A stretch of 64,000 nt of DNA from a virus (taxonomy: Duplodnaviria; Caudoviricetes): IMG/VR virus record IMGVR_UViG_3300020349_000003; one strand, given 5' to 3'. Below the pieces are notes generated by a model. The model was not told the DNA's origin. It worked only from the letters and a program-made list of their open reading frames with translations, and made no database searches. This document shows, one piece after another, positions 1 to 64,000 of this stretch (its first letter is position 1; each line of letters starts with the position of its first letter). Position numbers and translations under genes: made by a program.

Positions 1-2412
1 AACTAGGTCAGCAACATTTAATTTACCTTCACTGTTAGTATCACCATTATCTGTATCAACTGTAAACTTATCTACTCCAGCAGCAGTTTGAATCTTGAAG
101 AACTTACCATCTGCTTTAATAGTAGTAGCATCAGATACATCTAAAGTACCAGCAATAGCAGTGTTACCAGATGCTGCTACAACATTAAACTTGTTAGAAT
201 TAATATTAAGGTTGTTAGTTATATCAACAACACCATAGAATGATGCATTACCAGTTGTTGATTGTAGTTCTACTCTAGTAGTTCCACTACCATTGTTTAA
301 TTGAAGTGTCTTAGATGCACCTTGAATAGTAAGACTGTCATTAAAACGACCTGTACCATGAGTAACAAAGTTTGTATCTATATCTACCGAACCACCGATA
401 TTAACATCATCACCTATACCAGCACCACCTGCTACTACTAAGTCTCCAGTAGTATTTGAGGTTGAGTTAGTATTAGTTGTTAGACTTAAGTTACCAGCGA
501 TGATCCCTGCATCTGTTCCAGCGAATACTTCGGAGGTATTTGTGGCATCGTAGAGGAATGTAAACGCTCCTGAATGTCCTCCAAGATCGTTGGCTGAATC
601 GTCGTAACCAAAGAATCCAACCTTTGCCGAAGCGTCGTAATATCTGAATTCAACTCCCCTATCTTTACTGTCATCTGACGCTGGAGCAGTATCACCACCA
701 AGAGTGATAATAGGATCATCCAACGTAGTAACTGTTGAATTAACTGTTGTAGTCGTTCCATCTACTTGTAAGTTTCCTCGTATAGTTACCAGTCCAGTAA
801 TATCTCTATCATCATTAGGGTCAATTAATATATCACCAGTACCACCCAAATAATTAGCTTGGAACCTTAAGTCCTCTACATGAACTTTACCATTAGCATC
901 ATTAGCAGAAATAGTAACTTTATCTTCTGCACCAATGATTACATGACTTTCACCAGAACCTAAGTTAGTTGCAAAAATACTTACTGTTCTATTAGATGCA
1001 GAACTTTGTGTGGACTGTATAGTTAAATTACCATCACCAGTCTTGTCTATAGTTTGTGCAACCGTCCCATCAAGGGTAATGTCAGGATCTGAAATGTAAG
1101 TTCTTACATTGATATCAACCTCTCCAGCACTACTGTCACCAGTATTATTAGCACCGAATAAAAGATTCCCTGAAGTATCGTTAACTTTAACATAGTTTAA
1201 ATAATTGAAACCTCTATAACCAGTTGTTGCTGTGAGTTCTTGATCTAAATCAAAGTTCTCTACTGCATTTCCATCAGCAAAACCGATACGTTTATTTTGT
1301 AATTGACTATTGTCAACAGAATTGGCAGCAATAGTAACATGACCTGTTGCTGCAACATCAAAATCTTCTTGTGCAAATGATGCGAGTCCTTTCTGCTTTG
1401 TATTAACAGCAGCTAAGTATCTCCAAGATCCAGCATCAGTAGCATCAGTGTGTGTAGGTGCTGCTTCTCCAGCAGCAATTCCTAATATTGCTTGATAGAG
1501 ATTACCACCATTAGTAATTTTATCATCACGAACATAGACAGTAGCAGCATTATATGCTAGTGCTTCAGTTCCTTCTACTGCTGTAGCAATAGGAGCATCA
1601 GCAGATGCTGTTAATCTACCATAATCATCAACCGTATAAGTGGTTGTGTTAACTGTTTGTGAACCAGCTACTGAGGTAAGTGATGCTGTATTATAATCAG
1701 CAGGAGTTACGGCAGTAGTTATTAAATCAATTGTTGGGTTTCCACTTATACCACTACCATCTGTAATAGCGATTCTTGAAGTACTACCCTGAAGAGTTCT
1801 AGTTGCCATCACATTGGCAGAAGTTCTAGCAATCAATCCAGTTGTAGTAATTCCAGCAACTGCAGCAAGATCACCATCATAAGGCATAGCAGAAGAACCT
1901 TCTACTGTACCATCTAGACCATATGCAGCAAGAGTTGTTGGTGTTGAAGCATTTGAAACTCTACCTTTAGCATCTACAGTTACCTTAGTATAAGTTCCTG
2001 TAGATGTTGATGTACCGTCATAATGAGGTAGAGTTGTAACTAATTCTAATGATGTTACTAAGTTTAAGTTAGAAGAACCATCAAAGACACCAGATCCTTG
2101 AACATCATCTGAAAGTTGAATTTGACGAGTTGAAGCAAGTCTTGTAGCAGTTGAAGCATTACCAATTAGAGTTGATGTAATTGTTGCTGCAGCGAAATTT
2201 CCGTCTGCGTCTCTTTGTACTAACGTATTTGCGGTATTGGATGTTGATTCAACTGGTCTCTCATATCTCAAAGAGTTCCATGCTGAAACACCATCACCAA
2301 TTTTAAATCGGCCAGTGTCTAATTCTATCCCTAATTCACCTTGTGCCAATGTAGGGTTTGAGTTTGCCCATTCCTGAGCACCACCTCGTCTTAACTGTAT
2401 TCTATTTGCCAT
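1..2412 (-). CDS. Tail fibre protein with Mtd_N/hyaluronidase-N-like N-terminus (runs off window start)
   Basis: Not in the ORF track because it has no stop in the window. Manual translation from ATG 2412: MANRIQLRRGGAQEWANSNPTLAQGELGIELDTGRFKIGDGVSAWNSLRY, a typical phage fibre N-terminus. The rest is Gly/Thr/Ser-rich, with a CBM5/12-like segment at ~1416-1560. Confidence 0.85.
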   Translation of the reverse strand, partial: MANRIQLRRGGAQEWANSNPTLAQGELGIELDTGRFKIGDGVSAWNSLRYERPVESTSNTANTLVQRDADGNFAAATITSTLIGNASTATRLASTRQIQLSDDVQGSGVFDGSSNLNLVTSLELVTTLPHYDGTSTSTGTYTKVTVDAKGRVSNASTPTTLAAYGLDGTVEGSSAMPYDGDLAAVAGITTTGLIARTSANVMATRTLQGSTSRIAITDGSGISGNPTIDLITTAVTPADYNTASLTSVAGSQTVNTTTYTVDDYGRLTASADAPIATAVEGTEALAYNAATVYVRDDKITNGGNLYQAILGIAAGEAAPTHTDATDAGSWRYLAAVNTKQKGLASFAQEDFDVAATGHVTIAANSVDNSQLQNKRIGFADGNAVENFDLDQELTATTGYRGFNYLNYVKVNDTSGNLLFGANNTGDSSAGEVDINVRTYISDPDITLDGTVAQTIDKTGDGNLTIQSTQSSASNRTVSIFATNLGSGESHVIIGAEDKVTISANDANGKVHVEDLRFQANYLGGTGDILIDPNDDRDITGLVTIRGNLQVDGTTTTVNSTVTTLDDPIITLGGDTAPASDDSKDRGVEFRYYDASAKVGFFGYDDSANDLGGHSGAFTFLYDATNTSEVFAGTDAGIIAGNLSLTTNTNSTSNTTGDLVVAGGAGIGDDVNIGGSVDIDTNFVTHGTGRFNDSLTIQGASKTLQLNNGSGTTRVELQSTTGNASFYGVVDITNNLNINSNKFNVVAASGNTAIAGTLDVSDATTIKADGKFFKIQTAAGVDKFTVDTDNGDTNSEGKLNVADLV

Positions 2413-2448
2413 TTTATTGGAACAACTCTATAAAACATGCTTCCAAGT

Positions 2449-2455
2449 TATTTAT
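2449..2455 (-). promoter_or_regulatory. T4-type late promoter (ATAAATA)
   Basis: cATAAATAa about 37 nt upstream of the fibre ATG. Confidence 0.65.
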
Positions 2456-2461
2456 GTCATT

Positions 2462-2487
2462 AAAAAGGGGGAACTTAATCCCCCTTT
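2462..2487 (-). terminator. Intrinsic terminator
   Basis: Minus strand AAAGGGGGA-ttaagt-TCCCCCTTTT directly after the stop of the 77-aa ORF. Confidence 0.8.
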
Positions 2488-2489
2488 CA

Positions 2490-2723
2490 TTATTCTTCAG
2501 TTGTTAGGTTATCTACCGTTGTTTCTTCCTCTGGAGGAGATTCTTGATAGTACTGAAGTGCTTCTATAGCACCTTGAAGCTTAAGTGCTATGATTTCATT
2601 TTCTTTAATCTTTTTTGCTAATTCTTCGTTCTCTTTAACAGTTTTATTAAACCGTTCTTGGAACTGTGCCAGCATCGCTTCTTGGGACACCTTTTCTACA
2701 GGTGCTGTTGCATCATCTGTCAT
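2490..2723 (-). CDS. Small acidic coiled-coil protein
   Basis: 77 aa, heptad pattern, ATGA overlap with the upstream gene. Confidence 0.75.
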   Translation of the reverse strand: MTDDATAPVEKVSQEAMLAQFQERFNKTVKENEELAKKIKENEIIALKLQGAIEALQYYQESPPEEETTVDNLTTEE

Positions 2724-2947
2724 TTTTTGTCTTGGACTAACGTTAGTAAAAGTGTTTTTATTTCACTCATTTCTGATTTTAACTCAGAAACCTCATTTTG
2801 TAAAGCTATCTGCTCACCCTTTTCCCTCTGATCAGCATAATAAGTTTTCATATACTTATCATAAGCATGCTTATCAGTAGACTCAATACATCCAGAGGTG
2901 GTGTCTTTCCACCACCCATCTTTATCTTTAATAGGTAAGTACCCCAT
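2720..2947 (-). CDS. Small hypothetical protein with C-terminal coiled coil
   Basis: 75 aa, TAATG-coupled to the VrlC-like gene. Confidence 0.75.
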   Translation of the reverse strand: MGYLPIKDKDGWWKDTTSGCIESTDKHAYDKYMKTYYADQREKGEQIALQNEVSELKSEMSEIKTLLLTLVQDKK

Positions 2948-5900
2948 TATACAGCAAGAGCGATTGCTCTTAGATCCATTATCTTAGGTATGCTAGCTTG
3001 GTTTTGAGATACAAACAATATCTTAATTTGATACTGTGTAAAGTCTAATCCACTCATTTCATAAGCGTAATCCCTATAAACTTCCTCATCGGTAGTTGCT
3101 GGAATTACTGAATCACCACCAGTAGGGAAGAATTCCCATCCTAGAGTCTCTATGTTATCAGTTGAACCTGCAGGTAGCACTCTATATAGAGGCTTGATAT
3201 GTGTATCAGGTGGTCGGGTAGCACTAAACATTAGTTTAATAGCACCAGAAGGATTTGAAAGAGTAGCAATTCTAGTAATATAAACCGCTTCATGTTCGTC
3301 ACCAACTGGTAACAAAGCAGAATTTATATTAGATGGACTGTTAATTCTATTAGATGTTAGAATTACAGACATCCTATCTGTATCAATTATAGGTGATACA
3401 TTTTCTTTCTCACTCTTAAGTGTTAGATCTAGTCGGAATGACTTAGAACCTGATAACTCAGCAGATTCATTAATCTGTGAACAAATCAATTGTGGAGCTA
3501 AGAACTCATTATAGTCATTCAATACTACATCAAAGAACTCACCTGTATTCGAGAATGAATTCTGTGCTAATGAAACACCATCGTTAATAGATGTTCCACT
3601 AATAGTATTAACCGTACCATCTATTGAAGTCTTAGGTAGTATTAGTTTTTGAACTTGTGGTGTCAAAACTTCATACTGAATATTCTGAGATGCCTCAATA
3701 GAATTACCACCAGACTTAATACCCAACTTAGCAATTGAAGTTGTTGTCAATTCATAAGAATCTAATGATGGTGCCATAATAGCAACATGAGTTTTATTCA
3801 ATTCTGTCAATGGTATACCATCTAGATTATAACACTCTACTACACTATCATCAGTATGAGTAACAGCAGTAGTTCCATCTACACCTCTTTCATAAGCAGT
3901 AATAGTTTTACCATCACCACTAACAGCAGAGTATGATATAATCTCATCGTCTATCTTAACATAACCAACGTTTGCTGTTCCAACAGTACCACCATTAATG
4001 GTTGTGTGGAATGCAGTACCATCATTAACCTGAATACTTGTATCAGCAGCAGATATAGATGATGTTAAGTATGTTGTAGATACTTCAGAAGTAATACCAG
4101 TAAGAGTTACATTGTTATCATTGTCATGCATTCCATGATTTGAATGGAATACTTTAATTCTTCTTTGTGAACTTGTATATGTTGGAGATGTTGAAGGATA
4201 TGCATCACTAACAGCACCTGTCTCAATTACGTCACCACTATAAGTTATGGCATTAACTGTTGCAGTTACAGATGATGTACCACCTGTGATAGTTTCAGTA
4301 GATGCTGTATAGTCAGTAGAAACATATTTTAAAGTTAGTGTGTTACTTCCTGGAGTCCAAGTAACAACTTCAGCAGTAGGAGTTGTTGCAGAGTTACCAG
4401 TAATTGTTTCACCAACAGTAAAGTCACCAGATGCACCTGTTACCGTCATAGTAGCAAGTGTCTTAGATGAAACTAATCTATTAGAAATAACACCACCAGT
4501 GTTAGACCCAGAAGACCATGATCCTGAGATATCATTAATTGTTAAAAGTACACCTCCAGCACTAGAAGCAACTGTCTTAATAGTACCTTCTGCTAATGTT
4601 GTCTTTTGATAAACACGAGCACCAGCACTAAATGGTAATGTAGTTGAGTTCATCACCAACTGCAATTCAGGTTGGAATGTTTGAATTCCATCAGGTTGTA
4701 ATATAATCTTACCTCTATTACCTCTATCCAATGGAGCATTATTTAAAGTAACTCTAGAAGCAACAGATGTATCAAATACTGCTCTGTTAACAATGAACTT
4801 CATATCTTCGTATTGGTCAGCAGTCCACGTTGTTGCGTTCTGTGACTTGAATAGAACACCAGCATAAGGCTGTTCAGATATAGTTCTGTCTCCAGTAATA
4901 TCCAATTCACCCATTCTAGAAATCCAAACTTTATATGTATTAGAATCTGAGAATAGAACAAAACAATGTTCTTGAGATTGAGGAATATAAACTGGAGCTC
5001 TAAATGTAAATCTAGTTGCAACAGCACCTGTCTCAGAGATCTGTACTTGTTCTGGAGTTAGTGTTGTATCAGAGAAAGGAAGAATCGTAGTTGTGGGATA
5101 TCCATTCTCCATAGTTCTAACTTGCATAGAGATAGGAATATTAACATCCTTAGTAGCAAAGTAGATATCAACTGAAGTGATAAATGTACCACCTTCTTCA
5201 TCAACCAAGAATGATTGTGCTAGTGGATCCCACCAACCAACCTGACGAGTCTCATCCCTAATAGTTGTAGTAATACTCTGACTTTGAGTTTGAGTATCTT
5301 GAGTAACCTCTGCATTTCTAATAGAGAGAATAACTTCTTGAACTGTATTCAAAGAACCAGTTGCCCTGTATTCTACTTGTGCGGCAGAATCTACAGTTCC
5401 TGGAAGTCTAGAATCATTTTCATTAGTGGTAAATCTTAATAGCCTTGTACCAGTAGACCAACGAGGGTTGGTATTAATACCAGCATCAGGTATAAACAAT
5501 GACGCTCTATACTGCCCTCTTCTATCAGAAATACATCTACGGTCTTTAACAACTGCTCTAGCACCTGAAGCACCTTGTAGCACTTCTCCAACTTGAACGT
5601 TACCAAAGTATTCACCTACAGCTTGAGCAGCAAGAGAAGTGGTATTGATGTTAATAAAGTTAGTTGTTGAAGCATATGATGATGGAAGTTCCGTATCATC
5701 ATAAGGATTATATGTGAAGTAATCATTAGGTGCAGCAACTTGTAACTTACATCCACTAGTTAAACCAGTTACAGTTTCACCTTCAACAAATGGTGTAGAG
5801 TTTGTTCTAGAGTCGGTAGTAGAATCCTTAATAACCTCAATAATCTTAGGTGTTAAATAAGCATCAACCCTCTGTCCATCAAAGAATGCGAAGAATGATG

Positions 5901-8900
5901 TTCTAGGCTTCATACGAACAACATTACAATCAATGTTCCTAGAACGAATCCAAGGAATAGATGTAGATGAAAGAACTGAATCACCAGCACTAACTCTATC
6001 AATTCTTGGAACAACTCTTGTTCTGATACCAGATCTAGTTTGATTAGTTACAGATTCGACACGTATGCCTTCCATAACAGCACGACCCCAACCACCTGGC
6101 ATTCTGTTAGGTTGTCCTGAATTCCAACGTCCTGTTCTTGTTGTCTGTTCTCCAGTCCAAGTAGTCTGCCAACTACCCCATTGTGTTGGAGCAAAACCAT
6201 TTTGGTCAACGTTAAAGCTAGCAGCAGTGGCCTCAAAATCACCTTCTAAGTTCTGTATATTTTGTGGAACTCTGTTTGTTTCAACCCAATCATCAGATGC
6301 TGGAGTTAAATCAACACGTCCAATATAAGCAAAGACGTTAAATGGGTTTACATTCTCAACTCTTGAAGCATATGGTTGTATAATTAATGCTTCCTCTTCA
6401 TAAGGTAATGTTATGATAGGACCAGTCTTCCTATAGTTCTGAGATAATGAGTCATTAACAATCAAAGAAACGTTTGTTGTATAGTGAGAAGGACGGCAAA
6501 GACCATATGTAAAGTCTAAAGAAGCAGCCCAGTCTTGTGACTTAGTAAGAGACTTAGAATGATCTGTAAAGTCATCTACAATGAATCCATTCTTTAAACG
6601 GTTCTTACCAGAGGCATCAGTTATCTCAACGTTGAATGTATCAGTCTCTAACATATTAAGAGAAGTATAATACTCAACACTACCAAGGCGTTTTTCTATA
6701 GCCCCAATATCTCTCATAGTAAATCTCTTATTATCAGACTTGATAATAGTTACATCATCAGCAGGTTCAAATCCATAAGGCTTGTGTCTTAAGACTGCTA
6801 ATTGCATACCATCTTGTAAACCTTCTGGCTCAAGAGGAATCTCTGCAGACTTACCTTTAATTATCTGGAATTCGCCATTAGGTAGTATATAAATTTTATC
6901 AATCCTTCTTAGATACCAATCAATATCACACTTAAAGTTACTATTAATTTTCGGTATATCAAATAAGGTAGCAGATGGTGTACCCGAAGTTGGGAATACT
7001 CTTGACTTAAAGTCAAATGTAGAACAGTTTACGAATGCTGGAGAAGAAACTGTTCCTGTTCCTGTATAAAGATTCTTACATCCTGGACGGAAGTCTAAGT
7101 AATCTGCTAAGAACTTATCTCCATATATTGTTACATCCTTATAATCTGTATTCAAATAAGACTGTCCACCAAAGTAATCTCCAGTAGCAGAATGACTATA
7201 ATAATCTAATACAATTTTTAATTTTCTAATTGGAACTGCAAAACCCTTTCTTCTTACTAACTTAGAAGGTCCATAGAAGAAATCAGTTTGACCATTCTCT
7301 AACACATAACGGTCTGTAATTACCTTTGAACCTTCAATGATAGATCCAACAGCATCGTTAATAATACCACTAATAGCAAGATTGTTGCTATCAATACCTT
7401 CAACTGTTTCACCAGATACAAAATTACCATCAAGATATATGATAGTTAATTTTAAAGTACTTGTATTAAAGTCAACAACCATTGCTCTTGCTTTGGATGT
7501 CTTACCTGTAACTACAGTACCAGTAGCAAAGAAAGTTGGTTCAACTAATGTAATAGATGGAACTATAGGATCATTCTCATCTAAAGATTCGTATATTGCA
7601 TGAATCTTATATCCATCCATTAACCCAAGAGAAAGTTCTCTATCTTCAATTCTTGTACCATAAAGGTTTGAATATGTTAATCCATAATTCAACTTATCTT
7701 TGTTAGAGATAGTCTTATTGACTTTCATAACAAACATCTGTTGTGCTGCTTTTGTCTTTCTAGCAGTCACGTTCTTAGAAACAGTTGCTGTTACTTTAAT
7801 AGATGTAATGTTTGTTAGGTTATCAATCTGGATAGTTGTTTTATCAGCAGAAGTAAATGATGTATATCCTAAAGCACCAGAGTTTGCTGTATCAATTGGA
7901 AGTTGATCACCAATAGGATGAGTACCATTAGTACCACCCATTACTGTTAATGTATAATTCTCATTAGTAATTGCTTCAAACTGTTCATTCTCTGGAAGAG
8001 TAATTGATACTGAATCAGACGCAACAGTCTGAGCATCAAATGTTCTTCTACAAACCATTGATTCATCAGAGATACTCTTAATGTATGGCTTAGGCATTTG
8101 ACTCAATAGAGATGAATCTAGAGTCTCATTCAGTTTAGATCTATAACGAATTAGAGTTGTATATGTACCTGCACTAGGATAGTTAGAACCTGGAGGTGTT
8201 ACATTAACTGTTTGTGCTGAGTAATCAAAAATAGTTAATGTATTACCAGAACCTAAAGCTGCTGGTGTAATGAAATCAACAGTAACATATTGTGTTGCAG
8301 AGAAGTATATTCTATCTCCTGGTCTTAGGTCAGCAGCAAAGTTTGATTGTAAACCTGTAATCTTTTCAGAACCACCAGTAGCATCATAAGTGAATGTTGC
8401 ACCCTGAACAATCTTAACATCTTCTAATCTTAGATCTGTTGTAAATTCTATTGCTTGAGTATTCTCATCTCTAGAAACTAATTGTCTTGAATCAGAGTAT
8501 TGATATACATGTGTATTACTAATTGTATCTAACAATTCACCATCAAGAAGTAATGATTCTCCTTTTTGGAAAGTACCTTCTACTTGATACAATTGTAAAT
8601 GAGCACTAGTAGTAGAAGCAATAATGTACCCTTTAGCACCTGTAGTTAAACCAGTAACTATAGAACCTTGAGGAACAGTTTTAGATGAACCTATTTGAAC
8701 TACAGTGATCATCTGTATATCAAATAGATTTAACTTATATCTATCGTCAGCATCACCAAATGTACTATTAGGATCGGTTACAAATTCACATGAAGAAATT
8801 CTAGCATAACCAATTATATTACCTTGAGCATCACCAGGAGTTGCTGTAAATTCGTCATGCAATTCTACAGTTTGGTATGCATTACTAATAGTAGAACCAG

Positions 8901-10125
8901 AAACATTAGGGAATCCATAAAGATTACTAATGTGTGAATAGTTACCTAATGTAAATCCTATATTAGTATTCTGTTGTGAATTTGTATCTCTAGGCTTCTC
9001 CAAATCAATATAAGTTGGAGCCATAGTTTTAATTCTATAACCCCTAACATATGCAGTTCCTGGACCTATCTCAATAGAATATAAATTCTCGGATGCAGTA
9101 AATCCACTACTGGTTGTTTCTCCAGCAGTATACACACCATTATTAAACCCATCATTTAGGTTATCTCTCATAGAGATCTGGAAGTCTTGTACAACATAGT
9201 CTCCAGATTCTTCATATGTTCTTAATGCTAATGATTTTTCTAACTCACCAAAAGCAGTACGGTCAACAAGTTTTTCAATCTTATCACCGTTAATACGAAG
9301 TAATTCGATGAAGTCTTTATCAGCATCATCTGTAAGTAATTTCTTAATTAAGTTGGTTGTTATTCTGAACCTGTGAGAACCAGGAGCAGCATAATTAGAT
9401 GTTCCTGCAGCGTTATCATTGAGGCTAAGGTCATCTTCTGGGGTAACAATTGACTCAAGTATTTCGAGTCCGATTCTATATTTTGGAGAGGTTCCATATT
9501 GATCAAGAAGTATATACTGATAGGGTACGTCAACAAAGAATCCTCTGATGAAATAAACACCAGGTTGCACATAAGCAACAGAACCCTTTAAAATTGAAGC
9601 AGTAGGTAGAAGTTGTGCGAATGGAGAACCAACCTCAATCAAAGTACTACCAAAGGTAATGTCAGATTCAGTGACTAATTGTTCGTTATTTGAGAAAGTA
9701 GTTTGGTTATTTGCTGTACCACCAGATTCAATATACTTTAGATATATTGTAATATAACCTTTCTCAGACTCTGTTGCAGATATACTATAAAGTACTTGTG
9801 CTTTAACACCAGAGGTTAAACCTGTAATTATTTTACCATCAAGTTGACTACGGTATGATTCTACGTCAGCACCTAAGAAACTTTCTTGGAGTAATATACA
9901 ATCAACTGATTTGTCATAACCAATCTGGCCAGGTATGACCATCGCACCATCTTTAAAATTGTACGACCCCATATTCTCAATCTGATTTTGCATAATCGAT
10001 TGAGAAGTCGTAAGTTCTCTTGCCTGTATAGGGAATCCAGGTCGGAACAGCACTCGATAAAAGTTCTTACTTTTATCAAAGTCGTCGTAATACGGTGTTA
10101 CGTTTAAATTAGTATTTTGTGCCAT
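2947..10125 (-). CDS. Large virion structural protein, VrlC/DUF4815 family
   Basis: 2392 aa; N-terminus NLNVTPYYDDFD..FYRVLFRPGFPIQARELT, plus RLKNGFIVDDF and DPLAQSF motifs; lies downstream of gp8. Confidence 0.85.
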   Translation of the reverse strand: MAQNTNLNVTPYYDDFDKSKNFYRVLFRPGFPIQARELTTSQSIMQNQIENMGSYNFKDGAMVIPGQIGYDKSVDCILLQESFLGADVESYRSQLDGKIITGLTSGVKAQVLYSISATESEKGYITIYLKYIESGGTANNQTTFSNNEQLVTESDITFGSTLIEVGSPFAQLLPTASILKGSVAYVQPGVYFIRGFFVDVPYQYILLDQYGTSPKYRIGLEILESIVTPEDDLSLNDNAAGTSNYAAPGSHRFRITTNLIKKLLTDDADKDFIELLRINGDKIEKLVDRTAFGELEKSLALRTYEESGDYVVQDFQISMRDNLNDGFNNGVYTAGETTSSGFTASENLYSIEIGPGTAYVRGYRIKTMAPTYIDLEKPRDTNSQQNTNIGFTLGNYSHISNLYGFPNVSGSTISNAYQTVELHDEFTATPGDAQGNIIGYARISSCEFVTDPNSTFGDADDRYKLNLFDIQMITVVQIGSSKTVPQGSIVTGLTTGAKGYIIASTTSAHLQLYQVEGTFQKGESLLLDGELLDTISNTHVYQYSDSRQLVSRDENTQAIEFTTDLRLEDVKIVQGATFTYDATGGSEKITGLQSNFAADLRPGDRIYFSATQYVTVDFITPAALGSGNTLTIFDYSAQTVNVTPPGSNYPSAGTYTTLIRYRSKLNETLDSSLLSQMPKPYIKSISDESMVCRRTFDAQTVASDSVSITLPENEQFEAITNENYTLTVMGGTNGTHPIGDQLPIDTANSGALGYTSFTSADKTTIQIDNLTNITSIKVTATVSKNVTARKTKAAQQMFVMKVNKTISNKDKLNYGLTYSNLYGTRIEDRELSLGLMDGYKIHAIYESLDENDPIVPSITLVEPTFFATGTVVTGKTSKARAMVVDFNTSTLKLTIIYLDGNFVSGETVEGIDSNNLAISGIINDAVGSIIEGSKVITDRYVLENGQTDFFYGPSKLVRRKGFAVPIRKLKIVLDYYSHSATGDYFGGQSYLNTDYKDVTIYGDKFLADYLDFRPGCKNLYTGTGTVSSPAFVNCSTFDFKSRVFPTSGTPSATLFDIPKINSNFKCDIDWYLRRIDKIYILPNGEFQIIKGKSAEIPLEPEGLQDGMQLAVLRHKPYGFEPADDVTIIKSDNKRFTMRDIGAIEKRLGSVEYYTSLNMLETDTFNVEITDASGKNRLKNGFIVDDFTDHSKSLTKSQDWAASLDFTYGLCRPSHYTTNVSLIVNDSLSQNYRKTGPIITLPYEEEALIIQPYASRVENVNPFNVFAYIGRVDLTPASDDWVETNRVPQNIQNLEGDFEATAASFNVDQNGFAPTQWGSWQTTWTGEQTTRTGRWNSGQPNRMPGGWGRAVMEGIRVESVTNQTRSGIRTRVVPRIDRVSAGDSVLSSTSIPWIRSRNIDCNVVRMKPRTSFFAFFDGQRVDAYLTPKIIEVIKDSTTDSRTNSTPFVEGETVTGLTSGCKLQVAAPNDYFTYNPYDDTELPSSYASTTNFININTTSLAAQAVGEYFGNVQVGEVLQGASGARAVVKDRRCISDRRGQYRASLFIPDAGINTNPRWSTGTRLLRFTTNENDSRLPGTVDSAAQVEYRATGSLNTVQEVILSIRNAEVTQDTQTQSQSITTTIRDETRQVGWWDPLAQSFLVDEEGGTFITSVDIYFATKDVNIPISMQVRTMENGYPTTTILPFSDTTLTPEQVQISETGAVATRFTFRAPVYIPQSQEHCFVLFSDSNTYKVWISRMGELDITGDRTISEQPYAGVLFKSQNATTWTADQYEDMKFIVNRAVFDTSVASRVTLNNAPLDRGNRGKIILQPDGIQTFQPELQLVMNSTTLPFSAGARVYQKTTLAEGTIKTVASSAGGVLLTINDISGSWSSGSNTGGVISNRLVSSKTLATMTVTGASGDFTVGETITGNSATTPTAEVVTWTPGSNTLTLKYVSTDYTASTETITGGTSSVTATVNAITYSGDVIETGAVSDAYPSTSPTYTSSQRRIKVFHSNHGMHDNDNNVTLTGITSEVSTTYLTSSISAADTSIQVNDGTAFHTTINGGTVGTANVGYVKIDDEIISYSAVSGDGKTITAYERGVDGTTAVTHTDDSVVECYNLDGIPLTELNKTHVAIMAPSLDSYELTTTSIAKLGIKSGGNSIEASQNIQYEVLTPQVQKLILPKTSIDGTVNTISGTSINDGVSLAQNSFSNTGEFFDVVLNDYNEFLAPQLICSQINESAELSGSKSFRLDLTLKSEKENVSPIIDTDRMSVILTSNRINSPSNINSALLPVGDEHEAVYITRIATLSNPSGAIKLMFSATRPPDTHIKPLYRVLPAGSTDNIETLGWEFFPTGGDSVIPATTDEEVYRDYAYEMSGLDFTQYQIKILFVSQNQASIPKIMDLRAIALAV

Positions 10126-10129
10126 TCGT

Positions 10130-11662
10130 TTAGAACTCGATTACGATTTTAATGTCTTCTACTTGGTCGTTTGCACGACTGATTGCTCTCCTATTATCTA
10201 TGTAAACAACCTGACCGCTATTTGACTTAATCTCTGGTTTAGCATATCCAGAATTAAATCTCATACCTAAATCGTATTCAGTGTTGTTAATAGTTCTAGA
10301 AGAAGAGTTTGGAACAGCAGGGAAGTTTACATCTGGTTGCCCAGCTGCACCTGAAGTTGCACCACTTATAACGTTAGATCCATCAAACTCATTCTGTGTA
10401 CCAGTAACTTCTGGGAAGATACCATCAATTTCATTTTGATAATATTTCAAGACTTTCGTTGTGGCATTCCAGGATATAACCCTTCCACGTGCAGTAACGT
10501 TTGTACCACCAACAACTCTAGTTTGAGTGATAATTTCGTCAGGGACATAGTTACCTTGGAATGTTGGAGAAAATATAACTGCTTTAGTAGCAGAAACTGT
10601 AAGGTCTGATATCAACTCAGTTGTACCAAACTTAAGAGGATTGGATATTAATCCAATACGACGATAGTCGTTATCAACTGGGAAGTCACCAGCACCCTCA
10701 TCGTATGAGAGTTTAGCGTTAATCATAACTCGGAATGCACCAAGTTCGATAACAGTGTCAGAACCATGACCACCTGGAGGTGGAATGATTACATCGACTT
10801 GACCACCTTGACCAGTACCAATACCAGTAATATTGTCAACAGAAATTTTACCAAAGGTATATCCAGTACCACCACTAGTAACAGTAGCAGAAATAATTTT
10901 ACCTCCATCGACAACAATAGAGACCCTACCGCCAGTACCGTCACCGTTAATAGAAACATTATCGTAAGTACCGTTGTTGTAACCTGTACCTGCAGCATTA
11001 ATAACTACAGTATCAACTTCACCTTCAACAGCATTTGTCTTCACTGCATCATTGGTGAACACAGGCATATAGTCGTTCGAGAAGAACTTAAGGACGGAAG
11101 CAACAGGGATAGTATACATATACTTCCATCTGTAACCATCACCAGTCGTAACAATAGAGGTAGAAGTACCAGTAGGTTCAACAGTAGAAGGTTTTCCGTT
11201 AGGATCGCTAGGAGAAGTACCGTTATAGATGCACTTATAAACTTGATACTGAGAGTTTACAACGTAAAAGTCAGAGTCATATAGTTTAGTAGCACCAGAA
11301 GCAGCAGTTTTACTTGGAGAATAGTCATGTCTATACATGTCATAGGTGAAACCTAGACCACCAGTAGTTTGTTCTGGAGAAACCCAGTCAATTCTACGAG
11401 AGACTTGAACAGTATCAGAAGCGAGGACTCTCTTCAACGATATCATGTCATCGTAAGAACCCGAAAATTCGGAGAATGAATCGACTGCCTGTGGAGGCGA
11501 GTTTTCATTATCCCACGTTTGCGGTCTACCTATAAAAAGATAAACACGATCTCGTGTTGCACCTGCAGCTGTATCGCTTTGGGTTGCGTCTGGACCTTCG
11601 AGAGCCTTAATAAATTTTAATGCCGAAAAAATCCTAAATTGATCAGTTAATAGAGCTGCCAT
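10130..11662 (-). CDS. gp8: Baseplate wedge subunit gp8
   Basis: MAALLTDQFRI, VYKCIYNG, DGYRWKYMYTI and C-terminal QVEDIKIVIEF motifs; synteny. Confidence 0.9.
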   Translation of the reverse strand: MAALLTDQFRIFSALKFIKALEGPDATQSDTAAGATRDRVYLFIGRPQTWDNENSPPQAVDSFSEFSGSYDDMISLKRVLASDTVQVSRRIDWVSPEQTTGGLGFTYDMYRHDYSPSKTAASGATKLYDSDFYVVNSQYQVYKCIYNGTSPSDPNGKPSTVEPTGTSTSIVTTGDGYRWKYMYTIPVASVLKFFSNDYMPVFTNDAVKTNAVEGEVDTVVINAAGTGYNNGTYDNVSINGDGTGGRVSIVVDGGKIISATVTSGGTGYTFGKISVDNITGIGTGQGGQVDVIIPPPGGHGSDTVIELGAFRVMINAKLSYDEGAGDFPVDNDYRRIGLISNPLKFGTTELISDLTVSATKAVIFSPTFQGNYVPDEIITQTRVVGGTNVTARGRVISWNATTKVLKYYQNEIDGIFPEVTGTQNEFDGSNVISGATSGAAGQPDVNFPAVPNSSSRTINNTEYDLGMRFNSGYAKPEIKSNSGQVVYIDNRRAISRANDQVEDIKIVIEF

Positions 11663-11688
11663 TTCCTAGTGACTATTGTCCTCTTGTT

Positions 11689-11695
11689 TATTTAT
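11689..11695 (-). promoter_or_regulatory. T4-type late promoter (ATAAATA)
   Basis: cATAAATAa 27 nt upstream of the gp8 ATG. Confidence 0.65.
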
Positions 11696-11697
11696 GT

Positions 11698-14600
11698 CTA
11701 TTTGGAACGAACTGTTGTTGAATACTCGATTCGTTTGATTCTATAATTTGCTCCACTATTACCAGATGCATTTTCACCACCCAATATTGCTTGTGCAGAT
11801 GCACCAGCTCCAGTAGTATCTCCTGCAGCATTAGTAAACTGTACTGTTGGATGAAGGGCATAGAACCCATCAACACTTTGTACTATTCCAAATCCACCAC
11901 TAGTGAGAGTAATATCCTTTACTTGGTCACCAGCAGTTGTCATATTAACAATACCAGTTGCTGTTATATCTCCGATGTCTTCAACAACTAGTGTTGGTGC
12001 AGCAGTATAGTTAGTTCCTGGATTCTGCATAACAAAATCTATTACAGTTGTATTGTATGAAAATTCATATAAGTAACCGTTCACGCCTTTATTAACATCA
12101 CCCGTATTATACGGAACAATATCTTTAAGTTGTAAAATAGAATCTACTGGATTCCAAGAAACAACTGTTCCTCTAACGCCAGAAACAGAACCAGTAACAA
12201 TCTCATTAACACCAAATGATAGACCATTACCCACTGATGGATCTAGGTATAGATTAACAAGTGCCTCATGTTCTACACCATCAGTCAATGTTCCTGCTGC
12301 ACTAATAGTTGCGTATTTAAACGGAATAGCAGCATCTTTAATCTGGTCACCAACTTGGAATAAGGTTGTGTTTTGACCACCAAGTGTTTCTTCAATACCA
12401 TATAACGAACTGTAAATACCACCATCAAGATTAATTTGATTTTCAAATGTTGTACTAGTATTAACCAAATCAATAATACCATCTCCAGCACCATCTAATT
12501 CATCATTATCTTCAAACTTCTTATCTATCATAAGACCGATAGGAACCGTCAAGGTAACAATACCTGGTCCTCCAAGATCATCTAATAGAACGTGGGGATT
12601 AAATCCACCAGTAGCACTATTGGCAACACCTGCATCAAATTGAACGATTGCATCTTCAGTAGATGGTCTACCACCATCAATAAATGCCAATTCATCAACT
12701 TCAAATGTAACTAAAAGTTCTCTTGTAAATTTATTAAAGTCATAAACTTTAGCAATTTTATTACTAGCATTCTCAACCTTTCTAATAACTCTATCACCGA
12801 CATTAAATTCATATGCTGATGAACCATCAGGATTGTTCTGTCCGATATCAAGAATAACTCTTTGGTCATAATTAAAGTTTACACCTCTAGTTAATCCAGA
12901 AAATTTACCTGCAGCCTTATTGGTATAAGCTATAGTTTCCTTATTAAGAATGATTGTACCAGAACCAGGATACGCATCTGTAGAATCAACATATATTGTT
13001 GTATCTGCAGGAGCAACATCTTTAACAAGACCTGTAAGGTAATTAGCACCTGAATTATATGCCTGTCTTGCTCTAGTTTTACGCTTAAGATTAACAAGTT
13101 TGGTGAATATAACTGATGGTGGATTAACATATCCACTACCAGGGTCTGTAACTATTATTTCACTAATAGAACCTTGAGCGATTCTTGCTTCTGCTTTTGC
13201 CCCTATACCTCCACCACCAGTAATTAGAATATAAGGAGGTTCTTCATAATATTCACCAGAATCAACTATAGAAATATTTTTAACTTGTCCTAATGTATCA
13301 ACCGAAGCAGCACCTTCAGCACCTTGTCCACCACCACCTTCAAATATAAGAGTTGGTGGAGTTGAATATTCTCTACCACCATTCATTAAAGAAAGACCAG
13401 TAATTGTTTGTACTATAGGGCTACCAGTAGCACCACTACCTTCTCCACCTAAAATTCTTGCTGTAGCAGCACCAAAATAGTTATCACCCATTTTAGTCAT
13501 CTTAACATAATCAATCTGGCCAGGATTTGCAGCACTTAAAACAATTTCACCTTCTGCTCCACCTGGGAAAATAGATTCTTGTATTGGAAGTGTATCTCCT
13601 TCAAATGTAGGAGAACCATAAAAGCTATTTCCAATTATATAAGGATAAGTGGGATTCCCAGATCCATCCTCAGTCATGAAATATGCATATGTACCGTTAG
13701 GATACTCTGGAGTTACGGCAAATCTACCGTTGTATTCATCAAGAGTTCCTTGATTATCCCAAATATTATCTTCTACTAAATCTCCAAGAACATATCCATC
13801 TTGAACAGTTCTTGTTCCTATTGCAGCAGATGTATAAGCAAAGAAATATAATGCTAATGGTGCATCCACAGGAACGATGAATTTTATCTCTCTGGAAGAA
13901 GCTGTATTGAATCCAGCATTATATGAAGCATACGTTACTTCAGATCCTTCTAACCAATAACTAATACCAACTCCATTATACAAATATGAAGAATCTTGAG
14001 GAGTAGATGATACATGCCACCCATCTTCTGTTGCAGATAATAACATCTGATTGTTATACATCGATGCATCATTCTGTTGGAAAATATATGTATTACCTCT
14101 TAAAAGATTTAAGAATGAAATCTGACTACCATCATAATTGTAAGTACCATTAGCAAGAGTTACTGCATAAGTTACAGTTGCTGGTGTGGTAATTTGTGGT
14201 CTTGCACCTGCTATTTCAGCACCTGTTTTTAATCTATATCCAGTCGATTCCCTTGCAGATACACCACTAGAATTATATCCATAAGGACCATAAATTGGAT
14301 AACCATCATAAGACATACCCAAGATCTTAGAGTGTCCATCAGCATGTCTACTGTAATCTGGTGAAGCACCACCATCATAATAATCAGTAATGTAATAATC
14401 GTTATCTGGTGTATGTGCTTCGACAGTAGGGTCTAAGATCATATAACCTTCATGACCTTCATGACCAGACATATATCTATGATTCTTACAGTAATAGTAA
14501 ATGCGATTAGTCTCATCCTCATTCATTATGAACAGAGGTTGTAACTCAGTCTCATAATCTGTAGATGGTGCTGCACTTGCACCTGTACTATTATAATAAA

Positions 14601-16182
14601 GTGACCCACCATTTAATAAACCATCCTGTGTAGTACTGAACTGCATAGGATGTCCAGCTACATGATGTTCTCCAGGAGAATTAGTAGCATCAGATTGATT
14701 CCATATAATTAAATAATTTCTTTGAACTTTAATATTTTCAGGAGAAAGATAATACTGTCCTGGAACAAATGGACCAAACTCTGCAGCATCAGTTCCAAAA
14801 TCAATATAGAAAATACCATTAGGGAATGTTGTTACTGGTTCTGCAATTCTAAAACTAAAACCAGTAGAACCTAAAAGTACATCATCTTCAGTAAATGCAT
14901 TTTTAAGATCTCTTAGATATACATGTGTAATTACTCCTAGATTATTCTTTACAACCTTTGCAATTTCTCCTCTAGCATTGCCACCAATCTCATCTACTGT
15001 TCTACCAACTTCAACAGTTCCTAATGTTTCATCAACATTTTCAACTTGCAACATTACATTATCAAATTCTACTTTAATATTCCAAACAAATTGTTGTTGC
15101 TTACCCCATTCAAAGACACCATTTTTAGAAGCAAATTCATTAACAGTTTTACTCGATTGATATAAATATTGATTTCCATCAATTACTGCATCATAGGCAT
15201 TGCTATTTTTAATATGAGTATGTTTTACAGCATCTATTGTAAATCCTGGAGGTGGACTTCCATCTGGACCCCATTCTGGTGTATGAACTAATCCACCGTT
15301 TGCCAATATGCCAGTAACTTTATCTAATTGTTCTTCTCTAGTATCAGGATCTGGTACATCTTTACCTCCCCTATAAATAAATTCTTGATTAAAAGTACGA
15401 TCTATTAATGCTTCGCCAATGGTAACTGCACCAGAGGTTGCAGATTTAAATGTATGAACAGTTGTATTAGATGATGGTGCTGTTGATAATACTTGTACTG
15501 TAATTGTTGTGGAAGTAGTAGAAAGTATTGGTATAGCAGTGTTACATACTGGATCACCTGTACGAGGATATGTGTGATCTGTTGCGTGATTATCTTCAGC
15601 ACAAGTAAATGTTAATGAATTAGTTGCTATTCTAATACGTTCACCTACAATATGAGTATGACTACCAATGGTCATTTCCATCAAACCACTAGTAGGATTA
15701 TAATTAATTAGACCAGGTGTATATTGTTTAAAATCAGCACCAACTCCACCTCCAGGTGCTCGTTCATCTATAAGTGGTGTTGGTTTTGGATGATTATCAG
15801 AAGTGATAGTTATCCTATCTGAGTTAGTAGTAAACGTTCCTGCAGTTGGGGAATTTGGATGAGTCTGCCATATCTTGTTAATATCAAATGAAGTAACAAC
15901 ATTAGGAGTATCCTGAGATGGAATTATCTGTAACCTTAAAGGATCGTATCCTTTACCTCTTTCTAAAACTCTAACGTGTATTATCTTACCAGAATCATCA
16001 TCAATAATTGGATACAATAATGCTGCCTGATCAGGAGTACCACAACCAGTAATAGTTAAACGTGGAGGATCTGCTTGAGAGTATGAATCTCCTCCGTCAA
16101 CTACTCTTACTGCACGAACACCAAATATCTTATCGAAAATAGGTTCAATTACAGCACCACTACCAGGAACAGTTCTTGCCAT
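11698..16182 (-). CDS. Virion structural protein with YHYH-like, cupredoxin-like and Gly-rich repeat domains
   Basis: 1494 aa; HSKILGMSYDGYPIYGPYG and LDEYNGRFAVTPEYPNGTYAYF (YHYH-like); HPMQF...YYYCKNHRYM; GGGGxGAxA repeats. Confidence 0.8.
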   Translation of the reverse strand: MARTVPGSGAVIEPIFDKIFGVRAVRVVDGGDSYSQADPPRLTITGCGTPDQAALLYPIIDDDSGKIIHVRVLERGKGYDPLRLQIIPSQDTPNVVTSFDINKIWQTHPNSPTAGTFTTNSDRITITSDNHPKPTPLIDERAPGGGVGADFKQYTPGLINYNPTSGLMEMTIGSHTHIVGERIRIATNSLTFTCAEDNHATDHTYPRTGDPVCNTAIPILSTTSTTITVQVLSTAPSSNTTVHTFKSATSGAVTIGEALIDRTFNQEFIYRGGKDVPDPDTREEQLDKVTGILANGGLVHTPEWGPDGSPPPGFTIDAVKHTHIKNSNAYDAVIDGNQYLYQSSKTVNEFASKNGVFEWGKQQQFVWNIKVEFDNVMLQVENVDETLGTVEVGRTVDEIGGNARGEIAKVVKNNLGVITHVYLRDLKNAFTEDDVLLGSTGFSFRIAEPVTTFPNGIFYIDFGTDAAEFGPFVPGQYYLSPENIKVQRNYLIIWNQSDATNSPGEHHVAGHPMQFSTTQDGLLNGGSLYYNSTGASAAPSTDYETELQPLFIMNEDETNRIYYYCKNHRYMSGHEGHEGYMILDPTVEAHTPDNDYYITDYYDGGASPDYSRHADGHSKILGMSYDGYPIYGPYGYNSSGVSARESTGYRLKTGAEIAGARPQITTPATVTYAVTLANGTYNYDGSQISFLNLLRGNTYIFQQNDASMYNNQMLLSATEDGWHVSSTPQDSSYLYNGVGISYWLEGSEVTYASYNAGFNTASSREIKFIVPVDAPLALYFFAYTSAAIGTRTVQDGYVLGDLVEDNIWDNQGTLDEYNGRFAVTPEYPNGTYAYFMTEDGSGNPTYPYIIGNSFYGSPTFEGDTLPIQESIFPGGAEGEIVLSAANPGQIDYVKMTKMGDNYFGAATARILGGEGSGATGSPIVQTITGLSLMNGGREYSTPPTLIFEGGGGQGAEGAASVDTLGQVKNISIVDSGEYYEEPPYILITGGGGIGAKAEARIAQGSISEIIVTDPGSGYVNPPSVIFTKLVNLKRKTRARQAYNSGANYLTGLVKDVAPADTTIYVDSTDAYPGSGTIILNKETIAYTNKAAGKFSGLTRGVNFNYDQRVILDIGQNNPDGSSAYEFNVGDRVIRKVENASNKIAKVYDFNKFTRELLVTFEVDELAFIDGGRPSTEDAIVQFDAGVANSATGGFNPHVLLDDLGGPGIVTLTVPIGLMIDKKFEDNDELDGAGDGIIDLVNTSTTFENQINLDGGIYSSLYGIEETLGGQNTTLFQVGDQIKDAAIPFKYATISAAGTLTDGVEHEALVNLYLDPSVGNGLSFGVNEIVTGSVSGVRGTVVSWNPVDSILQLKDIVPYNTGDVNKGVNGYLYEFSYNTTVIDFVMQNPGTNYTAAPTLVVEDIGDITATGIVNMTTAGDQVKDITLTSGGFGIVQSVDGFYALHPTVQFTNAAGDTTGAGASAQAILGGENASGNSGANYRIKRIEYSTTVRSK

Positions 16183-16188
16183 ATCTTA

Positions 16189-17415
16189 TTAACCGATTAC
16201 GTTTATAGTACCATTCATAGCAGCGTGTAATGTACACTGATAATAAAGAATAGATGGTGCGTCCATTGGAACTGTCCAATAAAGAACAGCAGTGCCACTA
16301 CCAGTCTGACCAGTAGTATATGGGTTACCACTTAGACCTTGACTACTCTGTATTCTAAATGGGTGTGCAGATGATTGAACAGTATTATCAAAAGCGTACG
16401 TCATACCTTTCATAACAGAAAGAGTTGCATCAGCAGTTGCAGATGAAAATCCAGGTCCAGCAAATGTATAATCGGATGAACCAGAAGCATTTACTTCCCA
16501 CCAAGTAATAGGACTACGAGTAACAACCCAGTTACTACCATTATAAAATAACGAATCTCCTTGCACTAAACCACCAACATCAGTGTCAGTTAGAGAAGAA
16601 AATGTAGTTGTTAAACTACCACTAAAATCCAATGTTATAGTATCACCAACTACAGTCGTAGTAATGTTTGTTCCACCAGCAATAGTTAACGTATCAGTCT
16701 GACTATTGGCAGTTGTAGAACCAGTATCACCAGCAACAGTGGCAAATAAGTTTACGGAACTAACTCCAGCAGCATCATCGCCTGGCTTCCATTTAGAAGC
16801 AGTTGAATCCCATTTTAAAACTTGATTATTTGTAGGAGCAACAGTTGTTGTATCAATGTCTGAAAACAAATCAACACTAGAATACTCTGTTGCTATTTTT
16901 GCTCTTACATCACCAACACCACCTGTAGTGATATTAATGTTAACATATGGATTATCATCACCATCTACAGTAAAGAAGAATCCACCATAAGATGCAGCAG
17001 AAGGTGCATTACCTAATGCTGGAAATTCATTTTTATACCCTACTCTCGTGGGGAAGTCAATATCTCCAGTTGCACCATCAAAAGTAGCAGTAACACTGCC
17101 AGCAGAGATAGTGACATCGCCTGTCCCATTGGGAGCGAGAGCAATGTTTCCATTAGTTGAGGATACGATAGAATTTCCATTTACATCTAATGCAGCTGTT
17201 AATGTCGTAAGATCCATCGGAATGAAATTACTGCCATTATAGCGTAATACTTGTCCAACAGCAGGGTTTGTGACACTAAGTTGGATGTTAGTACCATTAC
17301 CGATTGCCGAATATATCTCATTAAAATTATCGTTAACCTTGTCGCCTCCACCACGGAGGGTATCCCCCGTGTTGTCATTCGCTACCGTACCAAGATTTAG
17401 TGATTGCTTAGCCAT
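16189..17415 (-). CDS. Baseplate gp9/gp10-like protein with C-terminal cupredoxin-like domain
   Basis: N-terminus MAKQSLNLGTVANDNTGDTLRGGGDKVNDNFNEIY is the T4 gp9/gp10 N-terminal motif; C-terminus HPFRIQ...YYQCTLHAAMNGTINV. Confidence 0.8.
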   Translation of the reverse strand: MAKQSLNLGTVANDNTGDTLRGGGDKVNDNFNEIYSAIGNGTNIQLSVTNPAVGQVLRYNGSNFIPMDLTTLTAALDVNGNSIVSSTNGNIALAPNGTGDVTISAGSVTATFDGATGDIDFPTRVGYKNEFPALGNAPSAASYGGFFFTVDGDDNPYVNINITTGGVGDVRAKIATEYSSVDLFSDIDTTTVAPTNNQVLKWDSTASKWKPGDDAAGVSSVNLFATVAGDTGSTTANSQTDTLTIAGGTNITTTVVGDTITLDFSGSLTTTFSSLTDTDVGGLVQGDSLFYNGSNWVVTRSPITWWEVNASGSSDYTFAGPGFSSATADATLSVMKGMTYAFDNTVQSSAHPFRIQSSQGLSGNPYTTGQTGSGTAVLYWTVPMDAPSILYYQCTLHAAMNGTINVIG

Positions 17416-17435
17416 TATCTGCTACAATTTTTAGT

Positions 17436-17442
17436 TATTTAT
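17436..17442 (-). promoter_or_regulatory. T4-type late promoter (ATAAATA)
   Basis: Overlaps the gp7 stop codon, 21 nt upstream of the next ATG. Confidence 0.65.
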
Positions 17443-20400
17443 GTTAATACTTCAGGGTCTACTAACTCTTCACCATATAGTGAAAGGTCAGGAGCAGTCC
17501 AATCATCAGGAACTGATGTCTCAACATCAATGTTAGGAGTGTTGTATCCAGTTCCAGCATTATTAATGACCACTCCACCAACACCAACTAGTGCATTAAT
17601 ATCTCCTTCAAAACCAGATATAGAGTCAACTCTAACATTTGGTCTACTTGTGTATCCAGATCCACCTGAAGTGACCTGTACGCTATCGATAAACCCTGAT
17701 GTTAGATTTGCTTGTCCTTGTGCATTCTGTCCGAATACGGAACCAAGATAATCAAATGTGATTAAAGAGTTTGAAGATTCAATAACAGCAACTTCTCTAT
17801 CTGATGTCTCACCTTGGATGTCAATAAAGTCACCAGGTTCGATAGGTGGAATAACTTCAGCAGCATCAACGTCTGCCTCAGAACCAACGTAGGAGAATCC
17901 AACGAATGTAGAACCTACACGAGGAATCTCAGAGAAGATGATACGTGAACCAACCAATTCAAAACCAACGCCTGGTTCCTGAATAACACCGTTAAGTGAA
18001 ACGATGATATTATTCTCAGGTCTAATAGTTGTAGACTGAACACCATCTGTAAGCGTTAGTGAGTAGAATACATCATTACGCTTGAGGTTGAATGACTGAC
18101 GTAAGGAGTCAAACTCGAATGAGATATCATCCAATTGTCTCAACTTACCTACGTAGAATCCTGTGAAGGATGCACCTAGTTCTGGTGGTTCTGTAAACTC
18201 TATAGAGTCAGAGAACGCTGTATATGCGTTAGCTGCACCTGGAGGTTGTAGAATACCATTAACGAATACGAGGAGATGTCCAGCTGGATCTGGTAGGTAC
18301 TGAGTACCATTACCTGTGGTAAGTTTGAACGTAGTTTGAACACCATCAAATCCTTTGAATGCTCGTTTAACACGTGCGAGAAGTGCAACTTTATTTACTA
18401 CGATTGCCTTATAATTATCAGCACTGATAATAGCGTCCTTAGTAACAAACGTTCCTTTAATATCACTTAGATAAACTCTCTTAAGAATACCACTATCACG
18501 TATATCCTGAATTAGAGCAGAACCAACACCAGGTGTCACAACCCTTGTAGTTACGGATGCGTAACCAACTGGGAAGTTATTTCCAACTCCATAATGACCT
18601 ACGAGATCACCATTTGTAAGAGGAGTTCCTTGGAAGTCGGCAATGTACAAGAAGTTATTATCTAAATCAACTTCAGAAATTATTGCGTAATTATCAAAGT
18701 CCTGTATACCACCAACAACTTTGTAAAGTCTGTTACCAACAGTGAATTCATTCAATCCACTGATGATTGCGATACCCAAGCGTGTATATCCAGCAGATGC
18801 GATCCTATCACCAACTGATATATCAAAACCATCAAACTTACTAACTTCAATATATTGTCTGGAAACTTCTGGATAAACAACAGAAGTTGTTTCAAATGAT
18901 CCTTGTAAAGTTTCAGTATCAACTGTCAGAGTACCACCTGTATTATCAAGTACAGCAGCTTCTGTGCGTATGAATGAAGTTGGAGTAGCAGTAGCACCAC
19001 TGGTGTATGCCTTGAATGGAACTGACGCACTGAATGTACCCTTAAGGTCTATAATTTGAATACGATCTGTAATTACACTAATTTGTCCTGTTGGTGGTAA
19101 TTGTGCTCTATCAGACTCAACTACATCAAGAGCTGCAAATGTACCAGCATTAACTATCACATCCACGTATCTATAGTTCTCATCTTCCCATATACTATGA
19201 ACAGTACCTGTTACAGCATTATCAGATACCTTTCTGATAGTCTCACCTACCCAGAATGGTCCATCTGTTATCACAGCATCAAATCTAAATCTCTTATAAA
19301 TCTGAACAATCTGACCTTCATTGACAGTCATGTTTTCTAATTCCGCATATGCACCACTGTTAAGTCCATATAAGTAATCAGAATCATTTAATCCACCACC
19401 CAAACCAACTGGTAGATTTCTAGTTCCATATGTGTAAGTAGGTACAGTAATACCATTATTAATAGTGATATTAGTGTAGAATGTATCTAAACCTAGTTGT
19501 CCTTTTAGGATATCTAAGTTACTTCTGATACATCTAGTTACTGTTTTATTTGAATAGTTTGATGCCGATGCAGAATCAAAGTACTTAATATAACTTGCAG
19601 CAGGTGAAGGTGATGTAAGTGTATCACTTATTGCCTCACTTGTATAAGTTTCTAAAGCACTTAACGCATAGGTCTTAACATTATACTCAGTGTCTGCATA
19701 GAATACTTCACCAAGTTGAGATGTGTATGGGTCAATAGTACCAATAGATAATTTAGCACCCCACATATACATACCACTTGCACCATCACCCAAGTATGAT
19801 AAAGAATTAGTAGCATCATACATTAAGAATTGAGCACGTAATTCACTAAATCCGAATGATATTGTTGTTGTGATATATGCTCTATACCATCCATTACCAT
19901 AAGGTACTGAACCATAAGCATCACCACTTATACCACCTTGAGGTTGGAATAGTGTTCCAGCAGTTCCTGAAGCAAGATCTAAATCAAAGAATACATCTTG
20001 CTGACCAACTGTACCAGCATCCATAACAAGACCAAATCTAACTTTATTAAACTCATCTCCCTTAAAGAATACTGAGAATGTGTACTGTTGATTATCGTCA
20101 TCGGTAGCTGCTCCACCTTCGTCAAACGTATTGTTGGTATCGTCAAACTTGATAGTTCCATCATCCCATGTATCATAAGATGTTAAACTATAGTTTCTGC
20201 TAGTATAGTGGTAACCACTACTTTGGTAAGCAATTAATTTTTCTGCAGTTTGTGTACCATCTGGTGCTTGTGCAAAATCATCACTAATAACAATGTAACC
20301 AGGCATCCAATCACTTCTAATTGCTTCTGGATTTGTGAATAAGTTAGGTGCGGATACTTGACCTTGAATATTAGATTGTATATTCTTAGCAAACGCAATT

Positions 20401-23400
20401 GTTCTAACATTTGCTGGTTTGTTGATCCAAGTATATGGATAACCAACTCCACCTACCTGAACATTTGCTACAACACCAGAGCGTGTTCCTTCTATTTTAT
20501 CATTTGCTTCCCAAGGAGTACCATACCAATTTCCAACAACTAAGAAACTACCTTCACTCTTATATTCAAGAACTACAGCAGAACCACCAGCAGCTCTCTC
20601 ACTAAATATCATCTCACCAACTTGGAAGGCACCCGTAACATTTTCAATTTTAATGTTATGTCCGATGGTTGTATCGCTAATATCAGTTGTAATTAAATCG
20701 TGTACTAAGTTAGTAACAATTGTATTGAGCCAATCATCGTATGCCCAAACACTAGCACCAAACTGCTGTGTTACAAGAGTTGTAATCTCTTCTTTATAGT
20801 AACTCTGGTTATAAAGTAAGTTCTTAGCAGCACCTCTCATTGCCAACTTACCAGGAGCAAGCATATTGAGTGCAAGATCTACTAATTCCCTGAACCTAGT
20901 AACAACTGGACTCATATCAATTGGTAATAATGAATCTCTATATGCAGCTATAGTAGTGTAGTTGAAGTTATATGCTGGAGGAGACTCATTAGAATCTTTA
21001 GTGTATAATCTATTAAGAATTGCATGCTCACCCAACCACTTCATCTGCTCAATAGCATATGTTGTTGCTAATAACTCATCTTCGACGAAGTTAATTTGCA
21101 TTGCAGTGGATAGATAATTTTCCATTGCTGCAATAGTACTATTATTTCCACCTGTTTGTAAGTCAGAAATAACACCCAACATAATAAGACCTATGTCACG
21201 AGCACATGTTGAAACACCGCCTGGTTCTGGATATAAGAATGCGTTGTAAAGAGGACCACCTTCTGCTAATTGGAATTGGAATTCATTAGTTACTAGTGTT
21301 GTTATTTCATCACCAATTGACTTTCTGTTGAAGTACAATCTATCAGCAGAGATTGCATAATCGCTATTTGTAGGAGCAATAATATCGTTAGCAATTTCTA
21401 CTAAACTATCAATTGATTCTTGAACATCAATACAATCACCAGGAGCTATTATTCCATTAGCAGTTGCACTGACAAACGTATGAGCAGCAGTGTTAGTAAT
21501 AGGATAATCTGGTTCCTTATTAACGTTAACAGTTACTGTAGTTGCTGTTACTGCAAGGATCTTAAGGTTTCTACCACTTGCATAATCTTTACCATCAGGA
21601 GTACCAGCAACACCAGAAGGACGTGGATATGTACCATTTGCAGTACCAGTTCCAGGGTCACAAGAGAATGTTAATGAATTATTTTCTATCTGAATATATC
21701 TTCCAACAATAAGTGAATGAGAACCAATTGTGATTTCTAAACTACCTGAAGTTGGACTATATACTGCTCCAGTTGCAGTAAATGGCATTGGAGTTGATTG
21801 TGTAATACCCCAATCACCAACTATAATTTTATCAGTATTCTCATAAGTTAAGTTACCAGTTACCGCTTGCTTCATGTAATGTGCAAGACGTAAATGAGCG
21901 TATGCAGATTGGAATAACTGTAAGCGAATGTGTAAGATAACATCATTAGCACCAAGATATCTCTTAGCAACGTTAACTGTATTAAAGTTACCACCTTGTC
22001 TAAGGTCTTTAATAAACTCACTAAGAATTAATGCTAAGTCAGTCTTACACTGTAAAGTACCATTACCACTACCATCAGCGTTTCTAGGCATATCCAAAAG
22101 AAGATCTGGATATAAAGTTAACATATCATGTGATGCTTTATCTACAATAGGACCAGCATTTGCTTCAACTAGATCTGCAGCATCTTGGAATCTATACTTA
22201 TTATCACCACCAATTTGAGTTGCGTAGATAATATCATCTGTTGCATTGTGTAGTGAAATTGGGAATGTTTCTTCCAAGAATGCATATACACGACCTCCAA
22301 GGAATTCATTTTCTGGATCTGAAGTTAATTTTGATATTAAACCAAGATGGTCTGTAGGTGATGTTGCATTAGCAGATTCTAAAGTATCAGTAACTATATC
22401 AATTAAGTTTTCTACAGTTGCTTGTACATCTACACAATCCGCTACACTGTAATCCATAACAGTAACACAATCAGTTACTGCAGAAACAAATGAATGCTTT
22501 GTTAAGACCTTCTTAATTGCACCAGGGTCTGCACTTGAGAATGTATGAGTACTTGAAGGACTGTATATAACGTTATTGCTAGAAGCATTACCAGTATATG
22601 TGTGAACATAATCACCACCAGTTACAACTGCTGCTCTCTTAATACAGTTAGTTGCATATGTTTTACCAGTTACGAATGTATGTGTAGTAACGTTGGTAGA
22701 AGGTGTTATATCTAAAACTTGAACTTGGAAGGTATATGATGTCAATCCTGTAGATAGAACTTTCAACCACTTACCAGAAACAGGGTCAGTAGCACGTGGA
22801 TATCTATGCTCAGTTGCATTACCATCCTTAGTACATGTGAAGGTTAATGAGTTATCATCAAACTTAACATACTCACCTGCATCCATATTATGAACAACAT
22901 TAGTTGTAACAGTCATTATTCCTGTCCAACCACTATATGTTATTCCAGTTGGTGTATACTTATCATATACTGTATAGAAAGCATGTTCTGTAGTATTGCT
23001 AATAGCACCATTAGATACGTCAATAGTAACAGAGGTTGAAGTTGTAGCAGTAATAGGATGGGACTTATTATATCCCCAGTCAGATGTACGAGGATAATAG
23101 TGAATAGTACTACCACCATCTTGAGCACAAATGAATCCAAATGCCTGTTTAGCAATCTTAATACCATCACCTATACTAAGTTCATGAGCACCAATATCAA
23201 TGGTTAATGCTCCAGTGTTAGGATTGTATGCTGTTGTTGAACCAGCTGCTAATGAAGGATTGTATCCTTTAATAGGAGACTTACCAACATTAACTTTAAT
23301 CATACCATTCTGTGCTCTAACACCATTAGTTGTAGAACTTAAGAAAGCATGAGTAGAAGTGTCTGAAGATATTCCTACATTAACTTCAAATGTATCATTG

Positions 23401-26400
23401 GTCTTATTTGAAATAGCTAACCATCTTCCACTTGCAGGGTCAGTTGCTCTTGGATACTTATGGTCTGTTGTATATCCATCTAAGTTACATCTAAAGGTTA
23501 ATGACTCATCAACAAGTTGGATGTAATCTCCATTACTAAGTCCATGACCAGTCAGTGTAATTGTCATTACACCTGTTGAAGGAACAAATGCAGCGTTACT
23601 AGCAGTACCTGAACTGTAATATACATCAGTTACAGGAATTGATTTCTCAGCACCGTAAGGATCTGTTGCACGTGGATATGTCTTAGTAGCAGTATTGCCA
23701 TCCATATCACAAGTAAATTGTAAAGTATTATTCTGTATAACAATACTAGAACCTTTACGCATTCCGTGTTGACCAATTGTTAAGGTCATATCACCTGTTG
23801 ATGCATCGTAAGTAGCAGCAGATGGTGTAAATGTCTGGTTAGTTCCAGCCGTTCCTACATTAACTGTTATTGAGGTAGCGTCTGTGGCAGTAACTGCCAT
23901 TTCTTTACCAGCAGTACGAACATCATGTCCAGGTCTAGGATAAGACTTGATGGATTGGTTATTATCCATCGTACATGTAAATCTAAGAGACTCATTATCA
24001 ATGGTTACAAAATCATCAGTTGTAATATCATGAGCAAGAAGATTTATTTGCATCAAGCCAGTACTTGGATCGTATGTTGCACTATCTGGATTATATGGTT
24101 TATAGTTTTTATTGAATGAAGTAGGACCAACGTTAACAGTAAATGAGTTTGTATCAAACTTAGTAATTGGTAATACTTGCTTAGATGAAGGATCTGTTGT
24201 ACGTGGATACTTATGATTTGAACCCCTATCATCATATTCACATGTCATGGTCAATCCATGATCATCAATAGATATTGCTTTACCTTTCTTTGTAAAGCAT
24301 CCACCCTTAGCACCTGTAAGAGTATGTGTATAAGCACCACCAGTTCTAATTACAGCACGAGTTAATCCATTTGCTACCGCAGATTGGAATTGGTGAGTAG
24401 TAGTATTAGAAGAAGTACCGACATTAACAACAAAGGTATCTTTAGTAACACTAGATACTAGCAAATATGTACCGCTAGATGGGTCAGTAGAACGTGGATA
24501 TGTATGATCAGTCTGATAGTTATCTTGTAAACAACGGAATGTTATTGAACCATCGTCAAATTTAACCATATCCCCATTTTCAAATCCATGATTAGGAACT
24601 GTTACAGTCATTGAACCAGTACCAGGAGTAAATGCAGCAGCAGTTATAGTGAACTTCTCACCACCAGGAACGAATTCGTGTGTATAATCACCACCAAGAG
24701 TAAATGCTTTATCTACTGTTAGTCCACCTTTCCAAACGTGAGTGTATTGTCCACCACACTTAATAGCATCTGCAGAAGCAGACTGGAATGCATGAGTTGA
24801 AGTATTTGAAGATATACCAACATCAACTGTAATTACACCAGTTGGTCTCTTCATACTATTTGCAACAAATGATACAAATGTATGAGTTGATGTATCGCTA
24901 GACTTACCAATAAAGACATCAAACGTATCTGTCTGAACGTTATCTAATGGTAACCATTCAAAGTAAGATGGGTCTGTACGTCTTGGATATGCATGGTTAG
25001 TAGCATCACCATCTTTAGCACAAGTAAATGTTACTGCATTTTCATCCAATCTAACTTTATCATTTGCCTTAATTAATCCGTTAGCGGTTGCTGCTACCCA
25101 TACATGAGTTGTATTGTTAGAAATAGGTTGATCACCAAATGCACTTCCAACAGTCAAATTGAAACTGTTTGCACTTGTGCGAAGAATTGGGAAGAATCTT
25201 CCACTAGCAAAGTCACTAGGTCTTGGATATGAATGGTTAGTAGCATTACCATCTTCAGCACAAGTAAAGACTAAAGAATTATCAGCAATCTTAACCATGT
25301 CACCAGTTACAAATCCATGAGCAGTAGATGTTATTTGCAATTCACCTGTTGCTGGATTAAATGCTGTACCAGTTTCTGCAGTCTTTGTAGTTGGAGCAGT
25401 TAATCCATGACTAGCCATAGTTATGGTCATCATACCTGTGGTTGGATTATATCCTGCTAATGTTGGAGTATGTGAAGTAGTTACAACATTTTGAACAGCA
25501 GTTGCAGTGTTGTATGCATAGTCAGCACCACCAGGAGCATTAGAACCAGATGCACGAGGATATGTCTTATCTGTTGTTTGACCATCAAGATCACAACGGA
25601 ATGTTAATGAATCTTGCTCAATGTATACAGAATCACCAGCTCTTGTAATTGCATTTTGAACACAACTTACAAATGTGTGAGTGTAATCACCACCAGTAAT
25701 TACAGCACCTGTTAGAGATGAATGATAGTTATGAGTACCAGAATGACTAATTGCCGTTCCTGGTGACTGGTTAACGTTTACAGTAATGGTTGTTGCATCC
25801 TTAGCAGTAATATTAAGTGCAGTATTATATGCATAGTCTTCATTATCAGTTGTATTAGCACCATATGATCTTGGATATGACTTCTGAGTACTGTATCCAT
25901 CTCCACCATAATCACAAACAAATGTGATTGAATTATCTTTTAATCTTATGCTAGTTCCAACTTCTAAACTATGTGTACCAATTGTAATTACTAAGTTTCC
26001 AGATACAGCATCGTAAGTTGCATTAGAAACATTGAAATCTAATTGTGGTGAAGTTCCTACGTTAACATCAAATGTATTATCAGTAACGTTAGAAATTAAC
26101 ATCCACTTTCCAGACTGAGGGTCGGTAGATCTTGGATAGGTATGATTGCTACTGTGTTGGTCTAATGAACATGTTAAAGATAATGCATTATCAGCAACCT
26201 TAATCTTATCTCCAATTACAAATCCATGATTAGGAATAGTAACTGTCATTACACCAGTTGTTGCAATATAATTTACATCAGTTGCTGTATGATTCGTAGC
26301 ATCTTTAATCCAATGATTACCAACAGTCAAGTCCATGATACCCGTAGCAGGATCATAGGTAGCAGCAGAAGGAGTATATCCGTGGAACTTACTCGGACCA

Positions 26401-29400
26401 ACATTAACAGTAAAGGCATTATTATGAACCTTAACACCGTTAGTTACTCCAGAAACAAATGTATGTGTATAAGCACCAAATACAGTTCTACCAACAAATA
26501 CATCAAATGTAGTACTAGTAGAAGCTTCTACAACACTCCATCCTCTTCTAAACACTGGGTCAGTCTTACGAGGATATGCATGGTTTGTAGCATTACCATC
26601 TTTAGTACAACTAAAGGTAATAGCACCTTCTTCAAATCTAACCATCTCACCACTAACTTTCATACAAGGGTTAGAAGTTACACCAACACATGTATGCTCA
26701 CTAAGGTCTTGGGACTTACCAATAAACAAATCAAATGTATTTGCAGTTCTATTCTGTGCAGGTAACCATTGGTCTCTTGCAGGGTCACCTGAACGTGGGT
26801 AGTAGTGGTCTGTTGTCTCATCATCCAATCCACAACGGAATATGAATGCTCCATCATTAAGTTGAACAAGGTTACCATTGTATACCTGATGAGCAGATGA
26901 TGTAATGGTTAACATTCCAGTAGCAGGGTCATAAGCAGCACCAGTACAATTTCTAGTACTTGGAGCATTTAACTGTGAACCGATAGTAACGGTCATCATA
27001 CCTGTTAATGGGTTATATGATGCATCAGATGCAGTCTTATCAACTTCAGAAATATCAATAACGTCAACAGCAGTACCACGAGCAGGGTCAGTTAATCTTG
27101 GATATGCGTGGTCAGTTGATTGACCGTCCATATTACATGAAAAGAGGAATGCTCCATCTCTAAGTCTAATGCTATCACCAACCATTAAATTAGGATGTCC
27201 ACCAAATCCAGGAGAACCAGGAGCAGAAGAAGTAATTACTAATGAACCAGTTACAGGAGTATAGTTTGCACTAGAAACATCATATGCAATATTATGTGTC
27301 TTACCAACATCTAAAGTAATTGTATTATCCTTATGAATAATACCATTAGGATCTGCAGACTTAAATGTATGTAATGAAAGGTCAGGAGATACACCAACAT
27401 TTACATCAAATGTATTAGTAGTTACATTAACAATCTTATGTAATCTACCGCTAGATGGGTCTGTTGAACGTGGATATCTATGTTGAGTTATATTGTTATC
27501 TAACAAGCACTCAAATGTAATTGATTCATCAACAATACGAACCTTATCACCATAGGCAAACCCATGATTAAAGACGGTAATTGTTAATAGACCTGAGTCA
27601 GGTGTATATGATGCAGCATTTGCTGTATGAGAAGTTCCTTCATATAGAATAGGTACACTATCCTGATAGATGAAATCATTTTCTCTTGGATATGTCTTAA
27701 CATCTTGTAGTCCATCCATAGTACATCTGAATGGAAGACTACCTGTAGCAACCTTAATATTTGTACCAGCTCTCAATCTATGCTCACCAATAGTCATCTT
27801 AAGAAGACCTGTTGAACCACTATATGTTGCAGCAGTTGGGTTAAAAATTACATCTGGTGTTTTACCAACATCAAGTGAGAATGTTGTTGAGTCAACAACA
27901 GTAACATCTAACCAACCTTGACTTGCATGGTCAGAAGATCTTGGATACTTATGCTCTGACCTGTTTTGGTCCATAGAACATGTAAATGTTAGAGCTTCGT
28001 CTTCAATCTGAAGTTTAGAAGTTGATGTAAGATTATGAGCACCACTAGTTGTACATGTAAGGATACCAGTAACAGGGTTATATCCACCACCTGAGATTGA
28101 TAATGATGTATTACTAAACAAACCATGTGATCCTTTTAATATCTTCAATTCACCAGTTGAAGCATTATATTCTGCTCCTGTAGGTGTAAACTTAGTTGCA
28201 GCACTACCACTAGATTCTGTAATACTGGTATCAAATTTCTGTTTATGTCCATGATGACCTTGTACATCCCAAGCATCATTGGTTATGATATATCTTAAAA
28301 TTTGATTTAATTTACCGTATGTCCAAACAGTTTCTACAATTTCTTGTTCAACGTTAAGTAGTTTAACATTGTTTACATCGACTCTATCAACATAGTATGA
28401 TGCAGCATCCCAAATCTTAGAATTACTACCATTACGTAAATCGTATGCAACAGACTTACAAATATCTTTAACATCATCCTGACAATTTGCACTACCATTA
28501 ATGACAGTGAAATCTGGGAATTTTTGTTCTAGTAAATATACTGCCTCATGAGCAATAAATTCTAGGTTAGATTCAATCAATGTAGCAGCATTATAATACC
28601 TATTTGTATTTCCAACAAATCCTTTTTGAACTGCTCTACCAACGTTAACTGTAATCGTTGTACCAGTTACTGAAGTAATTGCTATAGCAGTGTTATGTAC
28701 TGGATCTGAAGTTCTAGGATATCTGTGCTCAGTTGCATTATTATCCTTATCGCAAGTAAATGGTAATTTATTAGCACCAATCGTTACAGTATTAGATGTT
28801 GTGAAACTATGAGATCCAATAGTCATGACTAAGATACCAGTCTCACCATCATAAGTTGCAGCAGTAACATCCTTTATAGTGCCATCATTGAATGTAAGAG
28901 CAGCATTTGAAGTGCCAGGTACAAATGTGTGATCTCCAACATAACGAACAGTAGAAATTATAGCATCATTATTAAAGTATTCTCCCTTTGTAAATGACTC
29001 ACTACCAGACCAATCCTGTACCCATTGCTCACCATCTTTACCATCAAAGTGAAGTAACATCTTAGTATTAGTATCACCTTGGAATATACCAGCTAAAGGT
29101 GAGAATGCAGTAGAATATCTAATATTATCAGAAATTCTTACTTCATCAATATGACCAATATATCCAGTTGAGAAAGCATAACCAACACCAATAAAGAGTG
29201 GTTTAGCAACATATGTTGTATTATCAGTTCCTGTACCAACTTCAACACCATCAATATACATCTTACCAGTTGTACCTGTTCTAGTATAAGCAACGTGTGC
29301 CCATGTATCAGCAGATAAAGTTGTTCCAACAGAAGTTACAAGATCTGCATTATTAACATTCCAACGAACTTGTCCACTTTCACAATATACTCTAAATGCA

Positions 29401-32400
29401 ACTTCATTAGCACTTGATACTCTTGTGTCAAAAATATCAATAGTTCCACTTAATGAAGAAGAATCAGGACGTATATAAAATTCAAAAGTAAAGTCACCAG
29501 TACCAAAAGCAATCTCATTAGTTGTTTGGCAGAAAATATAATCTGTTGTTCCAGCAGTTAATTGTAATGAAGCATTACCATACTTCTTCTGTGTAGTATC
29601 AATCTGAGCACTACCAGCAAAATCGAAATCAAAATAGTCTTCACCATTAGACTTAGTTCTACCAATCTTACCAAGATATACTGTATTACGTGCTTGGTTA
29701 AATCCAATAACTTCTGCTTTAGTATCTCTAGATCTTATAATTTGACCAGAACTAAAGAATCCAGTTCCTTCTCTATCATAGAAAGACATCTTTCTAACTT
29801 TACCATCTTCACCAGTTACAAACTCATTAGTGTTATTACCATAATCAATCTTATAATTACGGATTTCTTCATTAAGTTGTAATGTTCCAGTTAGATTATT
29901 GAATGGAATAATGTAATTATTAATCTGTTCATTAGATGGGAAGTTACCATTATATCCAGTTGTATTATCAGTAAAGTCAACTATACTTACTGCAGATGAT
30001 GCAATATCATCTAGAACAACGTTTGGATAAGTCTGAGATGTAATCCTATTGAATAGTAACCCAAAGAATGAAGAACCAGGAGAGATATCAACTTGCCCAA
30101 TAAACTCCTGAGTTACAGGATCTTGATAAGCAGATGTTGCAGTAATCTGTGCAATAACCCCAGACTGTGCTCCATAGATAACATCATTTAACTGAATATC
30201 AAATAATCCAGGAGAGGATGTATATGTACCTGCAGTCTTACTTAAAGTTAGTTGATCAGTAACCTCAATCTTAGTACTATAAAGTGGAGTATTGTCTTGC
30301 TGATTCTGAGCAGTTGTACCAAGAACATTTCTTACAACTGTAAGTGATGTTGATTCTGCATTATCTACAGTGCTTATAAGAGTAAAGATTTCAGATCCTA
30401 CCTGATAGTTAATATTTGGTGTAAAAGTACCTGTAGGTACTGGTTGGTTAGTTGATGCAGTTGGATCAATAACTTCAAATACAGTTGTTGAAGGACCGAT
30501 AGAATATCTCAACTTAGCAATAGGCATCTCTTGCCCAGTTTCTAAGTTAACTGATTCAATTTTTGCAGTATTACCTTCTAAGTTTGTTATATTTTCACCG
30601 AAAGTAAACAATCCAATACTTCCTACTGGAGTTATAGATGCTAAGTTTCCAGCAAATCCTGTTGCTACAACGTTACATAATTCACCAAGTACAAAACTAC
30701 CATCAGTTATAAAACCAGTAACTACTGTACCAACTACTTTCAATACTGTAAATCTAGCATCAGATGAACTACCTTTAATTACATTATTAAGACCAGGATA
30801 AATTCCACTAGCATTATTAAATACCATCTCATATCCTTGGATAGGTGCTATGGTAACAGAAGCATATTTAACACTTGCTGGTGGTTTTGGAGGCTCACTG
30901 AATACAATAGAGTCTTGTTGAATTGTAAATGCAGTCTCTGGGTTCTGTACAACACCGTTTAAAACAACCATTAACTGATTGGCATTAGCAACTACAGTAC
31001 CACCATTAACTGTTAATGGGAACGAAGTCTTAATACCATCAAACTGTTCTGATATATCATCAACTCTTTGTACAACAGAAGTTAGAATATTCTCGGAAGA
31101 TGTTAATCTCTTCTGTCTGAATAGTACTTCTGTATTATTAAACTCAGTATAAATTGGTTCAACTAGAGCAAAATTCTGAATATTTGGAACGATTGCTTCT
31201 TGTGCAAGTTCTACAGACTTAGTGAGTTCAAAGAATGTATCCTTATTAGGAATTTGTCCATACTCATTCAAGTTCAACTCACCAAACACCTTAAATGATG
31301 CAGGGTGAACGTTTCTAATTAGAATCTCTTTCCACTCACTAATAGAAACAGCAGACTTAACAGCATAAGAGAAGTCCTGATAGTAGTAAGAGTCTTGAAT
31401 CTTTTGAATAATTTCGGATGGTTTACCAACATCATCAATAAACTGACCTGTTGTCTTAGTGATAGAACCAATATCTAGAACACCACGAGCAAACTTAAGG
31501 TCGCTAATAGTACCAGAAGACTTGGATATAACACCAGTTATTTTTTGAAGTTCTGCAAATTCACCAGTATAGTCAACAATCTTAAGAATTCTAGGTCCAA
31601 TCTGCCAACCAAAGTTAATTGAAACATATCCTTGTGCTGTTGCTGTTTCTAAAGAGTCACCTTGATATACAAGTTCACCTTCAAGGAAAGTAGAAGTGAC
31701 AACGTTTGCAGTAGCAGCACCACCAAATGATTCAGTCAAGATACTTTGACGACCATCACCAGCGTTAACAAATGATAATGCATCACCCAATTCTGCGTTC
31801 TGTGGAGTAATAGCAATCTTTAATTGGTCATCTTCTAAAGAATTTGCTGCACCAGAAATAGCATAGTATGTGGTATTTGGATTAAGACGACCTGTTGCAC
31901 CAGCAGCTAGAGGATAGTCTGCACCATCTCCAGTATCAGTTACAGCAACACTAATTTCAGAACCACTAACAATACCATGTGGATAAGCAAACTGTAATAA
32001 ACCTAAGTCAAGGTTAACAACATAGTTGAATGAAGATCTAAGACTTACTGCAGGTGTAGAAGAATATCCAGCACCTGGGTCTTTAACTTCAATAACATCC
32101 AAACGACCATTCTTAATAGTAGCTTCAGCAGTCGCACCAGATCCACCACCACCTGTAATTACAACAGTGGGTGCTAGAGAATATCCAGAACCTGGATTCG
32201 TAACGGTGATACTTTCAAGAATACTTGTAGAAGTTAACTGAGCATTAAGTGGGAATGTAATCTCAGGACGTAAAGTATAGTCATGAGGATAATCATAACC
32301 AAAGTTATTATTTTTAAGTTTCTTAATCTTACCAACCTTATCACCCTTAGTGAAGATAGATGCTTCAGTACCGAAAGGTGGTATAACAACTACTAAATCT

Positions 32401-35400
32401 GCACCAGATCCAGTCAATCCAGAACCAAGAATACCACTAACACCCTCAACATCAATTGTTGCAGATGTATATCCTTTACCTGGAGATGTAACTAAAACTT
32501 GTTGAATCTGACCTGGAATTGTTATTCCTTCATCATCCTGTCCATCAGCAACTGTAATTTGAACAAATCCACCTTCACCATCACCACCAATAGGTACTCC
32601 ATTGTATGTACCAACTGCATATTCAGTTCCTGGTTCAGTAATCTGAACTCTTTCAATTTTTCTTGTGGACCCAATACCAGTAACAATAGGTAACTTAGTA
32701 TAGAAACCACCTGGATTAATGATACGAATATCACCAATAGCACCAACTGCTTTTAATGAACTTGTAGTATATGATGTTCGTGAAATATCACCAACACCTT
32801 CTGGTTCATTCAATAATGGGAATTTAAATACATCAGCACCACGGGTAATTGTTTGACCAGAAGTACTACTAATTGTAAATGTACCAGTATAAGGTGAATC
32901 TGTTACATCAAGATAACTATCAGAAATTACAGGAGAATCACTACCAGTTCTAGAAGGATCGAAGTAATAAGAAATATTAGTAACTATATCATTATCAACT
33001 TTTAACTTAACTGATGGACTTGGTTGTCCTTGACCAGTTAAACCAGGAGTTCCAATTCTTTCAATAGAGTTGAATGAATATTCCAACTTATAAAGATTAT
33101 CCTTAGCAAATGATAAGTTACCACCTTCTAATGTAGAGTGTCCCAAATCAAAGATATACTGGTGTCCATAGTACATCTTTAAGGTTGGAGATTTAACAAA
33201 TATGCCAACAGTAGAAGCATTAGTTGCAGGAGCAGTTATAGCAGTTTGTGGTAACTTGTAAGTAAATTCAAGTGGACTTACTACAGTATCAATTGCAAAT
33301 GCACCATCATACTCATCATAAACAAGACCACCATTTGTCTGTGATGGATTACCATCAACATAAACGATTTCTCCAGGACTTAAATAATGACTTGTTCCTG
33401 TAATTACATAGACCTCATCACTATTATTAACAGCAGTTACTTGAAGTATTCTCTCTAGATTAGAAATCAAGGTAATCTTAGTAACACCTACTAAATTTGT
33501 TATCTGACATGTGTTGTAATTGGCATTGAAAGATATATCATTAGATGTGAGTGAAACTACAGATCCAACAATGAAAGATGAACTACCACCAATTTCATCA
33601 ATTCTAACTGAATAGTCACCTACATTAAATGGTTTAAATCTAGCAAAGTCATCCAAGTTATTAGTGCCACCTATATTAGCAGGAGCATCATAAGTGGACA
33701 TATCAATGTCAAATGTTCCAGGAGTTGTATTATCAACCTGTGCGAAGGTATACGCCTTCATTTCATTAGTATCATTTGGAACAGGACCAACTATTCCATA
33801 AGTATCTTGCTCATCAAATTGCTCACTAACTAAGATACCATTGTTTAGATCATCACTCCAAGTATTATTCTGAACAGCAATATAAATTTTTCTGTTGGGT
33901 ATATCAGATTTGATGATATATCCACTATTAATAAATGAACCAGTGCTAAGATTATTAAGTCTTAACTTAGATCCTGTAGTAAATATGAATGGTTGATTTA
34001 TAGTTAATTCTTGGATGTTATCAATCTTAATTGTATTAGTAACCTTAAAGAAGTACCTATCCTTAACTACAGCAGATACTTGTAACTTTTGAGAACCTGG
34101 AGAAGGAACAGTTGCTGTTCTAGAACTCCAAATATCATTAGTATAAGTTAATGTCTCTGTACCAGGAGTCATTGTTATAGTAGCATCATCAAAGTCTAGA
34201 GTTTGTAGACCTGCATCACCCAATGCAAAATCAGCTTCTCCAATTACCAATGAAGAACCAGTAAGAGGAGTTACTTCAGTTCTAACAAATCCTAACTGAG
34301 TATTTGTTTGTAAACCTTTATCACCTAATCTAGTAGCATCAGCATTCTTATCTACTTTTAAATTCCATCCATTATAGTCAATATAATCATACTTAGTTAA
34401 ATTATTAGTAAACCAAGCAGTATCTGTCCAAGCAAATGCAAATGCAAATGATGCTACGGGTGGTAAACTTGATATATCAGAAGGTACAGTTGGTGTAACA
34501 GATCTATTTCTTAGTCTAATATTATCAATAAAGAATTGTCCTTGCTTAGATTGACTAAAGTCTGATGCTCCAGATCCGAAACCAATTTGGTTACCAAAAT
34601 ACAAGTCCTTGGCACCAAGAGCAGTATTTGCCAATGTACCAGTAATAACTTCTATAGCATTAACAAATACCTTAAATATATTACCTTCTTTCCTTACAGC
34701 AATAGTCTGCCAAGAATTATCAGCATACATTGTTGTCTGTGATGAAGATATACCAGATCCAGCATTTAATGCAGTTGTATTATTAGTAACAACCATCTGT
34801 AATTCACCAGTACTATTATCATAACCTAACCATAATCCACCAGTAGCATCTTGAGCACCACCAATACCCATTAGAGTTTGAGCTCCTTGAGATAGTGTCT
34901 GAGATGCTGACGCAGATTTGTAAATAAAGAACTCTAAAGTCCAATCATTTGCTAATGTAGTAGCTAAATCAGTTCCAGAAACTTTAAGATATGAATTTTC
35001 CCATGTAGAACTAGACCCAGCTGGTTGATAACCATAGATCTTTGCCATATTATCAGCATAAGTTACGGCATTACTTCCTCCAACTGAAGTTAAAGTATAG
35101 TGACCTGTTAAATCTGTTTGCTCATTAGCAGCAAAATCAAAGATAAACTCATTTCTATTCCATTGAGTTTGACCAGAAAGGTAAATATCACCAGAATTAT
35201 CAGTATTACATGCATGAACAGTTATACCTTCAACACGTTTCTGATTAAATTCGTTGGTACTATGATTTTTAATCTTACCATCATATCCAATTTTAACTGA
35301 ATCTACAGTCTTAACACCAGTTGTAGTATTATGTCTACTAAATGCAAGGTTTAGATCTCCAAATATATCAATAGAACTCCTATCTGCCATAGTGATATCT

Positions 35401-38400
35401 CTACCAGGAGCAACATAACGATAATTCCAAAGTATAGTACCAGATGTATTAACTTTACCAACCCAGAAACTGTCTTTCTGTGCAGGATCAGACTTAAGTC
35501 TTAATGTAGCAGAAATATAGCACTCATTAAATTCATCAAATACAAGACTACCATCAACTAATGAATATACAGATGTGCTGTACTCTTTAATAAAGTCTAT
35601 GTTAATTGCACTAGTAGTTAAAGTCGCTTTACCAAATGCCATATTGACATCTGTAGTAGATTGATTTAATCCTACTTCCATTAAGAAGTATAATTCTGTA
35701 ACACCAGCAGTGGTCGTTATGACCTTCATATCTACAATCTTTTCAGACTTACTAGTAGATACAAGCTTTCTCTTAATAGCAAAATTACCAGTACTATCAA
35801 TAGATGCTAAGAATGCATCATATGGATTACTGGAGTTTGTATTAGTATAACCACCGATAATGAAACGAGTATCACTCCACTTCTGAATTGAAGACACATA
35901 GTCAGCACGAGTAGCACCAGAGATACCAGCATAACCTTTCTGGAACTGTAATCCAGCACTCAATCCATTTTCTGCCTGAGTATACTTAGCGAGTATAACA
36001 TCTGGATTATAATCATTAAGTAAAGTGCTATTTGGTTGATTATTACCAACTACCCAAACATCAAGACCATCTACATAAAGTTTTTGAAACTCTGTATAGA
36101 ATTGTCCATCAGTACTCTCTAAAGTATTCTCCCACTCTTTAACACCTGTAGCAGATAACTTAGAAACAAAACCTACTGTATTTCCAACAGCATCCTTTGT
36201 TTTACCACAAATAAAGATCTCTTTATTATCACTAACATAAGAATCATTAATCTTAACATAATTTTGATTTTCGATTTTAGAAAGATAATAATCTGCTTTC
36301 TTAAAGACCTGTGGATGAGATAATATAACACGAGGATTTGATGTATATCCAGAACCAGAATTTAAAATATTAACCGTATCAATTGCACCAACAGTTGATA
36401 CAACTGCTTCTAATTTTCCAGCACTACCATCACCATCAATTGTAATAGTTGGTGGAATATCTGTATTATATCCAGAACCTCTTTGATCAATAACAATCTC
36501 TTCTATACCTTTATATTGACGAACTACAAACGTTTTGTTTGTGTTCTGCATTATAGGAGTATAATCTATATAAACAACGTCACTAGCAACTAGATTATGA
36601 GGATCTGCTGTTTGTAAAACACCGTAGTTAGCACCACTAATATTCTCGAAACTATATGCAGCAACACTTTCACCCTTAATTTTTGAAATACGAGCAGATA
36701 CACCAGATCCATCAGTATCAGTATTATCAAATATTAATCTATCATCTACCTGATAATTCTTACCTGTGTTCTCAACAGTAAATCCAGTAACAGAAGCATC
36801 TTCAAATTTAGTTGTTGTCTCAACTTCAATATCAACTTTAGAGTCAAATTTAACTTTAGGGAAGTAATCAAATAACTGTAAAGGTGACTCTTCAAACATT
36901 TGATCAGGATCTGCAGTCTCTTCTGCACCTATAATACCATCTCTATTTTCATCTTCCACTTCAAACAACAAGATTTCTCCATCTTCAGTTGTTAAAGCAG
37001 CAGTAGAAGCATTGGGTGTTCTTTCAACATCAATATCAACATTTTCATATGGGTCTCTATAACGTACAACTCCAGTTGGTATATTCTGCTGAATTGCATT
37101 TGCACTAAGATTCCAAGAATCAACAACAGAGTTAAAACTTGGTCCTATAACATATGGGAATAATGGAGCACCTGCATCGGTAGCATCAATAGTAACAAAG
37201 TAGCAGTAGTTACCATTAGGAAAATCGGGGGTTTTACAGAAACGACCATTATACTGGTCTAAGTCACCTAATCCAAAACTATACTCATAGTCTTCCACAA
37301 AATTACCAGAAGGTTCTTCTGTTAATAAAGGACCAGCAGTTCTATTTGGATTGGGGTTAGTTGTATCATCATATACTAATTCATCCTTCAATTTGTATGA
37401 AGTTCTAAGTCTAACAGTAGCAGAACTTTGGTCAGTAGGATCATTGTATCCATAAGGACCATAAATTGGGTTACCATCAAATGCCCAACCGATAATTGGA
37501 GAGTGATTTAACTGCTCTTCTTGCTCAAGAATATTTCCTGTGCCAATTTCTTCATAAAGGTTATCACCAAGAATGTATCTCATTTTTTGTGGGTTTGATA
37601 GGTGAGCATATTCACCACCATACTCATTATTATAACCAGTAAATACAGAACCCTTAGCAGTGTCAAACTGTGAAGTTGCTTGAAGGTTGTAGTTCCATTG
37701 GAATACATTTGCAGTAAAGGTAGCATTTTGACCAACAGAAGTCAAATTGATAATGGTAGTACCTTGAACGTAGTTAATACCTTTGTTTACAATCTCAATA
37801 TTGGTTACTCTTCCAGCATTTTCACCATCTGTATCAATAGTTGCTCTTGCAATCGCACCAAATCCAACACCCTGAATAGATACTTCAGGTGCAGTAGTAT
37901 ATCCAGATCCAGCAGAAATGATAGCAATAGATATAATTCTACCATCATTAACAATGGCTTGTGCAACAGCACCTCTACCAGAACTTAATGTTACTGTAGG
38001 ACTAGAAGTATATTCTACACCACCATTATTAATACCAATTGACTGAATAGGTCCACGAACAGATGCAGTACCAGCAGCACCAGCACCTTCTCCACCAACA
38101 ATAGTAATAAGTGGTTGTGAAGTATATCCAGAACCACCTGAGTTGATTAGAATACGTGAAACTGACCCTTTGGTTATAATAGCAGTTGCAGCAGCACCAG
38201 AACCACCTCCTCCGACGATTGATACTAATGGGGAAGAAGTGAATCCAGAACCACCAGCAGTTACAGTAATTTCACTAAGAGAACCATTAACTATAACACT
38301 AGCAGTTGCACCTTCTCCACCACCACCTGTCATAGTAATCGCAGGAGGAGATGCAGCATCATACCCAGAACCAGCATTAGTGATACTAACATCGGTTACA

Positions 38401-41400
38401 GCACCAAAGGTTTTTGCTTCAGTTGACTTATAAGACCAAATTGATACACCATTAACCCAAGTACCTATCGGACCTGAAGTAATAGCATTCTTAGTTGAAA
38501 TAGTAGTAGGTATTTTAGGGAACCTATTTAATTTACGTTGGTTGCCTGGAAGAAGAGCAGAACCTGGGAAAGGTCCAATTTCATAGTTAGGAATACCTGT
38601 AGAGGCAACATAAACATAATCATCATTAAAGAATGAGTTTTGTATGTTTGTAGTATAAGGACTAACTGCATTATTAACAGCAGAATTAATAGATTTACCT
38701 TTGTTAAGGTCAACAGATACTAGAATATTACCTTGTGGTATAACAGTAGCAGGTTGAGGTAGATTATACTGGAAAATAACGTCGCTGTCCCTAGAAGTGA
38801 CTAAGAACGTTCCGTTATAGATGATTGGGTTAGCACCATAAATGGTAACTTGGTCTCCAACTAATAAACCATGAGGATTGACACAAGTTATAGTAGCAGA
38901 CTGATTATTAACACCACCGTAAGTTACAGTTGAAACATCGATTAATTTTTTAACGTTATACAACCAAGTAGTCAGATCTGGTCCACTACCAGTACCACCG
39001 AGCTTAGAAACTGTTAATTTGTCTCCAGGTAAGTAATAAGAACCAGTATCTGTTAATGTTGTTTGTTGAGCATCAACAATACCAACAATATTCATCACAA
39101 CTTCTTGAATTGTACCCTTATTAAGATATACTCTGAAATTAGATGTTACTTCAGTAGCAGAATCCCAATCTTCTTCAACACCATTAACTGAACGAGTACA
39201 TTCAATAAACTGGTTAAGTGATTTTTCTTTATACTGTACCAATTCAGATCCAGTACCAGTACCAATTATAAATTCACCGTTTCTTTCAGGCCAACCAATT
39301 GTAGAGTCAACTGTTATAATACCATCAGTTAAATTCAATGGTTCTGCAAGTTTAGTCTTATATGGAACTGTAAATGTACCATTAATAGTTTCTTCGGAAA
39401 GAACCAATTCGTATATTGTCTGTTCTGAAGTTTTAATTGAAATAAAGTTCTCAACAAGAGCACTTGCATCTTGAACATTACTATCTGCTATATCCCTATC
39501 TTGTATTAATAAAGCATCTTTTATATTACGAGAATCACCACTAACTAAAGTTGCCCGAAGAATTGTATCAATAGACCAAGTAGCAGCAGAAGGCTTAATT
39601 ATTTGGTCTTTTGGATATGAAATACTTACGGTTTCACCATATAGTAACTTAAAGAGGTATGCAATACTATAAGAAGTACCTTTAGATGAATAAAAGTCCT
39701 TAATAGTCTTAATTGAAGTTCTAACGTCTATTTGAGTATAATCTAGACTAGGTACATCAGGTAAGAACTGTTCTGTATACTTATCGAGTAATCTTTTAAT
39801 GAATAGAGCATCTAAACATTTAACAGTAGTATTTGTAGAAGCTGCAGCAGCTACAGTATCTCCTGAGAATACTGCATTACCATCTTCTGAATATTCTTTA
39901 ATTCCACTTGCTGCTCTAGCACATCCTACTAATTTTGCTTTACTATATCCAGCACCTTCCTGATTTACTGTAAATCCAGTAACTTCATTAAGTCCAACTG
40001 TAGCAGAAGCTTCTGCCGAAGGTGGTTGTTGAATAAAGATAGTTGGAGGTTCAGTTGCACTATACCCAGAACCAAAATTAGTTATATTAATATCAATAAT
40101 CTGACCATTGAAAATAGATGCAACAGCAGTAGCATTAGTACCACCAGCATAATTTCCTTGACCATCTAGTCTTTCGTCAACAATATAAACAGACGGAACA
40201 TCTTGATATCCACTACCACCACTCAAAAGTTCAATATTAGTTACTCTTCCATCACCATCAACTTGTGTTTGAAGGATCTGTGCTCCTGTTGGATCTATAA
40301 CAGCAACTCTAGGAGTTCCAGTATATCCTTGACCAGCATTTAATACATTTACACTAGTAAGCACACCATCAGTTAGAACTGCCTGTAATGATGCTCTAAT
40401 ACCATCTTCTTCAGTAGGTTCATCAATATAGATGATAGGAACAGTTGTATATCCAATACCACCATTACTTACAGTAATACCACCACTAATAGAACCATTA
40501 GATATCGTTGGAGGAGCAATTTGACCGCCTCCAGGCTGGGTAAAAGTAAGTCTAGGTGTGAATGTATACCCACTACCAGAATTAAGTATTTCTAAGTCAC
40601 TTACAGCACCATTTGTAACAGTTGCCTTTATCTTTGCTGTTGTAGAACCTGGTTTTGTAGGTGCTTGTACAGTAACTATGGGTGGGTTTGTATCACTATA
40701 TCCATATCCTCCATCAAGAAGAGATACACTCTTAGTACCATTAACTAATGCTGTAGCAGCAGCACCAGTACCAGTTGTTATCCTATCTTGTCCGATAGAA
40801 ACTTTTGGTGGATATTCAAACCTATAATCTTTACCGTTATTGGTTATAGATATCCCATTTACTCTTCCTAGACCATTAACACGTGCATATCCTATAGCAC
40901 CTGAACCGAAAGATGGAACTGGAGCTTCAACTGAGTAAAGAGATAAGAATCTACCATTTAGAGGTGCATTCTTAAATATAAACTGGTCTCCATCAAGGAA
41001 GAAATCATCACATGGGATAAGAAGCTCGTTATCGTATACTGCTAAAATATACTCATCTATAACAGGTTCGTATGGAACACCATCTCTTGTTATAGTGAAT
41101 TGACGCTTACCTTCACCAAAACTATTTGATATATTATCAATTGGAACAATATTACTCTCAACAAAACCACTCAAGTATGTAATAAAGGTTAAATCTGCAC
41201 CATCAGCATCGAGTTTTGTTCTAGGGGCAGATGTAAAGATTACATCAGTACCATCTACAGTATAATCGATATTAGGAACTAAAACTTCACCATAAGACTG
41301 CACAATTAAATGTTGTGCAGAAGGTGGAGCTACAGGATTATTCTGAGAAGTTAACGGAAAACTTGTACGAGATCCATCAAATAATGTTATAGGATTTGCA

Positions 41401-41795
41401 AGACCCAACCACTTTAATTTAACCTGTTCGTATGAAATACCTGGACTTAAAGCAATATGGGGTGAATGGCTTATGGATTCATAGTAAATTACTTCATCAC
41501 CAATCAATATAGATCCATCGCTCTCTAAAAATGGGTCTACAGTCTCTACTACTATCGTATCATCAGTCAATCCAAGAGGTTCTACTAGCTTCGATGCACC
41601 ATCAAGTATTCCTATATCCAGTTTATCAATATCTAGATATTGAAGGAAATTATTTAAAATATTTTGTCCTAGACCAGTTTTTTCCTGAGATCTATAATAA
41701 AATTCAATGAATTTATTAAAGAGAGGATACTCATCCTCGATAAACGCTGGAGTCAGTGACTTGACTGACTGGGATACTTTATTGATATTTGCCAT
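17439..41795 (-). CDS. gp7: Giant baseplate wedge initiator gp7-like protein (8118 aa)
   Basis: Follows gp6; YPLFNKFIEFYY, IKDFYSSKGT..LFKLLYGE and KIQDSYYYQDFSYAVKS...VHPASFKVFGE motifs. Also carries Gly-Tyr repeats, a YHYH-like domain, a propeller-like region, two LamG-like domains, helical repeats and nested beta modules. Confidence 0.9.
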   Translation of the reverse strand: MANINKVSQSVKSLTPAFIEDEYPLFNKFIEFYYRSQEKTGLGQNILNNFLQYLDIDKLDIGILDGASKLVEPLGLTDDTIVVETVDPFLESDGSILIGDEVIYYESISHSPHIALSPGISYEQVKLKWLGLANPITLFDGSRTSFPLTSQNNPVAPPSAQHLIVQSYGEVLVPNIDYTVDGTDVIFTSAPRTKLDADGADLTFITYLSGFVESNIVPIDNISNSFGEGKRQFTITRDGVPYEPVIDEYILAVYDNELLIPCDDFFLDGDQFIFKNAPLNGRFLSLYSVEAPVPSFGSGAIGYARVNGLGRVNGISITNNGKDYRFEYPPKVSIGQDRITTGTGAAATALVNGTKSVSLLDGGYGYSDTNPPIVTVQAPTKPGSTTAKIKATVTNGAVSDLEILNSGSGYTFTPRLTFTQPGGGQIAPPTISNGSISGGITVSNGGIGYTTVPIIYIDEPTEEDGIRASLQAVLTDGVLTSVNVLNAGQGYTGTPRVAVIDPTGAQILQTQVDGDGRVTNIELLSGGSGYQDVPSVYIVDERLDGQGNYAGGTNATAVASIFNGQIIDINITNFGSGYSATEPPTIFIQQPPSAEASATVGLNEVTGFTVNQEGAGYSKAKLVGCARAASGIKEYSEDGNAVFSGDTVAAAASTNTTVKCLDALFIKRLLDKYTEQFLPDVPSLDYTQIDVRTSIKTIKDFYSSKGTSYSIAYLFKLLYGETVSISYPKDQIIKPSAATWSIDTILRATLVSGDSRNIKDALLIQDRDIADSNVQDASALVENFISIKTSEQTIYELVLSEETINGTFTVPYKTKLAEPLNLTDGIITVDSTIGWPERNGEFIIGTGTGSELVQYKEKSLNQFIECTRSVNGVEEDWDSATEVTSNFRVYLNKGTIQEVVMNIVGIVDAQQTTLTDTGSYYLPGDKLTVSKLGGTGSGPDLTTWLYNVKKLIDVSTVTYGGVNNQSATITCVNPHGLLVGDQVTIYGANPIIYNGTFLVTSRDSDVIFQYNLPQPATVIPQGNILVSVDLNKGKSINSAVNNAVSPYTTNIQNSFFNDDYVYVASTGIPNYEIGPFPGSALLPGNQRKLNRFPKIPTTISTKNAITSGPIGTWVNGVSIWSYKSTEAKTFGAVTDVSITNAGSGYDAASPPAITMTGGGGEGATASVIVNGSLSEITVTAGGSGFTSSPLVSIVGGGGSGAAATAIITKGSVSRILINSGGSGYTSQPLITIVGGEGAGAAGTASVRGPIQSIGINNGGVEYTSSPTVTLSSGRGAVAQAIVNDGRIISIAIISAGSGYTTAPEVSIQGVGFGAIARATIDTDGENAGRVTNIEIVNKGINYVQGTTIINLTSVGQNATFTANVFQWNYNLQATSQFDTAKGSVFTGYNNEYGGEYAHLSNPQKMRYILGDNLYEEIGTGNILEQEEQLNHSPIIGWAFDGNPIYGPYGYNDPTDQSSATVRLRTSYKLKDELVYDDTTNPNPNRTAGPLLTEEPSGNFVEDYEYSFGLGDLDQYNGRFCKTPDFPNGNYCYFVTIDATDAGAPLFPYVIGPSFNSVVDSWNLSANAIQQNIPTGVVRYRDPYENVDIDVERTPNASTAALTTEDGEILLFEVEDENRDGIIGAEETADPDQMFEESPLQLFDYFPKVKFDSKVDIEVETTTKFEDASVTGFTVENTGKNYQVDDRLIFDNTDTDGSGVSARISKIKGESVAAYSFENISGANYGVLQTADPHNLVASDVVYIDYTPIMQNTNKTFVVRQYKGIEEIVIDQRGSGYNTDIPPTITIDGDGSAGKLEAVVSTVGAIDTVNILNSGSGYTSNPRVILSHPQVFKKADYYLSKIENQNYVKINDSYVSDNKEIFICGKTKDAVGNTVGFVSKLSATGVKEWENTLESTDGQFYTEFQKLYVDGLDVWVVGNNQPNSTLLNDYNPDVILAKYTQAENGLSAGLQFQKGYAGISGATRADYVSSIQKWSDTRFIIGGYTNTNSSNPYDAFLASIDSTGNFAIKRKLVSTSKSEKIVDMKVITTTAGVTELYFLMEVGLNQSTTDVNMAFGKATLTTSAINIDFIKEYSTSVYSLVDGSLVFDEFNECYISATLRLKSDPAQKDSFWVGKVNTSGTILWNYRYVAPGRDITMADRSSIDIFGDLNLAFSRHNTTTGVKTVDSVKIGYDGKIKNHSTNEFNQKRVEGITVHACNTDNSGDIYLSGQTQWNRNEFIFDFAANEQTDLTGHYTLTSVGGSNAVTYADNMAKIYGYQPAGSSSTWENSYLKVSGTDLATTLANDWTLEFFIYKSASASQTLSQGAQTLMGIGGAQDATGGLWLGYDNSTGELQMVVTNNTTALNAGSGISSSQTTMYADNSWQTIAVRKEGNIFKVFVNAIEVITGTLANTALGAKDLYFGNQIGFGSGASDFSQSKQGQFFIDNIRLRNRSVTPTVPSDISSLPPVASFAFAFAWTDTAWFTNNLTKYDYIDYNGWNLKVDKNADATRLGDKGLQTNTQLGFVRTEVTPLTGSSLVIGEADFALGDAGLQTLDFDDATITMTPGTETLTYTNDIWSSRTATVPSPGSQKLQVSAVVKDRYFFKVTNTIKIDNIQELTINQPFIFTTGSKLRLNNLSTGSFINSGYIIKSDIPNRKIYIAVQNNTWSDDLNNGILVSEQFDEQDTYGIVGPVPNDTNEMKAYTFAQVDNTTPGTFDIDMSTYDAPANIGGTNNLDDFARFKPFNVGDYSVRIDEIGGSSSFIVGSVVSLTSNDISFNANYNTCQITNLVGVTKITLISNLERILQVTAVNNSDEVYVITGTSHYLSPGEIVYVDGNPSQTNGGLVYDEYDGAFAIDTVVSPLEFTYKLPQTAITAPATNASTVGIFVKSPTLKMYYGHQYIFDLGHSTLEGGNLSFAKDNLYKLEYSFNSIERIGTPGLTGQGQPSPSVKLKVDNDIVTNISYYFDPSRTGSDSPVISDSYLDVTDSPYTGTFTISSTSGQTITRGADVFKFPLLNEPEGVGDISRTSYTTSSLKAVGAIGDIRIINPGGFYTKLPIVTGIGSTRKIERVQITEPGTEYAVGTYNGVPIGGDGEGGFVQITVADGQDDEGITIPGQIQQVLVTSPGKGYTSATIDVEGVSGILGSGLTGSGADLVVVIPPFGTEASIFTKGDKVGKIKKLKNNNFGYDYPHDYTLRPEITFPLNAQLTSTSILESITVTNPGSGYSLAPTVVITGGGGSGATAEATIKNGRLDVIEVKDPGAGYSSTPAVSLRSSFNYVVNLDLGLLQFAYPHGIVSGSEISVAVTDTGDGADYPLAAGATGRLNPNTTYYAISGAANSLEDDQLKIAITPQNAELGDALSFVNAGDGRQSILTESFGGAATANVVTSTFLEGELVYQGDSLETATAQGYVSINFGWQIGPRILKIVDYTGEFAELQKITGVISKSSGTISDLKFARGVLDIGSITKTTGQFIDDVGKPSEIIQKIQDSYYYQDFSYAVKSAVSISEWKEILIRNVHPASFKVFGELNLNEYGQIPNKDTFFELTKSVELAQEAIVPNIQNFALVEPIYTEFNNTEVLFRQKRLTSSENILTSVVQRVDDISEQFDGIKTSFPLTVNGGTVVANANQLMVVLNGVVQNPETAFTIQQDSIVFSEPPKPPASVKYASVTIAPIQGYEMVFNNASGIYPGLNNVIKGSSSDARFTVLKVVGTVVTGFITDGSFVLGELCNVVATGFAGNLASITPVGSIGLFTFGENITNLEGNTAKIESVNLETGQEMPIAKLRYSIGPSTTVFEVIDPTASTNQPVPTGTFTPNINYQVGSEIFTLISTVDNAESTSLTVVRNVLGTTAQNQQDNTPLYSTKIEVTDQLTLSKTAGTYTSSPGLFDIQLNDVIYGAQSGVIAQITATSAYQDPVTQEFIGQVDISPGSSFFGLLFNRITSQTYPNVVLDDIASSAVSIVDFTDNTTGYNGNFPSNEQINNYIIPFNNLTGTLQLNEEIRNYKIDYGNNTNEFVTGEDGKVRKMSFYDREGTGFFSSGQIIRSRDTKAEVIGFNQARNTVYLGKIGRTKSNGEDYFDFDFAGSAQIDTTQKKYGNASLQLTAGTTDYIFCQTTNEIAFGTGDFTFEFYIRPDSSSLSGTIDIFDTRVSSANEVAFRVYCESGQVRWNVNNADLVTSVGTTLSADTWAHVAYTRTGTTGKMYIDGVEVGTGTDNTTYVAKPLFIGVGYAFSTGYIGHIDEVRISDNIRYSTAFSPLAGIFQGDTNTKMLLHFDGKDGEQWVQDWSGSESFTKGEYFNNDAIISTVRYVGDHTFVPGTSNAALTFNDGTIKDVTAATYDGETGILVMTIGSHSFTTSNTVTIGANKLPFTCDKDNNATEHRYPRTSDPVHNTAIAITSVTGTTITVNVGRAVQKGFVGNTNRYYNAATLIESNLEFIAHEAVYLLEQKFPDFTVINGSANCQDDVKDICKSVAYDLRNGSNSKIWDAASYYVDRVDVNNVKLLNVEQEIVETVWTYGKLNQILRYIITNDAWDVQGHHGHKQKFDTSITESSGSAATKFTPTGAEYNASTGELKILKGSHGLFSNTSLSISGGGYNPVTGILTCTTSGAHNLTSTSKLQIEDEALTFTCSMDQNRSEHKYPRSSDHASQGWLDVTVVDSTTFSLDVGKTPDVIFNPTAATYSGSTGLLKMTIGEHRLRAGTNIKVATGSLPFRCTMDGLQDVKTYPRENDFIYQDSVPILYEGTSHTANAASYTPDSGLLTITVFNHGFAYGDKVRIVDESITFECLLDNNITQHRYPRSTDPSSGRLHKIVNVTTNTFDVNVGVSPDLSLHTFKSADPNGIIHKDNTITLDVGKTHNIAYDVSSANYTPVTGSLVITSSAPGSPGFGGHPNLMVGDSIRLRDGAFLFSCNMDGQSTDHAYPRLTDPARGTAVDVIDISEVDKTASDASYNPLTGMMTVTIGSQLNAPSTRNCTGAAYDPATGMLTITSSAHQVYNGNLVQLNDGAFIFRCGLDDETTDHYYPRSGDPARDQWLPAQNRTANTFDLFIGKSQDLSEHTCVGVTSNPCMKVSGEMVRFEEGAITFSCTKDGNATNHAYPRKTDPVFRRGWSVVEASTSTTFDVFVGRTVFGAYTHTFVSGVTNGVKVHNNAFTVNVGPSKFHGYTPSAATYDPATGIMDLTVGNHWIKDATNHTATDVNYIATTGVMTVTIPNHGFVIGDKIKVADNALSLTCSLDQHSSNHTYPRSTDPQSGKWMLISNVTDNTFDVNVGTSPQLDFNVSNATYDAVSGNLVITIGTHSLEVGTSIRLKDNSITFVCDYGGDGYSTQKSYPRSYGANTTDNEDYAYNTALNITAKDATTITVNVNQSPGTAISHSGTHNYHSSLTGAVITGGDYTHTFVSCVQNAITRAGDSVYIEQDSLTFRCDLDGQTTDKTYPRASGSNAPGGADYAYNTATAVQNVVTTSHTPTLAGYNPTTGMMTITMASHGLTAPTTKTAETGTAFNPATGELQITSTAHGFVTGDMVKIADNSLVFTCAEDGNATNHSYPRPSDFASGRFFPILRTSANSFNLTVGSAFGDQPISNNTTHVWVAATANGLIKANDKVRLDENAVTFTCAKDGDATNHAYPRRTDPSYFEWLPLDNVQTDTFDVFIGKSSDTSTHTFVSFVANSMKRPTGVITVDVGISSNTSTHAFQSASADAIKCGGQYTHVWKGGLTVDKAFTLGGDYTHEFVPGGEKFTITAAAFTPGTGSMTVTVPNHGFENGDMVKFDDGSITFRCLQDNYQTDHTYPRSTDPSSGTYLLVSSVTKDTFVVNVGTSSNTTTHQFQSAVANGLTRAVIRTGGAYTHTLTGAKGGCFTKKGKAISIDDHGLTMTCEYDDRGSNHKYPRTTDPSSKQVLPITKFDTNSFTVNVGPTSFNKNYKPYNPDSATYDPSTGLMQINLLAHDITTDDFVTIDNESLRFTCTMDNNQSIKSYPRPGHDVRTAGKEMAVTATDATSITVNVGTAGTNQTFTPSAATYDASTGDMTLTIGQHGMRKGSSIVIQNNTLQFTCDMDGNTATKTYPRATDPYGAEKSIPVTDVYYSSGTASNAAFVPSTGVMTITLTGHGLSNGDYIQLVDESLTFRCNLDGYTTDHKYPRATDPASGRWLAISNKTNDTFEVNVGISSDTSTHAFLSSTTNGVRAQNGMIKVNVGKSPIKGYNPSLAAGSTTAYNPNTGALTIDIGAHELSIGDGIKIAKQAFGFICAQDGGSTIHYYPRTSDWGYNKSHPITATTSTSVTIDVSNGAISNTTEHAFYTVYDKYTPTGITYSGWTGIMTVTTNVVHNMDAGEYVKFDDNSLTFTCTKDGNATEHRYPRATDPVSGKWLKVLSTGLTSYTFQVQVLDITPSTNVTTHTFVTGKTYATNCIKRAAVVTGGDYVHTYTGNASSNNVIYSPSSTHTFSSADPGAIKKVLTKHSFVSAVTDCVTVMDYSVADCVDVQATVENLIDIVTDTLESANATSPTDHLGLISKLTSDPENEFLGGRVYAFLEETFPISLHNATDDIIYATQIGGDNKYRFQDAADLVEANAGPIVDKASHDMLTLYPDLLLDMPRNADGSGNGTLQCKTDLALILSEFIKDLRQGGNFNTVNVAKRYLGANDVILHIRLQLFQSAYAHLRLAHYMKQAVTGNLTYENTDKIIVGDWGITQSTPMPFTATGAVYSPTSGSLEITIGSHSLIVGRYIQIENNSLTFSCDPGTGTANGTYPRPSGVAGTPDGKDYASGRNLKILAVTATTVTVNVNKEPDYPITNTAAHTFVSATANGIIAPGDCIDVQESIDSLVEIANDIIAPTNSDYAISADRLYFNRKSIGDEITTLVTNEFQFQLAEGGPLYNAFLYPEPGGVSTCARDIGLIMLGVISDLQTGGNNSTIAAMENYLSTAMQINFVEDELLATTYAIEQMKWLGEHAILNRLYTKDSNESPPAYNFNYTTIAAYRDSLLPIDMSPVVTRFRELVDLALNMLAPGKLAMRGAAKNLLYNQSYYKEEITTLVTQQFGASVWAYDDWLNTIVTNLVHDLITTDISDTTIGHNIKIENVTGAFQVGEMIFSERAAGGSAVVLEYKSEGSFLVVGNWYGTPWEANDKIEGTRSGVVANVQVGGVGYPYTWINKPANVRTIAFAKNIQSNIQGQVSAPNLFTNPEAIRSDWMPGYIVISDDFAQAPDGTQTAEKLIAYQSSGYHYTSRNYSLTSYDTWDDGTIKFDDTNNTFDEGGAATDDDNQQYTFSVFFKGDEFNKVRFGLVMDAGTVGQQDVFFDLDLASGTAGTLFQPQGGISGDAYGSVPYGNGWYRAYITTTISFGFSELRAQFLMYDATNSLSYLGDGASGMYMWGAKLSIGTIDPYTSQLGEVFYADTEYNVKTYALSALETYTSEAISDTLTSPSPAASYIKYFDSASASNYSNKTVTRCIRSNLDILKGQLGLDTFYTNITINNGITVPTYTYGTRNLPVGLGGGLNDSDYLYGLNSGAYAELENMTVNEGQIVQIYKRFRFDAVITDGPFWVGETIRKVSDNAVTGTVHSIWEDENYRYVDVIVNAGTFAALDVVESDRAQLPPTGQISVITDRIQIIDLKGTFSASVPFKAYTSGATATPTSFIRTEAAVLDNTGGTLTVDTETLQGSFETTSVVYPEVSRQYIEVSKFDGFDISVGDRIASAGYTRLGIAIISGLNEFTVGNRLYKVVGGIQDFDNYAIISEVDLDNNFLYIADFQGTPLTNGDLVGHYGVGNNFPVGYASVTTRVVTPGVGSALIQDIRDSGILKRVYLSDIKGTFVTKDAIISADNYKAIVVNKVALLARVKRAFKGFDGVQTTFKLTTGNGTQYLPDPAGHLLVFVNGILQPPGAANAYTAFSDSIEFTEPPELGASFTGFYVGKLRQLDDISFEFDSLRQSFNLKRNDVFYSLTLTDGVQSTTIRPENNIIVSLNGVIQEPGVGFELVGSRIIFSEIPRVGSTFVGFSYVGSEADVDAAEVIPPIEPGDFIDIQGETSDREVAVIESSNSLITFDYLGSVFGQNAQGQANLTSGFIDSVQVTSGGSGYTSRPNVRVDSISGFEGDINALVGVGGVVINNAGTGYNTPNIDVETSVPDDWTAPDLSLYGEELVDPEVLT
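22458..28200 (-). repeat. Block of 18 nested ~106-aa repeat modules within gp7 (protein-level repeat)
   Basis: 18 each of the segments YxPxTG..HG, TFxC..D...YPR..DP, VNVG and HTF; DNA copies are divergent. Confidence 0.85.
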
Positions 41796-41800
41796 CTAAG

Positions 41801-43831
41801 TTAGAAACAACTAGAAGTGAGAGAACCTGTATTACCTATTGTCGATACTTCAACTAAGGTTGGTGCTTGGTTAAAGACCTTTGGTGTCAAACTATTTAGA
41901 GGTACAGTAGGAGGTGGTGTTGTACCAACTGGACTTACTGTGACTTCAGGATTTATAACATTAATTATTGTTCCAGGAGTAGATGCTGGAATAGTAGAAC
42001 TGTTAGAGGGTATAAACAGAGTTGGTAACTGCAAATCTGTTGGTAATAGTGTAGTGTCGATTACACTACCTGTGCCAGTAATAGCATCCGAAAGATTTAA
42101 ATTAGTAGATGATGGAACATTATCTCCAGCTCCTACTATATTAATCGGTCCTATACAAATATCACCAGTCTCATAATTTATAGAACCTGCGGAAGTATTG
42201 GTATATACCTTCTTATTTCCAGTGTTATAGAAGGTTCTTAACTTACCAAAACCATCATCTTCAAATTGTTGATCAACACCAGGTCTATCTGCTGTTCTAA
42301 AGTTACCAGATAGTATCACTGGTTCTTTTTTACAACCAGTAGTGTCGGTATCAACGTTACTTGGAGCACTATCATATAAGGTTGAACCTGTTGATATGCA
42401 ATAAGTATTAGTTTGATTGGTTTGAGGTTTGATATACTTCAAAAGTGAAGTTTGTACAGAAACATCACTAATTGCCTTATTAGATAAGGTAATTGCTTTC
42501 TGGAACTGCTGATTCCTAAATGTTGAGTTAAAGTTATTAATTTGAGTTTGAGTTGCCCAATCATTAACAGAAGTCTGTATATTGGTCTTAATTTCGGAAG
42601 TATTACTAGTTACCCCAGTATCATATAAAGCAAATACTTTAGGATAGATGTAAAGTTGGTCTGGGTCAATAACTACAGGGTCAATAGATGCCATTGCATA
42701 ACTTCTAAGATCTGCAGCAATACTTTTCTTAGTAGCATCATTCAGGGAAGAACCTGTCTTAGTTTTAATAGCAATATAAACCTTGCCGTAGATTGGAGGG
42801 TTTAATGAATCACCACCATATGCAATAACTGAATCTGCATTAGAATAGATCTTCTTAGTAATTACAGCATAATCCTGTGCTGTAACTGCTCTATATTGGG
42901 AAGAATAGTATCTGGGAGCCATATACTTGATAGACTCTACAGACTCGGAGGCAGACCCCTGTTGTGATTTTTCTTTTGTTGCTAGAGTAACATTTCCGTT
43001 TGGTGGTTTAATTCCAAGACTATCAGTTAGTTCTCCGATAAAAGTAAACTTTTGAACTTCATTTGCTTCAGAACCAGAAGTAACCAAATACTCTAGACCG
43101 ATAATTTCACCATCCTTAAGTTTTCTACCAACACTATCGTCACCAAACCTTATCTCATATCTTTGGTCTTCTCCTTCAGAAATAAAGTAAACCCTAGTTG
43201 CAGCAGTCAAATTAGTAACAGTATCAACTAAGTTATACAGATCTGATGTAGTAGATGCTTCGTTTGGTTTAACGGTTACTACTAGAGTGTTTATATCTGC
43301 ATCTTCAGCAGGAACTATGTAATTTTGATTCTTAAAACTACTCACAGTATACTCAAAGTCTACAATAGTTCCTTCATTAATCATAAGATTATCAAATTCA
43401 GCAATACCAGAGGTCGTATTAACCTCTACAGTAGTGTCGGAAAGGATATTCCATATAAAGTTACCCCCACTAGCTACAGGCCCCTTAGAGAGCGTTATAC
43501 TACTAGGATAAGCACCATTTGTCTGGGAGGTTTGAACATGCAATTTCAAACATGCCTTAGAGCATGTAATTGACCTTGGGACATAATTTAAAAGCTTTGC
43601 AACATTAACAATGTTATCTCGCAATGTCGCAGAAGGAAGAAATGCCTCATTCATGGACATATTAGCATTGAATGCACTATAATAAGTGTTATATGCTAAA
43701 GTATCGATAAGATAGGACAATCCTGACCCTTCAAAATCATAATCAGAAAACTCATTTCGAGTTCTCAAATAAGTTTTGATAGATGATTTAATATCATCAA
43801 AATCTAATGCTGTCAGATTATTCGGTTGCAT
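41801..43831 (-). CDS. gp6: Baseplate wedge subunit gp6
   Basis: LDFDDIKSSIKTYLR..EFSDYDFEGSGLSYLIDTLAYNTYY and RAVTAQDY motifs. Confidence 0.95.
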   Translation of the reverse strand: MQPNNLTALDFDDIKSSIKTYLRTRNEFSDYDFEGSGLSYLIDTLAYNTYYSAFNANMSMNEAFLPSATLRDNIVNVAKLLNYVPRSITCSKACLKLHVQTSQTNGAYPSSITLSKGPVASGGNFIWNILSDTTVEVNTTSGIAEFDNLMINEGTIVDFEYTVSSFKNQNYIVPAEDADINTLVVTVKPNEASTTSDLYNLVDTVTNLTAATRVYFISEGEDQRYEIRFGDDSVGRKLKDGEIIGLEYLVTSGSEANEVQKFTFIGELTDSLGIKPPNGNVTLATKEKSQQGSASESVESIKYMAPRYYSSQYRAVTAQDYAVITKKIYSNADSVIAYGGDSLNPPIYGKVYIAIKTKTGSSLNDATKKSIAADLRSYAMASIDPVVIDPDQLYIYPKVFALYDTGVTSNTSEIKTNIQTSVNDWATQTQINNFNSTFRNQQFQKAITLSNKAISDVSVQTSLLKYIKPQTNQTNTYCISTGSTLYDSAPSNVDTDTTGCKKEPVILSGNFRTADRPGVDQQFEDDGFGKLRTFYNTGNKKVYTNTSAGSINYETGDICIGPINIVGAGDNVPSSTNLNLSDAITGTGSVIDTTLLPTDLQLPTLFIPSNSSTIPASTPGTIINVINPEVTVSPVGTTPPPTVPLNSLTPKVFNQAPTLVEVSTIGNTGSLTSSCF

Positions 43832-44250
43832 TATCCAGCTCTTTGTAAAACAAATTTAACTTCTTCAACAATAGGTATGCCTACTACTTGGTATGATATC
43901 GTTACTGACAGTTTATTATTTCCTTTAAACGGAACAGCATTAACATCTCTAAGTTGTACTCTACTCTCATGTTGGTTAATGGTATTTATTATCTCACTCT
44001 TAATTGCGTCTACACTAAATGCATCTAAAGGTTCAAATAGCATAGCATATACTTGACAACCTATAGTAGGTTGAAATAATTTTTCACCTGGTGCAGTCAT
44101 TACCAGATTTCTGATAGACTGTTTTATAGCATTATCATTCTTGACAACAGATATGTCATCAGTGAATGGATTCTTACCGAAAGCCATACCAATATCATTA
44201 AATGACCTAGATTGTGCTAGATCTTTACTACTAATCGGTTTTAGTGCCAT
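43831..44250 (-). CDS. gp25: Baseplate wedge subunit gp25
   Basis: AIKQSIRNLVMTAPGEKLFQPTIG...ESRV motif; ATG 44250 preferred over TTG 44262. Confidence 0.9.
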   Translation of the reverse strand: MALKPISSKDLAQSRSFNDIGMAFGKNPFTDDISVVKNDNAIKQSIRNLVMTAPGEKLFQPTIGCQVYAMLFEPLDAFSVDAIKSEIINTINQHESRVQLRDVNAVPFKGNNKLSVTISYQVVGIPIVEEVKFVLQRAG

Positions 44251-44279
44251 TATCTTTAACAATAGGAGATACCCTATTG

Positions 44280-44921
44280 TTATTTATCGTGGATAACAGT
44301 CCTTTCAAAAGAAATATTAAATGAGAGACTTATTCTTTCATTATCAGTTGTATTAGTCTGAATACCATGCATCAACCATCCAGGAAATAACATTATGTTC
44401 CCTTCTTCGGGTTTATACTCATGACGAGGGGTTAAATTGGAAAATATCTTAGATGTACCTAAATGGGGGTTTGGAGTTTCAAAGAATAGATTTCCATCCT
44501 CTCCATTGGTCTTAATATAATAAACACCCGATATATCTGTAGCTCCATGATGATGTATATGTCCGTAATTACCTTTTTTAAATAATGAAAACCAAGATTC
44601 TGCAACGGAACAATTTCCATTATAATTCAAATATTGACAATAGTTTACGATATGTTTAGATAGTTCTTGAACAAATACATCCATTTGATGTTCTTTGACT
44701 ACATTCAATTTAAAGAATATATCAGACAAATAATGACTAGACCAACAAGGATTCATTTCAAATTCAGTCTTTTTCAAAGCACCGAACATTTCCTCTTGAA
44801 TATCATCAAAATTACTCACCTTAGCGGAATAGATGGGTGTTGGGTATAGATTTTGGATTACATCATCATTATTGATGATAAACCTATCACTTACATGAGC
44901 TGGATTTACATCAGGCATCAA
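44280..44921 (-). CDS. Putative 2OG-Fe(II) oxygenase (TIGR02466-like)
   Basis: HIHHHG..ISGVYY...LFPGWLMHG...RISLSFN. Confidence 0.85.
   Translation of the reverse strand: MMPDVNPAHVSDRFIINNDDVIQNLYPTPIYSAKVSNFDDIQEEMFGALKKTEFEMNPCWSSHYLSDIFFKLNVVKEHQMDVFVQELSKHIVNYCQYLNYNGNCSVAESWFSLFKKGNYGHIHHHGATDISGVYYIKTNGEDGNLFFETPNPHLGTSKIFSNLTPRHEYKPEEGNIMLFPGWLMHGIQTNTTDNERISLSFNISFERTVIHDK
44281..44287 (-). promoter_or_regulatory. T4-type late promoter (ATAAATA)
   Basis: 31 nt upstream of the gp25 ATG, overlapping the upstream stop. Confidence 0.65.
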
Positions 44922-45643
44922 CGATACCTTTTAGCGTATGTCATCTCTTCAATAAACCCTTTAATAGCACTAAGAACTAATTTCCTGAATGATACACTCG
45001 CTTCACCCTGTATCTCCTCAAACATGTACATATTCAACCTAAATGCATAATTTGCTTCTACTACTATAGCATTAACATCTCCTTGGTCAACATCAATCAT
45101 ATTATCCAAAACACTACGATATGATTGCTTAAACATCTTCTTATCAAGAATCTCAGGGAATTCATAGAAGTCTAGACCTCTATCAAGTAGACCTAGAGCA
45201 TTTTTAGCAATACCACCAAGAATAACACCACCAGACAGATCTCCCATGTATCTTGTATAATGATGTGCTATTAGTAGTTTAGGATTGTCGTTTGCTACTT
45301 CTTTAATGCGATTTACATACTGTTGAGTCGCTTCCGTGGGTGATATTTGCTCTTCCCAATTATCACCCCAAAAATACTTACAATCCGCAACTAACGCATC
45401 CTTTCTTGCCAAACCGTTTAATCTAATAGGTCCAACATATGGATCATCTTTAAGCCTTTCCATCTCAGACTCCATAGTCTGATACACAAAGTAAAAATTA
45501 GCAATTAATTGACGATAGTTACTCTCATTAACAACTCCCTTAAGAAATTGTTTGACAAAGGTAGTATTCTCTGCCATAGTGTGAGCCTTTTTTGTACCCA
45601 TCTTCAATTGTAAGGAAAATGGACCTTCTTGTAGTGTTGTCAT
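44918..45643 (-). CDS. ho1: Heme oxygenase (cyanobacterial Ho1-like auxiliary metabolic gene)
   Basis: TKKAHTMAEN (proximal His), HHYTRYMGDLSGG and EANYAFRLNMYMF motifs. Confidence 0.93.
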   Translation of the reverse strand: MTTLQEGPFSLQLKMGTKKAHTMAENTTFVKQFLKGVVNESNYRQLIANFYFVYQTMESEMERLKDDPYVGPIRLNGLARKDALVADCKYFWGDNWEEQISPTEATQQYVNRIKEVANDNPKLLIAHHYTRYMGDLSGGVILGGIAKNALGLLDRGLDFYEFPEILDKKMFKQSYRSVLDNMIDVDQGDVNAIVVEANYAFRLNMYMFEEIQGEASVSFRKLVLSAIKGFIEEMTYAKRYR

Positions 45644-45645
45644 AA

Positions 45646-47217
45646 TTATTCAAAAAATAAATTACCTGAAAGAACGTATCTACCATCAACAGGTGTTTCT
45701 GGTACTTTATGACTCATTCTGCCATCAAATAGAATCAATTTACCTTCAGCTGGTTCAATTTCTACATTATCATCTTTAAACATCAGTGGTGGACTACCTT
45801 CTGGGCAATTAATGTAATATGCAAAGGAACGTGTAGAAGTTCTATGATTATGCCAATCAATTCTTGTACCTTTATCATATCTAACACCCCAGATCTCCGC
45901 ATTAACTGGATACAGTCCATTAACTGCACTATGGTAATTTTCAGGAAATAGGACTAAACGCATCCAATTCCACAACTTCTCCACTTCAGGACATTGAACG
46001 TGTGCATCCCAACGAGTCATATGAGCTTTACACGCTTGTGGTCTAAATTCAAATAATGGTTCGTTATCAATCCACTCCATCATTCCTTTATTATCTCTTG
46101 CCCAAAATGGATATTCCCATTCATCAAGGAATGGTTCATAGTTAAGTGGCATTTCTTTCTTCCCTCCTCCTAATGGGGTGTTTCCTCTACGGTCTTTATC
46201 AGGGCTAAAATACTTATCAAAATCTGGTTGTTCAATGCTTATTTCATCAGTATGAGCAAATGCCTTTGAACTATATGACATTTTTGGTTGAAATGAGGAA
46301 ACTATAGGTGTAACTTCCTTTGGTTCTTTACCTTTAATCTCAACCTCATGTGCATATGTTATACACTGAGATATATCTCTACCAGAAGGTACTTTTCCAT
46401 GTATCTCTCGTTTAAATTGTACTTGCTGTTCACCATTGAAATCAACAACACGATTGAGATCTGTCGTTCTATATTCTTCAAGTTCAGGCTCTCTATGACT
46501 AATACTTCCTAAAATGGGAGGAGTCTCATAGAAATCCGTTTTAGTATCAAGAAATATGTTTCCAGATATACTAATTCTATCATCAGGACAATTATAAAAT
46601 GGATATACCGTATGTTTTAAACCAGATGGGAATAGTAATAGTGTATTTTCACGGGACTTATCCATTTTATAAAGATATCCCTGAACCTTACCTGCCATAT
46701 CCGTAAAAACGAATTCAAAGTCAGATATTACATTACCATTTCTATTCTGTCCAATAGGAAGATTATTCTGTTCTGTTGAATCTGTGGGAATCTTTAACCA
46801 AGCAACAAAACTATAAACACCAGCATGGTTGTGTACAGGATTGAATTCATGTTGTTTTTGGTAATTTACCCACCAATTATTCAAATAATATGGATGTTTC
46901 CCCTCAACAGGTACATGACGACCCATATTGTCGTAAGTATCAGCAAATTTATTACATAATGGATATAATGTAGTATCCCAAAAGATATTATCAATATCCT
47001 CTAATTTGTAACTGTTATCTATATGACCTACTAAAGTTCTAGTGTGAGTTGTTCCTTTCTGTTCAATACACTTCCAAATGTGGTCAACTTGGTGAGGTTG
47101 TAAATCAACCTCTAACCATCCTCCTACAGGAGGTGTTACTGCGGTAACAAACTCCCAATCCGTAGGAGTTCTCCTAGCAGTGTCTATGTATTCGTAAGGT
47201 TGAGGGTTTGTTTCCAT
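45646..47217 (-). CDS. Protein with two putative 2OG-Fe(II) oxygenase domains
   Basis: Two HNH...H...R-x-S sets: FNPVHNH..LFPSGLKH..RISISGN and DWHNH..LFDGRMSH..RYVLSGN. Confidence 0.8.
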   Translation of the reverse strand: METNPQPYEYIDTARRTPTDWEFVTAVTPPVGGWLEVDLQPHQVDHIWKCIEQKGTTHTRTLVGHIDNSYKLEDIDNIFWDTTLYPLCNKFADTYDNMGRHVPVEGKHPYYLNNWWVNYQKQHEFNPVHNHAGVYSFVAWLKIPTDSTEQNNLPIGQNRNGNVISDFEFVFTDMAGKVQGYLYKMDKSRENTLLLFPSGLKHTVYPFYNCPDDRISISGNIFLDTKTDFYETPPILGSISHREPELEEYRTTDLNRVVDFNGEQQVQFKREIHGKVPSGRDISQCITYAHEVEIKGKEPKEVTPIVSSFQPKMSYSSKAFAHTDEISIEQPDFDKYFSPDKDRRGNTPLGGGKKEMPLNYEPFLDEWEYPFWARDNKGMMEWIDNEPLFEFRPQACKAHMTRWDAHVQCPEVEKLWNWMRLVLFPENYHSAVNGLYPVNAEIWGVRYDKGTRIDWHNHRTSTRSFAYYINCPEGSPPLMFKDDNVEIEPAEGKLILFDGRMSHKVPETPVDGRYVLSGNLFFE

Positions 47218-47366
47218 TAACGTCCTTGACCTCTATACTTCTTCGCTTTAACGTTACGGGAAGTAGCACTTACTTTAGTGTTTTGAGACTTACCTTGACG
47301 GGTTTTCTTAGGTTTTGATGGGATGTAATCACCCGAATCATTCCATGCACCGCTTGCTTTTGCCAT
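47217..47366 (-). CDS. 49-aa basic protein (not in ORF track)
   Basis: MAKASGAWNDSGDYIPSKPKKTRQGKSQNTKVSATSRNVKAKKYRGQGR; fills the gap exactly, with a TAATG overlap. Confidence 0.8.
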   Translation of the reverse strand: MAKASGAWNDSGDYIPSKPKKTRQGKSQNTKVSATSRNVKAKKYRGQGR

Positions 47367-47368
47367 AA

Positions 47369-47914
47369 TTAAATTCCAATGTATACATTTGCACTACTAC
47401 CTGCAATTACAGACTTACAGGGATATTCAGTAGTTCCGTTACCCAAAGGGTCACCTACTCTTGCCACGTACTTACCGTTAATTCTAACGGACTTTGATGT
47501 GGCATATGCTTTACGTTTGTGTCCTGTAGCTGGTTCACGACCTGCTGCAGTACCTATAACGCAATGATAAGCTGGGGTTTGCTCTGTATTAGTGCAATCC
47601 TCATTTGCAGACTTAGTAGTATGCATAGTAGGTGTGGAATGAGGTATTAACTCATCACCATCTAGTATTGGTATTTTACCATTAATTACTACATTTGTCA
47701 CCTGGGTAGATGAATCAGGTAACTGTCTTTCTGGTGGCCACCAAGTTGTAGGATCCATCTCATCAACTGTCTTTGCAACAATACTACTATCCGTAGGAGA
47801 ATGAGGACAATTAGAAAGAGTGCCTCCACCAAACCCAGGATGATGTATTGAAGGTAAAGAAGTACCGTGTCCAGTACAACTTCCATTATATGTTGCTATA
47901 GATTGAGTAGTCAT
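47369..47914 (-). CDS. PAAR-domain spike tip protein (gp5.4-like)
   Basis: TGHG, NVVINGKIPILDGD..PH, SVRINGKYVARVGDPL and IAGSSANVYI motifs. Confidence 0.85.
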   Translation of the reverse strand: MTTQSIATYNGSCTGHGTSLPSIHHPGFGGGTLSNCPHSPTDSSIVAKTVDEMDPTTWWPPERQLPDSSTQVTNVVINGKIPILDGDELIPHSTPTMHTTKSANEDCTNTEQTPAYHCVIGTAAGREPATGHKRKAYATSKSVRINGKYVARVGDPLGNGTTEYPCKSVIAGSSANVYIGI

Positions 47915-50262
47915 GGTAGATATTCTCCCGTATTAAATGGATTGCCGTACTCTGTAATTGCGTCCTTCCAGACATTAGCAGATTTTGTCAAAGAATTGTA
48001 CATAGGTAGCGTTCCAGTAGCATTCCATGTTTGACATCCAGATCCAAGAAGCGGTGACATAGTGTATGTAGTAACGGTATTTCCGCTAGTATTATCAACA
48101 TTACCTGTATTAGGAGCACTACATCCTATATGTCCACACCCAGTATTAACAGGTGTGCATGATAATGCGACATTAATGTCTACTTTCTTGGTTGCATCAG
48201 CTCTATATTGACGCATATGGTATTTAGTGTAGTTAGAAGCATGAGGTAAACCGCTAAAACGCCCTTGTACAGTGGTAACCATGCGTTCACGGTTAACAGC
48301 ATACGCAGGAACTGACGCTTGTGTTATATCTTCTATGTCTTGTAACCGCATTTCTTTGTTACGATCCTTTTCATGCACCAATACATCACCAAACCAGGCG
48401 GGATATATGTCACCTACATGCACTAATGAGTAATTAACTGCGAATCTTGCGTCAAATTCCTCCATAGTTGTACTCTTATAGTGATATTGAGGTACTTTTT
48501 GCACTCTATTCAGATCTGGGTCTTGTTTTAGAGTGATTCTTGGTGCATAATTGACCTCGGCTTGTTCTCTAGGGTGCCGTAACCAACAATCTGCTACCTT
48601 ATTAAGCATCTCGGTATCCGTTCCACCAGGTATTGAGTTAAGAATGTTCTGAAAATCACTAACATCAGTATCTCTATACGCTGCATTCTGTATTCTATCA
48701 ATCTCTTCCTTATAAATGTTCTGCACATATGGTCGTGGTAGAGGTGTTTGAGTATATCCAGACCCTCCACGACTAACCTTGACTGCAGTAAGCACTCCAT
48801 TAGTCCATGCTGGCTTAAGTTCTGCCTGTGTTCCACTAACAGCATAGGGTGGAGGTACTATAAGATCTGGTTCTCTACCGTATTGGTTCCATCCAGACCC
48901 ACCATCTACTAATGTAACACCAGTCAAAATACCATTCGTAATGGTCACATCAATAACAGGTGGCACAAGTAGATTATATGTGTCTGGAGCGTTTTGATCA
49001 ACGTCTGCAGGTACATATTGCACTGATTTGTCCAAAAATTCGTAAAATCCGACTAAAATTGCCCTATCTGGCACCATATAACCAGCTTTTACCGTAATAA
49101 CGTGCGATCTATTGCTAGTATACTGCGTTTCTTTAGCAAAACTGCTCCCATTTCCATCAATATAGGCAATATGGTAAGGAAAATTGTCTAAATCGGTGTG
49201 AAATACCCTCTTAACTGTATGTCCATTAATAGTATCACCAGAACGTAAAACATCGAATCCTTCTTGCCCTTCTGTTGCTTGGTACGCTTGTACTGTCTTT
49301 ACTTTTAAATTTAAGTTTAGTACGGAGGTACTATTATCAGGGTGAGTGTGAGTATACTCTAAGGTAAACGTTTGACCAGCACTATACCCTACTCCTGGTG
49401 ATAAGATCTCTGAAATAGTCCACGAGGTACCTGAGAATGTTGTGGTTGCCCCACTATCGTCATATACTGCCTTAATTCTTGCCTTTACACTGAAACCTGT
49501 GGACGCTCCCGAATTTAGGGTAAAGATTTTAAAGTCATCAAAGAACTCATCCCCTGCCATATAAGGATTATCACCAGAAACGTACTCTGTACCGACTACA
49601 GTGTTCTCGTTCCATACGTCAGTCCATGTGGTTCCGTCGTCAGAGACCTCAAAATCAGAAACTCCATTAGGTAACGTGGTTGAAAGCGAGTTATAACTGA
49701 ATACAACCTTCTTACTAAGGGTTCCTATTGAAAATAGAGTTGGATGAGGGCAGTCGGGGTCGGCACACCCACATTCAGCAGCACCAGGTACATCATAAGT
49801 TAATGTGGTTGTCGCAGGGGTGCATGAAAACGCCCCACAAGGGTAGCAAGTGTCTGTAGATGAACTTGCACCTGTTTGAGTGTTTGTGACGTTCTCAGTC
49901 TCTATATGGTAGCAAGGAGTGCCTACTACACCTGCATCGTTTGAGGTGTCATACAGATAGGAGAACCATGTATCTGAGAAACCGTGGTCATATGATAGAC
50001 CCTCTGGGTAATAATCGAAATATAACGTCTCACCACATGCTGACTTAGTATACTTACCACAATTCGCTACACTACTTCCACTCAATGCGATAGATGGGTA
50101 CATTACTGTAGACCCATCTCTTCCAGGGATGTTATAAGCACCTCCCCTTATCGCATTAGTTGGATATTCTTTAAATTCTACAAGAGTAACTCCTTCTCCT
50201 GTTCCAGGTTCAAACCTTTCACAGGAATTGGAACTACAATCATTCTGTGGGTTGCACCCCAT
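47911..50262 (-). CDS. Cys-rich putative virion structural protein
   Basis: 783 aa; Cys clusters at both ends; GGSGW/GGSGY repeats like those in the baseplate proteins; coupled to PAAR. Confidence 0.65.
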   Translation of the reverse strand: MGCNPQNDCSSNSCERFEPGTGEGVTLVEFKEYPTNAIRGGAYNIPGRDGSTVMYPSIALSGSSVANCGKYTKSACGETLYFDYYPEGLSYDHGFSDTWFSYLYDTSNDAGVVGTPCYHIETENVTNTQTGASSSTDTCYPCGAFSCTPATTTLTYDVPGAAECGCADPDCPHPTLFSIGTLSKKVVFSYNSLSTTLPNGVSDFEVSDDGTTWTDVWNENTVVGTEYVSGDNPYMAGDEFFDDFKIFTLNSGASTGFSVKARIKAVYDDSGATTTFSGTSWTISEILSPGVGYSAGQTFTLEYTHTHPDNSTSVLNLNLKVKTVQAYQATEGQEGFDVLRSGDTINGHTVKRVFHTDLDNFPYHIAYIDGNGSSFAKETQYTSNRSHVITVKAGYMVPDRAILVGFYEFLDKSVQYVPADVDQNAPDTYNLLVPPVIDVTITNGILTGVTLVDGGSGWNQYGREPDLIVPPPYAVSGTQAELKPAWTNGVLTAVKVSRGGSGYTQTPLPRPYVQNIYKEEIDRIQNAAYRDTDVSDFQNILNSIPGGTDTEMLNKVADCWLRHPREQAEVNYAPRITLKQDPDLNRVQKVPQYHYKSTTMEEFDARFAVNYSLVHVGDIYPAWFGDVLVHEKDRNKEMRLQDIEDITQASVPAYAVNRERMVTTVQGRFSGLPHASNYTKYHMRQYRADATKKVDINVALSCTPVNTGCGHIGCSAPNTGNVDNTSGNTVTTYTMSPLLGSGCQTWNATGTLPMYNSLTKSANVWKDAITEYGNPFNTGEYLP

Positions 50263-50911
50263 CTGTCTTACCTTCTAGTGAATCCAATCTCTTGTTTATT
50301 GCTCCTATAAGGAAACTTAAACCTTGAAATTGCTGTTCCATACCAATCACCCTTGACTGAATTACTCCATCAAGTCTTGCTTCAAATGAATCCATCTTAC
50401 TATGTAAAGCATTGAAATTCTCTTCCAATGTCATAAACTGTTTAGTACCTTCATTACTGATTAAAAACTCTTGTAATATTCTTTCAGGTCTCTCCATTTC
50501 ACCAAGATACTTCTCCATACCCTCTAGACGTTTATGAAGTACTTCGATACATTGGTTAAGAGCAACGTGTGCTTCTTGGTTGTCATCTAGACAGTACTTA
50601 ATCCATTCCCAATCTATTTCATCACCTTCTGTACTATTAGGTATAGGAACGTCTACTCTAGCAGATCCTTTCATAAGGTCATCCAAGAAATCATCAATTT
50701 GTTCTCTCTTATCTAATTCCATTGCTGTGCCTATACCACCCTTCTGTATCTTATCCAGATCTGGAGGTAGGTCTTCTTCTGTTAATTGACTATCATAAGG
50801 AGTTCCCATCTCCTCTTTTGCTGCTTTTAAGTGTGCTTGATATTCTTCATCATCTTGTTTGTCAAGTTCTGTAGGATTGTCCCCAGTGAGAAATGGTGAT
50901 TCTTCAGTCAT
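50240..50911 (-). CDS. Acidic coiled-coil hypothetical protein
   Basis: 223-aa ORF in the operon. Confidence 0.7.
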   Translation of the reverse strand: MTEESPFLTGDNPTELDKQDDEEYQAHLKAAKEEMGTPYDSQLTEEDLPPDLDKIQKGGIGTAMELDKREQIDDFLDDLMKGSARVDVPIPNSTEGDEIDWEWIKYCLDDNQEAHVALNQCIEVLHKRLEGMEKYLGEMERPERILQEFLISNEGTKQFMTLEENFNALHSKMDSFEARLDGVIQSRVIGMEQQFQGLSFLIGAINKRLDSLEGKTDGVQPTE

Positions 50912-51062
50912 CTTTTAATAATTTAAGTGAGTTTTCATCTATACTATAATTTAGCACTTCTCCAACCTCCCAATTTAGTTCGGAGTATACCTCTTCTGGG
51001 ATATACATGAAGAGATCTCCATATTCATCCTCTTCTACGTTTATTGTAAATCTCTTGGACAT
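50904..51062 (-). CDS. 52-aa AbrB/MazE-like swapped-hairpin protein (not in ORF track)
   Basis: MSKRFTINVEEDEYGDLFMYIPEEVYSELNWEVGEVLNYSIDENSLKLLKDD; IPxE...LxWxxG pattern. Confidence 0.65.
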   Translation of the reverse strand: MSKRFTINVEEDEYGDLFMYIPEEVYSELNWEVGEVLNYSIDENSLKLLKDD

Positions 51063-51065
51063 ATT

Positions 51066-51281
51066 TCATAAGCGATTAATTTGTGTATTTGGATCAGGTG
51101 TACTATTCTTCCATCTTTCCCATAAGGTATATAGTTCCTTCAAATCTTTGGATATACCTTCTGTTAGGGCATGGTCTGCACAAGCATACATCCGAGTTTC
51201 TAAGTGCCCTTCTTTGCGTATCAATTGCTCTAAGCACCATGTTCTGTCATCTTGATAATCTTGGAAAAACTCTGGAGTCAT
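51066..51281 (-). CDS. Hypothetical protein
   Basis: 71-aa ORF, first gene after the non-coding junction. Confidence 0.7.
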   Translation of the reverse strand: MTPEFFQDYQDDRTWCLEQLIRKEGHLETRMYACADHALTEGISKDLKELYTLWERWKNSTPDPNTQINRL

Positions 51282-51475
51282 GTTTTTGTACTGGGAAAAT
51301 TTTTTAAATATTTTTATATATCACTTGCTCTTGGGAACCTTTGTAGGTTAGGGTAGTTTGCTTTTTAATATAACGGCCCCCATCAAGACCGAGAACCCCC
51401 ATGAACACTGCGATTTGGGCGGAGTTCTTTACATTTAATAACCTATTAAACTGTCCTGAGTGTTACATAGGCATG

Positions 51476-51503
51476 AAAAAGGGAGTGCTTGGTTAACACT
51501 CCC
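51476..51503 (-). terminator. Intrinsic terminator closing the early region
   Basis: GGGAGTG-ttaaccaag-CACTCCC-TTTTT. Confidence 0.85.
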
Positions 51504-51512
51504 ATTCTAACA

Positions 51513-51743
51513 TTATGCTGCTAGATTGTCAAGAACTGACTGCTCAATCTCTGTGACGTTTGTAACACTTCCTAACCACTTATTGATGTGCCTAGATGTT
51601 GTTACAGACCAGAATTTAGATGTTCTAACATAACCTTCAGAAGGTAAATATGCTGCAACTGGTGTTCTATAACTGAAGAAGATTTGTGTTCCGTCGTTAA
51701 TAGTAACTTCGTTCTGATTAGCAGCGATAGGTGTTAGTTTCAT
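51513..51743 (-). CDS. Small phage early protein
   Basis: 76 aa; FFSYRTPVAA...WSVTTSRHINKW; has its own promoter and terminator. Confidence 0.8.
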   Translation of the reverse strand: MKLTPIAANQNEVTINDGTQIFFSYRTPVAAYLPSEGYVRTSKFWSVTTSRHINKWLGSVTNVTEIEQSVLDNLAA

Positions 51744-51774
51744 TTAGGATTAATCCTTTGTTTGTTACTCTCTT

Positions 51775-51832
51775 ATTATAACCCCTCAGAGGGTGCTTAC
51801 AACAACCTGTGTGCCACTTTGTCTACTGTCAC
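51775..51832 (-). promoter_or_regulatory. Early promoter with 22-bp box (copy 1)
   Basis: Box gtgccactttgtctactgtcac at 51811-51832; TATAAT 30 nt downstream. Confidence 0.8.
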
Positions 51833-51891
51833 ACCCTAAGTGTTACTTAAGGGCAAAGATCTGTCATGGGTTTCTGTTACCTCTCAAGGTA

Positions 51892-51921
51892 ATTATAGCA
51901 TGATTTGTTATAATCTGTCAA
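51892..51921 (-). promoter_or_regulatory. Consensus sigma70 promoter
   Basis: TTGACA-18 nt-TATAAT with extended TG. Confidence 0.8.
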
Positions 51922-51981
51922 GAATATTGTGATATCCTCGTTAACATTGACAGTCGGTAGATTACGTGCTAAGACTACATT

Positions 51982-52074
51982 TTCTCCACAGGTTTTCCAC
52001 AGTTAACTAACACTTAACCTAGTTTATTTAACCATTTAATTGTTTTCCACAAAAACACGATTACCTGTGGAAAA
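51982..52074. other. Cluster of four DnaA-box-like 9-mers around an AT-rich spacer
   Basis: TTCTCCACA 51982, TTTTCCACA 51993, TTTTCCACA 52043, TGTGGAAAA 52066. Confidence 0.7.
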
Positions 52075-52077
52075 GTA

Positions 52078-52218
52078 TCATTTAGTGACCCATAATCTGT
52101 TCTCTCTGATATACTCCCACTGTATGATGATTAACTCCTTTAAAGTAATAAACACATAATGCAATTGTTCTCCGTGAGTAACATCGTAGTGACTGTAATC
52201 CTTCTTGTTAATTGTCAT
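52078..52218 (-). CDS. 46-aa hypothetical protein (not in ORF track)
   Basis: MTINKKDYSHYDVTHGEQLHYVFITLKELIIIQWEYIRENRLWVTK; ATGA overlap. Confidence 0.6.
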   Translation of the reverse strand: MTINKKDYSHYDVTHGEQLHYVFITLKELIIIQWEYIRENRLWVTK

Positions 52219-52493
52219 TGTACATCTCCATATCTTCCCTCTTGTGATTTATACATAGCGGCACCATCTGTAGGTGCTTCCGTAACATTTAACAGGTGGA
52301 CATCTTTCCAATACTTGTTATTACATAAGAGGTTAACTTCTCCATATGGGTTACAACTACCTAATGCTAATTCGGGTGACTTTTTCCACCTTCTCAACGT
52401 GATAGTTATATACATTTTGTCAATGAAATTAACCTCTCCTTGTTCATCATTCCAGCGTACGATTTGTCCCTTCTTAAACTCATTGAAACGCAT
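52215..52493 (-). CDS. Hypothetical early protein
   Basis: Start moved to MRFNEFKKG to avoid overlap with the upstream gene. Confidence 0.65.
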   Translation of the reverse strand: MRFNEFKKGQIVRWNDEQGEVNFIDKMYITITLRRWKKSPELALGSCNPYGEVNLLCNNKYWKDVHLLNVTEAPTDGAAMYKSQEGRYGDVQ

Positions 52494-52503
52494 GTAATTA
52501 CCC

Positions 52504-52692
52504 TCAGTGATTGTCAACAATGTCCCAAAACCATCCGATTGATTTGATATAATCAAAGCATGAAAAACGTGGGAGATCTTTATATCTATCTCCCCTAGAG
52601 TTTCTAACACCGTCCATGTACAATTCTAGGTCACTAACTGTTTCAAACGTACCATGTAATTTGTCTGAGTTGTCATATACTTTATACTGCAT
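52504..52692 (-). CDS. Hypothetical early protein
   Basis: 62 aa, tightly packed. Confidence 0.65.
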   Translation of the reverse strand: MQYKVYDNSDKLHGTFETVSDLELYMDGVRNSRGDRYKDLPRFSCFDYIKSIGWFWDIVDNH

Positions 52693-52694
52693 GA

Positions 52695-52967
52695 TTAGAT
52701 GTGTATGTAATAACGTAGGTCACCAGATATCTCTCCATGAATGTTATTCTCTGGGTCATCTTTTAACCTACAAAATCTTCTTACTGGCACAACTGCCACA
52801 CAATCTTCATCCCAACATAGGGCATCTTGTAATAACATATCATCCGAAAATGATTGTAATTCTGTTAACAAATCAAGGTAAGTCATGGTGTCGTTTGTGT
52901 TAAATTGGTGAGCGTAACTATCCCATCCAGTTGTTAATATGTTCCAAGGGATTAGGATGGGGTGCAT
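52695..52967 (-). CDS. Hypothetical early protein
   Basis: 90 aa; alternative start at 52886 (MTYLDLL). Confidence 0.6.
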   Translation of the reverse strand: MHPILIPWNILTTGWDSYAHQFNTNDTMTYLDLLTELQSFSDDMLLQDALCWDEDCVAVVPVRRFCRLKDDPENNIHGEISGDLRYYIHI

Positions 52968-53285
52968 TTACTTATAGTGCAAATCTGTCGAGTAGTTAGT
53001 GTTACTATCATCTGGCAATTCCTCACCACTCTTTTTAACATACTCAGAGATAATCTCTCTTGCTTGTTTAAAGATAGGGTCGAAATTAAGACTACCTCGT
53101 AAATCATGAGCAACCTCATCTATCTGCTCTGATGTTAAACAATGGTCAGGATGTCTGACATCACATAGAGGGATAGTATGCTCTACTAACTCATTTAAAT
53201 TGATTGTAATCTCGTAGTCTCGATATACTGGCATAGTGTGATTTGCGTAGAGTTGTTCTAAATCAGGAGTGATGATTACGTCCAT
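52968..53285 (-). CDS. Hypothetical early protein
   Basis: 105 aa, acidic; start uncertain. Confidence 0.65.
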   Translation of the reverse strand: MDVIITPDLEQLYANHTMPVYRDYEITINLNELVEHTIPLCDVRHPDHCLTSEQIDEVAHDLRGSLNFDPIFKQAREIISEYVKKSGEELPDDSNTNYSTDLHYK

Positions 53286-53359
53286 TTGATGTTATTTAGA
53301 AGGTAAAAAAATCGGGGCGTGTAACCACAACCCTGACATATTGTTGATAGATCTATACA

Positions 53360-53488
53360 CTATTGGCATAAATCTTCAAACCTTGCATAAGCAATAGACT
53401 CGCATTGTTCTTCATCAAATTGAGGATATTCTTCTAATACTTCCTCATAGATTGTTTCTAATAGTGCTTCGTGATGTATAACTGACAT
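53360..53488 (-). CDS. Small acidic hypothetical protein
   Basis: 42 aa from MSVIHHE; AGGAG Shine-Dalgarno upstream. Confidence 0.65.
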   Translation of the reverse strand: MSVIHHEALLETIYEEVLEEYPQFDEEQCESIAYARFEDLCQ

Positions 53489-53493
53489 AATAA

Positions 53494-53721
53494 TTAAACT
53501 CCTACTAATGATACTGAATTTGCATAATCTTGTTTTAGATGTAAACAAGTCTTATGAATTTGGAAGAGTAAAGACATATCTACTCCCTCCCAATCTGTCC
53601 ACTCTGATACATAATCCCAAGCGTCAAAATCGCCTGTATTATCAACATTTAGTGGGCATGATTTGAATTCTAAATCTTCATCAATCCAGAAGATTCTTCC
53701 GAAAGCGTCACTACTATACAT
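53494..53721 (-). CDS. Acidic hypothetical protein
   Basis: 75 aa from MYSSDAF; GGAGG Shine-Dalgarno upstream. Confidence 0.7.
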   Translation of the reverse strand: MYSSDAFGRIFWIDEDLEFKSCPLNVDNTGDFDAWDYVSEWTDWEGVDMSLLFQIHKTCLHLKQDYANSVSLVGV

Positions 53722-53974
53722 TGTAAGTAACCTCCGTTGATGATACAAACTGCCATGAGTTTGAGTGGTCTACGTTGTTATCAACGTAAGAGAATGTATG
53801 AATCTTGTCATACACTTCATTGACATACTGTTCAGTAGTCATAATTCTTTTGGACATAGTTTGTCCCATAAATGTTAAGATTCTAAGGACTCTATCGTAC
53901 TGTTTAACACCGTTGCGTGTCTTTACAGGATAGTAGTCACTAACCATAGAACCAGTTTTTGAAGAAAGTTGCAT
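53714..53974 (-). CDS. Hypothetical early protein
   Basis: 86 aa from MQLSSK; GGAG Shine-Dalgarno upstream. Confidence 0.7.
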   Translation of the reverse strand: MQLSSKTGSMVSDYYPVKTRNGVKQYDRVLRILTFMGQTMSKRIMTTEQYVNEVYDKIHTFSYVDNNVDHSNSWQFVSSTEVTYNV

Positions 53975-54006
53975 AATAAACTCCGTAATGTGTGTAATAA
54001 ATGTGA

Positions 54007-54318
54007 TTAAACTTGGGACATTGCCAAGTCTTTGAGATAATCTTCTGCACAATCTTGTGCGTCTTCGATGTTATCAAAAGAACCGAGATTAACTGATGTA
54101 CCTATAAGGCAACCTTTAGAGTCATCATAGTTCATAGACTCAACCTTGAAAAGGTCTCCACCGTAGTGATAGATTGAAAGATTAGGGTCTAGAGTATTCT
54201 CACGTCTGTAAGAATCAAATGAAGAGGTTCTTACACCCTGAGACCACTCGAAACCTAGATAGTCGTCACATAGATTGACGCACTGTTGAAAAAGAGTTTT
54301 AGAATTTGAATTTGACAT
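54007..54318 (-). CDS. Hypothetical early protein
   Basis: 103 aa, directly after a boxed promoter. Confidence 0.7.
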   Translation of the reverse strand: MSNSNSKTLFQQCVNLCDDYLGFEWSQGVRTSSFDSYRRENTLDPNLSIYHYGGDLFKVESMNYDDSKGCLIGTSVNLGSFDNIEDAQDCAEDYLKDLAMSQV

Positions 54319-54385
54319 AATTTTGAAATTGAATGTTTGTTACCTTGTTAATCAAGTGATTTTGCTCTTCCTTGATTATGTACTT

Positions 54386-54444
54386 AATATAGCACAGATT
54401 TGAGCAAAAATCAAGCGACCTTGTGCCACTTTGTCTGCTGTCAC
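54386..54444 (-). promoter_or_regulatory. Early promoter with 22-bp box (copy 2)
   Basis: Box gtgccactttgtctgctgtcac at 54423-54444; TTGATT-17-TATATT. Confidence 0.8.
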
Positions 54445-54449
54445 TGGGT

Positions 54450-54659
54450 TTATCTGATGTAACCGTTTTCGGTTACCATGAAAGCATCTAGTCTAGCGAT
54501 GTCTAGGTCAGCATCATCGAAATCGATTTTAGCACACCCATAAACTCCCCACTCTGCTAACTCCTGACAGAACTCCATCCAGTTAGCACATACGCAAGCA
54601 ACATTCTGGAAGTTCTCAACTTCGAGAATTCTGTTGATGATGGTTTGAGTTTTTGACAT
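54450..54659 (-). CDS. Hypothetical early protein
   Basis: 69 aa from MSKTQ, downstream of a -10 element. Confidence 0.7.
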   Translation of the reverse strand: MSKTQTIINRILEVENFQNVACVCANWMEFCQELAEWGVYGCAKIDFDDADLDIARLDAFMVTENGYIR

Positions 54660-54686
54660 AATAGTTCTTTTCTTTGGTATATACCT

Positions 54687-54745
54687 ATTATACACACGCA
54701 ACTACCCCAAATGGGAAAAATATGTGCCAGTTTATCCACTGGCAC
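54687..54745 (-). promoter_or_regulatory. Early promoter with 22-bp box (copy 3, perfect palindrome)
   Basis: GTGCCAGT-ttatcc-ACTGGCAC at 54724-54745; TATAAT about 31 nt downstream. Confidence 0.85.
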
Positions 54746-54761
54746 AAGATCTGTTGACTGT

Positions 54762-55007
54762 TTATTTAACTACACTTAGTGTTACAGATGGTGCTGTTAC
54801 GTTATCAACTAACTCATCAAATAGTTCAGGGTCGTAATCATCTATGTTCTCTTTTAACTCTGTTGATGTAAACTCTCCGTATGTAAATACGAGGTCATCA
54901 AGTACATATTGTGCAAGAGTCTTTACGTCCATGTTATCAACTAAGAGTTCAGCATACTGCTCAATTAGTTCTTTCTTTTGTGCTGGTGTGAATGATACTT
55001 TAGTCAT
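54762..55007 (-). CDS. Acidic hypothetical protein
   Basis: 81 aa from MTKVSF. Confidence 0.7.
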   Translation of the reverse strand: MTKVSFTPAQKKELIEQYAELLVDNMDVKTLAQYVLDDLVFTYGEFTSTELKENIDDYDPELFDELVDNVTAPSVTLSVVK

Positions 55008-55305
55008 GGAAACCTGTAATGAATGGTTCGGGGTTAATGTTACATAGGGCATCTATCTCTGCCTCGTGAATGTCAACTGCTGTCTCTAACTTCTCAAAGA
55101 TGTTATCAACATCCTCATTAAATGTCTCATCGTTAGTATCATCACTGTTAACAATGTACCCTTCTAAAACATATAGAATGGTGCTAATTTGGTCAACAGT
55201 TAGTGATACTGGCAACTCACAATCTTCAATACCACGTTGTAAGTTAGTCTTAGCATCTAACTCACTATCTGTTGAGTTAGGGTTTGCAGTTTGCTGGTAA
55301 TTCAT
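55000..55305 (-). CDS. Highly acidic hypothetical protein
   Basis: 101 aa; GGAGG Shine-Dalgarno. Confidence 0.7.
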   Translation of the reverse strand: MNYQQTANPNSTDSELDAKTNLQRGIEDCELPVSLTVDQISTILYVLEGYIVNSDDTNDETFNEDVDNIFEKLETAVDIHEAEIDALCNINPEPFITGFHD

Positions 55306-55463
55306 GTTAACCTCCAGTCGTATTTGGTAATGGATTCTTTACACTCAGGACATGTTAATCCTGAGAAGTTGAAGTGATAAACTGTGCGTACTGATTCACA
55401 TTTAGGACACGCAATCTGTTTGCCATTCTTACCACTTCGAGTGTAACGATTAACATGTTTCAT
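55302..55463 (-). CDS. 53-aa zinc-ribbon protein (not in ORF track)
   Basis: MKHVNRYTRSGKNGKQIACPKCESVRTVYHFNFSGLTCPECKESITKYDWRLT; two CxxC motifs; ATGA overlaps on both sides. Confidence 0.8.
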   Translation of the reverse strand: MKHVNRYTRSGKNGKQIACPKCESVRTVYHFNFSGLTCPECKESITKYDWRLT

Positions 55464-55669
55464 GTTAACCACTTTTCATCAGTTGTTTCTAACATTTTAC
55501 CCACCTTATATTCATATCCTTCACAATACTCAACCTCTTCATAATGTTTGCAATGTTCAAAATCAGATGCAATTCTCTTTGCTTCAGTCTTATTTTCTGC
55601 ACCAACTGTTACTGAATAGTAAACAACTTTCTTTGCTGAAAATGTGTAACTGTTTAATAGTTCACTCAT
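55460..55669 (-). CDS. Hypothetical early protein
   Basis: 69 aa from MSELLNSY; GGAGG Shine-Dalgarno. Confidence 0.7.
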   Translation of the reverse strand: MSELLNSYTFSAKKVVYYSVTVGAENKTEAKRIASDFEHCKHYEEVEYCEGYEYKVGKMLETTDEKWLT

Positions 55670-55829
55670 TAGAATTGTCCTCCATAGAATCAGGTAAGTG
55701 TGCAATCGTTAATACTTTATCAAACAAATTTGTTTGATTTGTTGTAAACTCAAAGTCCATATCTCTGAGTGTATCGTATAACTTAACGAACTCATATAGT
55801 TCGTCATTAGTAACTCGAATCATTCTCAT
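55662..55829 (-). CDS. 55-aa hypothetical protein (not in ORF track)
   Basis: MRMIRVTNDELYEFVKLYDTLRDMDFEF...; TAATG coupling. Confidence 0.65.
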   Translation of the reverse strand: MRMIRVTNDELYEFVKLYDTLRDMDFEFTTNQTNLFDKVLTIAHLPDSMEDNSNE

Positions 55830-56065
55830 TATGCCTCCCAATAAAGTGAATTAAACTCTGCAATGTTTAGGTGTTCATCATCATGTACACGACCTAATTG
55901 CTCATCATCACCATCACAATCAAAGATGAATTCTTCACAAAAGTATTCAACTGAGCAACCTAATCTCTCTGCTGCTCTTAAGAATTCTCCGATATGTTCA
56001 TCGGATAAATCTAACTCATCAATGCAAAATGCAATGTCACGTTCTAATTGAGATTTGCTCATCAT
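55829..56065 (-). CDS. Highly acidic hypothetical protein
   Basis: 78 aa; GGAGG Shine-Dalgarno. Confidence 0.7.
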   Translation of the reverse strand: MMSKSQLERDIAFCIDELDLSDEHIGEFLRAAERLGCSVEYFCEEFIFDCDGDDEQLGRVHDDEHLNIAEFNSLYWEA

Positions 56066-56301
56066 GCACCTCCAAAGGAAAATTGTGGACTTTGTAGTAA
56101 AATATCTCTTACATGTTCTCTATCTAAACTATCACCATCACCCCATGAATATTCGGGCATTGATGGATAACAACACATCTGCAAGTATAACCAACTTGCC
56201 TCTAATATGTCTTGCTTTGTTAAACCTTTGATAGGATAAAGGTCGGATTGTGGGTTATAAAATGACCACACATAATCAATGAATTCTTGTAAATTGTTCA
56301 T
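56062..56301 (-). CDS. Hypothetical early protein
   Basis: 79 aa; WGDGDSLDREHVRD motif; GGAGG Shine-Dalgarno. Confidence 0.7.
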   Translation of the reverse strand: MNNLQEFIDYVWSFYNPQSDLYPIKGLTKQDILEASWLYLQMCCYPSMPEYSWGDGDSLDREHVRDILLQSPQFSFGGA

Positions 56302-56420
56302 TACTTTTTACCTCCCTTAGTTGTAGATTTGGTTGATAGATTTGATAAGAAGTAATAACGAATTGTTGGAGTTGGATTTAACAACTGTTCATACACTTCT
56401 TTTGAAAGACTTGTTTTCAT
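56301..56420 (-). CDS. 39-aa hypothetical protein (not in ORF track)
   Basis: MKTSLSKEVYEQLLNPTPTIRYYFLSNLSTKSTTKGGKK; TAATG coupling. Confidence 0.55.
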   Translation of the reverse strand: MKTSLSKEVYEQLLNPTPTIRYYFLSNLSTKSTTKGGKK

Positions 56421-56445
56421 TAGTTGAATTCGTTTGAACATTCTT

Positions 56446-56503
56446 ATTATAAGGGATATTCAAGGGTAATGGGGTGAATAGTGGACAGTTTGAGATCTGT
56501 CAC
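56446..56503 (-). promoter_or_regulatory. Early promoter with 22-bp box (copy 4)
   Basis: tggacagtttgagatctgtcac at 56482-56503; TATAAT 30 nt downstream. Confidence 0.75.
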
Positions 56504-56697
56504 ACATTAATTGATATCATTACATCAGGTGCTAATGTAAGATATACTAAAGGTGGAAATGTTGGTTCAATATCAATAACCTCTAGTGAATTAGCAGGGA
56601 AATATCTACCATTAGAGTCATCATAAAAGGTGACTTCAGTGTTACTTTGTTCATCAGTTAACTTGCTTAAATGTTCTGCTAATTCTTTATATGTCAT
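56500..56697 (-). CDS. Hypothetical early protein
   Basis: 65 aa; MTYKELAEHL resembles the MTYLDLLTEL start within the 52695 ORF. Confidence 0.65.
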   Translation of the reverse strand: MTYKELAEHLSKLTDEQSNTEVTFYDDSNGRYFPANSLEVIDIEPTFPPLVYLTLAPDVMISINV

Positions 56698-56699
56698 AG

Positions 56700-56837
56700 T
56701 TAGTATAATTTAACCTCTGCTCTTATATTTAAATGTTTAAAGTTTTCAATACAATCTAATGCTAATTGATATGTTTTAAATGATAAATGTCTGCACATAG
56801 ATTCATTTTGGAACCAGTATCTAACAGTTGTGTTCAT
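56700..56837 (-). CDS. 45-aa hypothetical protein (not in ORF track)
   Basis: MNTTVRYWFQNESMCRHLSFKTYQLALDCIENFKHLNIRAEVKLY. Confidence 0.55.
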   Translation of the reverse strand: MNTTVRYWFQNESMCRHLSFKTYQLALDCIENFKHLNIRAEVKLY

Positions 56838-56840
56838 AAT

Positions 56841-56863
56841 AAAAAGGGGGGATATTATCCCCC
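56841..56863 (-). terminator. Intrinsic terminator
   Basis: GGGGGATA-a-TATCCCCC followed by CTTTTT. Confidence 0.75.
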
Positions 56864-56881
56864 ATAAGTGTACATTTAGAA

Positions 56882-56983
56882 TTAAGAGTTTGCTATGAAG
56901 TCCTCAATGATTTGAACAACTTCTGCACTTGTTTGTGCATCTTCAAGTAGATTGAATAGAGCAACTTCAGGATTAAATGCCAT
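56882..56983 (-). CDS. 33-aa acidic helical peptide (not in ORF track)
   Basis: MAFNPEVALFNLLEDAQTSAEVVQIIEDFIANS, followed by a terminator. Confidence 0.55.
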   Translation of the reverse strand: MAFNPEVALFNLLEDAQTSAEVVQIIEDFIANS

Positions 56984-57046
56984 GATTGTAGTAAAGAAAG
57001 GAACATCAAATAGCAGTTTAGAGTCATACTTAGGACTAAGGATTGA

Positions 57047-57376
57047 TTATCTTATGTAAAGATAACCACCCGCCCAATCTGCTCTTGAATAACACTCTTG
57101 ACGTTGAGAAATGATTCTTAAATCATATCTAACGTGCTTCGCTGGTGCTCTCCAAGATGCAGGTTTGTAAACTTCTCCAGTTTGCTTATCAATGAAGGCA
57201 TGAACTCCTCCATCAACTTGATTAATCTTTATGTACTTACGACCAACCGATGTCTCGAACTTTACAGGACTTGTAGAATCAGGGTAACGACTTGTGTAGT
57301 TTGCTTCAAGAGCATCTACCAAATCCATTGCCCACATTTCAACTCGTGCGGTTTGTGATAAGTTTGAGACTGTCAT
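57047..57376 (-). CDS. Conserved phage early protein
   Basis: GRKYIKI..VHAFIDKQTGEVYKPASWRAPAKHVRY motif; start placed downstream of the -10 element. Confidence 0.8.
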   Translation of the reverse strand: MTVSNLSQTARVEMWAMDLVDALEANYTSRYPDSTSPVKFETSVGRKYIKINQVDGGVHAFIDKQTGEVYKPASWRAPAKHVRYDLRIISQRQECYSRADWAGGYLYIR

Positions 57377-57403
57377 AGAGGTGTCTTTGTTTGGTACTCT
57401 GTT

Positions 57404-57460
57404 ATTATAAGTCATTTTAGAGGCAGTGGGGAGAATAGTGTGCAGTTTGAGATCTGGCAC
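57404..57460 (-). promoter_or_regulatory. Early promoter with 22-bp box (copy 5)
   Basis: tgtgcagtttgagatctggcac at 57439-57460; TATAAT 29 nt downstream. Confidence 0.75.
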
Positions 57461-57461
57461 A

Positions 57462-58709
57462 CTAGACGTATGCTCTTGGTGGAATACCCTCTATAAAGAT
57501 ATATGAAACAATAGATTTCAATCTATCTGCTATTCTCTTACCATACTTACCAGTCATAGGTACAACTATTTGACCATGACTTTTATGGTATAAGTTATAC
57601 TGACCAGCAGGTATCTTACCCTCCTTCATTGATACTCTATCCTTCTCATGTATCCTAATAACTCTACCTATTGTCTGTGCCATTTCAATGGTAGGTAGAT
57701 TTCTAAGCATGATTGAATGAGTCAATCCAGGAACATTTATACCCTCTGATAGTATAGAATAATGGAAGATTACGAACTTCTTAGTATCATCTTTGCCCCA
57801 ATCTGTAAGGACTTGGAAGAACTTTTCTCTACCAACTTTCTTACCATTGATAACAGCACCATGCTTAGATGTGATGTGCATGATGTTATAATCATGCTCT
57901 AATAACCATGACTGAATATCAGTTTGTGAGAGCATATTCCACATGATTCTTGTTGTTGGAGCACTCACAAGTACCTTTGGATTGTTATCAGTTATGCTAG
58001 TAAGTATGTCCTTTAAGTTATCACTATCAACCTCATGTGCGTTCTGTTTAGTACGCTCTCTATCGGTCTCAAATGGTATAACTTTAGGGTACAAGATAGT
58101 GCCACTATCTATTAACTCCTTAGCAGCAGTTTCTTCTAACTTCTCACCATATATCTCCGCATTATTCATACCACGTTCCGCACTAATACTATTCTTAGAA
58201 CGTGAAATGCGTGGAGTAGCAGTAAAGAAGAAGCGTGGTATTTGAAACTTAGCAACTCTCTTTACTTGCTGAAAGAATACTTTGCTAGTGCCATTGTGTG
58301 CCTCATCAAAGTATATTCTATCGATATTTACACTACTATCTAATACTCTGTGGAGTGAATGATAGGTAGTAAATATCAACTTATCACTAGCATTATTACA
58401 TGCCCAGTGTGTTAATTCTTCGTGTTTTGTGGTGCTAAAATGATGTGTTTCACCACTATGTACATGTGCTATTTGTACATTTGGAATAACAGATTCAAAC
58501 TCATTAGATAATTGATTAGCAAGCAATATGCGTGGTGCTACTATAACAATTGTCTGTGATTTGCGTGTAGTTTGTGATAATATTCTATCGCAATCTGCTA
58601 TCATAATGAATGTTTTACCACCACCAGTAGGTATAATAATCTGACCACAATCTGCTGCGGTCATGTTATCATAAGCACGTCTTTGGTGTGGTCTCAATGT
58701 GTCTTTCAA
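57462..58709 (-). CDS. Superfamily II DEAH-box helicase (ResIII-like)
   Basis: LRPHQ, PTGGGKT, DEAH, TATP, LSEGINVPGL and QTIGRVIR motifs; TTG start. Confidence 0.9.
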   Translation of the reverse strand: MKDTLRPHQRRAYDNMTAADCGQIIIPTGGGKTFIMIADCDRILSQTTRKSQTIVIVAPRILLANQLSNEFESVIPNVQIAHVHSGETHHFSTTKHEELTHWACNNASDKLIFTTYHSLHRVLDSSVNIDRIYFDEAHNGTSKVFFQQVKRVAKFQIPRFFFTATPRISRSKNSISAERGMNNAEIYGEKLEETAAKELIDSGTILYPKVIPFETDRERTKQNAHEVDSDNLKDILTSITDNNPKVLVSAPTTRIMWNMLSQTDIQSWLLEHDYNIMHITSKHGAVINGKKVGREKFFQVLTDWGKDDTKKFVIFHYSILSEGINVPGLTHSIMLRNLPTIEMAQTIGRVIRIHEKDRVSMKEGKIPAGQYNLYHKSHGQIVVPMTGKYGKRIADRLKSIVSYIFIEGIPPRAYV

Positions 58710-58733
58710 AGATTCATTTTAAAGGACATTATC

Positions 58734-58792
58734 ATTATAAACAAAAAAACCACCCTTGTGGGGTGGTTGTGTGCAGGTTTGTTGACTGTCAC
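58734..58792 (-). promoter_or_regulatory. Early promoter with 22-bp box (copy 6) and an embedded terminator hairpin
   Basis: gtgcaggtttgttgactgtcac at 58771-58792; AACCACCC-cacaa-GGGTGGTTTTTTT lies between the box and TATAAT. Confidence 0.75.
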
Positions 58793-58793
58793 A

Positions 58794-59078
58794 CTAAGCG
58801 GTTACTCCTGTCTCTTTTAGAATTAGTTTAACAAATCCCTCAAGATATACTAGAGGAAGTATTACTAACTCAAGACCATTTAACTCGGTTAGGTTTCTTC
58901 TTTTCACATCAACTTTCACTTCTTGTTTAACAGTTTCAGTCACAATAGGGTCTCCATTGAGTTTAGTTTCGACTGTTGTATTTAGTGGAGTTGGTGTTAC
59001 TTTCTTTGCAGTTGCCTTGCGTGTTCTTCTCTTACGTGGTGTTGTAGTTGAAGACTTACGAGGTGTTGCAGTTGGCAT
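58794..59078 (-). CDS. Protein with Lys/Arg/Thr-rich basic N-terminus
   Basis: MPTATPRKSSTTTPRKRRTRKATAKKVTP; hydrophobic C-terminal helix. Confidence 0.75.
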   Translation of the reverse strand: MPTATPRKSSTTTPRKRRTRKATAKKVTPTPLNTTVETKLNGDPIVTETVKQEVKVDVKRRNLTELNGLELVILPLVYLEGFVKLILKETGVTA

Positions 59079-59127
59079 AGATTAAGAAATCAAATGAATA
59101 ATGTGTTGAGGATGTCTCAACAATACT

Positions 59128-59185
59128 ATTATACATCATTCAGCAGTGTTGTCAGTGGGTTGTGTGCCTCTTTGTCAGTTGGCAC
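59128..59185 (-). promoter_or_regulatory. Early promoter with 22-bp box (copy 7), inside the MTase 3' end
   Basis: gtgcctctttgtcagttggcac at 59164-59185; TATAAT 30 nt downstream. Confidence 0.7.
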
Positions 59186-60091
59186 ATGGTATTCTCTCAC
59201 TCTCTCCTCTATTAAATGACCATAATCCTCATGCAATTCACACCCTAAGTAATACCTACCTAATGATTTTGCCACTGCTGCTGTTGTACCACTACCCATA
59301 AATGGGTCGAGTACAATATCATTTAGTGCTGAACCTGCTTTGATACATGGTTCAATTAATTCAGGTGGGAAAGTAGCAAAATGAGCACCCTTATATGGTT
59401 TCTTAGTTATACTCCATACACTACGTTTGTTCTTTGTTGGATATGATTTAGTGAGACCAGTATGAGGTGATAAACCTGTACCTTCATTGTGATATTTGCC
59501 TTTAGATCTATCACGAGTTCCCCAATCTTTAGCAGGTTCTTTAATAGAATCATTATCATAATAGTAGTTCTTATTCTTACTTAAGAGGAAGATATACTCA
59601 TGTGCTTTTGTACATCTATCTCTTACACTTTCGGGCATTGGGTTAGGTTTATGCCATATAATATCTTGCCTTAAGTACCATCCATCTGCCCTCAATGCAA
59701 ATGCCAACATCCAAGGAATACCAATTAAATCTTTCTCTTTATATCCTTTTAGTTTGTTAGATCTACGAGGTGTAGTTACAGGTAAATCTTGTCTATTATT
59801 AGAGAATGTTTGTTTAGGGATACATCCATCTTTCCTATAATTATAATAACTATCACCAATATTCAACCACAATGTACCATCATCAGTCAATACATTTCTA
59901 ACTTCTCTGAACACATTAACCATCTCGTTAACATATTCTTCTGGTGATTGTTCTTGTCCTATTTGATTGTCTTCTCCTCCATAATCTCTTAGTCCGTAAT
60001 ATGGTGGTGATGTTACACACATCCTCGCACTATTTGGTAAGAACGCTGATAACGTCTTACGACAATCTCCAAATAAAATTGTGTCTTTCAT
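59129..60091 (-). CDS. Beta-class amino DNA methyltransferase (N4-C/N6-A)
   Basis: VTSPPY catalytic motif precedes HFATFP and DPFMGSGTT; start MKDTIL. Confidence 0.92.
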   Translation of the reverse strand: MKDTILFGDCRKTLSAFLPNSARMCVTSPPYYGLRDYGGEDNQIGQEQSPEEYVNEMVNVFREVRNVLTDDGTLWLNIGDSYYNYRKDGCIPKQTFSNNRQDLPVTTPRRSNKLKGYKEKDLIGIPWMLAFALRADGWYLRQDIIWHKPNPMPESVRDRCTKAHEYIFLLSKNKNYYYDNDSIKEPAKDWGTRDRSKGKYHNEGTGLSPHTGLTKSYPTKNKRSVWSITKKPYKGAHFATFPPELIEPCIKAGSALNDIVLDPFMGSGTTAAVAKSLGRYYLGCELHEDYGHLIEERVREYHVPTDKEAHNPLTTLLNDV

Positions 60092-60106
60092 GTGCCTATT
60101 ATACAT

Positions 60107-60135
60107 TAAAAAAGAGGGTTTTGCAACCCTCTTTT
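60107..60135 (-). terminator. Intrinsic terminator overlapping the MTase promoter
   Basis: AAAAGAGGGTT-gcaa-AACCCTCTTTTTT. Confidence 0.85.
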
Positions 60136-60155
60136 ACGCAATTTGTCATTTAGTC

Positions 60156-60317
60156 CTATACCATAAGTATTTCCTTACATACCCTCCTACAACTAGATTG
60201 ACTGTCCTCACAATCTATTAAACATTCAAAATAGTCATCTAATAATTCTTCTTCTTGTGTAGGAACTACACTATGGTTCCACGATGCCATTTGATTGTGG
60301 GATATTGACCTGGACAT
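60156..60317 (-). CDS. 53-aa twin-Cx3C protein (not in ORF track)
   Basis: MSRSISHNQMASWNHSVVPTQEEELLDDYFECLIDCEDSQSSCRRVCKEILMV; GGAGG Shine-Dalgarno; has its own late promoter and terminator. Confidence 0.8.
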   Translation of the reverse strand: MSRSISHNQMASWNHSVVPTQEEELLDDYFECLIDCEDSQSSCRRVCKEILMV

Positions 60318-60394
60318 AAATTAACCTCCATCTAACATTGTTTTCATAATAAATAACGGTTTTGGTTACATCTTGTGCCTTAATTCTACGTTAC

Positions 60395-60402
60395 TATTTA
60401 TA
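60395..60402 (-). promoter_or_regulatory. Perfect T4 late promoter TATAAATA
   Basis: tatttata on the plus strand, in intergenic DNA. Confidence 0.75.
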
Positions 60403-60430
60403 CTTGTGTTATGATATTCACACGTATTAG

Positions 60431-61069
60431 TTAATACAATTTAACCCAATTTCTATCTTCAAAGTAATCATCTGCGTCATAAGTTCTATGATTTGCTAAT
60501 GGGAAACTTACAGATAATCTAACTGTATTAGATGTTGCTTTATGAGGATAATTCTTTGGTATCCATATTGTATCTCCTGGTTTCATATTAACATCTATAA
60601 TTGGTTCATCTTTAATATCCATTAAGTATCTTTGTTGTCTAGTATCTGTTACTTCATCCCACACTTTCCAATTAGTTTCACCTTCACATTGAACTATAAC
60701 ATTATCATTATAGTCAAAATGTGTACCAAAATGATGTTTAATAGATGTATTCATACAGATATAAATGTGTGCATCTGCCTGTAATCTATACTCCTTCTCT
60801 ATCATTTTAGCGAACTCATTTATCTTCTTAGTAGATCTCGACATGTCTGCAATAAAGACAATATAGTTATCTAACACCTCCCTAATTAATGAAGGTGGTA
60901 AACAACTATAGTCTTTAGTCCATTCAGTATTTTGCCATTTAAGACCAGGTTCGTCACCCAATATATTAACTCTACTGGCAGACATTAATGGTCTTATGTT
61001 AATTAAATACTCTAATTCTTTCCAACTAAAAAGACTATCCCAATACGATTGTTCATAATGTGGTTTCAT
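60431..61069 (-). CDS. JmjC/cupin-4-like oxygenase
   Basis: FGTHFDYNDNVIVQCEGETNWKVW...MKPGDTIWIPKNYPHKA (HxD...H). Confidence 0.85.
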   Translation of the reverse strand: MKPHYEQSYWDSLFSWKELEYLINIRPLMSASRVNILGDEPGLKWQNTEWTKDYSCLPPSLIREVLDNYIVFIADMSRSTKKINEFAKMIEKEYRLQADAHIYICMNTSIKHHFGTHFDYNDNVIVQCEGETNWKVWDEVTDTRQQRYLMDIKDEPIIDVNMKPGDTIWIPKNYPHKATSNTVRLSVSFPLANHRTYDADDYFEDRNWVKLY

Positions 61070-61475
61070 CTTTCTTCTTATCTTTTGAAGGATAGACTGA
61101 TTTAACTATACCATAACTAACACTACCACCAAGAGTAAGTATTAATATTGGTAACCAATATTCAGCAATTAATATTACTCCTACACCAATAGGAAGTAAT
61201 GCTAAGATACCTAATCCATTACCTTGAGTATTATTAAATGCCCATTCAAATGCAGTTGGTCCAGTGTATCTGGTTCTTTCTGCATGACGTTCAAATTGAT
61301 TGAAGTCATTAGATTGTTGATTCATTGGACCTTTATACAATACTCGAAGTACCTCTTGACCGTACATATTCTCAGCAACAGATTGTGCTTCTGATTCATA
61401 CATACAATCCTCAATGATAACGGTACGATTGTGACCGTTATCCCTTGCTAGTAATACTTCCCATTTGTTAGTCAT
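61053..61475 (-). CDS. Hypothetical membrane protein
   Basis: 140 aa; two hydrophobic C-terminal segments. Confidence 0.7.
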   Translation of the reverse strand: MTNKWEVLLARDNGHNRTVIIEDCMYESEAQSVAENMYGQEVLRVLYKGPMNQQSNDFNQFERHAERTRYTGPTAFEWAFNNTQGNGLGILALLPIGVGVILIAEYWLPILILTLGGSVSYGIVKSVYPSKDKKKDETTL

Positions 61476-61609
61476 AGGTTTGATAATACATCATAAAGAG
61501 CATCCGATTCAGTTCCTATTACTGAAGAAACCCAATCATCTTCTTGCTCTTGACAATTGTCATAATTCTCATCATATTGAACTGATGGAATGAATAGTTT
61601 CTTAGTCAT
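61472..61609 (-). CDS. 45-aa acidic hypothetical protein
   Basis: Start moved to MTKKLF to fit the upstream ORF. Confidence 0.6.
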   Translation of the reverse strand: MTKKLFIPSVQYDENYDNCQEQEDDWVSSVIGTESDALYDVLSNL

Positions 61610-61775
61610 AACCAAAACCTCGGTTGCTAATTTGTCTTGTTTTTTCCCTCTCATTCAATAGTTTTTGAAGAGAGGTCTTTAGTTTGATGAGTTCTTCATC
61701 ATTGTAAAGATGTGACTGCTTAAGTGCCTTTCGGATGTACTTAATTTGCAGTTTGTCGGAGAAGAATTTCCTCAT
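61602..61775 (-). CDS. 57-aa basic hypothetical protein (not in ORF track)
   Basis: MRKFFSDKLQIKYIRKALKQSHLYNDEELIKLKTSLQKLLNEREKTRQISNRGFGYD. Confidence 0.7.
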   Translation of the reverse strand: MRKFFSDKLQIKYIRKALKQSHLYNDEELIKLKTSLQKLLNEREKTRQISNRGFGYD

Positions 61776-62329
61776 GCCTTTAGTATAAGAGATTGAATAG
61801 GATTTGTGGTCAGATCTTGTGACACTTTATTGAATGGCACATACAATGTACCATACTTACCAAATACTTCATTGAAGTGGGTAATATCATCACCAAGATA
61901 TATTATAGCAGATTGAAATGGTGATGCACTCTTAGCATCACCAAATCTCATGCGTTTGTTAATAGCAATCCAAGGATAATTGCAACATGATTTCCACCAT
62001 TTAGTAGATACATCTAGTTTAATTAATAACACTAACTCCTTAGCATTTCCCTGTTCATATTGTGATACAGCGTATGGAATCCATTCCTTACTATTACTAT
62101 AAGGATGATTAACAAACACTTTACCATGCCATTTATGTAATAAACCATCATCACTTTCATCATAATAGTTATTAGCAGGTACATTAGGATTGTCCTTACT
62201 ATTACAACATGGGTCGAGGTCAATCGTACCAAAGAACTTAACAACATCTCCTACAAAATCAGTAGGAGTGTTCCATTTATCAGTACGATTACCAGTCGTT
62301 TGTGTTAATGCTTGAAGAGCAGTTGTCAT
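61772..62329 (-). CDS. Phage Dam-family N6-adenine DNA methyltransferase
   Basis: DKWNTP, DLDPC, DGL..W.GKVFVNHPYS motifs. Confidence 0.85.
   Translation of the reverse strand: MTTALQALTQTTGNRTDKWNTPTDFVGDVVKFFGTIDLDPCCNSKDNPNVPANNYYDESDDGLLHKWHGKVFVNHPYSNSKEWIPYAVSQYEQGNAKELVLLIKLDVSTKWWKSCCNYPWIAINKRMRFGDAKSASPFQSAIIYLGDDITHFNEVFGKYGTLYVPFNKVSQDLTTNPIQSLILKA
61782..61840 (-). promoter_or_regulatory. Early promoter with 22-bp box (copy 8), inside the MTase 3' end
   Basis: gtgacactttattgaatggcac at 61819-61840; TATACT 31 nt downstream. Confidence 0.7.
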
Positions 62330-63334
62330 TTAATCAATAACTAAATTGTATTTTTTAAGTAATTCTTCACCTATAGATGTAGAATTAGGGTCATCATTAT
62401 GTTCTTTAATGATACGCAATGCACCAACAATTCCTGTTGTAGAACCAGAGATACCTTCATACCATGTAGTTCTCTTTTTAAGGATTAACTTGTTATCAAT
62501 GTAATCATTGATAGATACTAACTTCTCTTTAGCACCACCTCCTATCTTAGCATCTTTAATGAATTTGTAAAGTGTTGATAGAATAATAACCATATCACTA
62601 CGAATAGCAGTTACTATTTTCTTTTGATTCTTTGGTTGTCTCCAATTCTGGTGTTCTTGTAGTTGAACTAACTTAGCACATGCCTTAGATACTATGGATA
62701 CACCAAATTTGTTAATTGCTTGCCTCCATTGATACTCTCCAGTCATGGGACATCCTGATTCATCACCAAGATAATCATATCCATCAATGTAAACACCACA
62801 TTCAACTAGATTATCATTATATTTAACAGCATCAGGCAATCCAAATGCCAAACCTGCTTTCATTTTATCTACATGAGTTGGGTCTTTACGATTGTTATTT
62901 AAAGCATAGAATATTGCTGCTTCTATTTCTATACAATCATCAAGAGATCTATGTGGGGGATGTTCAATAAAAAGACATGGAAGAAGTTCGGGATCACCTC
63001 CTTCTGTTGCTGCTAGGTCTAATATTGCTGTATGTTGTCCATCAACATCAACAAGTTTGCCATTAGGTCTAATTGCAACAATTAAAGGTCTTGCAAAGTG
63101 TCTTTGAAAACTTCCATAAATGTTGAGTTGTAGAGTTGAAATTAATCGTTGTACTCTACGAGATACAAATAATTTTCGAGGGTCTACTTGACCTGCTTTT
63201 AACCAATCACCAAAAATTCCTTTTTCAATTTTTAGTTTTGATTTTATGTCATTAAAAATCGAGGTCAACGACACTAAGTCATCATCCTCGTCATTAAAAT
63301 CTTCTGGACCTTCTAGGTACGGTATAGTTGTCAT
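62330..63334 (-). CDS. ParB/Srx-superfamily (DGQH) domain protein
   Basis: VQR...PLIVAIRPNGKLVDVDGQHT...EAAIFYALN. Confidence 0.7.
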   Translation of the reverse strand: MTTIPYLEGPEDFNDEDDDLVSLTSIFNDIKSKLKIEKGIFGDWLKAGQVDPRKLFVSRRVQRLISTLQLNIYGSFQRHFARPLIVAIRPNGKLVDVDGQHTAILDLAATEGGDPELLPCLFIEHPPHRSLDDCIEIEAAIFYALNNNRKDPTHVDKMKAGLAFGLPDAVKYNDNLVECGVYIDGYDYLGDESGCPMTGEYQWRQAINKFGVSIVSKACAKLVQLQEHQNWRQPKNQKKIVTAIRSDMVIILSTLYKFIKDAKIGGGAKEKLVSINDYIDNKLILKKRTTWYEGISGSTTGIVGALRIIKEHNDDPNSTSIGEELLKKYNLVID

Positions 63335-63405
63335 ATTCGTGACTATGTAAACGGTTGGGTCGTTAGTTTAATGACGTGGAACAATTTCCTTTGCGGTCAG
63401 TAGTA

Positions 63406-63434
63406 ATTATATAAGATAAATCAAAAAATGTCAA
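63406..63434 (-). promoter_or_regulatory. Consensus sigma70 promoter
   Basis: TTGACA-17 nt-TATAAT. Confidence 0.85.
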
Positions 63435-63459
63435 TAATATTATAAATCTTCAACATTTC

Positions 63460-63999
63460 TTAATCAAATAATAACTTCTCAAACTTTGTTGTTAGATAAA
63501 ATCCCATGTACTTATTCTTTAGTTGCTGACCATTATATACTAATGGAGTGTACTTACCTGTTTTCTTATTCGGACTTGCTTTAGTTCTAATTTGTAATAG
63601 TTTGTTAACTCCATTCTTATCTCTAGGTCCATTAAATGTTCTTAATTGTTCACCATTATTATATGCTGAACGAACACAATCACTAATGTAATCCCAATCT
63701 TCAGATAATTTATCAAATATCAAAGGATGTGTATATCTATTGAAAATAAGATCTCTATCAAACTTATCGTCTTTAGTGAATCTAATAAACCAGCAATTAC
63801 TTAACTTTGTAAATACTTTACTCTGTTTAAATGATACTCCATTAATCAGTTCATCTAAAACATGTAATAATTGAGTAACAGCAATAGTTTGTCTTGATTT
63901 AAATGATTTACCTTCACCATCATCAAAATCAAGTAGACCAGAGCATAAGTCTTTACCTAATAGTTGTTCAAGTTCTTGTCCTCTCTTGCCTTTGTTTTT
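63460..63999 (-). CDS. MutH/Sau3AI-like endonuclease (5' part outside window)
   Basis: Frame is open to the window edge: KNKGKRGQELEQLLG..LLDFDDGEGKS...LSEDWDYI...LLQIRTKAS...GFYLTTKF. Confidence 0.75.
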   Translation of the reverse strand, partial: KNKGKRGQELEQLLGKDLCSGLLDFDDGEGKSFKSRQTIAVTQLLHVLDELINGVSFKQSKVFTKLSNCWFIRFTKDDKFDRDLIFNRYTHPLIFDKLSEDWDYISDCVRSAYNNGEQLRTFNGPRDKNGVNKLLQIRTKASPNKKTGKYTPLVYNGQQLKNKYMGFYLTTKFEKLLFD

Positions 64000-64000
64000 A

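What the first reader, a model, noticed from the sequence alone, without database searches (positions are those of the whole stretch)
22458..28200. Recursively nested, branched protein-domain tree in gp7: 18 copies inserted inside one another
Seen by manual parsing. The ~106-aa module has four segments: A (YxPxTGxMxxT..HG), B (GDxV.I...SLTFxC..D...H.YPR..DP), C (W/L.I...T..TF.VNVG) and D (THTF.S....I). The order is not tandem. Reading 28200 to 22458, with primes marking split segments: A1[A2B2C2[A3B3C3'[4]C3''[A5B5C5'[A6[7]B6C6D6]C5''[A8[A9B9C9[10]D9]B8C8'[A11[12]B11C11D11]C8''D8]D5]D3'[13]D3'']D2]B1C1[A14B14C14[A15B15C15'[16]C15''[A17B17C17D17'[18]D17'']D15]D14]D1. I count exactly 18 A, 18 B and 18 D segments, and every bracket closes in last-in-first-out order; runs of orphan D segments such as GGQYTHVW, GGDYTHEF and GGAYTHTL close outer domains. 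Only four insertion loops are used, depth reaches 7, and several domains host two or three children. A1 and B1 are ~1,270 aa apart. Inference: one polypeptide folds into a dendrimer-like branched appendage on the baseplate, built by repeated insertion of a domain into copies of itself. The HG..GD.V.I...F.V core resembles the E1-FCCH-like barrels of phage tail proteins. I know of no described protein with this architecture, but could not search the literature.
Basis: partly seen in the sequence, partly recalled or inferred. Interest (0 to 1): 0.93.

Follow-up and report, generated by a model that had tools for sequence, protein, structure and literature searches.

The report
Self-nested beta-barrel tree in cyanophage gp7
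A giant baseplate protein of a marine cyanobacterial virus carries 18 copies of one small beta-barrel domain inserted inside one another up to seven deep. This makes a branched protein "tree", a build described so far for cyanobacterial RNA polymerase, and I found no paper describing it for a virus particle.

Summary
Window 17439-41795 (-) is one 8,118-aa ORF in the gp7 position of a T4-like cyanophage baseplate cluster. Residues 4541-6444 (window 22464-28175) hold exactly 18 A, 18 B, 18 C and 18 D segments of a ~94-aa module. A stack parse closes all of them last-in-first-out with no violation, seven levels deep.

Four kinds of evidence support real nesting:
- Excising intact modules repeatedly makes split ones contiguous.
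- Every spliced module scores 75-133 bits over the full module HMM.
- Orthologues differ by whole-module gains or losses exactly at the insertion loops.
- AlphaFold2 models a nested pair (pLDDT 93.9, pTM 0.86) and a five-module subtree (pLDDT 90.0, pTM 0.81). In the subtree, single-barrel PDB templates superpose on residues spanning 1..531.

The fold resembles the E1 FCCH barrel and the phage endosialidase barrel (Z about 8).

Corrections: three loops are used here, not four, and modules 13 and 18 are tandem siblings. The architecture has a published precedent, the six-level nested Si3 insertion of cyanobacterial RNA polymerase.

The build is family-wide: 599 split modules in 121 homologues. 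This scan had already noted it in other cyanophage genomes. I found no paper describing it in phages. Function, probably multivalent glycan binding, is inferred only.

The parts
17439..41795 (-). Giant ORF, 8,118 aa (P0001), gp7-position baseplate wedge / virion structural protein
   Evidence: PHROG 701/18802/2885, Pfam Baseplate_wedge, YHYH, Laminin_G_3; gp6-like upstream and gp8/9/10-like downstream
22464..28175 (-). The nested tree: 18 modules, aa 4541-6444
28116..28175 (-). Module 1 (root), piece A, aa 4541-4560
   Evidence: complex test gave weak support
24120..24290 (-). Module 1, piece B-C, aa 5836-5892
   Evidence: 58 bits as an A-less fragment; spliced module 95.9 bits
22464..22514 (-). 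Module 1, closing strand D, aa 6428-6444
27852..28085 (-). Module 2, A-B-C, aa 4571-4648 (in the A|B loop of module 1)
   Evidence: rebuilt in peeling round 6
24297..24347 (-). Module 2, closing D (GGAYTHTL), aa 5817-5833
27636..27830 (-). Module 3, A-B-C1, aa 4656-4720 (in the C|D loop of module 2)
   Evidence: peeling round 5
27291..27329 (-). Module 3, C2, aa 4823-4835
24651..24701 (-). Module 3, closing D (GGDYTHEF), aa 5699-5715
27336..27614 (-). Module 4, intact leaf, aa 4728-4820 (in the C1|C2 loop of module 3)
   Evidence: 112-122 bits
27048..27269 (-). Module 5, A-B-C1, aa 4843-4916 (in the C|D loop of module 3)
   Evidence: peeling round 4
26385..26423 (-). Module 5, C2, aa 5125-5137
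24711..24761 (-). Module 5, closing D (GGQYTHVW), aa 5679-5695
26964..27023 (-). Module 6, piece A, aa 4925-4944 (in the C1|C2 loop of module 5)
   Evidence: peeling round 2
26433..26657 (-). Module 6, B-C-D, aa 5047-5121
26661..26939 (-). Module 7, intact leaf, aa 4953-5045 (in the A|B loop of module 6)
26304..26363 (-). Module 8, piece A, aa 5145-5164 (in the C|D loop of module 5)
   Evidence: three-block module rebuilt in round 3, 60-63 bits, HMM 2-93
25482..25643 (-). Module 8, B-C1, aa 5385-5438
24759..24842 (-). Module 8, C2-D, aa 5652-5679
26043..26276 (-). Module 9, A-B-C, aa 5174-5251 (in the A|B loop of module 8)
   Evidence: peeling round 2, 104-107 bits
25647..25700 (-). Module 9, closing D (GGDYTHTF), aa 5366-5383
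25698..26024 (-). Module 10, intact leaf, aa 5258-5366 (in the C|D loop of module 9)
25398..25457 (-). Module 11, piece A, aa 5447-5466 (in the C1|C2 loop of module 8)
   Evidence: peeling round 2; AF2 pLDDT 94-98 over this piece
24852..25070 (-). Module 11, B-C-D, aa 5576-5648
25071..25367 (-). Module 12, intact leaf, aa 5477-5575 (in the A|B loop of module 11; depth 7)
   Evidence: fold matches
24357..24638 (-). Module 13, intact leaf, aa 5720-5813 (second child in the C|D loop of module 2)
23841..24080 (-). Module 14, A-B-C, aa 5906-5985 (in the C|D loop of module 1)
   Evidence: AF2 subtree; templates span model 1..531; orthologue indel at its C1|C2 loop
22515..22568 (-). Module 14, closing D, aa 6410-6427
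   Evidence: pLDDT 93-97
23622..23816 (-). Module 15, A-B-C1, aa 5994-6058 (in the C|D loop of module 14)
23271..23309 (-). Module 15, C2, aa 6163-6175
   Evidence: pLDDT about 98; homologues join it directly to D
22575..22625 (-). Module 15, closing D (GGDYVHTY), aa 6391-6407
   Evidence: pLDDT 85-91; 1bx0_A spans model 85..516
23316..23597 (-). Module 16, intact leaf, aa 6067-6160 (in the C1|C2 loop of module 15)
   Evidence: 122-133 bits
22956..23234 (-). Module 17, intact leaf, aa 6188-6280 (in the C|D loop of module 15)
22632..22943 (-). Module 18, intact leaf, aa 6285-6388 (in the C|D loop of module 15, tandem to module 17)
28590..28859 (-). Single flanking module upstream of the tree, aa 4313-4402 (weak D)
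28203..28589 (-). Helical segment between the upstream module and the tree, aa 4403-4531
   Evidence: read from the sequence; weak PF00502 hit, E 0.067
21768..22457 (-). Helical segment after the tree, aa 6447-6676; conserved anchor in orthologues
21444..21767 (-). Single flanking module downstream of the tree, aa 6677-6784

Best explanation
Residues 4541-6444 of the gp7-position baseplate protein of a T4-like marine cyanophage form a tree of 18 homologous ~94-residue beta-barrels. The barrels have the fold of the E1 FCCH domain and the phage endosialidase barrel. The tree was built by recursive insertion of the domain into surface loops of copies of itself.

Each barrel has about eight strands: A is a hairpin, B is three strands ending in YPR..DP, C is a hairpin, and D is the closing strand or strands. 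Its two chain ends lie together. A complete copy, or a whole sub-tree, can therefore sit in the A|B, C1|C2 or C|D loop without breaking the host. The chain leaves a barrel, builds all its descendants, then returns to finish it, which gives the last-in-first-out order.

Six barrels (modules 1, 2, 3, 5, 8 and 15) host two or three children, so the object is branched. Both ends of the 1,904-residue tree lie in one barrel (module 1), which hangs between two helical segments of the protein.

Shown: the segment order, the balanced closure, the indels between orthologues, and the predicted folds.

Inferred: that the tree projects from the baseplate periphery and acts as a rigid, multivalent, fast-evolving binding array for host-surface glycans. 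My confidence in that function is about 0.4.
For: Sequence order:
- There are 18 of each segment and no spurious hits elsewhere in 8,118 aa.
- The stack parse has 0 violations, and valid words are 2e-26 of all arrangements.
- Excising intact modules repeatedly makes modules 6, 9 and 11 (2 blocks), 8 (3 blocks, 60-63 bits, HMM 2-93), and then 5, 3 and 2 contiguous.
- All 18 spliced modules score 75-133 bits over HMM positions 2-87/93. Module 1, joined from three pieces 1,275 and 535 aa apart, scores 95.9 bits.

Comparison with relatives:
- Module 14 is contiguous here and in P0011. In P0007, P0008, P0010 and P0013 it holds a complete ~100-aa module exactly between C1 and C2, and the flanks are 57-70% identical.
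- Homologues P0184 and P0234 lack modules 17+18, a gap of 219 aa from residue 6177 to 6397. They join the VNVG of the C2 strand directly to the D strand AHTFVSA.
- P0002, from another metagenome and 89% identical, has the same token order.
- In 121 giant homologues, 599 of 1,282 modules are split into 2-5 blocks, and the split points cluster at four loops.

Structure prediction:
- AF2 of A11[12]B11C11D11 gives pLDDT 93.9 and pTM 0.86, with the A11 piece at 94-98.
- AF2 of the module-14 subtree (531 aa, 5 modules) gives pLDDT 90.0 and pTM 0.81, with the closing strands D15 and D14 at 85-97.
- Single ~100-residue barrels superpose on that model over ranges 1..531: 6geh_A 77 residues at 3.8 A, Z 5.6; 8ram_O 72 at 3.2 A; 5tr9_A 70 at 2.9 A. 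1bx0_A superposes over 85..516 with 81 residues at 3.3 A. So the distant pieces sit in one barrel in the model.
- Independent BFVD and ESM Atlas models of cyanophage proteins match the two-barrel unit at TM 0.74-0.83.

Fold: E1 FCCH Z 8.0-8.1; phi92 endosialidase barrel Z 7.8-8.1 at rmsd 2.0-2.5 A.

Complex test with A1, B1C1 and D1 as three chains: weak support only. The score is 0.39 and the best of 3 controls is 0.01. The mark was reached by 58 of 80 solved complexes and 2 of 110 mismatched pairs. At 0.60 or under it was reached by only 7 of those 80 solved complexes and by both mismatches that passed. The runs agree in at least 79% of contacts and the partner's pLDDT is at least 60. My own alignments and three chains were used, unlike the calibration.

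Function lead: the endosialidase barrel carries a polysialic-acid binding site and is a host-discrimination hotspot (PMC12632334).
Against: - No coordinates or contact maps were available. Long-range pairing is read indirectly, from pLDDT, pTM and the aligned ranges of templates.
- The closure of the A|B type (modules 1, 6, 8, 11) has no such template-range evidence.
- Any A piece would probably complement any B-C-D piece. The HMM scores and the complex test therefore show completeness, not which piece pairs with which. The pairing follows from chain topology.
- HMM peeling stalls at modules 15, 14 and 1, because C2 and D of module 15 are weak.
- A shuffle control of the peeling statistic is only moderately discriminating: 7 modules beyond round 1 in the native order, against a mean of 1.5 and a maximum of 6 in shuffles.
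- Fold matches at Z about 8 are within the range the tool calls common.
- Pfam has no model that reaches threshold on the module.
- Nothing here shows the protein's place in the virion or any ligand.
Confidence: 0.85

Rival explanations
1. The segments are real, but the fold is local. A-only and A-less fragments pair with their sequence neighbours, as strand-swapped, permuted or degenerate tandem domains. The bracket-like order would then be a by-product of messy duplications rather than true domain-in-domain nesting.
For: No coordinates could be inspected. The A|B-type closure has no template-range support. The complex test for module 1 gave only weak support: score 0.39, best control 0.01.
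Against: - The parse is perfectly balanced, with 0 violations in 72 tokens.
- Split modules become full-length HMM matches once their inserts are removed.
- Orthologues with and without an insert keep the host flanks aligned.
- In the AF2 model, single-barrel templates span 1..531 and 85..516.
- All split pieces have pLDDT 85-98.
Confidence: 0.06
2. The order of segments is an assembly artefact: repeats were misjoined in a metagenomic or short-read assembly.
For: The region is repetitive at protein level.
Against: - A 24.4-kb frame stays open.
- The DNA copies are only 60-80% identical, with no long exact repeats.
- An independent Tara-derived protein, 89% identical, has the same token order.
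- Six orthologues share the topology of the module-15 subtree.
- Random misjoins would not give a balanced parse.
Confidence: 0.02
3. The nesting is real, but the tree binds nothing. It would be a rigid spacer, scaffold or shield at the baseplate periphery. Its size and branching would set geometry or protect the baseplate, and the turnover of topology would be neutral drift of a tolerant decoration.
For: - pTM 0.81-0.86 points to rigid inter-barrel packing.
- The invariant residues (C, YPR, D, H) look like core or structural positions shared by all copies.
- FCCH-like barrels on siphophage tail tubes are described as outward-facing decorations with no ligand assigned in that paper (PMC13576161).
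Against: - The nearest phage structural match, the endosialidase barrel, is a glycan-binding site and a host-range hotspot.
- The module family is confined to cyanophage tail, baseplate and fibre proteins.
- Fast gain and loss of modules between orthologues fits host-interface evolution. None of this is direct evidence.
Confidence: 0.35

Closest known systems
Si3 insertion of cyanobacterial / plastid RNA polymerase beta' (RpoC2)
   Same: One small beta domain is inserted recursively into copies of itself. Outer copies are built from distant parts of the chain, and some hosts hold several children. There are eight domains at six levels in Prochlorococcus RpoC2. The crystal structure shows SBHM-2 to SBHM-5 made from distant chain segments (PMC13114784; PMC10895346).
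   Different: The fold differs: sandwich-barrel hybrid motif / HABAS there, FCCH/endosialidase-like barrel here. The context differs: the trigger loop of an enzyme there, a virion baseplate protein here. The scale is larger here: 18 modules and 7 levels in this protein, and up to 9 peeling rounds in homologues. Here the tree topology varies between orthologues.
E1 FCCH domain (Uba1/Uba6) and FCCH-like decorations of siphophage tail-tube proteins
   Same: A small closed antiparallel beta-barrel that is itself an inserted or appended, outward-facing domain. VIA Z 7-8.1, rmsd 2.6-2.9 A over 74-79 residues. Some homologues and an Atlas cluster carry PF16190. FCCH domains face outward on phage tail tubes (PMC13576161).
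   Different: No Pfam PF16190 hit in this protein. Those domains occur as single copies, not nested. The module here has its own invariant C / YPR / D / H signature.
Beta-barrel domain of phage endosialidases (phi92, K1F endoNF; Pfam PF12195)
   Same: The best phage structural match: 4hiz_A 255-340, Z 7.8-8.1, rmsd 2.0-2.5 A over 79-82 residues; K1F 424-508, Z 6.4-7.0. It is an inserted domain in its host (stated from my own knowledge). It binds polysialic acid (PMC12632334). Two of 87 modules hit PF12195 weakly, E 0.006.
   Different: One copy per tailspike, inside an enzyme. No sequence-level relationship reaches significance. The binding residues were not compared.
Linear arrays of Ig-like / FN3 / BACON-type decoration domains on phage structural proteins
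   Same: Many copies of a small beta domain are added to virion proteins, with a presumed weak multivalent adhesion role (my own knowledge, not checked here).
   Different: Those are beads on a string, in tandem. Here the copies are nested, so the object is branched and both chain ends meet in one barrel.

Membership tests
Recursive self-nested domain architecture (kind exemplified by RNAP beta' Si3) | A host domain's sequence is interrupted by a complete copy of the same domain, and the host is completed afterwards | tested here: met
   Ten of the 18 modules are split into 2-3 pieces. All rebuild to full-length HMM matches.
Recursive self-nested domain architecture (kind exemplified by RNAP beta' Si3) | Inserted copies themselves act as hosts, over several levels, with last-in-first-out closure | tested here: met
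   Depth 7, with 0 violations in the stack parse.
Recursive self-nested domain architecture (kind exemplified by RNAP beta' Si3) | Distant pieces form one folded domain in three dimensions | tested here: met
   Met in predicted models only. Templates span model residues 1..531 and 85..516; pLDDT of the pieces is 85-98. There is no experimental structure.
RNAP Si3 family proper (SBHM / HABAS domains) | Sandwich-barrel hybrid motif fold, located in the RNAP trigger loop | tested here: not met
   Fold matches are to FCCH, endosialidase and reductase-type barrels. The protein is a phage baseplate protein. It works like Si3 but is not a member.
Pfam PF16190 E1_FCCH | Sequence match above the Pfam gathering score | tested here: not met
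   No hit in P0001 or in 87 modules. The family is precomputed on some homologues, such as P0012, and on 28% of one Atlas cluster.
Pfam PF16190 E1_FCCH | FCCH barrel fold | tested here: met
   4p22_B Z 8.0, rmsd 2.6 A, 76 residues; 6dc6_C Z 8.1; 2v31 Z 6.2-6.8. Z about 8 is moderate.
Pfam PF12195 End_beta_barrel (endosialidase barrel) | Sequence match | tested here: inconclusive
   2 of 87 modules hit, best E 0.0058. The profile search of PDB sequences found nothing significant.
Pfam PF12195 End_beta_barrel (endosialidase barrel) | Fold match | tested here: met
   4hiz_A Z 7.8-8.1, rmsd 2.0-2.5 A, 79-82 residues; 1v0e, 3ju4 and 3gvj Z 6.4-7.0.
Pfam PF12195 End_beta_barrel (endosialidase barrel) | Sialic-acid / glycan binding site | not tested
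   Without coordinates the residues could not be compared.
T4-type gp7 baseplate wedge protein | Position between gp6-like and gp8/9/10-like baseplate genes | tested here: met
   phrog_219 and phrog_261 upstream; phrog_677, phrog_708 and phrog_438 downstream.
T4-type gp7 baseplate wedge protein | Sequence match to baseplate wedge families | tested here: met
   PF23786 scores 29.3 bits against a cut-off of 27. PHROG 2885 and 708 are 'baseplate wedge subunit'. Relatives are annotated gp7 in P-SSM2, S-SSM7 and P-SSM4.
T4-type gp7 baseplate wedge protein | Presence and place in the virion baseplate | not testable with these tools
   Needs proteomics or cryo-EM.

The most novel reading that the evidence does not exclude
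Cyanomyophages may use recursive self-insertion as a general, evolvable way to grow rigid branched proteins. The gp7 tree, and related trees in fibre proteins, would be a combinatorial multivalent glycan-binding array. Its topology would be rewired between close relatives by gain and loss of whole barrels or sub-trees, and this would help set host range. At 7 levels and 18 domains, and deeper in homologues, it would be the deepest and most widespread natural case of domain-in-domain nesting.
Probability: 0.35. Interest if true: 0.9.

Novelty: new variant of a known kind. Interest (0 to 1): 0.8.

Why it matters
Nearly all multi-domain proteins are linear strings of domains. Deep recursive nesting of one domain in itself has been described for one system, the cyanobacterial RNA polymerase Si3 insertion, which a 2026 survey of 2.7 million domains presents as its example of complex nesting, at six levels.

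Here the same principle appears with a different fold, in a virus particle, at greater depth and on a family-wide scale. There are 511 cluster representatives at E <= 0.001 and 599 split modules in 121 proteins. Orthologues also differ by clean whole-module indels. That makes the family a natural experiment on several questions:
- which loops of a barrel tolerate insertion;
- how such chains fold, since the outermost barrel cannot close until about 1,900 residues have been made;
- how branched architectures evolve.

It also flags a probable host-interface structure on abundant marine cyanophages. Finally, it warns that domain parsers which assume contiguous domains will mis-annotate these giant proteins.

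Tried and rejected
- **Foldseek against PDB:** no match at E <= 0.001. Only VIA-align gave usable fold matches.
- **Profile of 87 modules against all PDB sequences:** nothing significant. The best hit was iota-carbonic anhydrase, E 0.003, with insignificant stretches.
- **Pfam on the region and on single modules:** no family at threshold.
- **Plain HMM peeling with strict full-length hits:** stalled at module 5. Adding a separate search for the D strand carried it through modules 5, 3 and 2. It still stalls at modules 15, 14 and 1, because HMMER's local alignment does not bridge the leftover linkers and C2 and D of module 15 are weak. I relied on tokens, orthologues and AF2 there.
- **Shuffling the 35 pieces as a control for peeling:** not very discriminating, since any A next to any B-C-D rebuilds a module.
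- **Diagonal clustering of BLAST hits to find same-topology relatives:** useless because every module matches every other. Token patterns were used instead.
- **VIA second look at the nested-pair model:** all 50 rows chose the inner barrel, so it gave no direct range evidence for the outer, A|B-split barrel.
- **ESM Atlas look-up of the helical segment 4395-4535:** scores under 0.9, uninformative; an earlier call failed on length.
- **Model coordinates:** not exposed to the script box, so no contact analysis was possible.
- **Literature searches:** searches for a description in cyanophages found none.

Full report
**What is there.** Window 17439-41795 on the minus strand is one uninterrupted ORF of 8,118 codons. 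It sits in a T4-like baseplate cluster. A gp6-like wedge gene (phrog_219) and a small wedge subunit lie upstream. A tail-fibre connector, a 1,494-aa wedge protein and further wedge subunits lie downstream. The protein matches PHROG 701/18802 ('virion structural protein') and PHROG 2885/708 ('baseplate wedge subunit'). Its Pfam hits are Baseplate_wedge (29.3 bits, cut-off 27), YHYH and Laminin_G_3, all outside the region of the finding. Relatives in 360 phage records are all marine Synechococcus or Prochlorococcus myophages, several annotated gp7. The gp6-like gene is about 70% identical in DNA to Synechococcus phages such as S-RS29. The finding's coordinates correspond to residues about 4533-6446.

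**Checking the observation.** A seed module (4726-4822) searched against the whole protein already gave fragments that are A-only or lack A, in a non-tandem order. I then built a 94-position module HMM from 193 intact modules of 121 homologues and cut it into segment HMMs.
- With all filters off, these find 20 A and 20 B hits in 8,118 residues. Eighteen of each lie in the region, one on each flank, and none elsewhere.
- C2 and D hits fall only at the expected places. The one miss is C2 of module 17, which is visible by eye.
- A motif scan gives exactly 18 D strands in the region.
- Reading the 72 tokens with a stack gives zero violations and an empty stack at the end, with maximum depth 7 (1>2>3>5>8>11>12).
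- Valid last-in-first-out words are 2e-26 of all arrangements of these tokens, and 1e-19 of all words in which counts merely stay consistent.

I read these as tandem siblings in a C|D loop. In orthologues the closing strand of module 18 is the ordinary contiguous HTFVSATANGI. So three loops are used here: A|B four times, the C hairpin four times, and C|D with nine children. A fourth loop, between YPR and DP, hosts inserts in homologues but not here. A1 and B1 are 1,275 residues apart.

**Is it true nesting?** Several independent tests say yes.

1. Iterative excision. I removed every intact module and searched again.
   - Modules 6, 9 and 11 then appear as full-length hits made of two blocks.
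   - Module 8 follows from three blocks (60-63 bits, HMM 2-93), then modules 5, 3 and 2.
   - The procedure stalls at modules 15, 14 and 1 for a technical reason: short, weak C2 and D strands, and HMMER's local alignment.
2. Splicing. Each of the 18 modules, spliced according to the parse, scores 75-133 bits across HMM positions 2 to 87-93. Module 1, assembled from three distant pieces, scores 95.9 bits.
3. Comparison with orthologues.
   - Module 14 is contiguous here and in P0011. Four other orthologues hold a complete ~100-residue module exactly in its C hairpin, and the flanks stay 57-70% identical.
   - Other homologues lack modules 17 and 18. MAFFT opens a gap of 219-231 residues from about 6164/6177 to 6396/6397. 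In P0184 and P0234 the C2 strand VNVG then runs straight into the D strand AHTFVSA.
   - The whole N-terminal half of the tree also differs in topology between orthologues.
4. Structure prediction.
   - With a 68-row alignment of units of the same topology, AlphaFold2 models A11[12]B11C11D11 at pLDDT 93.9 and pTM 0.86. The detached A piece scores 94-98.
The closing strands D15 and D14 score 85-97.
The structural aligner nevertheless reports single ~100-residue barrels superposing on 67-77 model residues at 2.9-3.8 A, with first and last aligned residues 1 and 531 (6geh_A, 8ram_O, 8gz3_B, 5tr9_A, 4r71_A, 6mnt). One template (1bx0_A) spans 85..516. This is possible only if the N-terminal A-B-C piece and the C-terminal D strand of module 14, and likewise of module 15, lie in one compact barrel.
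   - Independent public models of cyanophage proteins match the two-barrel unit at TM 0.74-0.83.
5. Complex test. Folding A1, B1C1 and D1 as three separate chains gave weak support only.
   - The score is 0.39 and the best of 3 controls is 0.01.
   - The mark was reached by 58 of 80 solved complexes and 2 of 110 mismatches. At 0.60 or under it was reached by only 7 of those 80 solved complexes and by both mismatches that passed.
   - The runs agree in at least 79% of contacts, and the partner's pLDDT is at least 60.
   - My own alignments and three chains were used, unlike the calibration.
   - Any A piece would probably complement any B-C-D piece, so this test speaks to completeness, not to specific pairing.

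**Artefact?** This is unlikely.
- The module copies are only 60-80% identical in DNA, and their spacing is irregular.
- The frame stays open for 24.4 kb.
- A Tara-derived protein, 89% identical, has the same token order.
- Six orthologues share the topology of the module-15 subtree.
- A read-level check was not possible.

**What the module is.** It has no Pfam family at threshold and no sequence relative among solved structures.
- By fold it is a small closed beta-barrel.
- The best matches are the E1 FCCH domain (4p22_B Z 8.0; 6dc6_C Z 8.1; 2v31 Z 6.2-6.8) and the barrel of phage endosialidases (phi92 4hiz_A Z 7.8-8.1, rmsd 2.0-2.5 A over 79-82 residues; K1F Z 6.4-7.0).
- Next come flavin-reductase and riboflavin-synthase type barrels and outward-facing barrels of phage tail proteins.
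- Z about 8 is moderate. A weak PF12195 signal in 2 of 87 modules, and PF16190 on some homologues, point the same way.
- To my knowledge, both the FCCH domain and the endosialidase barrel are themselves inserted domains in their host proteins. That fits a fold whose two ends lie together.
- Invariant residues are G9, C37, Y48-P49-R50, D53 and H83 of the module.

**How it probably works.** Because the ends of each barrel meet, a copy or a whole sub-tree can be placed in a surface loop without disturbing the host. Repeating this gives a rooted, branched tree. Modules 1, 2, 3, 5, 8 and 15 carry two or three children. Both ends of the 1,904-residue tree lie in module 1, which hangs between two helical segments. 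The high pTM values suggest rigid barrel-to-barrel packing rather than a floppy bush.

Leaf modules are the most canonical and the most alike (modules 4, 13 and 16 are 51-56% identical). Hosts are the most divergent, at 36-43% to their nearest neighbour. The two A|B pairs are 45% identical as units, which hints that nested units can duplicate whole.

For function I infer a multivalent binding array for host-surface glycans, with about 0.4 confidence. The inference rests on three things: the glycan-binding, host-discriminating role of the endosialidase barrel (PMC12632334), the restriction of the family to cyanophage tail, baseplate and fibre proteins, and the rapid turnover of topology. A purely architectural role remains a serious alternative.

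**How general, and how new.**
- In 121 giant homologues the peeling finds 1,282 modules. Of these, 599 are split into 2-5 blocks, over up to nine rounds.
- A search of 1.84 billion representatives finds 511 proteins at E <= 0.001.
- The principle is not unprecedented. The Si3 insertion of cyanobacterial RNA polymerase beta' has eight hybrid-motif domains, several built from distant chain segments (PMC10895346). A 2026 survey of domain insertions describes it as a six-level recursive architecture and uses it as its example of complex nesting (PMC13114784).
- The present case differs in fold, in setting (a virion), in scale (18 domains, seven levels) and in being variable between orthologues.
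- I found no paper describing it for phages. The library is incomplete, so this is not proof of absence.
- Earlier notes of this scan report the same architecture in gp7 of other cyanophage genomes. They gave me the Si3 and survey leads, which I checked in the papers.

**Verdict.** This is a new variant of a known but very rare kind of protein architecture.

Noticed in passing
window 21444-28859 (aa 4313-6784) and onward to about aa 7000: The tree is one element of a larger alternation: single module (4313-4402), helical segment, tree, helical segment (6447-6676), single module (6677-6784), helical segment. A motif C..D......I.DL..GGN recurs three times (near aa 4438, 6592 and 6860). Each module or tree is followed by a helix starting C[IV]DVQ..I..L..I. 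The beta units may therefore be inserts in helical domains. Pfam gives only a weak Phycobilisome (PF00502) hit on 4391-4457, E 0.067, below cut-off. The Atlas look-up was uninformative.
   Followed up: partly
window 28905-28934 (aa 4288-4297): An orphan D-like strand (GDHTFVPGTSN) lies just upstream of the flanking module at 4313, with no A-B-C of its own. It is the only segment-HMM hit outside the modules.
   Followed up: no
window 15424-15705 (-): One more complete copy of the module (103 bits, HMM 3-93) lies in the neighbouring 1,494-aa gp10-like baseplate wedge protein.
   Followed up: no
window 22464-28175, every module: Hosts that carry an insert in the C|D loop mostly resume with a 'GG.Y[TV]H' junction (D of modules 2, 3, 5, 9 and 15). 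Intact modules have 'S.T..H.F'. The junction motif changes with insertion state in homologues too. The invariant C, YPR, D and H of each module could be a metal site or a purely structural feature.
   Followed up: no
window 25842-25877 and 25518-25550 (aa 5307-5318 and 5416-5426): Modules 10 and 8 share a lengthened loop after YPR (..DYAYNT). This is exactly the site (YPR|DP) where homologues carry whole inserted modules.
   Followed up: partly
window 44280-44921 and 45646-47217 (-): Two 2OG-Fe(II) oxygenase genes (phrog_81) sit inside the baseplate gene cluster.
   Followed up: no
window 26226-26765 (+): A 179-codon ORF lies antisense to the giant gene, inside the tree region. It is most likely a chance frame.
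   Followed up: no
P0007, P0008, P0010, P0011 and P0013 against P0001 (token strings): gp7 orthologues of 7,850-7,970 aa have different tree topologies in the N-terminal half. For example, P0007 has a three-module sub-tree where P0001 has leaf module 4, and it lacks the module-8 sub-tree.
   Followed up: partly
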